Source: Candidatus Iainarchaeum sp. | Lineage (GTDB): Archaea > Iainarchaeota > Iainarchaeia > Iainarchaeales > CSSED10-239 | Direction: 5' to 3' | Length of the DNA stretch: 11,479 nucleotides | NCBI GenBank assembly: GCA_003559395.1 | Contig: PWLL01000004.1 | Span: forward strand, 1-11,479 | Shown: positions 1 to 11,479 of the stretch, one piece after another | How positions within the stretch are numbered: position 1 is the stretch's first letter | Layout of the letters: each line of letters begins with the position of its first letter | Notes under the pieces: model-generated | The model's database searches: none | The model's input: the letters and a program-made list of their open reading frames with translations, nothing else | Told to the model about the DNA's origin: nothing | Program-made: the position numbers and the translations under genes

Positions 1-6
1 TATAAT
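1..6 (+). promoter_or_regulatory. Probable -10 hexamer of a promoter cut by the window edge
   Basis: The window opens with TATAATGTAATTACAAAAATAAAAGAAAGGAGAAAA..ATG. This is the same -10/leader/RBS layout as the complete promoter and leader at 996-1053. The -35 would lie outside the window. Confidence 0.4.
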
Positions 7-41
7 GTAATTACAAAAATAAAAGAAAGGAGAAAATAAAA

Positions 42-866
42 ATGAATAAAGATTATTTCGGAATAGTTGACTGCGAAACTTGCACTATCCCTGAATTGAA
101 AAAACATAGTGATAATGCGGGACTGAATTTTCCTTTAATCTATGATGTAGCAATACAAATACAAGATAAAGAGGGAAAAATTTTTCATAGGCAACAATGG
201 ATAATATCTGAAACATTTAGCAGGGAATATTTTAATACTGCGTATTATGTAGAAAAAAGACCATTTTATGTAAAACTTGTAAAAGAAAACCCAGAAATTT
301 TAGTTACTTGGGAGCAAGCAAAGATAAAAATGCTCGAGATAATGGAGAAATATAATATAATCGCCTGTGCATACAATGCCTTTTTTGACTTCAAAAAAGC
401 CTTTCATAGTACAAATAGATTTGTTAATGCTTTGTATGGTCTTAACAATAGTGAAACGCTGAACAAATTAATAAAAAATGTTTTGTATTATCAAAAAAAT
501 CAAAAAAAACTTGCTAAAAAATACAAAAACCCCAACAGTCAAAGATTTTGGCTTATTGATAGGTACTTCCCTATAATTGACATCTGGAACTTTGCCTGTC
601 AAACAGTTTTCCAAACAGTAGAGTATAAAGAAATGGCTGTTAAAAATGGCTGGTATAGTCCTGCTGGAAACTATACTACAAATGCAGAAGTGGCTTATCG
701 TTTTATTACAAATAATGTAAATTTTATCGAAAAACACACCGCATTAGAAGATGTAATCATTGAAGGTGAAATATTAAAATACATCTTTGATAACTACAAA
801 GTAAAAACTCCATATGGAATAGAGGGTTTTCCATGGAGGAAGGTTGGAAAAGTACCTAAAAAGTAA
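42..866 (+). CDS. DEDDh-type 3'-5' exonuclease (DnaQ/RNase T-like fold)
   Basis: 274-aa ORF with an AGGAG RBS about 9 nt upstream. Exo I is GIVDCET (D10, E12), Exo II is YNAFFDF, and Exo III is HTALEDV (H-x4-D). Confidence 0.75.
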   Translation: MNKDYFGIVDCETCTIPELKKHSDNAGLNFPLIYDVAIQIQDKEGKIFHRQQWIISETFSREYFNTAYYVEKRPFYVKLVKENPEILVTWEQAKIKMLEIMEKYNIIACAYNAFFDFKKAFHSTNRFVNALYGLNNSETLNKLIKNVLYYQKNQKKLAKKYKNPNSQRFWLIDRYFPIIDIWNFACQTVFQTVEYKEMAVKNGWYSPAGNYTTNAEVAYRFITNNVNFIEKHTALEDVIIEGEILKYIFDNYKVKTPYGIEGFPWRKVGKVPKK

Positions 867-870
867 AAAA

Positions 871-893
871 AGGCGAGAAATCGTCTTTTAATA
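871..893 (+). terminator. Weak intrinsic terminator
   Basis: AGGCGA-GAAA-TCGTCT hairpin (one G:U pair) followed by TTTTAATAA, directly after the stop codon of 42-866. Confidence 0.4.
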
Positions 894-895
894 AT

Positions 896-907
896 TTACC
901 CAACTAA
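896..907 (-). repeat. TTAGTTGGGTAA 12-mer, the only inverted copy
   Basis: The + strand reads TTACCCAACTAA, the exact reverse complement of the 12-mer found 13 times in + orientation. Confidence 0.9.
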
Positions 908-995
908 TTATTGGTAAGATAAAACAAGAGAAATGAAAGTTCAAATGGATTTAATTAGGTAATTATATTAATAAAATTAGTTAAGTGACTTATCA

Positions 996-1024
996 TTGAC
1001 AAAAATTTTATTTTATGGTATAAT
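996..1024 (+). promoter_or_regulatory. Consensus sigma70-type promoter with extended -10
   Basis: TTGACA (996-1001), a 17-nt spacer ending in TGG, then TATAAT (1019-1024). Confidence 0.8.
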
Positions 1025-1053
1025 GCAATTACAATAAAGAAAGGAGAAAAACC

Positions 1054-1227
1054 ATGAAAAAAAAGTATGTACTATGGACAGTTGCAGCAGGCAACGGATT
1101 TAAGTATGAGGTTACACTCTACGAGGGAGAAAAAGAAGGTATACCATCCTATAAAACTCTAAAAACATTCAATACAAAGAAAGAAGCAAAATCTTTCCTT
1201 AAAGAAAAAAGAAAGGGAATTAAATAG
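1054..1227 (+). CDS. Small hypothetical protein (57 aa), missing from the ORF track
   Basis: Translation is MKKKYVLWTVAAGNGFKYEVTLYEGEKEGIPSYKTLKTFNTKKEAKSFLKEKRKGIK. It has an AAAGGAGAAAAACC-ATG RBS, its own consensus promoter upstream and a terminator overlapping the stop codon. Confidence 0.7.
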   Translation: MKKKYVLWTVAAGNGFKYEVTLYEGEKEGIPSYKTLKTFNTKKEAKSFLKEKRKGIK

Positions 1228-1250
1228 GGCGAGAAGCCCTTTTATTTTTT
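1226..1250 (+). terminator. Intrinsic terminator
   Basis: AGGGC-GAGAA-GCCCT hairpin followed by TTTATTTTTT. Confidence 0.55.
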
Positions 1251-1261
1251 TAGTTGGGTAA
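1250..1261 (+). repeat. TTAGTTGGGTAA 12-mer copy
   Basis: Exact 12-mer. Confidence 0.9.
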
Positions 1262-1282
1262 TTTATTCTCTTTTGTTAAAAT

Positions 1283-1294
1283 TTAGTTGGGTAA
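1283..1294 (+). repeat. TTAGTTGGGTAA 12-mer copy
   Basis: Exact 12-mer. Confidence 0.9.
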
Positions 1295-1339
1295 ACCGCA
1301 ATTACAAATGTAGGTTATACTTAAATCACAAGCTACAAT

Positions 1340-1467
1340 TTTAGTTGGGTAAAAAAAATTTAGTTGGGTAAAAAAAATTTAGTTGGGTAAAAAAAAATTT
1401 AGTTGGGTAAAAAAATTTAGTTGGGTAAAAGAAAATTTAGTTGGGTAAAAAAAATTTAGTTGGGTAA
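1340..1467 (+). repeat. Iteron-like tandem array: 7 copies of TTTAGTTGGGTAA plus an A7-9 tract
   Basis: 12-mer cores start at 1341, 1360, 1379, 1399, 1417, 1437 and 1456, giving spacings of 19, 19, 20, 18, 20 and 19 bp. Each core is followed by an A-tract. The array ends 8 bp before the -35 at 1475. Confidence 0.9.
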
Positions 1468-1474
1468 CTAATGA

Positions 1475-1503
1475 TTGACAAAACCCTTATTTTATAATAT
1501 AAT
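1475..1503 (+). promoter_or_regulatory. Consensus sigma70-type promoter
   Basis: TTGACA (1475-1480), a 17-nt spacer, then TATAAT (1498-1503). A second overlapping TATAAT at 1493-1498 has only a 12-nt spacer. Confidence 0.7.
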
Positions 1504-1532
1504 ATATATATAAAGCAAGAAAGGAGGTATAT

Positions 1533-1880
1533 ATGAATATAAATTATAATTGCCCTGTACCTGTCATCAACAACAAAAAAAAGTATGTTTTATATAATAT
1601 ATATATAGGCTCTAAAAAGTTGAATTATATAAAAATAGGCACTACTAATAACCCTGAAAGGCGGTTCAAAGAGATTTCAAAATATTATGATAGCGATATC
1701 ATAGTGAACTGGATTTCTCCCCCTATGACTAAATACTCCGCTCTTCGTTTCGAGGACAGGTTCAAAGAAGAGAAAAAAAGCAAAGGCTGGTTGTTTGTTC
1801 CAAATGACAAATTCATTAAACCAGTAAGGGTAAAGGAGGAAAAAATAAAAATCAGAAAAGAATATGAGTTCTCTTATTGA
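1533..1880 (+). CDS. T5orf172 / GIY-YIG-superfamily-like domain protein
   Basis: 115-aa ORF with a strong AAAGGAGG RBS. The pattern KYVLYNIYIG..YIKIGTTNNPERRFKEI..RFEDRFKE resembles the GIY / (Y/K)IG / R / E pattern of GIY-YIG and T5orf172 domains. The assignment comes from motif recall only. Confidence 0.5.
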   Translation: MNINYNCPVPVINNKKKYVLYNIYIGSKKLNYIKIGTTNNPERRFKEISKYYDSDIIVNWISPPMTKYSALRFEDRFKEEKKSKGWLFVPNDKFIKPVRVKEEKIKIRKEYEFSY

Positions 1881-1896
1881 GGACTCTATTTTTTAT

Positions 1897-1908
1897 TTAG
1901 TTGGGTAA
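1897..1908 (+). repeat. TTAGTTGGGTAA 12-mer copy
   Basis: Exact 12-mer, followed by AATCTTTTTTTAGTCAA. Confidence 0.9.
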
Positions 1909-1978
1909 ATCTTTTTTTAGTCAATTTTTTCAGTAATTATCCGCAACTTTTCTACTTTTGTAGACATTTAGTAAAATT

Positions 1979-1990
1979 TTAGTTGGGTAA
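1979..1990 (+). repeat. TTAGTTGGGTAA 12-mer copy (extended form)
   Basis: Exact 12-mer within AATTTTAGTTGGGTAAATTTTTTTTTAATTAAC. This is almost the same 32-mer as at 2562-2595. Confidence 0.9.
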
Positions 1991-2006
1991 ATTTTTTTTT
2001 AATTAA

Positions 2007-2031
2007 CTACAATTACAAATTATAATTGTAG
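2007..2031. repeat. 9-bp inverted repeat
   Basis: CTACAATTA-caaatta-TAATTGTAG. The CAATTACAA-type motif recurs in leaders and intergenic DNA (near 10, 1026, 1300, 4015 and 10808). A (CA)n run follows at 2033-2046. Confidence 0.6.
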
Positions 2032-2073
2032 TCCACACACACACAAACTTAATTAGTTATATAGTTAAGCTAG

Positions 2074-2095
2074 AAAGTGCGGGCAGCCGCACTTT
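2074..2095. terminator. GC-rich hairpin downstream of the minus-strand gene 2109-2411
   Basis: AAAGTGCGG-GCAG-CCGCACTTT is a 9-bp stem, flanked on both sides by the direct repeat AAGCTAG. The T-tail is poor in both directions. Confidence 0.4.
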
Positions 2096-2108
2096 AAGCT
2101 AGAGGCCT

Positions 2109-2411
2109 TTACAATCCATAAGTCCAATCAACACTTACAGTGAGCACGCCCATTTTATCACGAAAAGCACCATTTTTTGCGATTCGGCTTTTTACCACAT
2201 ACCCCTCATCTCTTAATACACCTAGACCTACAATTATCACTCTTGGATCCCACATAGTTAAGTTAAATTTAAGGACTGTGTTATAATTCCCTTTTTTTGC
2301 CTCTTGTTTTATTTCTGAATAACATACTTTCAAAAATTCATCATATTCGGGTTTTTTAAGATGAACCTCATTTGCCGTTATACAAGCATCCTGTGCATAA
2401 AATTTATCCAT
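2109..2411 (-). CDS. Hypothetical protein (100 aa)
   Basis: ORF with an AAAGGAGA RBS 7 nt upstream (reverse complement of 2412-2428) and its own consensus promoter. Confidence 0.7.
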   Translation of the reverse strand: MDKFYAQDACITANEVHLKKPEYDEFLKVCYSEIKQEAKKGNYNTVLKFNLTMWDPRVIIVGLGVLRDEGYVVKSRIAKNGAFRDKMGVLTVSVDWTYGL

Positions 2412-2443
2412 TTATTATCTCCTTTTTTATTTATTATACTATA

Positions 2444-2472
2444 ATTATATCATAGTTGAACTATTTTGTCAA
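2444..2472 (-). promoter_or_regulatory. Consensus sigma70-type promoter (minus strand)
   Basis: The reverse complement reads TTGACA (2472-2467), a 17-nt spacer ending in TGA, then TATAAT (2449-2444). Confidence 0.8.
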
Positions 2473-2530
2473 GCGTTTGTTTTATATAAACTTAATGTAA
2501 TTAATAGTTTAATCACCTAATGAAGTTTGA

Positions 2531-2567
2531 AATTCGCCTAAAAAGTAAAAAAGTTAGGCGAATTTTT
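2531..2567 (+). terminator. Terminator-like hairpin
   Basis: AATTCGCCTA / TAGGCGAATT is a 10-bp stem with a 14-nt A-rich loop, followed by TTT. No + strand gene lies immediately upstream, so its role is uncertain. Confidence 0.4.
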
Positions 2568-2577
2568 AGTTGGGTAA
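2566..2577 (+). repeat. TTAGTTGGGTAA 12-mer copy (extended form)
   Basis: Exact 12-mer within AATTTTTAGTTGGGTAAATTTTTTTTTAGTTAAC. Confidence 0.9.
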
Positions 2578-2740
2578 ATTTTTTTTTAGTTAACCTTTAA
2601 CCATAATTACCATCCAATGACTATAATTTACACTAATAATCAAATAAGCAGCTACAAATTACACCAATGGTCATATCAGCAACCACAGTTGGCATTAACC
2701 ACCAGCTACAAACATCCTTAAAAATTCATAATCTGTTTAC

Positions 2741-2769
2741 TTGACTTTGAGCTAAAACTATAGTATAAT
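2741..2769 (+). promoter_or_regulatory. Tandem promoter 1 of 3
   Basis: TTGACT (2741-2746), a 17-nt spacer, then TATAAT (2764-2769), followed by ATATATATA. Confidence 0.75.
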
Positions 2770-2827
2770 ATATATATAAGATAAAGAAAAGGAAAAAATT
2801 AAATTAATTCGTTCACAAAAAATTCAC

Positions 2828-2856
2828 TTGATTTTTTCCGAAATGTATGGTATAAT
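2828..2856 (+). promoter_or_regulatory. Tandem promoter 2 of 3
   Basis: TTGATT (2828-2833), a 17-nt spacer ending in TGG, then TATAAT (2851-2856). Confidence 0.7.
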
Positions 2857-2912
2857 ATATATATATAAGATAAAGGAAAGAAAAAAAAATAAAAAAGATA
2901 AAAACAAAATGC

Positions 2913-2941
2913 TTGACTTTCATCGAACCGTATGTTATAAT
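2913..2941 (+). promoter_or_regulatory. Tandem promoter 3 of 3
   Basis: TTGACT (2913-2918), a 17-nt spacer ending in TGT, then TATAAT (2936-2941). Confidence 0.8.
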
Positions 2942-2993
2942 ATAAGTATAATAAGAATTGAAAAGTAGTTAAGACACAGAAAGGGGTCAAATC

Positions 2994-3278
2994 ATGGCTA
3001 TGAAAGAAATGGACAGGAAAAATGCTGTTAGGGAGGAAGCTCTCAAGGAAATCAATCTGGAAGGTTACACTCAGGTAGCAACCGCATCTTTTATCAAGGA
3101 AGTTGAGAATGGTTTCGTAGAGGTTAAAGTAATTGCAAAAAACGCTACCTTCGGTGAAGCTGAACTCGCAGAAGCAGTTGAAAACTACAACTTCGAGCTT
3201 GAGGAAAGGGCAAAAAGAGAAGCCAAAGCTGAGGCTAAAAGGAAAGAAAAAGCCGAAAAAGCAAAGTCTAAAGAATAA
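2994..3278 (+). CDS. Hypothetical protein (94 aa) with an acidic core and a Lys/Glu/Ala-rich tail
   Basis: ORF with an AAAGGGG RBS. The C-terminus is RAKREAKAEAKRKEKAEKAKSKE. It sits behind three stacked promoters and upstream of the ncRNA and tRNA genes, with no terminator in between. Confidence 0.7.
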   Translation: MAMKEMDRKNAVREEALKEINLEGYTQVATASFIKEVENGFVEVKVIAKNATFGEAELAEAVENYNFELEERAKREAKAEAKRKEKAEKAKSKE

Positions 3279-3280
3279 TC

Positions 3281-3311
3281 TCCTAACCTGAGCAAGTTAT
3301 AAAACTGCTCC
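3281..3311 (+). repeat. Hairpin-motif copy (stem GAGCA/TGCTC, loop AGTTATAAAAC)
   Basis: TCCTAACCTGAGCAAGTTATAAAACTGCTC. It belongs to the family found at 7001-7233. Confidence 0.7.
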
Positions 3312-3690
3312 CTTATGAGGGCACGTGTATAAATATCCCTCAATACTCGAAAAAAGGTTTATAGTAGAGACGGAGATTCCAAACCAGAAACCTTTGAGCC
3401 TTAATCCTAGGATAGTAACGTATAGCGGTCCCGCTGGGAAATCCGATAAAGTTACTCCAATAATGGAAGGCGACAGTCCACGAGGTAATTCTCCAGAAGC
3501 ACTGTTAGGGAAACTCACCAGACGCAGCAGTCTGAGCAAAAAAATGCTAAACCAATGGTAAATTGGGGTTGCGTCCCCACGGATAGCATAAGTCCATTCA
3601 CTGCAGAGATAAAGTTATGTAAAGTCACGGATGAGCCGTGCCATTGGTAGTTATTCATTGGTAGGCATACCGAATGACTAAATGTAGCCC
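3311..3690 (+). ncRNA. Candidate structured ncRNA I (about 380 nt, class unknown)
   Basis: The region is GC-enriched relative to its flanks. It carries overlapping ORFs on both strands that lack an RBS. Local helices are dense: TGAGGG/CCCTCA (3316/3337), AAAGGTTT/AAACCTTT (3353/3387), AGTAAC/GTTACT (3414/3451) enclosing TCCC-GCT-GGGA, CAGAC/GTCTG (3519/3530), CCAAT/ATTGG (3552/3562) and CACGG/CCGTG (3626/3636). A hairpin-motif copy lies on each side, and the region is co-oriented with the downstream tRNAs. Confidence 0.55.
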
Positions 3691-3716
3691 GACCCGAGCA
3701 AGTCGTTAAACTGCTT
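3690..3716 (+). repeat. Hairpin-motif copy (stem GAGCA/TGCTT, loop AGTCGTTAAAC)
   Basis: CGACCCGAGCAAGTCGTTAAACTGCTT. Confidence 0.7.
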
Positions 3717-3730
3717 TCTTCAAAAAAAAC

Positions 3731-3808
3731 GGGGGTGTAGTTTAAGTGGGAAAGCATCTGTTTTGCAAGCAGAAGAAGTGAAGAGTTCGAATCTCTCCAC
3801 CTCCACCA
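3731..3808 (+). tRNA. tRNA-Ala (anticodon TGC)
   Basis: The acceptor stem GGGGGTG/CACCTCC has G3:U70. The anticodon loop is TTTGCAA and the T-loop is TTCGAAT. A73 and CCA are encoded. The hand fold gives a slightly long variable region. Confidence 0.8.
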
Positions 3809-3814
3809 TTACAA

Positions 3815-3887
3815 GGCAGAGAGAATCGGTATTCAAGTAAGGTTCATACCCTTGCCTTCGTAGGTTCGACTCCTACCTCTGCAACCA
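3815..3887 (+). tRNA. Atypical tRNA-like gene, anticodon CAT
   Basis: The T-arm GTAGG-TTCGACT-CCTAC is canonical and the anticodon loop is TTCATAC. The D-arm is GAAT-CGGT-ATTC, with only a 4-nt loop and no GG. There are 2-3 nt between the D and anticodon stems, and pair 1:72 is a G/A mismatch. CCA is encoded. Confidence 0.5.
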
Positions 3888-3894
3888 GCCCACA

Positions 3895-3937
3895 TCCTAA
3901 CGCTTGGCGAGCTGATGGTACTGGTTAAACAGTTAGG
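3895..3937 (+). repeat. Hairpin-motif variant with an insertion in the loop
   Basis: TCCTAAC-gcttggcgagctgatggtactggt-TAAAC-AGTTAGG. The outer stem CCTAAC/GTTAGG is retained. Confidence 0.55.
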
Positions 3938-3980
3938 GTTCAAAAAAAAGCCAAAATTGTCCTCAAAAGGGGCGTAAAAT

Positions 3981-4009
3981 GGAGTTACATTCGTAACTTC
4001 ATTTTTTTA
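3981..4009 (+). terminator. Intrinsic terminator of the 2741-3890 transcription unit
   Basis: GGAGTTAC-ATTC-GTAACTTC is an 8-bp stem followed by ATTTTTTTA. Confidence 0.75.
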
Positions 4010-4125
4010 TGCCGCGACTACAAATATAAATTATAATTCTACAATATAGACCTAACAAGTCCACTCGCCGCACTATAATTAAGTCAAACTAAAAACTTAG
4101 AGCTAGAAACTTGATATATTAACCC

Positions 4126-4154
4126 TTGACTTTCATTTCCAATTATGTTATACT
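4126..4154 (+). promoter_or_regulatory. Promoter of tRNA block 2
   Basis: TTGACT (4126-4131), a 17-nt spacer ending in TGT, then TATACT (4149-4154). Confidence 0.75.
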
Positions 4155-4222
4155 ATATATAGAATAAAAAAAGATAGTGTTTTTTGTAAAGACTAAACAT
4201 TAATTTTTTACAAGAGGTATAT

Positions 4223-4298
4223 GGGGTTTTAGTTCAGAGGTTAGAGCATTTCTCTCATAAGGAAAAAGCCCAAGGTTCAAATCCTTGAAGCCCCACCA
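4223..4298 (+). tRNA. tRNA with anticodon CAT (Met or lysidine-Ile)
   Basis: Acceptor GGGGTTT/AAGCCCC, D-arm GTTC-AGAGGTTA-GAGC, anticodon loop CTCATAA, T-arm CAAGG-TTCAAAT-CCTTG, then A73 and CCA. Confidence 0.85.
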
Positions 4299-4301
4299 CG
4301 A

Positions 4302-4378
4302 TCCTCACTCGTCCAACTGGTAGGACACCGCACTTTTAATGCGGATTAGTATAGGTTCAAGTCCTATGTGAGGAACCA
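4302..4378 (+). tRNA. tRNA-Lys (TTT)
   Basis: Acceptor TCCTCAC/GTGAGGA, anticodon arm CCGCA-CTTTTAA-TGCGG, T-arm ATAGG-TTCAAGT-CCTAT, CCA encoded. Confidence 0.85.
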
Positions 4379-4388
4379 AAAAATATAA

Positions 4389-4462
4389 GGGTCTTTATTT
4401 CAACGGTAGAATTCTGGTCTCCAGAACCAGCGATTAAGGTTCAAATCCTTAAAGACCTGCCA
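4389..4462 (+). tRNA. tRNA-Trp (CCA)
   Basis: Acceptor GGGTCTT/AAGACCT (G1:U72), anticodon arm CTGGT-CTCCAGA-ACCAG, T-arm TAAGG-TTCAAAT-CCTTA, then G73 and CCA. Confidence 0.8.
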
Positions 4463-4466
4463 ACAT

Positions 4467-4542
4467 GTGGGTGTAGCTCAGCTGGGAGAGCATTTGTCTT
4501 ACAAACAAGAGGCCGGAAGTTCAATCCTTCCCACCCATACCA
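4467..4542 (+). tRNA. tRNA-Val (TAC)
   Basis: Acceptor GTGGGTG/CACCCAT, D-arm GCTC-AGCTGGGA-GAGC, anticodon loop CTTACAA, T-arm GGAAG-TTCAATC-CTTCC, CCA encoded. Confidence 0.85.
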
Positions 4543-4545
4543 TAT

Positions 4546-4620
4546 GGGAGAGTAGCTCAATGGTTGAGCCGTAAACTGTTAATTTACTCGATGCAAGTTC
4601 AAATCTTGTCTCTCCCTCCA
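4546..4620 (+). tRNA. tRNA-Asn (GTT)
   Basis: Acceptor GGGAGAG/CTCTCCC, anticodon arm GTAAA-CTGTTAA-TTTAC, T-loop TTCAAAT, CCA encoded. Confidence 0.85.
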
Positions 4621-4635
4621 ATATAAAATAAACGT

Positions 4636-4710
4636 CTTTTCGTGATGAAATGGATATCATAGGAAACTTCTAATTTCTCTTTCCCAGTTCGAATCTGGGC
4701 GGAAAGACCA
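4636..4710 (+). tRNA. tRNA-Arg (TCT)
   Basis: Acceptor CTTTTCG/CGGAAAG, D-arm ATGA-AATGGATA-TCAT, anticodon loop CTTCTAA, T-arm CCCAG-TTCGAAT-CTGGG, CCA encoded. Confidence 0.8.
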
Positions 4711-4729
4711 TTTTATTAAAATTTAACAT

Positions 4730-4806
4730 GGTGCAGTAGTTCAGATGGTTAGAATGCCAGCCTGTCACGCTGGAGGTCGAGGGTTCGAGACCCTTCTGCA
4801 TCGCCA
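4730..4806 (+). tRNA. tRNA-Asp (GTC)
   Basis: Acceptor GGTGCAG/CTGCATC, anticodon arm CCAGC-CTGTCAC-GCTGG, T-loop TTCGAGA, then G73 and CCA. Confidence 0.85.
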
Positions 4807-4809
4807 TAT

Positions 4810-4884
4810 GGATGGGTAGCTCAACAGGGAGAGCGCGAGGTTGAAGCCCTTGAGAAGATAGTTCGAGCCTGTCCTCATCCACCA
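4810..4884 (+). tRNA. tRNA-Phe (GAA)
   Basis: Acceptor GGATGGG/CTCATCC, D-arm GCTC-AACAGGGA-GAGC, anticodon loop TTGAAGC, T-arm GATAG-TTCGAGC-CTGTC, CCA encoded. Confidence 0.85.
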
Positions 4885-4960
4885 GATGTAGTTAGTTTAA
4901 CGGTAAAATGCTGGAATGTGACTCCAGAGATGCTGGGTTCGATTCCCGCACTACATACCA
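4885..4960 (+). tRNA. tRNA-His (GTG) with encoded G-1
   Basis: G-1 (4885) directly abuts the CCA of tRNA-Phe. Acceptor ATGTAGT/ACTACAT, anticodon arm CTGGA-ATGTGAC-TCCAG, T-loop TTCGATT. The discriminator is A rather than C. Confidence 0.8.
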
Positions 4961-4969
4961 AAATAATAT

Positions 4970-5047
4970 GTCTCGGTAATCGAATTGGTATAGATACAGA
5001 ACTTAAAATTCTGAAAGCTGAGGGTTCGACTCCCTCTCGAGGCACCA
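4970..5047 (+). tRNA. tRNA with Leu anticodon TAA but a short (class I-like) variable region
   Basis: Acceptor GTCTCGG/TCGAGGC, D-region ATCG-AATTGGTAT-AGAT, anticodon arm CAGAA-CTTAAAA-TTCTG, about 6-nt variable region AAAGCT, T-arm GAGGG-TTCGACT-CCCTC, then A73 and CCA. It is 75 nt before the CCA. Confidence 0.7.
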
Positions 5048-5050
5048 TAC

Positions 5051-5127
5051 GCTTCGGTAGCTAAACTGGCACAGCCACTCCCTTGTAAGGAGAAGATTTG
5101 TGAGTTCGACTCTCACCCGAAGCTCCA
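5051..5127 (+). tRNA. tRNA-Thr (TGT)
   Basis: Acceptor GCTTCGG/CCGAAGC, anticodon loop CTTGTAA, T-arm GTGAG-TTCGACT-CTCAC, CCA encoded. Confidence 0.8.
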
Positions 5128-5130
5128 TAT

Positions 5131-5208
5131 CTGGGTGTGGCTCAGTTAGGCTAGAGTGCTTGTTTTGGAAACAAGAAGTCGAAGGTTCAAATCCTTCTGC
5201 CCAGACCA
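5131..5208 (+). tRNA. tRNA-Pro (TGG)
   Basis: Acceptor CTGGGTG/TGCCCAG (C1:G72), anticodon arm CTTGT-TTTGGAA-ACAAG, T-arm GAAGG-TTCAAAT-CCTTC, then A73 and CCA. Confidence 0.85.
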
Positions 5209-5211
5209 TTT

Positions 5212-5290
5212 GCCTCGGTAGCAGAATTGGTATATGCTTCAGTCTTAGAAACTGGGAAAACTAAAGGTTCGACTCCTTTGCGAGGCACCA
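5212..5290 (+). tRNA. tRNA with Leu anticodon TAG but a short (class I-like) variable region
   Basis: This is a paralogue of 4970-5047. They share G(T/C)CTCGGTA, GAATTGGTATA, GGTTCGACTCC and CGAGGCACCA. The anticodon arm is TCAGT-CTTAGAA-ACTGG and the variable region GAAAACT is about 7 nt. A73 and CCA follow. Confidence 0.7.
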
Positions 5291-5293
5291 TAT

Positions 5294-5382
5294 GCGGGTA
5301 TAGCGTGCTAAGGTAGACACATTAGACTGTAAATCTAAAGGCTATTAGTCCCGAGTGGGTTCGATTCCCTCTTCCCGCACCA
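5294..5382 (+). tRNA. tRNA-Tyr (GTA), class II
   Basis: Anticodon arm TTAGA-CTGTAAA-TCTAA, long variable arm (GGCT-ATT-AGTC), T-loop TTCGATT, CCA encoded. It is 86 nt before the CCA. The hand fold has one T:T mismatch in each of the acceptor and T stems. Confidence 0.75.
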
Positions 5383-5402
5383 AAAAATAAAAGGAGAAAA
5401 AT

Positions 5403-5624
5403 ATGAAAGTTGAAAGAATGTTAAAAAAATATAAAAATAAAATTTTAAGAGTTTGGGAGAAAGAACACACTGAAGATGAGTGTTTTTTTGAAACATTAAG
5501 AAATTGGTATTACTTACCAAATAAAGACATTTTATTAGAGTTCTCTAATAATAAAAAGCACTATAGTTATGAACTTTTAAGTAAAATAGTTTTAGCGTAT
5601 TCTAAAAAAGATAATGAAAATTAA
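5403..5624 (+). CDS. Hypothetical protein (73 aa)
   Basis: ORF with an AAAGGAGAAAAAT-ATG RBS, starting 20 nt after tRNA-Tyr with no intervening terminator. Confidence 0.6.
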   Translation: MKVERMLKKYKNKILRVWEKEHTEDECFFETLRNWYYLPNKDILLEFSNNKKHYSYELLSKIVLAYSKKDNEN

Positions 5625-5627
5625 ACC

Positions 5628-5656
5628 TTGACTTCCGCCCGCACTTATGTTATAAT
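5628..5656 (+). promoter_or_regulatory. Consensus promoter with a GC-rich 12-mer in the spacer
   Basis: TTGACT (5628-5633), a 17-nt spacer, then TATAAT (5651-5656). The spacer contains CCGCCCGCACTT, the reverse complement of AAGTGCGGGCGG at 9004-9015. Confidence 0.8.
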
Positions 5657-5731
5657 ATATATATAATAATAAAAAAGTAAAGGTAATAAGGAAGCATTGA
5701 AAAATAAAAAAAAGAGCATAAGGTAAAGCAA

Positions 5732-6142
5732 ATGTTAAGAGAGTATATTAATTCAATAGTATATGATGAAGACAACTATGAACTTGAACAAGAAATAGTT
5801 AGAAAATACCCTGTTTTAAGAGCAAGTCGGTCTTATTGGATTTACGATATTCCTCGTGGGTGGTTAATTAATTTTGGTGAAGACCTTGTTAGAGATCTAA
5901 ATGAAGCTGTAAGCAAATACAATTCTTTAATCGAATTCAACATTCTTGAAGTAAAGGAGAAATTTGGAGGGCTTAGAATTTACATTGGTGCTATGAATTG
6001 CAATATTTTCTTTAATGCGGTTAATGAAGTTATTGAAAAATATGAACAACTTTCATTTGTAGTCTGTGTTGGCTGTGGCAATCCCGCAACAAAAATAAGT
6101 AAAACATGGATTGTACCAGTATGTGAAAAGTGTGAACCTTAA
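5732..6142 (+). CDS. Hypothetical protein (136 aa) with a KEKFGGLR motif and a C-terminal CxxC..CxxC zinc ribbon
   Basis: ORF with an AAGGT RBS. The motif is EVKEKFGGLRIY and the C-terminus is CVGCGNPATKISKTWIVPVCEKCEP. The stop codon lies 3 nt before the first TLD-like RNA. Confidence 0.7.
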   Translation: MLREYINSIVYDEDNYELEQEIVRKYPVLRASRSYWIYDIPRGWLINFGEDLVRDLNEAVSKYNSLIEFNILEVKEKFGGLRIYIGAMNCNIFFNAVNEVIEKYEQLSFVVCVGCGNPATKISKTWIVPVCEKCEP

Positions 6143-6145
6143 CAT

Positions 6146-6224
6146 GGGGCAAAAATGGCTCGAACAACTATAATACCGTCCAGGAATAGTTGAGAGGAAA
6201 GTTCAATTCTTTCTTGCTCCACCA
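6146..6224 (+). ncRNA. tmRNA TLD-like minigene A (76 nt plus CCA)
   Basis: GGGGCAA-AAATGGCTCGAAC-[CAACTAT-14 nt loop-ATAGTTG]-AGAG-GAAAG-TTCAATT-CTTTC-TTGCTCC-A-CCA. It has G3:U70 and ACCA. A TGGnTCGA(A)C D-analogue replaces a D-arm. There is no 7-nt anticodon loop. Confidence 0.6.
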
Positions 6225-6227
6225 TAG

Positions 6228-6303
6228 GCTCTTATAGCTCAGATGGTAGAGCGCTTCCGTGGTAAGGAAGAAGTCATCGGTTCAATCCCGATTAAGAGCT
6301 CCA
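6228..6303 (+). tRNA. tRNA-Thr (GGT)
   Basis: Acceptor GCTCTTA/TAAGAGC, D-arm GCTC-AGATGGTA-GAGC, anticodon arm CTTCC-GTGGTAA-GGAAG, T-arm ATCGG-TTCAATC-CCGAT, CCA encoded. Confidence 0.85.
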
Positions 6304-6307
6304 ATAT

Positions 6308-6373
6308 GGGGATGTAATGGCTTCGACAGGGATTTATTTCTGGACATCGGTTCAATTCCGATCATCTCCACCA
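6308..6373 (+). ncRNA. tmRNA TLD-only minigene B (63 nt plus CCA)
   Basis: GGGGATG-TAATGGCTTCGAC-AGGGATTT-A-TTTCTGGAC-ATCGG-TTCAATT-CCGAT-CATCTCC-A-CCA. It matches the 5' end (GGGGCUGAUUCUGGAUUCGACGGGAUUU) and the 3' end (..UUUCGGACGCGGGUUCAACUCCCGCCAGCUCCACCA) of E. coli SsrA, as recalled, joined directly. G3:U70 is present. Confidence 0.7.
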
Positions 6374-6377
6374 GTAT

Positions 6378-6452
6378 GTGAGATTAGTTTAATTGGTAGA
6401 ACTTCAGCCTTCCAAGCTGATTGCACGGGTTCAATTCCCGTATCTCACTCCA
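6378..6452 (+). tRNA. tRNA-Gly (TCC)
   Basis: Acceptor GTGAGAT/ATCTCAC, anticodon arm TCAGC-CTTCCAA-GCTGA, T-arm ACGGG-TTCAATT-CCCGT, CCA encoded. Confidence 0.85.
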
Positions 6453-6455
6453 CAT

Positions 6456-6530
6456 AGGGATATAGTATAATGGTTAGTGCGCCACTCTGATAAGGTGGTA
6501 GTCATAGTTCGATTCTATGTATCCCTACCA
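6456..6530 (+). tRNA. tRNA-Ile (GAT)
   Basis: Acceptor AGGGATA/TATCCCT, anticodon arm CCACT-CTGATAA-GGTGG, T-arm CATAG-TTCGATT-CTATG, CCA encoded. Confidence 0.85.
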
Positions 6531-6541
6531 AAAATCCTAAA

Positions 6542-6616
6542 CTCTCGGTATTTCAATGGACAGAATGCTTGGCTACGAACTAAGTGATGTAGGTTCGAAT
6601 CCTACCCGAGAGTCCA
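6542..6616 (+). tRNA. tRNA-Arg (ACG)
   Basis: Acceptor CTCTCGG/CCGAGAG, anticodon arm CTTGG-CTACGAA-CTAAG, T-arm GTAGG-TTCGAAT-CCTAC, CCA encoded. Confidence 0.85.
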
Positions 6617-6642
6617 ATACTTAAACCTATGATATAATATAT

Positions 6643-6719
6643 GGCTTCGTAGTGGAATTGGTCAACACGCCGCCCTTTCAAGGCGGAGACTGAGGGTTCA
6701 AACCCCTCCGAAGTCACCA
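6643..6719 (+). tRNA. tRNA-Glu (TTC)
   Basis: Acceptor GGCTTCG/CGAAGTC, anticodon arm CCGCC-CTTTCAA-GGCGG, T-arm GAGGG-TTCAAAC-CCCTC, CCA encoded. Confidence 0.85.
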
Positions 6720-6726
6720 AATAAAT

Positions 6727-6814
6727 GGAAAGATGGCAGAGTTTGGCTTATTGCATCGGTCTTGAAAACCGAAGGGTTTCGGCTCCGTGGGTTCGAATCC
6801 CACTCTTTCCGCCA
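6727..6814 (+). tRNA. tRNA-Ser (TGA), class II
   Basis: Acceptor GGAAAGA/TCTTTCC, anticodon arm TCGGT-CTTGAAA-ACCGA, long variable arm, T-arm GTGGG-TTCGAAT-CCCAC, then G73 and CCA. Confidence 0.85.
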
Positions 6815-6859
6815 ATAAAGAGGTGATATTATGGGTAAAAAACCTGCAATTATAAAATG

Positions 6860-6888
6860 TTGACTTCAATTAAAAATTATGTTATAAT
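6860..6888 (+). promoter_or_regulatory. Duplicated promoter, copy 1
   Basis: TTGACT (6860-6865), a 17-nt spacer ending in TGT, then TATAAT (6883-6888). Confidence 0.8.
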
Positions 6889-6942
6889 ATATATATAATA
6901 AAATAAAGGTTTAGTTATAAATAAAATTTCACTTATAAAATG

Positions 6943-6971
6943 TTGACTTCAATTAAAAATTATGTTATAAT
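6943..6971 (+). promoter_or_regulatory. Duplicated promoter, copy 2
   Basis: TTGACT (6943-6948), a 17-nt spacer ending in TGT, then TATAAT (6966-6971). Confidence 0.8.
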
Positions 6972-7000
6972 ATATATATAATAAAATAAAGGTTTAGTTG

Positions 7001-7233
7001 GTCCTGAGCAAGACATTAAACTACTTAGCAACAGAAAAGTCCTAAACAAAAGACTCCTTTGCTCACCTTAAACTGTTTAGTCCTAAGCCAGACTATAAAA
7101 TGCTTTATGTCCAGCAAGACGATAAACTGCTATTGCAGTGTCCTAAACAAGACCTGTGAGCTTTGATAAAAAGTTTTAGAACTTTTTATCCCCAAACTGT
7201 TTAGTCCTAAACAAGACTATAAACTGCTTATAG
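7001..7233 (+). repeat. Six abutting copies of the (G)TCCTAAACAAGAC-N-AAACTG(C/T)TTAG hairpin motif
   Basis: Units lie at 7001-7028, 7039-7080, 7081-7108, 7109-7135, 7140-7204 and 7205-7233. The 5-bp inner stem is (G/A)A(G/A)CA / TG(C/T)T(C/T) and the 11-nt loop is AGAC-NNN-AAAC. Units 2 and 5 carry 15-nt and 40-nt insertions inside the loop. The unit 5 insertion is itself a hairpin, GATAAAAAGTT/AACTTTTTATC. Confidence 0.75.
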
Positions 7234-7245
7234 TATAAATTTAAT

Positions 7246-7810
7246 GTACCTTGAAAAAATAATATTTGTATCTTAGTGTATGACACGCCTGTGTGCTAAG
7301 AGCCTCCGCATATTAAGAACCTACATAGAGGGATACCTTTATAAGAGTTCTTTAGTTGTTAAGCAATTAACAATTAGAAGAGCCAAAAGCTCAACAATAG
7401 GGATGCGTGCTGTTCTCAGGAAGAAGATAAGATATGTAAAGGACTCGAGAAGGTAATATACGCCTACAGTGTAGGAATGAGCCAATATGCAAATAGGGTA
7501 AGACCTATTTGACCACTATTGGTAAGCTGACCCAACTTCTTTAGCCGTGATGTGCAAGAAATTGTGCTATAAGAGATTCCTTACAGTAAAAGTAGCCTAA
7601 GGCTTAAAGAATATGGAACTGATAATTCCGTTTTATTTAATAAGCTGAACGGTAGGTGAAATTTACAGGTAGAAAATCCTGTCTGTGCTTGACAAGGGTG
7701 AAAAGTATTAGGGTAGCTCCTTAATATTCAGCTTCACTCTCACAGTGATCGAACATCCCATTCTGTTGATGGTAAAACGAAAGTTTACAAATATTATTTT
7801 TTCAAGGTAC
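7246..7810 (+). ncRNA. Candidate large structured ncRNA II (565 nt), possibly ROOL/GOLLD-class
   Basis: GTACCTTGAAAAAATAATATTTGTA (7246-7270) is the perfect reverse complement of 7786-7810. The interior is GC-enriched and has no credible ORF. It is rich in hairpins, some with G:U pairs and a GNRA loop: TCTTAGTGTA/TGTGCTAAGA (7271/7292), TTGTTAA-GCAA-TTAACAA (7357-7374), GAGC/GCTC (7380/7389), CCTAC/GTAGG (7462/7470), AATAGG/CCTATT (7492/7504) and ACAGG/CCTGT (7665/7678). It lies downstream of the tandem promoters. Confidence 0.6.
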
Positions 7811-8140
7811 TTTAGACACACTTTCCGTGTGAATAATATACTTTAAATGTTAATAGACCATACCAAAACTATTAATCCTAAACATGATTTAAAAAATGTT
7901 ACTATGCTACCAGACGCAACTGGTCTCTAAAAGGGTGAGTGGTTCTCATATATGTATATATCTATGTATACATTAAACCTTTTAGAAATACAACAATACC
8001 TTAGCAAGACACAAATATAGCCGACTGTGTTAAGGACCGAAAAGGTATAACCAGCCGAATTTAGGTCTTTAGGGCTTAAGCTTGAGTTCTTGTGAGAATT
8101 CTGACTATATGTGAAGTCATAGAAACGCATAGGATTTAAT
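7811..8140 (+). ncRNA. Further non-coding, probably transcribed and structured segment
   Basis: No ORF here has an RBS. It contains two more hairpin-motif variants (7876-7905 and 7999-8035). Helices include CACAC/GTGTG (7817/7827), ACCAG/CTGGT (7909/7920) and ACCTTTT/AAAAGGT (7977/8040). A possible closing helix pairs ATTAATCCT (7871) with AGGATTTAAT (8131). No terminator separates it from 7810. Confidence 0.35.
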
Positions 8141-8170
8141 AAAGAGGGTTAGATACGTCTAACCCTCTTT
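8141..8170 (+). other. 13-bp perfect hairpin (processing site or attenuator/terminator)
   Basis: AAAGAGGGTTAGA-TACG-TCTAACCCTCTTT followed by AATTT. It sits 9 nt upstream of the tRNA-Gln-like gene. Confidence 0.5.
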
Positions 8171-8179
8171 AATTTATAT

Positions 8180-8253
8180 AGGGATATGTTGTAATGATAG
8201 CAAAGAGCCCTTTGAAGGCTTTAGTCGAGGTTTAAGTCCTTGTATCCCTGCCA
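8180..8253 (+). tRNA. tRNA-Gln (TTG), atypical elbow
   Basis: Acceptor AGGGATA/TATCCCT, identical to tRNA-Ile at 6456. The anticodon arm is GAGCC-CTTTGAA-GGCTT. The D-loop AATGATA lacks GG and the T-loop TTTAAGT lacks C56. G73 and CCA follow. Confidence 0.65.
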
Positions 8254-8262
8254 AAAAAAAAG

Positions 8263-8290
8263 AGCACGTGTGCATTTCCGCACACGTGCT
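8263..8290. terminator. Bidirectional intrinsic terminator
   Basis: AGCACGTGTGC-ATTTCC-GCACACGTGCT is an 11-bp stem. An A9 run lies on the left (a T-run for the minus strand) and ATACTTTT on the right. It separates the + RNA unit from the convergent minus-strand genes. Confidence 0.8.
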
Positions 8291-8296
8291 ATACTT

Positions 8297-8623
8297 TTAC
8301 TTTACTACAATTTCATAGTCAGTTAATCTATAAAATGAACTTCCTTGTGAGTTTATAAAAAAACTACCATCCCCAAATTCAATTTTACCAAAATACCATT
8401 TATCTATATCTGAATGATAAAATTTAACATCATCCCCTTCATAAACAGGAACATCAAATCTATCAAATATTCCAACCCATCTAAAAGGTACAGATACCCC
8501 AAATGGAACCCCCATTTTTTCTCCTTTTTTTATCTCTATAACTGTAAATTTTTTTTCAAAGTTGATTGCTAAAACATCATATTTTTTTTCTAAAAATTTC
8601 ACTCTATATTCTGATGGTTTCAT
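8297..8623 (-). CDS. YopX-like phage protein (108 aa)
   Basis: ORF with an AAAGGAGA RBS. The C-terminal pattern FDVPVYEGDDVKF..GKIEFGDGSFFI resembles the YopX-family IYEGDI..G.V.F..G.F core. The assignment comes from motif recall only. Confidence 0.55.
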   Translation of the reverse strand: MKPSEYRVKFLEKKYDVLAINFEKKFTVIEIKKGEKMGVPFGVSVPFRWVGIFDRFDVPVYEGDDVKFYHSDIDKWYFGKIEFGDGSFFINSQGSSFYRLTDYEIVVK

Positions 8624-8641
8624 AAAAATCTCCTTTATTTA

Positions 8642-8920
8642 TTACCAGTTAATTATGAGCATAAGTTCAGATTCAGAGTGAATAAAAGCACTCTTTATAG
8701 AAACAGAAAAGCCACTGTCCCAAAGTTCTTTTTTAAGTAAGTTAATAATAGGGAGGTCTTTTTTATAAAAATCTATCTTCGCCTCTGACTTTCCTTCATT
8801 TGCTCTTACTAATATAGTTTTATTAATAAATTTAACCACTGTTTCTTTATCTAATTTTACTCTTGCTTCTTTAGTTATTTGTTTTATGTCTGCGGCCCGC
8901 ACAAATTTAATTTCTTCCAT
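8642..8920 (-). CDS. Hypothetical protein (92 aa)
   Basis: ORF with a strong AAGGAGGAATC-ATG RBS, directly downstream of the minus-strand promoter. Confidence 0.7.
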   Translation of the reverse strand: MEEIKFVRAADIKQITKEARVKLDKETVVKFINKTILVRANEGKSEAKIDFYKKDLPIINLLKKELWDSGFSVSIKSAFIHSESELMLIINW

Positions 8921-8950
8921 GATTCCTCCTTATACATTATATATATATAT

Positions 8951-8979
8951 AGTATAACATAAATTTTATTTTTTGTCAA
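8951..8979 (-). promoter_or_regulatory. Consensus promoter (minus strand), divergent from 9074-9102
   Basis: The reverse complement reads TTGACA (8979-8974), a 17-nt spacer ending in TGT, then TATACT (8956-8951). Confidence 0.8.
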
Positions 8980-9003
8980 CCTTTTGTAACAAAAGAAAAA
9001 TGA

Positions 9004-9015
9004 AAGTGCGGGCGG
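9004..9015 (+). repeat. GC-rich 12-mer AAGTGCGGGCGG
   Basis: It is identical, in reverse complement, to 5635-5646 inside a promoter spacer. Related GTGCGGG cores occur at 2077, 9048 and 10849. Confidence 0.7.
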
Positions 9016-9025
9016 TGGTATAATT

Positions 9026-9037
9026 TTAGTTGGGTAA
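9026..9037 (+). repeat. TTAGTTGGGTAA 12-mer copy between divergent promoters
   Basis: Exact 12-mer. Confidence 0.9.
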
Positions 9038-9073
9038 ATTACATTTGTGCGGGAGTGCCCACTTTTTCACCCC

Positions 9074-9102
9074 TTGACAAACTCTCTATTGTATGATATA
9101 CT
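9074..9102 (+). promoter_or_regulatory. Consensus promoter
   Basis: TTGACA (9074-9079), a 17-nt spacer ending in TGA, then TATACT (9097-9102). Confidence 0.8.
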
Positions 9103-9127
9103 ATATATATAATAAAAAAGAAAGGAA

Positions 9128-9697
9128 ATGAGCGATATGGAGGAACTTAATAGTAAAAAATTAAATGAAACACCTGATATCTATAGTTATAATTGTGCGG
9201 GGTACGCACTTGGAGAAAAGTTTTGGTTTGACTGTAATGGAGATAGTTTAGTGAGGGGAAGACATGAAGATGTTTTAACAGAGATACTTGAAGATTCTTT
9301 TACTGATATTCGCATAATTAATAGTGAAAGCGAACTTAAAGATGAGGAAGATTTAGTTTATTTCAGATTAGGGTATGATGAGGAAAAATATGAAGAAGAT
9401 AATTTTTTCACATACAATGACTTCCACTTTGTCCGCAAATTTAGAGATATAGAAGAATTTTGGCATAAGTGTGGTATAAGTACTATTGAAAAATTTACAC
9501 AAGATATATATGATAGCTGGGAAGCCCCAGGTTTTCTTTATGAAGGAAAAATTACCCTTTTAGCAATTCCAAAAGAAAATAAAATTGTTTATAATGAAGA
9601 GAAAGTTAAAAAATATAAAGGAACTGTTTTTGAACTATTAAGCGACATGATTAAGCCTATAGACGATAGTGATTTTTACGAAGCGGAAGTTTCTTAA
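9128..9697 (+). CDS. Acidic hypothetical protein (189 aa)
   Basis: Long ORF. The GGA of the RBS is only 1 nt from the ATG at 9128, so the in-frame ATG at 9137 (MEELN..) may be the true start. Confidence 0.7.
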   Translation: MSDMEELNSKKLNETPDIYSYNCAGYALGEKFWFDCNGDSLVRGRHEDVLTEILEDSFTDIRIINSESELKDEEDLVYFRLGYDEEKYEEDNFFTYNDFHFVRKFRDIEEFWHKCGISTIEKFTQDIYDSWEAPGFLYEGKITLLAIPKENKIVYNEEKVKKYKGTVFELLSDMIKPIDDSDFYEAEVS

Positions 9698-9704
9698 AAT
9701 TATA

Positions 9705-9737
9705 AACGTGGCGCTTAACAACGCTGCGTTTTTTTTA
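9705..9737 (+). terminator. Intrinsic terminator
   Basis: AACGTGGCG-cttaacaa-CGCTGCGTT is a 9-bp stem with two G:U pairs, followed by a T-run. Confidence 0.75.
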
Positions 9738-9800
9738 TGCAACTTATACAAAATTATATAAGCTCAGGGTACAAAAGTTTTCCTTTAGTGTGTTTATATA

Positions 9801-10220
9801 TAGTCTTGGTAAGAAAATAAGAATAAAAGTGGGATATTGTTTATAAAAATGATTAAATGTCGAAATCGGCACATACCATTTTTTCTCTTTATTTCCCCAC
9901 TCCACCTCTCCGCACTACAATTTTTTACATGAAAAACAGCAACTCTTTTGGATCTCGCTACATAGTCTTGGTAAGCTCGTTCTTCTTTCTCGATCTCCTT
10001 TAACGCTACCTTTTAGCTACTATATATATAGTCTTGGTAAGCTCGTCCTCCCTTAATTTCATCCCTTAACTACTATGTTTATGTTTATATTTATATTTTT
10101 ATCTCCTTCCCCCATGTATAAATGCCACAGTTTGTATATAAGTAACTATATATATAATCTTGGTAAGCTCGTTCTCCCTTAACGCCATCCTTTAGCTACT
10201 ATATATATAATCTTGGTAAG
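9801..10220 (+). repeat. Degenerate 53-66-bp repeat family with the 13-nt core TA(G/A)TCTTGGTAAG (5 copies)
   Basis: Cores lie at 9801, 9963, 10029, 10155 and 10208. Four units extend as ..TATATATA(G/A)TCTTGGTAAGCTCGTTCTCCCTTAACGC.A.CCTTTAGCTAC. They are arranged as two tandem pairs. Confidence 0.8.
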
Positions 10221-10293
10221 CTGGATCTCCTTTAATGTTATCTTTTACATCTTGTATAATCTTTGTTCTTTTGTTAACATCTCACTTCACCTT

Positions 10294-10325
<32 letters not shown>

Positions 10326-10344
10326 TTTTTCCCCTTTATACGCG

Positions 10345-10365
10345 TAGACGCAAAAAGGAAGGCGT
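10345..10365. terminator. Bidirectional terminator hairpin
   Basis: AAGGAAGGC-GTA-GCCTTCCTT, flanked by AAAAA on the left and TTTT on the right. It shares the core AAGGCGTAGCCTT with the hairpin at 10408-10428. Confidence 0.65.
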
Positions 10366-10407
10366 AGCCTTCCTTTTAAGTGACGCGTTCGCTCCAAGTC
10401 GCCGACA

Positions 10408-10428
10408 GAAGAAGGCGTAGCCTTCTTC
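10408..10428. other. Second GC hairpin with the same AAGGCGTAGCCTT core
   Basis: GAAGAAGGC-GTA-GCCTTCTTC. There is no T-run on either side. It lies in a local GC-rich island (about 10330-10450) within otherwise AT-rich DNA. Confidence 0.6.
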
Positions 10429-10569
10429 TTAGGCGCGCAGGAGACGATAAATATTCCCGTAAAGCAAACCCATGCTACATATAAGACTATATACTAATCA
10501 ATCTATATGCTATATGTAACAAACACACAGGCAAACTTTAAAATTATGATATAGAAATTTTATATACCT

Positions 10570-10731
10570 TTATTTATCTATAATTAGTTTAACGATACAA
10601 TACCCTAGAAAGTTCTTCAAACTTTCGATCCGTACATTCTTCATATTGTCTTTTTGCCTCCGACTGAATAAATTCGTTGCATTTAAAGTTTGTCCAACCT
10701 CATTTATATAAATGTTATTTTCTCTGTTCAT
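10570..10731 (-). CDS. Hypothetical protein (53 aa, start revised)
   Basis: The ORF track starts at 10758, but the internal ATG at 10731 (MNRENNIY..) has an AAGGAGA RBS 7 nt upstream. The upstream ATG has none. Confidence 0.55.
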   Translation of the reverse strand: MNRENNIYINEVGQTLNATNLFSRRQKDNMKNVRIESLKNFLGYCIVKLIIDK

Positions 10732-10942
10732 TTTAATTCTCCTTGTGCGTAATGTCAAATATAATATACAAATTAAACTTTTTTGTCCATTATATTAAAC
10801 ATTAAATTGCAATTACAATTATATATTATATGTTATTAAACAATTACTTGTGCGGGAGGAACTTCAAATTCAACATCAAATCCAAGTGTTTTTAATATTT
10901 TTAATATTAATTCTTCATTTAAATTGAGGTAGTCTATTTCAA

Positions 10943-11128
10943 CTATAACATTACTCCCTTTACTACAGGTAATACCCCAATATAGTCTGTGCCCTCTGCA
11001 AGACATTTTTTACATACCCATTTCATTTGTGGCGGGTTGGAGCAAAGTATCAAATCTGTTTTGTATATTTTTTCATGGATACACTCTTCTATATTGCCTT
11101 GTTCTTGAGCAGATTCCAATTTTTTCAT
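10943..11128 (-). CDS. Hypothetical Cys-rich protein (61 aa)
   Basis: ORF with a GAGGT RBS, 9 nt after the stop of 11138-11398. It has four Cys residues (ECIHE..LILCS..WVCKKC). Confidence 0.6.
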   Translation of the reverse strand: MKKLESAQEQGNIEECIHEKIYKTDLILCSNPPQMKWVCKKCLAEGTDYIGVLPVVKGVML

Positions 11129-11137
11129 TCTTCTACC

Positions 11138-11398
11138 TCACATCTTTCTTCCACAATTCGGACAATAATTATATGGAGTGTCTATGTTCCGTGTTGTTAT
11201 CCCTGTAATATCCTTAAAATGATTGCATGAAACAATTTTGTGCTCCTCTATTCCTCTGCAATAGAAACATGCTCTTGGCTTTATGGCTTCATAAACATCC
11301 TTAGTTTCAAATGTTGCTTCACCAATTCCTTTTAAAGATACTGTCACTGTATCGCAATTCACTAATGCATCCATAAACTCTGCGTATACGTCTTTCAT
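11138..11398 (-). CDS. Zinc-ribbon protein (86 aa)
   Basis: ORF with a GGAGGTAGGAGA RBS. The zinc-ribbon motifs are CFYC..(H/C) and CPNCGRKM at the C-terminus. Confidence 0.65.
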   Translation of the reverse strand: MKDVYAEFMDALVNCDTVTVSLKGIGEATFETKDVYEAIKPRACFYCRGIEEHKIVSCNHFKDITGITTRNIDTPYNYCPNCGRKM

Positions 11399-11463
11399 TC
11401 TCCTACCTCCAAAATTCTTTCTATTATTTTTCCACCAAAAGAATTTCTACATAGATTTACAAA

Positions 11464-11479
11464 AGATCGGAAGAGCACA
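11464..11479. other. Illumina adapter prefix (non-biological)
   Basis: AGATCGGAAGAGCACA equals the first 16 nt of the TruSeq read-through adapter AGATCGGAAGAGCACACGTCTGAACTCCAGTCA. Confidence 0.9.

Follow-up and report, generated by a model that had tools for sequence, protein, structure and literature searches.

A candidate processed RNA between a small gene and tRNA-Ala on a phage contig misbinned into an archaeal genome

On a contig from a large phage, an ORF-poor block of about 380 nt lies between a small protein gene and a gene for tRNA-Ala and is bordered on both sides by a conserved motif that is predicted to form a pseudoknot. Our tentative interpretation, to which we assign a probability of roughly 0.45, is that the block gives rise to a processed non-coding RNA, the 5′ end of which is protected by the motif and the 3′ end of which is cut by RNase P at tRNA-Ala. 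A sequence-only reading of this DNA had proposed a structured non-coding RNA that is co-transcribed with the small gene and tRNA-Ala. The co-transcription and the non-coding character stood up to analysis, whereas support for structure is thin, with no homologue in the collections searched that could reveal covariation and a predicted fold that is weak and not specific to one strand.

Large phages repeatedly yield uncatalogued RNAs beside their tRNA genes, including ROOL, GOLLD, manA-type RNAs and the long non-coding RNAs (lncRNAs) of phage K; to our knowledge, none of these has a known function. Should the block prove to be a genuine stable RNA, it would be a lineage-specific addition to those found beside phage tRNA genes, and one with a production logic that can be read from the sequence: stacked promoters would drive it, a cap directly behind a stop codon would block its decay and RNase P would cut its 3′ end. 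If it is only spacer, G+C enrichment and hand-folded helices in an A+T-rich phage are insufficient to call a structured RNA.

A phage contig in an archaeal bin

The window, that is, the whole stretch of DNA analysed, is the entire 11,479-nt contig C35 of a 115-contig, 0.91-Mb MAG. This contig represents part of a large phage of the Firmicutes type and was misbinned into an archaeal MAG. Its phage origin follows from 23 bacterial-type tRNAs with encoded CCA, a full-length ROOL RNA (7248-7806; 298 bits in an Rfam scan), a minigene for the tRNA-like domain (TLD) of tmRNA, numerous consensus TTGACA-17-TATAAT promoters along its length, the phage relatives of an exonuclease-like protein and a near-identical contig from a soda lake. 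The TLD genes are tag-less, as judged from the Rfam scan.

The exonuclease-like protein (274 aa, encoded at 42-866) has cultured relatives in the Enterococcus phages EF1, EF5, VRE9 and H1 (31-32% identity), the genomes of which are ~140 kb. Uncultured relatives occur on IMG/VR phage contigs (30-38% identity), which are mostly fragments and the largest of which are 100-190 kb, and homologues with 51-59% identity exist only in Logan/ENA contigs. The soda-lake contig, a JGI assembly from sediment (L236), is 99.65% identical to positions 1-3469 of the window and ends at 3469.

The MAG itself is archaeal: its contig C81 encodes an RNase P RNA of archaeal type (96 bits, which exceeds the cut-off), and a 28-bit match to type-B RNase P RNA in the MAG is the same C81 locus. 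The MAG also has a scattered tRNA set of its own. We rejected the idea that the block is the RNase P RNA of the host, because the MAG has its own on C81 and the block lies on foreign, bacterial-type phage DNA. Within the bin, the combination of dense sigma-70 promoters and two copies of the flanking motif is unique to the phage contig. One weak match to the motif pattern occurs elsewhere in the MAG, on contig C103.

Transcription unit and flanking motif

The unit that contains the block (Table 1) is headed by the three stacked consensus promoters that had been noted previously. These start at 2741 (TTGACT-17-TATAAT, 11/12), 2828 (TTGATT-17-TATAAT, 10/12) and 2913 (TTGACT-17-TATAAT, 11/12), and the same extended promoter type is found in 108 IMG/VR phage contigs. 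The 94-aa product of the first cistron has no PHROG and no significant Pfam family, and its only match among 5.8 billion proteins is itself; because it is an orphan, it failed as a handle to relatives of the unit.

The statement that no terminator appears until 3981 proved correct: no terminator-like site is scored in 3279-3980, and the first such site past the promoters, read from the sequence, is a hairpin followed by a T-run at ~3981, which terminator scoring leaves unlisted because its stem has fewer than three G-C pairs. No plus-strand promoter-like site of at least 10/12 lies in 2941-3731, where the single site (9/12) falls inside the 94-aa ORF. As tRNA-Ala has no promoter of its own and no terminator intervenes, the tRNA would be read through the block. 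By this sequence logic, rather than by measurement, the block is almost certainly co-transcribed with the small gene and tRNA-Ala. ROOL, the proven RNA gene of the contig, lies 3.6 kb downstream and has the same promoter-motif-RNA design, since it too is preceded by duplicated promoters, which start at 6860 and 6943, and by motif variants arrayed over 7000-7230.

Table 1 Features of the transcription unit and of the candidate block within it
Feature	Positions	Strand	Remarks
Tandem promoters, three, near-consensus sigma-70-type	2741-2941	+	Putative drivers of the unit
94-aa ORF, first cistron	2994-3278	+	AAAGGGG ~7 nt before ATG; Lys/Glu-rich C-terminus
Predicted pseudoknot motif, copy 1	3284-3311	+	Stem TAAC/GTTA, loop CTGAGCAA, 10-nt spacer TAAAACTGCT
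Candidate block	3311-3689	+	ORF-poor; 44% G+C; string of hairpins predicted by folding
ORF, 80 aa	3297-3539	-	TTG start; overlaps the other two ORFs of 78-80 aa
ORF, 78 aa	3325-3561	+	GTG start; overlaps the other two ORFs of 78-80 aa
ORF, 80 aa	3515-3757	-	ATG start; overlaps the other two ORFs of 78-80 aa
ORF, 32 aa	3463-3561	+	Small open frame
ORF, 31 aa	3555-3650	+	Cys-containing; ends 39 nt upstream of motif copy 2
Hairpin	3316-3342	+	Predicted fold; pair probabilities 0.3-0.7
Hairpin	3355-3393	+	Predicted fold; pair probabilities 0.3-0.7
Long irregular arm	3398-3471	+	Predicted fold; holds the nested helices of the sequence-only reading
Hairpin	3472-3506	+	Predicted fold
Hairpin	3519-3534	+	Predicted fold
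Hairpin	3535-3548	+	Predicted fold
Three-way domain	3551-3648	+	Predicted fold; closed by CCAATGG/CCATTGG
Hairpin	3649-3679	+	Predicted fold
Predicted pseudoknot motif, copy 2	3690-3717	+	Stem CGAC/GTCG, loop CCGAGCAA, spacer TTAAACTGCT
tRNA-Ala (UGC)	3731-3808	+	Encoded CCA; ARAGORN; Rfam tRNA 49.1 bits
Atypical tRNA-like gene, CAT anticodon	3815-3887	+	ARAGORN; Rfam 25.3 bits against a gathering score of 29
Hairpin GGAGTTAC/GTAACTTC, then T-run	3981-4010	+	First terminator-like site past the promoters; read from sequence

The two bracketing copies of a hairpin motif, also recognized by the sequence-only reading, begin 5 nt past the stop of the 94-aa ORF and end 14 nt upstream of tRNA-Ala, respectively. 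The motif spans 28 nt; its pattern occurs 4 times in the window, where 0.02 matches would be expected, and the two copies that flank the block are among the best-scoring (nhmmer E-values of 1e-9 and 7e-9 within the window). A 17-base pattern of the motif has matches on more than 116 IMG/VR contigs, with similarity that reaches 25-33 nt. Across more than 100 IMG/VR instances the 4-bp stem covaries (GAC/GTC, AAC/GTT, CAC/GTG, CGAC/GTCG and TAAC/GTTA), and the loop sequence GAGCA is able to pair with a downstream TGCTC, which predicts a pseudoknot. In 111 non-redundant instances, the median distance from the stop of the upstream ORF to the motif is 10 nt and that to the next ORF a further 62 nt, and in 6/133 instances from other phages the motif ends 2-14 nt upstream of a tRNA. 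Together, these comparisons of sequence indicate that the motif is a real, widespread and conserved RNA element.

The spacer of the motif resembles the published coremin motif, GUCCGAAGACGUUAAACUAC (PMC10520033). Coremin elements consist of a short first hairpin (hp1), a conserved spacer of 8-10 nt and a second hairpin (hp2), and tolerate loops of up to eight bases (PMC6546385, PMC10520033). A small hairpin, CCCT-TATG-AGGG, can form directly behind copy 1 (~3310-3322), so that this copy has the layout of xrRNA_C (coremin) at the 5′ end of the candidate RNA: TAAC[CTGAGCAA]GTTA, TAAAACTGCT and CCCT[TATG]AGGG. Its loop does not strictly fit YGAD or YGNNAD, and copy 2 is without a clear hp2.

Coding potential, fold and relatives of the block

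The block is very probably non-coding. The sequence-only reading had pointed to three mutually overlapping ORFs on both strands that lack ribosome-binding sites, and indeed no Shine-Dalgarno sequence is present in the 15 nt upstream of any ORF start in the block, unlike the neighbouring ORF at 2994, which has one. Each of the six frames is interrupted by two or three kinds of stop codon, which means that reassigning any one kind would not open the block, and we rejected an alternative genetic code for this reason; under code 4 the longest frame still starts within the neighbouring gene, out of frame with it, and gives no Pfam match. The block ORFs that were scanned, each in at least one of the Pfam and PHROGs libraries, gave nothing.

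A protein homologue for one of these frames would count against an RNA, as had been recognized at the outset, and no credible one came up. A search of 1.84 billion protein representatives with the plus-strand ORF 3325-3561 gave a single match, to a repeat protein of 1545 aa, in which a chance similarity of 24.6 bits is summed across several repeats. The minus-strand ORF 3297-3539 has no shared words with, and no candidate among, 5.8 billion proteins, and the checks of the minus-strand ORF 3515-3757 comprise PHROGs, Pfam and an exact look-up only. By exact look-up, none of the ATG-start ORFs in the block is a called gene in a collection of 15 billion proteins; look-ups of GTG- and TTG-start ORFs are not counted, as the collection would begin such proteins with Met. 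We also rejected a decayed tRNA or TLD, for which ARAGORN at 75-95% of its thresholds was blank on the plus strand, and Pfam and protein searches of the block ORFs revealed no trace of a decayed protein gene.

As described previously, the block is enriched in G+C (0.43-0.47 over 3300-3700); the spacers that contain promoters, at 2400-2999 and 4000-4199, have 0.21-0.29. Neighbouring CDS (0.41) and tRNAs (0.40-0.48) are equally G+C-rich; the composition therefore sets the block apart from spacer DNA and not from coding sequence.

In the predicted fold, helices from 3398 onwards have pair probabilities of 0.8-0.99. The coaxial-looking arm that had been folded by hand, in which AGTAAC/GTTACT encloses CGG/CCG and this in turn encloses TCCC-GCT-GGGA, is recovered whether the MFE, the MEA or the centroid structure is taken, and its pair probabilities are 0.9-0.99. 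The MFE of the whole block relative to shuffles is less distinctive, with z-scores of -1.9, -2.2 and -1.65 in three runs on the plus strand and of -1.6 and -2.5, as good or better, on the minus strand. The ROOL of the same contig reaches -5.3 (plus) and -4.0 (minus), and five CDS controls range from -1.5 to +0.7 (-1.0 to +0.7 on the coding strand alone). Ensemble diversity (z of -1.1) and the fraction of bases paired at p>0.8 (z of +1.3) are matched by one CDS control (-1.6 and +1.6, respectively). These folding models thus depict a block that is slightly more foldable than coding sequence and far less so than ROOL, without strand asymmetry, and predict an overall fold that is not clearly above chance.

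Rfam places the block in no known family. At a threshold of E<=1, cmscan over the entire window easily detects ROOL, TLD and the tRNAs, so the method works on this DNA, but reports nothing inside 3311-3690. The block alone, scanned against Rfam 15 with lax filters at E<=10, gave five noise matches (snoR71, tsr31, SAM-II, a snoRNA and Polynucleobacter-1) of 12-19 bits against gathering scores of 37-50. These scans detected no membership in ROOL, GOLLD, manA, RNase P (A, B or archaeal), tmRNA, 6S, SRP, group I or II introns or ribozymes, which bears out the earlier remark that the block could not be matched to RNase P RNA, tmRNA, 6S or SRP RNA. An antisense or sponge RNA directed at another part of the contig was rejected too, as complementarity never extends beyond 10-14 nt, and palindromic loops for self-association give no signal (three six-nucleotide palindromes, CACGTG, CCTAGG and CTGCAG, against ~6 expected).

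On the basis of sequence comparison, the block is an orphan in the collections searched. It had been suggested that homologues might be found in metagenomes and that the block might co-occur with ROOL in related phages; neither expectation was borne out. No blastn match was found in the INPHARED phages (~50,000 genomes or records), and neither blastn nor nhmmer found a relative in 61 and then 215 genomes of the phylum of the MAG, in 116 IMG/VR loci that share the flanking motif or in 80 loci around homologues of the exonuclease gene (the IMG/VR relatives with 30-38% identity). Blastn, nhmmer and covariance models (CMs) likewise found none in 107 loci with the same extended promoter or in 16 ROOL-centred tRNA islands of related phages; ROOL lies in tRNA islands of 16/50 related phage records, none of which has the block or the motif. 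In all, ~3 Mb of related phage loci were searched, a set to which the Logan/ENA contigs with exonuclease homologues at 51-59% identity do not belong. Single-sequence CMs of two parts of the block (R1, 3549-3690; R2, 3396-3550) gave at best 11 bits (E>=4) over 1.9 Mb. Scans for the hairpin pattern, with stems coded as purine/pyrimidine (R/Y) and loops exact, retrieved only L236 from the JGI metagenomes, and nothing from IMG/VR or GTDB genomes. L236 covers block positions 3311-3469, with zero differences there. Pairs of motifs spaced 365-400 nt apart occur nowhere else in IMG/VR or GTDB genomes.

The searched collections contain no homologue beyond this near-identical contig and hence no covarying pair that backs any helix. 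If functional, the block would seem to be lineage-specific, given its absence from the 16 ROOL islands and the 107 loci with the same promoter. The same layout is present on an IMG/VR fragment (L114), where a promoter of this type precedes a 35-aa ORF, behind which come ~320 nt of G+C-rich sequence free of ORFs, then the motif and finally tRNA-Gly. We rejected the L114 block as a homologue, as its local alignment score of 24 compares with 22.5 +/- 2.9 for shuffles.

A processed RNA, its alternatives and its counterparts

In the processed-RNA reading that we prefer, the host RNA polymerase would transcribe from the stacked promoters through the block and into the tRNAs, in what would be an early RNA operon with the order three promoters, 94-aa ORF, block, tRNA-Ala, tRNA-like gene and terminator. 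RNase P would cut at 3730/3731, the 5′ end of tRNA-Ala, and thereby generate the 3′ end of the upstream RNA. The coremin-like pseudoknot of copy 1 would supply a stable 5′ structure and may halt a 5′-to-3′ exonuclease such as RNase J, which is present in Firmicutes. What would persist once the mRNA part has decayed is an RNA of ~400-450 nt that consists of six to eight hairpin domains. We infer the transcription and RNase P steps from the promoters, the lack of an ORF led by a Shine-Dalgarno sequence, the lack of an internal promoter or terminator, and the tRNA; the exonuclease-blocking cap and the persistence of the RNA are conjectural. The processed-RNA reading is favoured by the signs of non-coding sequence, the transcription logic, the ROOL-like design, the conserved motif, the G+C content and fold, and the L114 layout. 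It is weakened by the lack of a homologue, the weak fold that is not strand-specific, the unalignable L114 block and the absence of the block from related loci.

The chief alternative, a serious possibility although short of even odds, is that the block is a passive transcribed spacer or leader, perhaps the remnant of a decayed gene or of an insertion, that is discarded after RNase P processing and has no function. Its hairpins would then be what any sequence of 44% G+C forms, which is consistent with a fold z-score of only about -2 that is equal on both strands, with the similar values for well-defined structure in the CDS control, with the lack of a homologue in any collection searched and with an analogous L114 block that shares no sequence with this one. 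True spacers on the contig, however, are 21-29% G+C and full of promoters and repeats, whereas the block is at 44%, and it is framed by two top-scoring copies of a motif that elsewhere borders genes, tRNAs and ROOL. Phage genomes are also compact, three stacked promoters feed the unit and no trace of a decayed tRNA (ARAGORN, plus strand, 75% thresholds) or of a decayed protein gene was seen, all of which argue against mere spacer.

We see little chance that the block instead encodes one or more small proteins (for example, the ORFs of 78, 32 and 31 aa on the plus strand) that are translated by coupling or without a Shine-Dalgarno sequence. Open frames are present, the G+C content equals that of neighbouring CDS and the motif usually lies ~10-100 nt past the stop of a real ORF, a spacing with which the end of the 31-aa ORF, 39 nt before copy 2, would agree. 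Against this stand the lack of any Shine-Dalgarno-like sequence at the starts, unlike at the neighbouring ORF, the lack of Pfam or PHROG matches and of credible homologues for 3325-3561 (+) and 3297-3539 (-), and the fact that the ATG-start ORFs are never called as genes in the 15-billion-protein collection; overlapping ORFs on both strands are what chance would produce where the A+T content is lower than in the adjoining sequence. More improbable still is membership in a known large RNA family, either as a fragment or as a form so diverged that the Rfam models no longer score it; candidates would be a GOLLD 5′ domain, a manA-like RNA, an RNase P RNA or the coding piece of a tmRNA for the TLD. 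An AAGUCC element at ~3590, which we take to be a faint echo of CR-I of RNase P, is no more than a lead for this alternative. The contig does carry tag-less tmRNA TLD genes, and GOLLD, ROOL and manA-type RNAs inhabit phage tRNA islands (PMC12286853). The lax cmscan of the block, however, gave only noise at E<=10 (12-19 bits), whereas the scan of the full window readily detected ROOL, TLD and tRNAs.

A bolder version of the processed RNA, which we consider unlikely, would make the block the bacterial-virus counterpart of the exonuclease-resistant non-coding RNAs of RNA viruses, such as BNYVV ncRNA3, which has a 5′ coremin (xrRNA_C), and flavivirus sfRNA (PMC5869530, PMC6546385, PMC10520033). 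Decay of the early mRNA for the 94-aa protein would proceed from the 5′ end and stop at the pseudoknot, and RNase P would make the 3′ end, leaving a lineage-specific, structured, pseudoknot-capped RNA of ~440 nt. During infection this RNA would act together with ROOL and the tag-less tmRNA genes, for instance as a scaffold or a decoy. As in these viral RNAs, the non-coding RNA would begin just past a coding region with a short hairpin, followed by a conserved spacer of ~10 nt (GUUAAACU...) and then by another hairpin, and copy 1 has all of these. Unlike in BNYVV and the flaviviruses, the host is bacterial, which would put RNase J or some other nuclease in the place of Xrn1. The phage motif also has an octaloop, CYGAGCAA, in contrast to the YGAD loop of coremin; this loop can instead pair with the 3′ TGCTC as a pseudoknot, and copy 2 has no obvious second hairpin.

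Comparisons of sequence and models indicate that the block belongs to none of the phage RNAs that it calls to mind. Species 1 and 2 of the T4 tRNA cluster (RNA C and RNA D) are stable RNAs of ~120-140 nt and of unknown function that accumulate after co-transcription with phage tRNAs and release by tRNA-processing enzymes. Both they and the block are linked to tRNAs; discrete accumulation of the block is only proposed, and its relation to the T4 species was tested by a negative blastn only. ROOL (RF03087) and GOLLD (RF02032) are phage and prophage RNAs of unknown function that often lie near tRNA islands (PMC5737381, PMC12286853). Compared with them, the block is short (380 nt against 570-800 nt) and without a long closing helix, it has no model match, family or covariation, and its fold z-score is about -2 against -5.3 for ROOL. 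The nearest counterparts seen by experiment are lnc001 and lnc002 of phage K, RNAs of 635 and ~1150 nt that are abundant by RNA-seq, of unknown function and absent from Rfam (PMC9241854). Unlike these RNA-seq-detected lncRNAs, with which it shares no sequence similarity (blastn, ~50,000 phage records), the block is shorter and known here from sequence alone. Phage K (Staphylococcus, Kayvirus, Herelleviridae) is a large Firmicutes myophage of the same broad group as the Enterococcus phages EF1 and VRE9, the nearest cultured relatives of the phage contig. Like the block, its lncRNAs adjoin phage tRNA genes, and one of them is read from a promoter upstream of a tRNA.

Origin of the contig and its closest relative

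Contig C35, which the window spans in full (1-11479), is a bacterial-type phage fragment that was binned into the archaeal genome G000. That genome carries its archaeal RNase P RNA on another contig (C81) and has its own set of tRNAs, scattered over its contigs. Among the contigs of G000, C35 alone combines dense sigma-70 promoters with two copies of the 28-nt coremin-like pseudoknot motif, and genes for ROOL RNA and the tRNA-like domain of tmRNA (TLD) also lie on it.

A near-identical relative, JGI contig SL_3KL_010_SEDDRAFT_10019031 (L236), comes from soda-lake sediment. It matches window positions 1-3469 on the reverse strand with 99.65% identity and, at the other end, continues upstream for about 2 kb beyond the first base of the window. 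None of the 12 differences between the two sequences falls within 3311-3469, the part of the candidate non-coding RNA block (3311-3690) that the match covers.

Promoters, ROOL and other elements of the phage

The extended early-promoter signature of the window (Table) was also found in 108 IMG/VR phage contigs (L237-L343), the largest of 100-190 kb. In both the window and the phage fragment L114, whose layout is like that around the block, a conserved GTATAAGAT.AAG-type leader comes after this promoter. The segment between the duplicated promoters and ROOL contains four or five divergent copies of the motif and folds more stably than its shuffles, with z-scores of -2.6 on the plus strand and -4.9 on the minus strand.

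Table. Features of the window and ROOL-bearing records of related phages.
Feature	Position or record	Remarks
Extended early-promoter signature	2828-2888	TTGAYTTTTTY-NN-AAAT-N-T-N-TGRTATAATAT
tRNA-like gene, CAT anticodon	3815-3887	25.3 bits, below the Rfam tRNA gathering score of 29
Motif-like element TTGG...CTGG TTAAACAGTTAGGG	within 3888-3980	between the CAT-anticodon tRNA-like gene and the terminator
Segment between duplicated promoters and ROOL	7000-7247	
ROOL-bearing loci L220-L235	IMG/VR records G220, G235, G239-G241, G244, G246, G251, G252, G254-G258, G262, G263	

Full-length ROOL (271-334 bits) is present in 16 of the 50 phage records that have the exonuclease-like gene, on contigs of 17-190 kb. 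Its usual place is within a tRNA island; the largest of these islands has 32 tRNAs, and several have inter-tRNA gaps of 0.5-1.4 kb. The coremin-like motif is absent from all 16 of these records.

Motif placement and the sequence behind it

The window has copies of the motif at 3284-3311 and 3690-3717. Across 111 instances (loci L006-L121), the median gap between the stop codon of the preceding ORF on the same strand and the motif is 10 nt, and the next ORF begins, at the median, 62 nt further on. The distance from stop codon to motif is at most 30 nt in 72 of 109 instances, and 6 of 133 motif copies have a tRNA 2-14 nt downstream of their end. Such regular placement may help to tell whether the motif blocks an exonuclease, protects 3' ends or acts in translation termination. 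The closely related phage contigs L105 and L034 differ by a non-coding indel of about 130 nt immediately 3' of their motif copy, which indicates fast turnover of the DNA behind the motif.

On its minus strand, at 1-4400, L114 (IMGVR_UViG_3300028832_002517; 6.2 kb) has a tRNA island and the promoter type of the window. Rfam searches of this island returned tRNAs and no other family. Every inter-tRNA gap contains a block of 145-320 nt that is rich in G+C and free of ORFs. The element GCGTGCTCGTAAA(C/T)C is common to two of the blocks, which may therefore be paralogous small RNAs.

Follow-up and report, generated by a model that had tools for sequence, protein, structure and literature searches.

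Two short genes in a tRNA array each encode tmRNA's tRNA-like domain (TLD) and none of its message. One of them, element B, is a complete stand-alone TLD, and for the other, element A, the same identity is well supported. They are carried on a contig that is likely to come from a phage and that was analysed over its entire length of 11,479 bp (the window; G+C 33.6%). ARAGORN finds 23 tRNA genes there, all on the + strand, of which Rfam supports 22; they are arranged in sub-arrays at 3731-3887, 4223-5382 and 6228-6814, with a single tRNA at 8180. An ROOL RNA is also present, three of the ten scanned ORFs match PHROG families and one ORF has a T5orf172 domain. Since no capsid, tail or terminase gene is found in the 11.5-kb contig, its phage origin is likely but unproven. 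Both the TLD-only kind of RNA and the idea that it may act as a decoy are already known, and A and B add members to this kind. New are the signs of a sizeable family restricted to phages, its two size classes and a locus with two divergent copies; in the literature we did not find a description of a wider viral TLD-only family, of a short phage form or of a tRNA operon that carries two copies.

Anatomy and genomic setting of the two elements

Element B matches the Rfam tmRNA model RF00023 end to end with 75.0 bits (E 4.8e-28; the gathering score of the model is 47 bits), the alignment covering model positions 1-374 with 310 internal positions deleted and 2 nt in their place. In the RNAfold structure the acceptor stem has 7 bp, the T-arm 5 bp and the P2 hairpin 6 bp below a loop of 4 nt, so that both the model match, from which the message and pseudoknot region is absent, and the fold agree with the original prediction of a TLD-only RNA. 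B keeps G3:U70, the discriminator A, the encoded CCA and, in its T-arm, a TTCNANT loop, and it matches exactly the D-loop analogue GGnUUCGAC together with the GGAC junction (GGCUUCGAC ... GGAC). It has no resume codon, no tag reading frame, no helix 5 and none of the pseudoknots PK1-PK4, with 16 nt lying between the two TLD halves. The E. coli SsrA termini on which the proposal leaned are correct as read from the K-12 genome, and once joined they are identical to B in 51 of 66 bases; the termini thus align both in RF00023 and with the E. coli gene. A BLAST search with B against E. coli genomes returned no match at that database size. ARAGORN makes no call on B, which is no surprise for a tmRNA that lacks a tag frame.

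Element A was proposed to share the plan of B, which holds for its fold, G3:U, T-arm, ACCA and model score and does not hold for its altered junction with P2. RNAfold predicts an acceptor stem of 7 bp that includes G3:U, an arm of 3+7 bp that ends in a 14-nt loop, and a 5-bp T-arm, followed by ACCA; A keeps G3:U70, the discriminator A, the encoded CCA and the TTCNANT loop of the T-arm, and its arm is a 28-nt hairpin between the TLD halves, with no tag frame, helix 5 or PK1-PK4. Rfam contains no significant match to A: RF00023 gives none at E<=10, and among models of the tmRNA type only parts of A are matched, at best with 12.4 bits (E 0.44) and 9.8 bits (E 0.13). ARAGORN makes no call on it either and reports no tag peptide. 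An independent test of A was made with R1, a covariance model of 49 TLD-only sequences (48 viral ones plus B) from which A was left out. A scores 54.8 bits on this model, with E about 2e-11. All R1 E-values are to be taken as rough, and the pattern that selected the training set goes back to the tmRNA consensus. With filters off, B scores 70.3 bits and the best true tRNA of the window 25.8 bits, which leaves A 29 bits above the best of all 23 tRNAs; the tRNA-Ala, which also has G3:U70, reaches 23.8 bits. An ordinary cloverleaf is not seen for either element: there is no Rfam tRNA match to A or B at E<=10 and no anticodon arm in the folds.

The junction is where A departs from positions that are invariant in the family described below, with UCGAAC for UUCGAC and with AGAG for the GAC that follows the helix-closing G (GGAC in the family). 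It reads GGCUCGAAC ... GAGAG, with one U fewer, an additional A on either side and a G for the final C. Read directly, C20-G47 closes P2 and the tandem G.A/A.G is kept with an extra A.A pair in between, and a G stands where E. coli has C335. The R1 alignment instead puts an A.A mismatch at the helix-closing pair; all 19 modelled pairs are possible in A if one A is treated as an insertion. In E. coli, cryo-EM shows SmpB contacting A15, U17 and A334, which form the Trp122 pocket, and the stacked C18-G19, and the change G19C abolishes SmpB binding (PMC8363625). B retains the equivalents of U17, C18, G19 and A334, and A those of C18, G19 and A334, one of its two U residues being lost. Because its deviations fall at family-invariant junction positions, A may bind SmpB poorly or not at all.

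Table 1. Features of the window that bear on the two elements (positions in the window)
Feature	Position	Strand	Detail or basis
Promoter-like site, putative	5628-5656	+	TTGACT, 17 nt, TATAAT with TG extension; 11/12 consensus positions
ORF, 136 aa	5732-6142	+	ORF list; C-terminal four-cysteine motif
Element A, 79-nt long-form-like TLD-only tmRNA minigene	6146-6224	+	R1 54.8 bits, E 1.7e-11; fold
A acceptor stem	6146-6152 with 6214-6220		G3:U at 6148/6218
A D-loop analogue	6153-6164		AAAUGGCUCGAA
A P2 arm	6165-6192		7 bp, loop UAAUACC-GUCCA-GGAA
A junction	6193-6196		AGAG
A T-arm	6197-6213		
A ACCA	6221-6224		
tRNA-Thr (GGU), between A and B	6228-6303	+	ARAGORN; Rfam tRNA 65.1 bits
Element B, 66-nt short-form TLD-only tmRNA minigene	6308-6373	+	Rfam tmRNA 75 bits; R1 70.3 bits; fold
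B acceptor stem	6308-6314 with 6363-6369		G3:U at 6310/6367
B D-loop analogue	6315-6326		UAAUGGCUUCGA
B P2 hairpin	6327-6342		
B remaining GAC of GGAC motif	6343-6345		
B T-arm	6346-6362		
B ACCA	6370-6373		
tRNAs Gly-UCC, Ile-GAU, Arg-ACG, Glu-UUC, Ser-UGA, same sub-array	6378-6814	+	ARAGORN and Rfam
ROOL RNA	7248-7806		Rfam match

The placement of both elements as ordinary units of the tRNA array is confirmed by the spacers, which are 3 nt between A and tRNA-Thr, 4 nt between tRNA-Thr and B and 4 nt between B and tRNA-Gly, and by the CCA that is encoded at the 3' end of A, B and every one of the 23 tRNAs. The T-arms of tRNA-Thr and B are identical in 17 of 18 positions. Downstream of the promoter-like site the order is the 136-aa ORF, A, tRNA-Thr, B and five tRNAs, and no terminator-like site is found on the + strand from there to 6814. 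The promoter-like site itself sits within an 80-nt cassette that has four copies in the window (at 4103, 5605, 6837 and 6920), being found also upstream of the 4223 sub-array and, in tandem, of the ROOL leader. From the shared promoter-like site, the lack of an internal terminator, the short spacers and the encoded CCA we can reasonably infer that A and B would be co-transcribed and processed in the manner of tRNAs. The segment from A to B recurs, identical, in a metagenome of soda-lake sediment, on a contig of 2,175 bp.

The 136-aa ORF is probably co-transcribed with A, since its stop codon ends 3 nt upstream of the element. It belongs to a large family without an assigned function (2750 representatives at E<=0.001), some proteins of which are fused to NUDIX or Ham1 domains. 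We considered this protein as a partner of the TLDs and dropped the idea: its AlphaFold model (pLDDT 91) gave no fold match in the PDB, and no TLD was found near its two relatives in IMG/VR.

A viral family of TLD-only minigenes

A strict pattern, requiring both TLD halves 8-38 nt apart with 28 fixed bases, matches 67 IMG/VR contigs with 48 distinct sequences, and in cellular genomes (185,579 species of bacteria and archaea, represented by one genome each) it matches five contigs, all of them from MAGs. A second, narrower pattern matches 79 metagenome contigs, about 30 of which hold elements with at least 60 bits on R1. The members of this family are RNAs under selection for their fold and not debris. 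In the 49-sequence alignment 94% of the cells in the acceptor, P2 and T helices are paired, 14 of the 19 pairs have changed on both sides and G3:U is invariant; the covariation score is 0.68, versus 0.16 for shuffles and at most 0.15 for slid partners. A larger, model-guided alignment has compensatory change in 16 of the 19 pairs.

Two size classes can be distinguished. The short one, seen at six loci, has 64-67 nt and a plain P2 hairpin, and B is alike; in the long one, of 78-90 nt, P2 is followed by an NAAA stretch and then by a small GC hairpin. The loop of A is in register with the long-form motif UAAnnCC...GGnA, as is that of the TLD of mycobacteriophage DS6A (see below), and since its R1 score is also near that of DS6A, A is best read as a long-form-like TLD. 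Closer relatives of A were not found: an A-type pattern (GGNTCGAAC ...) has zero matches in IMG/VR, and the metagenome scan returned only A itself on the window's own contig. Two readings of the long-form loop as a remnant of the message were rejected. The UAA after the P2 strand is not a stop codon at the resume position, as the motif is NAAA (GAAA, CAAA and AAAG occur), and a stop is missing at this place from several members and from B; and a mini tag frame starting from GCA in the loop reads to a stop in one sequence and not in others, and so is not conserved.

At about a dozen other loci tRNAs lie within 100 nt of the TLD, so membership in tRNA arrays is recurrent, not universal. No second TLD was found in about 145 other fetched loci, and the window contig is the only locus seen with two TLDs, one resembling each class. 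Protein partners did not emerge: clustering of the ORFs that lie up to 3 kb from the TLD at 62 TLD-only loci gave no family present at more than 6 of them, and no protein family was common to the window and these neighbourhoods. Run on the family minigenes, ARAGORN missed almost all, called two of them tRNA-Glu and extended one to a 324-nt tmRNA.

Among 50,697 GenBank phage records, BLAST with B and two family members detected no further TLD-only gene. Several candidates in known phages were rejected as such genes: in cyanophage S-SSM7 the two halves are in permuted order, Gordonia phage Yeezy has a 3' fragment beside an integrase and Pseudomonas phage SM1 also a 3' fragment, and cyanophage S-CRM01, whose tmRNA-like match adjoins annotated tRNA genes, gives nothing on R1 at E<=0.001. 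Erwinia phage IT22 and Gordonia phage GodonK have tRNA-like units that carry no annotation; at about 31-32 bits, these are not TLD-only genes either.

Relation to known tmRNA forms

The elements share with standard ssrA (RF00023) the termini, GGGG..UGG.UUCGAC on the 5' side and GGAC, the T-arm and ..CUCCACCA on the 3' side, apart from the deviations of A at UUCGAC and GGAC given above. The AlaRS identity elements are common to both, as are the SmpB-contact bases that A and B retain. They differ in lacking the resume codon, the tag frame, helix 5 and the pseudoknots, altogether about 300 nt. The statement that no natural TLD-only gene had been described proved wrong, as PMC4131195 lists 'Mycobacterium phage DS6A (TLD only)' (tmRNA Website tmID 11587) and tag-less organellar forms are treated in PMC11915505. 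We located the DS6A gene at NC_023744 28478-28560, where it takes up 83 nt between gp33 and gp34 and carries no annotation; on R1 it reaches 58.1 bits. It is phage-borne and, like A and B, a TLD that stands alone, lacking a tag frame but having G3:U, a D-loop analogue and both the P2 arm and the T-arm. Its loop (GAAAACCG-CACG-CGGUA) shares the plan of the loop of A, and the R1 scores of the two are close. In contrast to the two copies in the tRNA operon of the window, however, DS6A has a single copy between protein genes with no tRNA array; it is GC-rich and ends in ACUA without an encoded CCA, whereas A and B encode CCA, and it has a long arm where B has a bare 6-bp hairpin.

Tag-less tmRNAs are known from jakobid mitochondria (Jacob et al. 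2004, as cited in PMC11915505) and, at about 65 bp, from the plastids of Mallomonadaceae (PMC11915505). Like A and B, these are natural genes cut down to little beyond the TLD, the plastid ones having about the size of B; unlike them, they are single-copy descendants of the resident ssrA that operate with imported SmpB as the sole tmRNA and not as an extra viral copy in a cell already equipped with a full tmRNA. Phages also carry ssrA homologues of full length, as in Bxz1-like mycobacteriophages and Bacillus phage G, or in two pieces, as in the OM43 phage Melnitz and in cyanophages (PMC4131195, PMC9004378). In contrast to A and B these published phage tmRNAs encode a tag, which makes complete trans-translation possible in principle. 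B has the same architecture as engineered TLD fragments studied with SmpB (Gutmann 2003, Bessho 2007, as cited in PMC3022190), in which a P2 helix, short and capped, and the D-loop analogue accompany the stack of acceptor and T-arm; those are laboratory constructs, whereas B is a gene. The crystal structures of such fragments with SmpB (PMC3022190) and of truncated tmRNA with SmpB and EF-Tu bound to a stalled ribosome, as described in PMC8363625, show that a TLD fragment can take the first steps of trans-translation.

Possible roles in the infected cell

What would an RNA of this kind do during infection? The decoy idea put forward with the original prediction agrees with proposals in the tmRNA literature. 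In the account of PMC4131195, a similar TLD molecule, chargeable or not, strongly inhibits tmRNA, perhaps via titration of SmpB, and according to PMC11915505, after Mao et al. 2009, the DS6A form is said to inhibit the endogenous tmRNA upon expression in E. coli. We infer that competition with host tmRNA for SmpB is the most likely role of A and B. As phage-borne ssrA derivatives reduced to the tRNA-like domain, they would be transcribed from the putative promoter along with the 136-aa ORF and six tRNAs, excised by RNase P at the 5' end and trimmed by exonucleases to the encoded CCA at the 3' end, charged with alanine by host AlaRS via G3:U70 and A73, and bound by host SmpB at the D-loop analogue and the GGAC junction. 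They would then rival tmRNA for SmpB, possibly also for EF-Tu and for access to stalled ribosomes with an empty A site, leading to less ssrA tagging during infection. Judged from the sequence features, the full course of events, in which both elements are processed, charged, bound by SmpB and suppress tagging, has in our opinion an even chance of being correct. Without resume codon, tag frame and pseudoknots A and B could not complete trans-translation. The benefit that a phage would draw from blocking ribosome rescue is not obvious, since trans-translation also frees ribosomes.

A different possibility, which we consider rather unlikely, is rescue without tagging: alanyl-TLD with SmpB and EF-Tu would enter a non-stop ribosome and take over the nascent chain, and the ribosome would subsequently be released by ArfA/RF2, by ArfB or by peptidyl-tRNA drop-off, or receive more alanines, so that ribosomes would be recycled and the product left unmarked for proteolysis. 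A and B do keep the features for charging and A-site entry (G3:U70, A73, CCA and T-arm), and the 23 tRNAs attest to a clear investment of the phage in translation capacity. The tag-less tmRNAs of mitochondria are found along with imported SmpB and are believed to help with incomplete mRNAs, and bacterial tags of two residues exist (PMC11915505). However, the one TLD-only test reported in the accounts of PMC4131195 and PMC11915505 inhibited tmRNA rather than replacing it, the ribosome would still be message-less after translocation in the absence of a resume codon, and no release factor or Arf-like gene is found among the ten scanned ORFs of the window.

A further question is whether both elements belong to the same kind. 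If only B were a TLD, A would be some aberrant unit of tRNA-like form, or else a duplicate in decay, that is no longer SmpB-competent, in keeping with its lack of a significant Rfam tmRNA match, its altered junction bases, the A.A mismatch in the model alignment and the failure to find a second A-type sequence in IMG/VR or in the metagenome scan. We hold this to be unlikely, because the pairs of A can all form with one A counted as inserted, its R1 score is far above that of any tRNA of the window and close to that of DS6A, its loop is in register with the long-form motif, and it has neither a 7-nt loop of the anticodon type nor a tRNA call.

It is less probable still that A and B are remnants without function, left from an ssrA gene that was captured from a host and lost its middle, and are carried along in the array. 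An internal deletion of ssrA is plausible, and the identity of B to the joined E. coli termini would fit such an origin; yet all helices are intact in A and B, compensatory change is abundant and G3:U invariant across the 48 distinct viral sequences, and the exact spacing and CCA of working tRNAs have been kept. Nor are the elements att-site fragments, which have the 3' half only, as in phage Yeezy. The idea that they are decoys directed at a host defence by which tmRNA-like or tRNA-like RNA is recognised or cleaved, and leave trans-translation itself alone, is purely circumstantial and hardly credible. One may point to the SmpB-like OB folds of type II and III-A CoCoNuT restriction systems, predicted to bind tmRNA-like RNA (PMC11090510), and to the clustered mycobacterial tRNA genes presented in PMC12803027 as a putative anti-defence system; against it, the ORF scan recognised no defence or anti-defence gene near A and B, and the largest common protein family reaches just 6 of the 62 neighbourhoods compared.

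Competition with host tmRNA being the preferred reading, a broader and more speculative one, which we hold to be rather unlikely, is that tag-less tmRNA mimics are widespread phage-specific RNAs for the control of translation and come in two forms, the short with a bare P2 hairpin and the long with a P2 arm that has the conserved NAAA bulge and an inner GC hairpin. The phage of the window would use both, and the altered junction of A would reflect a division of labour, in which, for example, one copy could sequester SmpB and the other meet a different partner or act at a different step. Standard annotation misses such mimics, since ARAGORN needs a tag frame, and surveys that call phage tmRNAs by ARAGORN (PMC7162821, PMC9004378) would miss TLD-only genes. 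DS6A, the single published phage case, appears to be the visible tip of a family present on at least 67 IMG/VR contigs and nearly absent from cellular genomes. The two divergent copies on one contig offer a natural comparison for mapping the important features of the TLD. If RNAs of the A/B type do block or short-circuit trans-translation, they would represent a compact natural inhibitor of an antibiotic-target pathway and a tool to probe the part that ribosome rescue plays in phage infection.

Architecture of TLD-only RNAs and related units

Alignment of the family of TLD-only RNAs (tmRNA minigenes reduced to the tRNA-like domain, without tag frame or pseudoknots), including the IMG/VR contigs L001-L067, which match the strict TLD-only pattern, reveals that the P2 tip of the long form carries a conserved NAAA stretch and a GC hairpin of 3-4 bp, as for example in UAAAGCC-GCAUG-CGGA. 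The NAAA stretch resembles UAAAAAGCCGCA, which follows PK1 in E. coli ssrA. In the same alignment (A1, columns 5-6 with 82-83), 15 of the 49 family sequences have the acceptor-stem mismatches U5.C and G6.A (GGGGTGG...CACCTCC), and RNAfold favours pairing of GGUGG with CCACC of the 3' tail. They may adopt a different structure or form a subgroup of their own.

Three metagenomic units, scored with the covariance model R1 (built from 48 viral TLD-only sequences and TLD-B, the short-form element of the window), start with GGGG and contain G3:U70, a T-arm and CCA; in place of the D-arm and the P2 junction they have just one stem-loop (table). They form a further class of mini tRNA-like units of the alanine type. 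On the IMG/VR contig L014, an 82-nt TLD-only unit coincides with the 3' end of a longer tmRNA prediction (table); either the longer prediction is spurious or both readings are possible at this locus.

The published TLD-only gene of mycobacteriophage DS6A lies at 28478-28560 (loci L071/L072, NC_023744) and is unannotated in the RefSeq record. Gp76 of the same phage is an RtcB-type 'tRNA splicing ligase'; tmRNA is the most frequent RtcB target according to Kotta-Loizou et al. (2022), as cited in the CoCoNuT paper (PMC11090510).

Features of the window and of other loci discussed in the text
Feature	Location	Strand	Basis or remark
80-nt promoter-like cassette, 4 copies	window 4103-4182, 5605-5684, 6837-6916, 6920-6999	+	sequence repeat
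CCCGAGCAAGTCGTTAAACTGCTT, related to the ~36-nt repeat	window about 3695-3720		immediately upstream of tRNA-Ala
tRNA-Met (CAU)	window 3815-3887	+	ARAGORN
136-aa ORF	window 5732-6142	+	member of very large protein family
~36-nt repeat (AAACTGTTTAGTCCTAAACAAGACTATAAACTGCTT)	window 6991-7229	+	at least 4 copies, between tandem promoter-like cassettes and ROOL RNA
ROOL RNA, full-length	window 7248-7806	+	Rfam RF03087, 298 bits, E 2.6e-68
Predicted 324-nt tmRNA, tag AWDYNPMWVQCSA	L014 5905-6228	-	ARAGORN
Mini tRNA-like units, 71-72 nt	L080 378-449, L125 2113-2183, L136 1556-1626		metagenome; R1 46-52 bits

Cassettes, short repeats and ROOL RNA

The repeated cassette contains promoter-like elements (TTGACTT, 17 nt, TGTTATAATATATATATAATA). 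A single copy stands ahead of each of the two large tRNA sub-arrays, which begin at 4223 and 6146, and the ROOL leader is preceded by two copies in tandem. The ROOL RNA itself sits directly downstream of the tRNA/TLD sub-array. The ~36-nt repeats and the related CCCGAGCAAGTCGTTAAACTGCTT may be processing or leader hairpins.

Other genes of the window

The ORF that ends 3 nt before element A, the long-form-like TLD, belongs to a family of 2750 representatives (E<=0.001). Among its invariant residues are G43, W44, Y104 and three of four cysteines at the C terminus, with the remaining cysteine almost invariant. Some proteins carry this domain as a fusion with NUDIX or Ham1 (ITPase) domains. The AlphaFold model of the ORF product has a pLDDT of 91 and no fold match to it was found in the PDB; it looks like an uncharacterised domain.

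The tRNA-Met (CAU) was not reported by the Rfam tRNA model, even at E<=0.05, and its D-arm region seems atypical. The T-arms of TLD-B (CATCGGTTCAATTCCGAT, 6345-6362) and the adjacent tRNA-Thr (CATCGGTTCAATCCCGAT, 6275-6292) are identical at 17 of 18 positions, a likeness that hints at local duplication or gene conversion inside the array.

Follow-up and report, generated by a model that had tools for sequence, protein, structure and literature searches.

RNA genes and repeat copies in the window

The window analyzed here, an 11,479-nucleotide stretch of Candidatus Iainarchaeum sp. (contig PWLL01000004.1), contains several RNA genes accompanied by copies of a short repeat. Two tandem sigma-70-type promoters lie on the + strand at 6860-6971 (TTGACT-17-TATAAT at 6860-6888 and 6943-6971). 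Each matches 11 of 12 consensus positions, and the promoter region is an 80-nt duplication with 94% identity. These promoters are predicted to drive a transcription unit composed of an array of six repeat units and a ROOL RNA. By using Rfam, the latter (RF03087) was recognized at full length at 7248-7806 on the + strand (298.4 bits, E = 2.6e-68), a match that is limited to these positions and leaves the array outside.

With CAAGACNNNAAACTG as the query and up to two mismatches allowed, six occurrences were found in the window, all on the + strand, compared with 1.04 expected; none of 200 shuffled sequences reached six. A covariance model trained on 147 copies from outside the window was then run on the window with filters off. 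It gave six listed matches scoring from 39.7 to 20.2 bits, again all on the + strand, and no minus-strand match with E < 0.5. In total, the window carries eight solid copies (two canonical and six imperfect), all on the + strand, and one more that is marginal. A preliminary description of this DNA had reported a repeated, strand-specific motif in eleven copies; its occurrence beyond chance at the places described was reproduced, and the number of solid copies was reduced to eight.

The two canonical copies bracket a noncoding RNA, ncRNA I. Copy A (3285-3310, + strand; AAC-CU-GAGCA-A-GUU-AUA-AAAC-UGCUC; 39.7 bits, E = 9e-9), with helices AAC/GUU (P1) and GAGCA/UGCUC (P2), flanks ncRNA I on the 5' side and begins 6 nt past the stop codon of a listed 94-aa ORF (2994-3278, + strand) for which a Pfam search returned no match. 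This stop-to-motif gap equals the minimum of the family. Copy B (3691-3716, + strand; GAC-CC-GAGCA-A-GUC-GUU-AAAC-UGCUU; 36.4 bits, E = 6e-8) lies between ncRNA I and a tRNA-Ala gene (3731), from which 14 nt separate it.

The six array units abut one another on the + strand between the double promoter and the ROOL RNA, and none is fully canonical. Unit 1 (7001-7026; GUC-CU-GAGCA-A-GAC-AUU-AAAC-UACUU; 27.8 bits, E = 1e-5) has a C.A mismatch in P2, and the second promoter has its -10 box approximately 20-30 nt before this unit. Unit 2 (7039-7078; GUC-CU-AAACA-AAA-GAC-(15-nt insertion)-AAAC-UGUUU; 5.9 bits), delineated by eye, has a 3-nt L2 and a P2 extendable to 7 bp by using AG at 7079-7080. 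Unit 3 (7080-7105; GUC-CU-AAGCC-A-GAC-UAU-AAAA-UGCUU; 20.2 bits, E = 1e-3) shows a C.U mismatch in P2 and AAAA in place of AAAC, and unit 4 (7109-7131; GUC-C-AGCA-A-GAC-GAU-AAAC-UGCU; 21.1 bits and E = 5.5e-4 for 7113-7131) has a 1-nt L1 and a 4-bp P2. Unit 5 (7140-7202; GUC-CU-AAACA-A-GAC-(40-nt insertion)-AAAC-UGUUU) was taken from the sequence, and its insertion contains a hairpin of its own, AUAAAAAGUU..AACUUUUUAU, seen in the minimum free energy (MFE) fold. Unit 6 (7204-7229; GUC-CU-AAACA-A-GAC-UAU-AAAC-UGCUU; 28.3 bits, E = 8e-6) has an A.C mismatch in P2 and ends 18 nt before the ROOL RNA. The low model scores of units 2 and 5 result from their insertions; judged by eye, all conserved parts are present in both. 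Since all six units deviate at near-invariant pairs, some of them may be inactive. The units resemble chimeras from unequal recombination, and other DNA repeats, such as TTTAGTTGGGTAA and ATAGTCTTGGTAAG, are abundant in the window.

The marginal copy is a degenerate one located 3' of the ROOL RNA (7875-7901, + strand; AUC-CU-AAACA-U-GAU-UUA-AAAA-(A)UGUUA; 12.1 bits, E = 0.12), in which C20 is lost and L2 is U, as in the variant of Staphylococcus phage 80. At 7997-8035, a weak model match (E = 0.6) has a first helix that is unable to pair, and a variant proposed at 3895-3937 was not detected by the covariance model with filters off.

A 26-nt H-type pseudoknot

The motif is a 26-nt H-type pseudoknot with the consensus xyz-CU-RRRCA-A-z'y'x'-NNN-AAAC-UGYYY, drawn from more than 300 copies in viral and bacterial contigs. 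Stem 1 consists of 3 bp between nt 1-3 and nt 12-14 and has a conserved C-G closing pair, while stem 2 consists of 5 bp between RRRCA and UGYYY. Loop 1 is CU, the junction is a single A, and loop 3 is NNNAAAC; its invariant AAAC is likely to occupy the stem 1 minor groove. Conservation ends sharply at the borders of the 26 nt, and the flanks are depleted in G.

A degenerate scan permitting every combination at four variable pairs yielded 128 non-identical matches among those listed. In these matches, the first pair of P1 is A-U in 57 and G-C in 71 with no mismatch (Fisher 9e-38), and the second is A-U in 73 and U-A in 54 with one mismatch (Fisher 1e-35); stem 1 is paired in 127 of the 128 copies, with one mismatch in 256 cells. 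Compensatory changes occur at three pairs of stem 2. Among the same listed matches, its outer pair is A-U in 30, G-C in 89, G-U in 6 and A.C in 3, and its third pair is A-U in 7 and G-C in 119. Across 147 distinct copies, 175 double-sided changes were counted under the pseudoknot compared with 50 in shuffles, the closing pair is C-G in 145, and slid controls are only 26-42% paired. Stem-1 sequences also differ among copies of one phage. The unpaired C4, U5, A11 and AAAC are very strongly conserved. The scan patterns fixed AAAC and A11 in advance; U22 was left free and is likewise invariant.

The preliminary description had drawn a hairpin with an AGAC-N3-AAAC loop. The GAC of that loop pairs and covaries with the 5' GUC, previously placed in an outer stem, and because this 5' trinucleotide covaries with the supposed loop, the plain hairpin is replaced by the pseudoknot; an MFE fold of 6995-7247 (z = -2.4) did not recover the units. 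Nor is AGAC..AAAC retained throughout, as the copies at 3285 and 3691 have AGUU and AGUC, and the outer CCUAA/UUAGG pairing, regarded as a general feature, is present only in units 2 and 5. Compensatory change in the inner 5-bp stem is confirmed by the covariation counts, and both helices covary outside the window. The proposed tolerance of insertions between GAC and AAAC is evident in units 2 and 5, where they are confined to the NNN part. No Rfam family overlaps any copy in the window at E <= 1, and a search of phage 80 at E <= 10 gave only a chance-level overlap with mir-1255 (15.6 bits versus a threshold of 63, E = 2.9).

Likeness to coremin and other known elements

To our knowledge, exoribonuclease-resistant RNAs have so far been known only from eukaryotic RNA viruses. 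Among them is coremin (xrRNA_C), reportedly described by Dilweg and colleagues in 2019 and 2023 in beny-, cucumo- and many other RNA viruses. Judging from sequence and fold, the motif closely resembles coremin and may represent a prokaryotic and phage-borne relative of it. Coremin is GUCCGAAGACGUUAAACUAC, and the copy in an RNA-virus contig (L010) is GUCCUAAACAAGACGUUAAACUGUUA; copies of this type retain 17 of the 20 nucleotides of coremin in the same order. Both elements have a first helix of 3-4 bp with covarying pairs and a C-G closing pair, a loop starting with C and ending with AA, and 2-3 free spacer nucleotides followed by AAACU. Both also share a loop-spacer pseudoknot (proposed in the case of coremin), tolerate insertions at the start of the spacer, and occur on the sense strand in UTRs or intergenic regions, at times in tandem. 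The spacer of array unit 1, AUUAAACUAC, is nearly the same as that of coremin, GUUAAACUAC. Mutagenesis of coremin demonstrated that its first hairpin (hp1) needs pairing but not sequence identity, apart from a sequence-specific C-G closing pair, that the loop begins with Y and ends with A-D, that AAACU is essential, and that the first 2-3 nt of the spacer are tolerant and allow insertions (PMC6546385). The essential positions of coremin are the invariant positions of the phage-type motif.

Several differences are also apparent. The motif has an 8-nt loop (CUGAGCAA) with U as its second nucleotide, whereas coremin loops have 4-6 nt with G in second place. The motif loop begins with C (100%) and ends with A-A (about 100%) and does not follow the literal consensus YGAD/YGNNAD, which is likewise broken by octaloops that occur in coremin. 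Stem 2 has five canonical pairs in the motif and approximately three, partly non-canonical, in coremin. Moreover, coremin depends for its Xrn1 resistance on another hairpin immediately after it (hp2, 4 bp or more), whereas the motif has no obligatory hp2: such hairpins are not enriched after phage copies (27/168 versus 20-36 at control offsets), and the 35 nt downstream of copies are less structured than the 35 nt upstream. An hp2-like hairpin is seen in some copies (contigs L037 and L047, and weakly at 3311-3321 in the window). Finally, the motif occurs in dsDNA phages and in chromosomes of bacteria, where Xrn1 is absent, while coremin is found in plant and fungal RNA viruses.

The pseudoknot between loop 1 and spacer of coremin (register 7-19) has been proposed, and shown for a Watson-Crick variant (PMC10321173); this variant is xrRNA_WCC (Dilweg et al. 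2023, RNA Biol). A literature search found no solved coremin structure, and the explicit 5-bp stem 2 of the motif, together with its rich covariation, supports this topology. In xrRNA_WCC, as in the motif, loop 1 pairs with the spacer in the same register to give an antiparallel Watson-Crick stem 2. Frameshifting is stimulated by xrRNA_WCC without hp2. Its loop has 4 nt and its stem 2 has 3 bp, its Xrn1 resistance still depends on hp2, and only two natural viruses are known to carry it.

Frameshifting pseudoknots of luteoviruses (BWYV and PLRV) are, like the motif, compact H-type folds (less than 30 nt) in which an A-rich loop crosses the stem 1 minor groove. However, their stems have 5 + 3 bp rather than 3 + 5 bp, and they lie within ORFs behind slippery sites, whereas the motif avoids ORFs. 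According to PMC10321173, luteovirus-type frameshifting pseudoknots do not block Xrn1. The xrRNAs of flaviviruses and of the tombus/luteo type share with the motif a proposed role, a protein-independent block to 5'-3' exonucleases. They too occur in tandem, and intergenic copies upstream of coat-protein genes give rise to sub-genomic RNAs, but they are ring-forming folds of 45-70 nt without sequence resemblance to the motif. In Gram-positive bacteria, 5' mRNA stabilizers (ermC, the aprE leader and the phage SP82 element) act as 5'-proximal obstacles that shield the RNA behind them from RNase J1. These are hairpins, bound ribosomes or RNase III products, and we know of none that is a conserved pseudoknot family. 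A flaviviral xrRNA blocks purified bacterial RNase J1 in vitro (PMC5760640).

Other types of element were considered and rejected. A CRISPR-repeat mimic, a ToxI-like antitoxin, a preQ1-like riboswitch, a boxB/put antiterminator and an N4-type hairpin promoter all fail to fit the covariation, the unit architecture and the copies in RNA viruses. ToxI-like repeats, with a fixed length of approximately 34-45 nt, were not matched by the array units of 23-63 nt, and no toxN-type gene follows the array, since ROOL comes next and no + strand ORF of at least 60 aa occurs before 8400. The antitermination-type signal suggested in the preliminary description found no support and would leave the RNA-virus copies unexplained.

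Genomic placement and the proposed role

Of 189 copies from other contigs, 165 share the orientation of the flanking ORFs, 8 have the reverse orientation, and only 2 fall inside same-strand ORFs. This agrees with the earlier view that the motif belongs to the transcribed strand and is an RNA element. A DNA-level repeat (a protein-binding, iteron or recombination site) might be suspected from the repeat-rich window and the chimera-like units. However, this sense-strand bias, the covariation of two crossing helices, and the presence of the motif in RNA-virus genomes all argue against it, and covariation and strand bias have effectively refuted it.

At least 124 GenBank phage records match the motif, with hosts mainly in Staphylococcus, Arthrobacter, Lactobacillus and cyanobacteria and no enterobacterial or Pseudomonas hosts among the matches listed. 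S. aureus phage phiETA is one of the carriers. A search of 5,426 E. coli genomes (28 Gb) gave 0 matches. Copies also occur in Moraxella phages and one Acinetobacter genome, and the motif spans many bacterial phyla, including bacterial chromosomes and cellular operons of Saccharibacteria. It is further present in ourmia-like RNA viruses, and RNA-virus contigs L010 and L013 (with a tombus-like coat) and L073 carry a phage-type motif just after the RdRp ORF. Pfam gave no matches for these RNA-virus polymerases; their identity is based on the A/B/C motifs and on a pairwise match of L073 with L013. Contig L047, where the motif lies beside only a GDD-containing ORF, is a candidate RNA virus. The hosts of the RNA-virus contigs are presumed to be eukaryotic.

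The motif is not a regular accessory of ROOL. Although the window copies are at the 5' side of RNA-only units, as the preliminary description had indicated, a regular-expression search found no copy in 120 other ROOL-bearing viral loci (1.09 Mb) collected with a ROOL-specific pattern, nor did the covariance model find a significant one in 100 of them. Conversely, nhmmer searches with the ROOL, ncRNA I and distal segment of the window found nothing in motif-bearing loci. No near-identical relative of the window was found in GenBank phages, and its 274-aa protein retrieved no related viral contig.

In many siphophages, the motif is located between portal/head-morphogenesis and scaffold-capsid genes. 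S. aureus phages B236 and 80, Geobacillus phage D6E, Lactobacillus phages AQ113 and KC5a, as well as prophages L169, L175 and L228, all carry it ahead of the scaffold and capsid genes. A position immediately ahead of scaffold-capsid genes and tRNAs recurs among phages of Staphylococcus, Lactobacillus, Geobacillus, Arthrobacter and cyanobacteria. Gaps of 6, 7, 8, 9 and 10 nt from the upstream stop codon are found in 33, 31, 24, 13 and 10 copies, respectively, and gaps of 0-5 nt in 6 copies in all, so that the knot, starting with few exceptions at least 6 nt after the stop codon, lies just outside a terminating ribosome. Downstream start codons are mostly 18-42 nt from the motif. Both features might reflect a ribosome-directed insulator, in which the knot, at the leading edge of a ribosome finishing the upstream gene, blocks post-termination sliding, re-initiation or read-through run-on and thereby uncouples translation of the next gene. 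Scanning ribosomes are also stopped by coremin, which in addition promotes -1 frameshifting and was subjected to a screen in E. coli (PMC10520033, PMC10321173). Such a role is nevertheless improbable: it leaves unexplained the copies without an upstream ORF (the array after the promoters and copy B after an apparently noncoding stretch), those between tRNAs in contig L119 and those in RNA-virus 3' UTRs, and the hard minimum is equally explained by a need of the knot to stay folded. The 5' UTR position and the topology, comparable in size to preQ1-I, are also reminiscent of small ligand-sensing pseudoknot riboswitches. This idea is extremely improbable, because downstream genes share no function, copies precede tRNAs and ncRNAs and form tandem arrays, the RBS lies outside the fold, and no Rfam riboswitch matches.

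Neighboring tRNAs are on the same strand in 208 cases and on the opposite strand in 26, which also supports an RNA-level element. Where the motif precedes tRNAs, it lies 1-14 nt upstream. The motif could be regarded as a protein site, either a target of a host or phage endoribonuclease or RNA-binding protein or a 3' cap against 3'-5' exonucleases, with the array as a multivalent platform or decoy. A decoy array had been put forward in the preliminary description and may be a possible reading. Conservation of the single-stranded C4, U5, A11 and AAAC, as specific contacts would require, placement right after stop codons, like 3' stabilizers, and 1-8 nt from tRNA 5' ends, and the tandem array behind strong promoters are consistent with this reading. 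As a 3' cap, the motif might protect upstream RNA after downstream cleavage, such as RNase P processing of a neighboring tRNA. We consider the protein site unlikely, since no gene family regularly accompanies the motif: flanking proteins are diverse, their clusters are small (the largest comprises 21 upstream proteins from one phage group), and no common neighboring gene was found. Its spread over phyla, Saccharibacteria operons and RNA-virus contigs also argues against one dedicated partner, the related coremin works in vitro with purified Xrn1 alone, and nothing upstream of the window array would need a 3' cap.

A very small self-cleaving ribozyme separating the RNAs of polycistronic phage transcripts would likewise account for a compact pseudoknot with invariant unpaired nucleotides that lies between tRNAs, ncRNAs and genes in DNA and RNA viruses alike; phage ribozymes (hammerhead and HDV-like) occupy such sites too. 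It is nonetheless very improbable: 26 nt is far below the size of any self-cleaving class known to us, published assays show coremin transcripts as intact bands without nuclease, and no Rfam ribozyme family matches.

We give about an even chance to the motif being a protein-independent, mechanical roadblock of the xrRNA kind that halts 5'-3' decay and caps the downstream RNA, a putative function that is drawn from the resemblance to coremin. A 5'-3' exoribonuclease (RNase J1/J2 in most motif-carrying hosts) would digest the single-stranded, G-poor leader and stall at the base of stem 1, leaving a stable RNA with its 5' end flush with the knot. In the window, knots would thus cap ncRNA I, the tRNA-Ala unit and, through six redundant units, the ROOL RNA. 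The earlier suggestion that the motif defines ncRNA ends is probably right, with exonuclease stalling likelier than a dedicated binding protein or endonuclease. In siphophages, the 3' part of the late transcript (scaffold-capsid), which is required in large amounts, would outlive the 5' part.

Staphylococcus, Arthrobacter, Lactobacillus and cyanobacteria possess RNase J, whereas E. coli lacks it, and this host range was counted in favor of a roadblock, as were the near-absence from ORFs and the stop-codon spacing. The tight spacing to the upstream stop codon suits a 3' protective or ribosome-related role equally well. The copies in Moraxella phages and an Acinetobacter genome, lineages in which RNase J is generally considered absent, count against the proposal, as do the missing hp2 and the non-consensus loop (second nucleotide U). 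Because RNase P removes the tRNA leader and the tRNA itself is nuclease-resistant, a knot directly upstream of a tRNA also seems redundant.

In the literature searched, no paper linked exoribonuclease-resistant RNAs or coremin to phages or bacteria, and a search with the literal motif sequence returned chance primer matches only. Tentatively, and at somewhat less than even probability, the motif may constitute the first prokaryotic class of exoribonuclease-resistant RNA, with a fold universal across RNA viruses, phages and bacteria that sets differential transcript stability and caps tRNAs and ncRNAs. The array behind its two strong promoters would then also act as a sink that stalls and titrates host RNase J, comparable to flaviviral sfRNA with Xrn1. 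If knots stall RNase J-type enzymes, this would explain how far more scaffold and capsid than portal is made from one long late transcript. The way in which phage tRNAs and large ncRNAs, ROOL among them, acquire their 5' ends would then follow a general rule, and cells, DNA viruses and RNA viruses would all employ one tiny fold. These proposals are directly testable, given that S. aureus phages 80 and phiETA as well as Lactobacillus phages, all tractable systems, carry the motif, and the 26-nt element might serve as an RNA-stabilizing part for Gram-positive synthetic biology.

Covariation and architecture of the repeat unit

The preliminary description had presented the repeat as a plain hairpin with an AGAC-N3-AAAC loop. 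Its repetition is genuine, with CAAGACNNNAAACTG (at most two mismatches) occurring six times in the window, all on the forward strand, against 1.04 expected, and with none of 200 shuffles reaching six. The structure, in turn, is a 26-nt H-type pseudoknot, because the trinucleotide at the 5' end covaries with the supposed loop and the second stem covaries as well. When viral contigs were scanned for the exact pattern CCTAAACAAGACNNNAAACTG, 29 loci were found, each match having GT before it and TT after it; the constant 5' GT therefore makes the conserved unit longer on that side than a hairpin needs. Two window copies without 'AGAC' (3285, AAC-CU-GAGCA-A-GUU; 3691, GAC-CC-GAGCA-A-GUC) begin with a trinucleotide complementary to one in the presumed loop.

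Pairing was counted in 128 non-identical matches among those listed from a degenerate scan with RWCCTRARCAAGWYNNNAAACTGYTY, which admitted every combination at four pairs and matched at least 120 viral loci. The first pair of stem 1 was A-U in 57 and G-C in 71, with neither G-U nor mismatch (Fisher 9e-38), and the second was A-U in 73 and U-A in 54, with one mismatch (1e-35). For stem 2, the outer pair comprised 30 A-U, 89 G-C, 6 G-U and 3 A.C mismatches (6e-20), and the third pair 7 A-U, 119 G-C, 1 G-U and 1 A.C mismatch (7e-10). An alignment of 147 distinct copies gave 175 cells with changes on both sides of the crossing structure (((..[[[[[.))).......]]]]], compared with 50 in shuffles, and slid controls were 26-42% paired; this alignment was chosen for pairing, and the RWCCTRARCAAGWYNNNAAACTGYTY scan is therefore the unbiased test. 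Secondary copies from these loci contribute the first helices CAC/GUG, UUC/GAA and CUC/GAG and compensated changes of the closing pair (e.g., CAU/AUG), and the first helix differs between copies inside one phage. The unit consists of a 3-bp stem 1, a CU loop 1, a 5-bp stem 2, a junction A and a loop 3 of NNNAAAC; conservation stops exactly at the 26 nt, with only G-depletion in the flanks.

A covariance model built from the 147 copies, all from outside the window, and applied to the window without filters recovered six significant copies (3285, 3691, 7204, 7001, 7113 and 7080), all on the forward strand. Among the remaining proposed copies, 7875-7901 is marginal and decayed, stem 1 cannot form at 7997-8035, and the model finds nothing at 3895-3937. 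The single copies said to bracket ncRNA I are the two canonical ones, copy A (3285-3310) and copy B (3691-3716), and copy A starts 6 nt past the stop codon of the ORF at 2994-3278. A recognition site for a protein or an RNase, including 3'-end protection of the upstream RNA, remains an alternative reading of the motif.

Some 20-30 nt separate the array of units 1-6 (7001-7229, forward strand) from a duplicated promoter upstream of it (6860-6971), and the array ends 18 nt before the ROOL RNA. Units 2 and 5 retain all parts, with the variable stretch of loop 3 enlarged by insertions of 15 nt and 40 nt, respectively. All six units are off-consensus, owing to a stem 2 mismatch, the loss of C20 or a shortening of loop 1, and several resemble chimeras of AAACA-type and AAGCA-type units, suggesting unequal recombination and relaxed selection under redundancy. 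Since the closest spacing of two copies outside the window is 77 nt, six abutting units are unusual.

Genomic position and taxonomic range

The placement of the motif on the transcribed strand was borne out in 189 copies from other contigs, 165 of which share the strand of neighbouring ORFs while 8 are opposite; two of the 189 lie inside same-strand ORFs. Neighbouring tRNAs are on the same strand in 208 cases versus 26 opposite, and a DNA-level repeat is an unlikely account of elements so oriented. At 26 copies a tRNA gene begins 2-14 nt downstream, with annotated examples in Arthrobacter phage Amigo and Nostoc phage NMeng1. One jumbo-phage tRNA array with the knot (L014) also contains IS605-orfB-I and IS605-orfB-II RNAs and a full tmRNA (3323-3469, 4136-4343).

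A second recurring site lies between portal, head-morphogenesis or protease genes and the scaffold and major-capsid genes, as in S. aureus phages B236 and 80, Geobacillus phage D6E, Lactobacillus phages AQ113 and KC5a, Lactobacillales prophages (L169, L175, L228) and metagenomic phages (L003, L022). Apart from these two settings, the flanking genes are diverse, and a riboswitch is unlikely. A variant with U for A at the junction, GACCUUAGCAUGUCGUUAAACUGCUU, occurs in Staphylococcus phage 80 (L390, 2508-2533) and 71 further Staphylococcus phage records; in S. aureus phietaviruses it is a conserved feature of the gap separating head-morphogenesis from scaffold genes, and in B236 and phiJB its site is annotated as "predicted promoter".

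The distance from the upstream stop codon has a sharp lower bound of 6 nt, beyond which copies become fewer, with 33, 31, 24, 13 and 10 copies at gaps of 6, 7, 8, 9 and 10 nt and six copies in all at gaps of 0-5 nt. By established ribosome geometry, a structure that begins 6 nt past a stop codon lies immediately beyond the mRNA entry channel of a ribosome terminating there, and translation therefore never has to unwind the knot. The family is thus kept out of reach of translating ribosomes, a spacing for which a role as ribosome insulator remains a competing explanation.

With one genome scanned per species, at least 119 genomes carry the motif, and those among the matches listed include Saccharibacteria, other Patescibacteria, Aminicenantes, Clostridia, Lactobacillales, Bacteroidota, cyanobacteria and a few Proteobacteria. 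In Saccharibacteria the knot sits in ordinary, seemingly non-phage cellular operons (L191 near 4965 and L199 near 3230, on contigs of 312 kb and 639 kb), with ABC-transporter genes on one side and small membrane-protein or P-type ATPase genes on the other (P-type ATPase in L191); the element thus extends beyond viruses. A BLAST search with six variants matched 124 GenBank phage records (Staphylococcus 72, Arthrobacter 13, Lactobacillus 11, Microcystis 8, Moraxella 4, and others), with no enterobacterial or Pseudomonas hosts among the organisms listed, and the same query had no match in 5,426 complete E. coli genomes.

Resemblance to coremin and a possible block to RNA decay

Several matches are small contigs that code for an RNA-dependent RNA polymerase. 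In the L010/L013 group, polymerase motifs A-C occur together with a tombus-like coat protein, the L073 polymerase is homologous to that of L013 (E 4e-13), and L047 contains a GDD-containing ORF that is a candidate polymerase only. In all of these the knot is located at or just past the end of the polymerase ORF. Their presence led to a comparison of the L010 copy, GUCCUAAACAAGACGUUAAACUGUUA, with coremin, GUCCGAAGACGUUAAACUAC, an RNA that resists Xrn1 and is known from benyviruses, cucumoviruses and numerous other RNA viruses. Mutagenesis of coremin established that its first hairpin, hp1, needs pairing rather than sequence, that a specific C-G closing pair is required, that the loop needs a pyrimidine first and A-D last, and that the first spacer nucleotides are free and accept insertions while AAACU is essential (PMC6546385). 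These essential positions are those conserved in the phage motif, a correspondence more telling than sequence identity.

A loop-spacer pseudoknot has been proposed for coremin by the Leiden group, with a 3-bp Watson-Crick version demonstrated in selected variants and two viruses (PMC10321173); in the phage family the second stem is explicit, 5 bp long and strongly covarying, in the same register (A7-U19, Leiden numbering). The second hairpin, hp2, is a defining feature of coremin that shows no enrichment in the phage family, such a hairpin being found downstream of 27 of 168 phage copies versus 20-36 at control offsets. It is plausible that a canonical 5-bp stem 2 needs no stacking helix, hence no hp2; in the Watson-Crick coremin variant, hp2 is dispensable for frameshift stimulation and needed for Xrn1 resistance (PMC10321173, 2023). 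The element can thus be classed as a knot of the coremin type, carried by dsDNA phages and bacterial genomes, whose Watson-Crick second stem is long and which does without hp2. No Rfam family covers it, and full-text literature searches, incomplete in coverage, found no link of coremin or xrRNAs with phages or bacteria.

The motif family is thus a compact, sense-strand, intergenic pseudoknot with invariant unpaired nucleotides, for which a minimal ribozyme is an unlikely identity. It sits 5' of abundant or stable RNAs, is common to phages and RNA viruses, and matches in architecture an RNA that demonstrably stalls Xrn1 with no cofactor present. In bacteria, the knot may stall the 5'-3' exoribonuclease RNase J or act as a general roadblock, such that decay from the 5' end would halt at the knot and the downstream RNA would survive with a structured 5' end. 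The protected RNAs would be ncRNA I, the tRNA-Ala unit and ROOL in the window, and scaffold-capsid mRNA or tRNAs elsewhere. The distribution of RNase J among lineages is established, and the skew of motif hosts to RNase J-bearing lineages, with absence from E. coli, supports the RNase J reading, whereas copies in Moraxella phages and an Acinetobacter genome argue against it. The blocking of purified RNase J1 by a flaviviral xrRNA (PMC5760640) is further support. Against a roadblock of either kind, protection of tRNA seems redundant and the array units are imperfect.

Other features of the window

The AT-rich, phage-like contig that makes up the window has 23 tRNA genes, several strong sigma-70-type promoters found by a promoter scan, and a full-length ROOL RNA (7248-7806, Rfam 298 bits). 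A role of the motif as a ROOL accessory found no support, none of 120 other ROOL-bearing viral loci having a copy. The last 16 bases (11464-11479) are the Illumina adapter AGATCGGAAGAGCACA and thus non-biological, the contig end being an assembly artefact. The putative ncRNA I (3311-3690), with no Rfam match and an unexceptional fold energy (z = -1.6), contains a 78-aa ORF (3325-3561) without a Pfam match, and could encode either a functional RNA or a small protein. Segment 7807-8179, on the 3' side of the ROOL RNA, has strong structure (z = -5.8) and terminates with a 14-bp hairpin (8140-8171) that immediately precedes tRNA-Gln. The segment may represent another ncRNA, or the ROOL transcript may extend into it at its 3' end.

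The sequence TTTAGTTGGGTAA forms a 6.7-copy array with a 19-nt period (1340-1467) and recurs singly near 1244, 1285, 1898, 1980, 2567 and 9027. Most of these sites directly follow terminators or precede promoters, and the repeat may represent a phage-regulator binding site or an iteron set. Five repeats of the ATAGTCTTGGTAAGCTCGT type, with conserved CCTTTA elements downstream of them and then a (TA)16 run (9781-10247, 10294-10325), occupy a region that is free of ORFs and looks origin-like. A mini tmRNA-like element (6308-6373, Rfam tmRNA 75 bits) has the tRNA-like domain only, its 310-nt mRNA-like part missing, and a second, similar element, GGGGC...CUCCACCA (6144-6224), is called by no tool. 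The tRNA-Met(CAT)-like gene at 3815-3887 has no normal D-arm and scores 25.3 bits in Rfam, below the threshold of 29; ARAGORN calls the gene.

Follow-up and report, generated by a model that had tools for sequence, protein, structure and literature searches.

The element at positions 7246-7810 (+) of the window, by which we mean the whole 11,479-nt stretch of DNA analysed here, is very probably best explained as a ROOL RNA gene lying in a phage tRNA island. ROOL is a non-coding RNA of roughly 550-650 nt found in phages and prophages, and was reportedly the subject of a 2017 paper by Cousin et al. When the whole window was scanned against all 4227 Rfam families, the ROOL model (RF03087) gave the single large match, which covers 7248-7806 (+) with 298.4 bits (gathering score 99.1, E = 2.6e-68) and spans model positions 1-574 of 574 without truncation. 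The first-pass annotation, made from the letters alone, had read the element as a large ornate RNA of the ROOL or GOLLD kind, possibly of a new class, and had proposed this search. The full-length match supports its general reading, and does so for ROOL specifically. The parts of the element to which we refer below are as follows.

7246-7810 (+): ROOL RNA gene (RF03087), full closing helix included, assigned by the covariance-model match and by covariation
7246-7270 (+): 5' strand of the closing helix P1, an exact inverted repeat that pairs in the minimum-energy fold
7786-7810 (+): 3' strand of P1, an exact inverted repeat that pairs in the minimum-energy fold
7272-7300 (+): ROOL stem 2, with CUUAG/CUAAG at 7272-7276 / 7296-7300, a GUG(A/U)A internal loop and a distal ACAC/GUGU hairpin
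7352-7377 (+): 11-bp hairpin with a GCAA (GNRA) loop, placed by the hairpin in the ROOL model alignment
7491-7510 (+): hairpin AAAUAGG-GUAAGA-CCUAUUU, equivalent to P8/L8, placed by the ROOL model alignment
7524-7535 (+): joining segment AAGCUGACCCAA, equivalent to J6/8 and atypical, the family consensus being AAUGCCAA
7598-7644 (+): variable linker of 47 nt, a low-conservation loop of the ROOL model
7703-7727 (+): conserved hairpin with the loop GUAGCU, which holds a self-complementary AGCU, placed by model alignment and covariation

Composition and coding capacity are as had been described earlier. The 515-nt interior has a GC content of 38.6%, compared with 29.7% in the protein-coding flanks and approximately 45% in the tRNA arrays, and it contains no plausible reading frame, the longest being 58 aa on the plus strand and 48 aa on the minus strand. 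In the window sequence 121 of the 159 base pairs of the ROOL model are canonical, a count that is no higher because the covariance model shifts P1 by one base. Pairing is poor in the outer multi-stem helices of the window sequence (7412-7433 with 7749-7787).

The consensus fold of the family was evaluated by comparison with homologues. Two invariant ROOL blocks served as the basis of a degenerate pattern, which matched at least 120 viral contigs in IMG/VR. Forty-one further loci chosen by ROOL sequence patterns, 40 of them from IMG/VR viral contigs and one from a metagenome, all gave full-length ROOL matches in the Rfam scan, with scores of 255-406 bits; the 298 bits of the window lie inside this sampled range, near its bottom. 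We aligned the window with 28 homologues (29 sequences) using MAFFT, then carried the Rfam structure over from the window to the other sequences. Standard pairs occupy 68.9% of the cells of the projected fold, compared with 54.4% in column shuffles and 36-47% when the structure is slid by 1-3 columns. Double-sided changes number 684 against 305 expected, at least one compensatory change is found in 104 of 138 pairs, and on each of the five covariation measures the alignment lies above all 500 shuffles. Covariation of the ROOL consensus fold, a property that the first-pass annotation had proposed to test, is strong.

Across the window and the 28 homologues 62 columns are invariant, including AAGUAGCC, CUGAA-G---GGUGAAA, UCAG and GAUA. 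The window carries AAUAUACGC where the near-invariant AAUAGACGC is expected, as does L363, a ROOL from a metagenome. The element resembles other ROOLs in several respects: (i) the blocks that it shares with them, namely the GGAUAC loop, AAGUAGCC, CUGAA-G-GGUGAAA, UCAG and the GUA-stem-CGAAG hairpin; (ii) its length of 565 nt, the family mean being 581; (iii) its long P1 closing helix and its full-length model match; and (iv) a variable linker at the expected place. It differs from them in primary sequence, which apart from short, weak matches is beyond the reach of blastn; against the other ROOL loci this program returned three short, weak alignments only. No close relatives were found among INPHARED phages, either of the whole window by megablast or of the element by sensitive blastn, and a protein search of IMG/VR with the 274-aa open reading frame of the window gave none of the window. 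A scan of IMG/VR with a short-linker pattern returned 37 loci, none close to the window, and a single metagenome scan for linkers of 50-80 nt, a range outside which the 47 nt of the window fall, returned one unrelated ROOL, L363.

This divergence, with no INPHARED match and only three weak alignments to other ROOLs, is the one observation that would favor either a relative of GOLLD or an ornate RNA of a new class, with only a superficial likeness to ROOL. We find such a proposal scarcely credible. The end-to-end match to the ROOL model at E = 2.6e-68 already refutes it and excludes the new class that had been entertained earlier, and the invariant blocks and covarying stems are common to ROOL. 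GOLLD, which we take to be RF01998, has no match in the window at the gathering score or at E <= 1, and no large-RNA family other than ROOL matches the window even at E <= 1. Like ROOL, GOLLD is large and ornate, occurs in phages and prophages near tRNA genes and forms RNA-only cages; it is often >800 nt long and unrelated to ROOL in sequence and fold (PMC12286853). Judged by its sequence, the element adds a fairly divergent new member to the known ROOL family and does not constitute a new class, and we are all but certain of its membership. ROOL has already been curated in Rfam, ~1,600 non-redundant members have been reported, three structures are available from cryo-EM, and the context of the window copy is textbook.

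The most conspicuous feature of the element is its closing helix. As had been claimed, 7246-7270 (GTACCTTGAAAAAATAATATTTGTA, 25 nt, + strand) is the exact reverse complement of 7786-7810, a finding borne out by sequence comparison and by shuffles. The 25-mer arms occur in only two copies in the window when up to 3 mismatches are allowed, with no match of any kind in 200 shuffles, and approximately 7e-7 perfect 25-nt inverted repeats would be expected in 11.5 kb at the composition of the window. The pairing reaches 29 nt at 97% with one mismatch (7242-7270 / 7786-7814), and the minimum-energy fold computed for the precursor 7190-7870 contains all 25 P1 pairs. An equivalent terminal helix is present in all 38 distinct ROOLs compared (window included), in sequences that are unrelated, as illustrated by AAUCAAUAUCUGAAUCAUGCUUAUUAUU, ACACGGAUUUUAAACAAUCUACUGAAU and UUUUUACAACUUUAAGCAUUGUAUUAUUC, each different from the others. 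It measures roughly 20-30 bp in most of the 38, and most of the helices include G·U pairs. The median uninterrupted Watson-Crick run among them is 9.5 bp, or 16.5 bp with G·U allowed, whereas P1 of the window is an uninterrupted duplex of 25 bp without G·U, the longest Watson-Crick run of the 38. The P1 of the window is unusual solely in being perfect.

Perfect inverted repeats of 25 nt that lack G·U pairs are also what DNA-level repeats look like, and the first-pass annotation had itself named the terminal inverted repeats of a mobile element as the reading that would tell against an RNA. A miniature inverted-repeat element of this kind is highly improbable here. The arms fall on stem P1 of an element that matches ROOL over its full length, no further copy of them is present in the window, and there is no transposase gene nearby. 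The bases just outside the arms extend the inverted repeat (TAAT/TTTA, 3 of 4 paired) and do not form a direct target-site duplication. Because the helix occurs in every homologue, with unrelated sequences and frequent G·U pairs, what has been conserved is the helix of the RNA, not a repeat in the DNA. The arms are P1 of a ROOL RNA.

Several helices inside the element had been proposed from the letters alone. The first-pass annotation drew a 10-bp helix between 7271-7280 and 7292-7301 that contains three consecutive G·U pairs. The complementarity exists, and its lower five pairs, which belong to ROOL stem 2, are paired in 97.9% of cases with compensatory changes in four of the five; the three G·U pairs, however, are part of the conserved internal loop GUG(A/U)A, show no compensatory change and are left unsupported. 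The 7-bp helix capped by GCAA is real as the top of the 11-bp hairpin at 7352-7377, but it occupies 7356-7373 and not 7357-7374; the family consensus loop at this hairpin is GUGA. A long-range pairing of GCUGACCC (7526) with GGGUAGC (7711) was rejected: the complementarity is present in the window but is not conserved among homologues, where these positions are paired in 32.1% of cases compared with 31.4% in shuffled alignments, without covariation. In other ROOLs the partner of segment J is the L8 loop.

The variable linker of the window sits between the AAGUAGCC stem and CUGAAUG. With 47 nt it is short for a ROOL, although the 22-80 nt found in the sampled homologues equal the range permitted by the search patterns. 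In the solved ROOL cages the linker is a disordered loop directed into the cavity (PMC12286853). The loop of the conserved hairpin at 7703-7727, GUAGCU in the window, reads GUCGCU in most homologues, and it may correspond to the symmetric kissing loop between the two halves of the cryo-EM structures.

Cages with the form of a hexamer or an octamer have been solved by cryo-EM for the env-120, E. faecalis and L. salivarius ROOLs (PMC12286853, PMC12990946), and a 2025 ROOL cryo-EM study by a second group is cited in PMC12990946, a review of 2026. By homology with three other ROOLs studied by cryo-EM, the monomer of the window RNA would fold flat, P1 joining both RNA ends and closing the fold. Kissing loops and A-minor contacts would then hold the copies together in a hollow dihedral assembly, a homo-hexamer or homo-octamer, and the linker 7598-7644 would point inward.

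One of the contacts that hold such cages together is not evident in the window. In the solved structures J6/8 pairs with L8 of the neighboring chain to form bridge B4, a contact seen earlier by covariation (PMC12286853). In 26 of the 28 aligned homologues L8 and J6/8 have 4-5 complementary bases in the expected register, and the pairs covary: UGGCA/UGCCA, UAGCA/UGCUA, UGACA/UGUCA, UGGUA/UACCA, UGGA/UCCA and UUGAC/GUCAA. The ROOLs from the metagenome and short-linker scans supplied further examples. In the window, unlike in these ROOLs, the complementarity appears to be lost or re-registered. The L8 loop GUAAGA and the J segment AAGCUGACCCAAC have only 2 complementary bases, and the sole 4-bp alternative, GGGU at 7496-7499 with ACCC at 7530-7533, could form only if the two uppermost pairs of the hairpin opened. 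Because B4 is a feature of the assembled cage and not part of the Rfam definition, its absence lowers confidence in the cage and does not affect family membership. With one conserved in-plane contact not recognizable, we put the formation of a cage by the window ROOL at even chances. Small structural differences are known to alter ROOL stoichiometry (PMC12990946), so the window ROOL, with its B4 complementarity missing, might be a hexamer, an octamer or another form.

The same observation could signify a ROOL that is decaying or has diverged in function, with its monomer fold kept and the canonical cage lost or replaced by another oligomer. Besides a B4 complementarity that cannot be recognized here and yet is present in nearly all aligned homologues, the model score near the bottom of the sampled range, the poor pairing of several outer helices and the three short, weak blastn alignments to other ROOLs all fit this proposal. 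It is nevertheless unlikely. The full model is covered and all invariant blocks are retained, a strong duplicated promoter region lies upstream, and known ROOLs already vary in stoichiometry through small structural changes (PMC12990946). In addition, the perfect 25-bp P1, the longest run of the 38 ROOLs, argues for ongoing selection and against decay. With its P1 perfect and one conserved inter-subunit contact apparently missing, the window ROOL is a natural variant that offers a cheap test of which contacts are needed for the cage.

The sequence on either side of the element is laid out as a candidate transcription unit, the parts of which are listed here.

6837-6916 and 6920-6999 (+): two 80-nt repeats that form a tandem duplicated candidate promoter region, a direct repeat with 94% identity
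6860-6888 and 6943-6971 (+): candidate -35/-10 elements, TTGACT, 17 nt with TG, TATAAT, with 11/12 consensus matches each
7000-7245 (+): leader of ~250-270 nt, with six copies of a hairpin motif of the GUC-CUAAACAA-GAC type
7001-7014, 7039-7054, 7080-7093, 7109-7120, 7140-7153 and 7204-7217 (+): the leader motif copies
7811-8139 (+): trailer of ~330 nt, with an unusually stable predicted fold
8140-8171 (+): terminator-like hairpin, a 14-bp stem that is 100% complementary, followed by AUUUAUAU

A duplicated consensus promoter had been noted upstream of the element, and the 80-nt direct repeat with TTGACT-17-TATAAT present twice confirms that description. A similar arrangement, TTGACT-17-TATACT with the spacer end ATTATGTTATA shared, is found at ~4126-4154 before the tRNA array. 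These -35/-10 sites presumably act as promoters. Downstream, the absence of a terminator that had been remarked upon is true for 7811-8139, but the terminator-like hairpin at 8140-8171 lies before the tRNA-Gln gene and is likely to be the 3' end of the ROOL transcription unit. Rightward transcription from one or both tandem sigma-70-type promoter copies (6860-6888, 6943-6971) would thus give a transcript of ~1.2-1.3 kb consisting of leader, ROOL and trailer and ending at the hairpin 8140-8171. That a discrete, stable RNA is made from 7246-7810 is, in our judgment, probable. The clean order of promoter, leader, ROOL, trailer and terminator makes this a defined unit for expression studies.

Within the leader the sequence (N)NUAAA(C/A)U(G/A)CU directly follows, on the 3' side, four of the six motif copies. 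The hairpin motif has 7 matches where 1.1 are expected, and none of 200 shuffles reaches 7. The leader has no Rfam match among the 4227 families. The trailer likewise matches no Rfam family; its folding z-score is -5.3, with none of 100 shuffles folding as well, and it holds two degenerate copies of the leader motif at 7875-7888 and 7999-8011. Re-scanning flanking sequence against Rfam with lax filters gave nothing credible.

Because P1 is a perfect duplex of >20 bp, it is a plausible RNase III-type processing stalk, which would free ROOL from the leader and trailer. The arrangement recalls the processing stalks of rRNA operons, in which the flanks of 16S and 23S pair and are cut by RNase III: in both cases a long, perfect duplex joins the ends of a large RNA in its precursor. 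This likeness suggests, by analogy only, a shared way of excising the mature RNA. There are two differences, however. P1 belongs to the mature RNA in the solved ROOL structures, and in the window the pairing stops at 29 nt and does not continue into the leader and trailer. Pairing between leader and trailer beyond P1 was considered and discarded, its energy of -14.1 kcal/mol comparing with -16.1 +/- 3.5 in shuffles; with leader and trailer unpaired beyond P1, a long stalk of the rRNA type is absent.

The wider context of the element is that of a phage tRNA island. ARAGORN places 23 tRNA genes, all on the plus strand, no farther than 3.5 kb upstream or 0.4 kb downstream of ROOL.

3731-6814 (+): 22 tRNA genes, called by ARAGORN
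8180-8253 (+): tRNA-Gln gene, called by ARAGORN

The 274-aa open reading frame matches phrog_20187 and is ~31% identical to proteins of ~140-kb Enterococcus phages and of human-gut phage contigs, and another open reading frame of the window contains a T5orf172 domain. A phage origin of the window is supported by these sequence matches. ROOL is known as a phage and prophage RNA located near tRNA islands (PMC5737381, Weinberg 2017; PMC12286853, Kretsch 2025), and the window copy shares with other ROOLs its position in the tRNA island of a phage, where a tmRNA-like gene is also present. Among the 40 homologue loci examined for this purpose, at least 27 have tRNAs and 8 have a full tmRNA.

Over its first 3.5 kb the window shares 99.7% identity with a contig from JGI metagenome 3300000563; the record name contains SL_3KL_010_SED, and the sample is presumably soda-lake sediment. 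Exact-protein matches were limited to two contigs, one of 5.5 kb from JGI and one of 1.4 kb from Logan, which overlap window positions 1-3469 and end before ROOL; the 189-aa open reading frame has no exact-protein record. The source of the window thus appears to be a sediment metagenome (JGI 3300000563; SRR490128), in contrast to the rumen, gut or Lactobacillales origin of other ROOLs. The window copy extends ROOL to an apparent sediment phage and is distant in sequence from the members known from gut, rumen and Lactobacillales. A more far-reaching proposal is that it founds a divergent ROOL sublineage, here from a sediment phage, in which the in-plane contact has been lost or re-registered in favor of another stoichiometry or a monomer, and in which the RNA is expressed from a phage-specific non-coding RNA operon whose repeated hairpins serve as signals for processing or protein binding. 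We consider this doubtful.

Because ROOL recurs alongside the tRNA and tmRNA genes of phages, with which it is probably co-expressed, a role related to translation is the one that we favor, although we hold it only tentatively. An abundant, phage-made RNA cage or scaffold might act on the translation apparatus during infection, and such a cage would store, sequester or protect tRNAs or ribosome-related cargo. The L. salivarius ROOL has been reported to be abundant (PMC12286853). The function of ROOL is no more testable with the window copy than with existing members.

Two other features of the window may be more novel than the ROOL copy itself. The first is a tmRNA-like gene at 6308-6373 that appears to consist of a tRNA-like domain only; its match to the Rfam tmRNA model scores 75 bits and skips 310 internal positions of the model. 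Its 66 nt comprise an acceptor stem GGGGAUG/CAUCUCC with G3·U, an encoded ACCA end, a T arm and a GGCUUCGAC analogue of the D loop, and a 6-bp hairpin replaces the entire mRNA-like domain. ARAGORN does not call this gene. A pattern describing its architecture matched at least 120 IMG/VR contigs, and a 7-bp acceptor stem closes around 115 of these matches. Among the matches listed there are 94 distinct sequences of 65-85 nt, 71 of which have G3·U70 and none of which is called by ARAGORN. Going by these pattern matches, putative tmRNA-like genes with a tRNA-like domain only are widespread in viral contigs. A literature search did not find phage genes of this kind described, although such an absence is not proof.

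The second feature is the repeated hairpin motif, in which a stem of 3 bp carries the 8-nt loop CYRARCMA and is often followed by the 3' tail NNUAAAMUGCU. Copies are found at 3285, 3691, 7001, 7039, 7080, 7109, 7140 and 7204, and degenerate ones at 7875 and 7999. No match in IMG/VR was obtained with a 22-mer of the motif, the bare 14-mer GTCCTAAACAAGAC yielded nothing but isolated, scattered chance matches, and the motif is absent from the 122 loci compared. All copies in the window lie on the plus strand in non-coding stretches, and their stems vary in a compensatory manner (AAC/GUU, GAC/GUC, GUC/GAC and AUC/GAU). Two copies bracket the unassigned segment 3310-3690, which has a GC content of 44% and is probably structured and non-coding, as the trailer 7811-8139 (z = -5.3) probably is as well.

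The window carries a tmRNA-like gene, referred to here as the mini-tmRNA:

6308–6373, forward strand: mini-tmRNA of 66 nt, consisting of the tRNA-like domain only

Its acceptor stem, GGGGAUG/CAUCUCC, includes a G3·U pair, which is the alanine identity element. The D-loop analogue is GGCUUCGAC, a T arm is present and the ACCA end is encoded, while a 6-bp hairpin replaces the mRNA-like domain and the pseudoknots. The gene scores 75 bits with the Rfam tmRNA model, with 310 model positions deleted, and received no ARAGORN call. Scanning IMG/VR with a pattern for this architecture matched at least 120 viral contigs (loci L243–L362, the pattern matches). Among the matches listed, 115 are enclosed by a 7-bp acceptor stem; these stem-closed matches represent 94 distinct sequences of 65–85 nt, and G3·U70 is found in 71 of the 94. 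A literature search for tmRNA-like genes with only the tRNA-like domain found no description of them. The mini-tmRNA may modulate SmpB and trans-translation, or act on them as a decoy.

A second recurrent element is a short hairpin with a 3-bp stem and an 8-nt loop, C-Y-R-A-R-C-M-A, often accompanied by the tail NNUAAA(C/A)UGCU. Copies are located as follows:

3285–3312, forward strand: one copy
3691–3717, forward strand: one copy
7001–7229, forward strand: six copies, lying between the promoter and ROOL
7875–7888 and 7999–8011, forward strand: degenerate copies

Pairing is maintained across the stem variants (AAC/GUU, GAC/GUC, GUC/GAC and AUC/GAU), and within the window the motif is confined to non-coding stretches. 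Its pattern has 7 matches in the window, compared with 1.1 expected, and the extended pattern also has 7, compared with 0.33 expected. The motif was absent from the other ROOL loci checked, and a 22-mer taken from it had no match in IMG/VR. The motif may act as a signal for processing or for protein binding.

One copy of the hairpin motif lies on each side of a segment that differs from the genome (30% GC) in base composition:

3310–3690, forward strand: GC-rich segment, ~380 nt, 44% GC

Placed between a small ORF (2994–3278) and tRNA-Ala, the segment contains no convincing ORF and had no match in Rfam, including searches with lax filters. Its folding z-score is only −1.9. The segment may be a further unclassified structured RNA.

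Two features occupy the region downstream of ROOL:

7811–8139, forward strand: trailer, separating ROOL from the terminator-like hairpin
7927–8130, reverse strand: ORF of 67 aa, overlapping the trailer

The predicted fold of the trailer (−94.6 kcal/mol, z = −5.3) is far better than those of shuffled sequences, none of 100 reaching it, and no Rfam family matched the trailer.

Candidate transcription signals were also found at two further positions:

about 4126–4154: promoter-like site TTGACT-17-TATACT, preceding the tRNA array that starts at 4223
8263–8290: G+C-rich hairpin of 11–12 bp, with an A-run and a T-rich stretch at its flanks

The former is similar to the duplicated ROOL promoter (6860–6888 and 6943–6971) in its spacer end, ATTATGTTATA, and in TATATATA downstream. 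This sequence resemblance suggests that one promoter type is shared by this phage's non-coding RNA operons. The hairpin, a predicted bidirectional terminator, marks the boundary between the rightward RNA genes and the leftward ORFs at 8297–8920.

ARAGORN also called an additional tRNA:

3815–3887, forward strand: second tRNA-Met(CAT)

This tRNA may be atypical or degenerate, because its score with the Rfam tRNA model, 25.3 bits, is under the threshold of 29.

The tRNA islands of other ROOL-bearing viral contigs gather diverse non-coding RNAs. In two such contigs, L075 (1558–1697) and L079 (6137–6225 and 3168–3381), the islands hold a skipping-rope RNA, a tRNA-Sec-like gene and a match to the permuted-tmRNA model.
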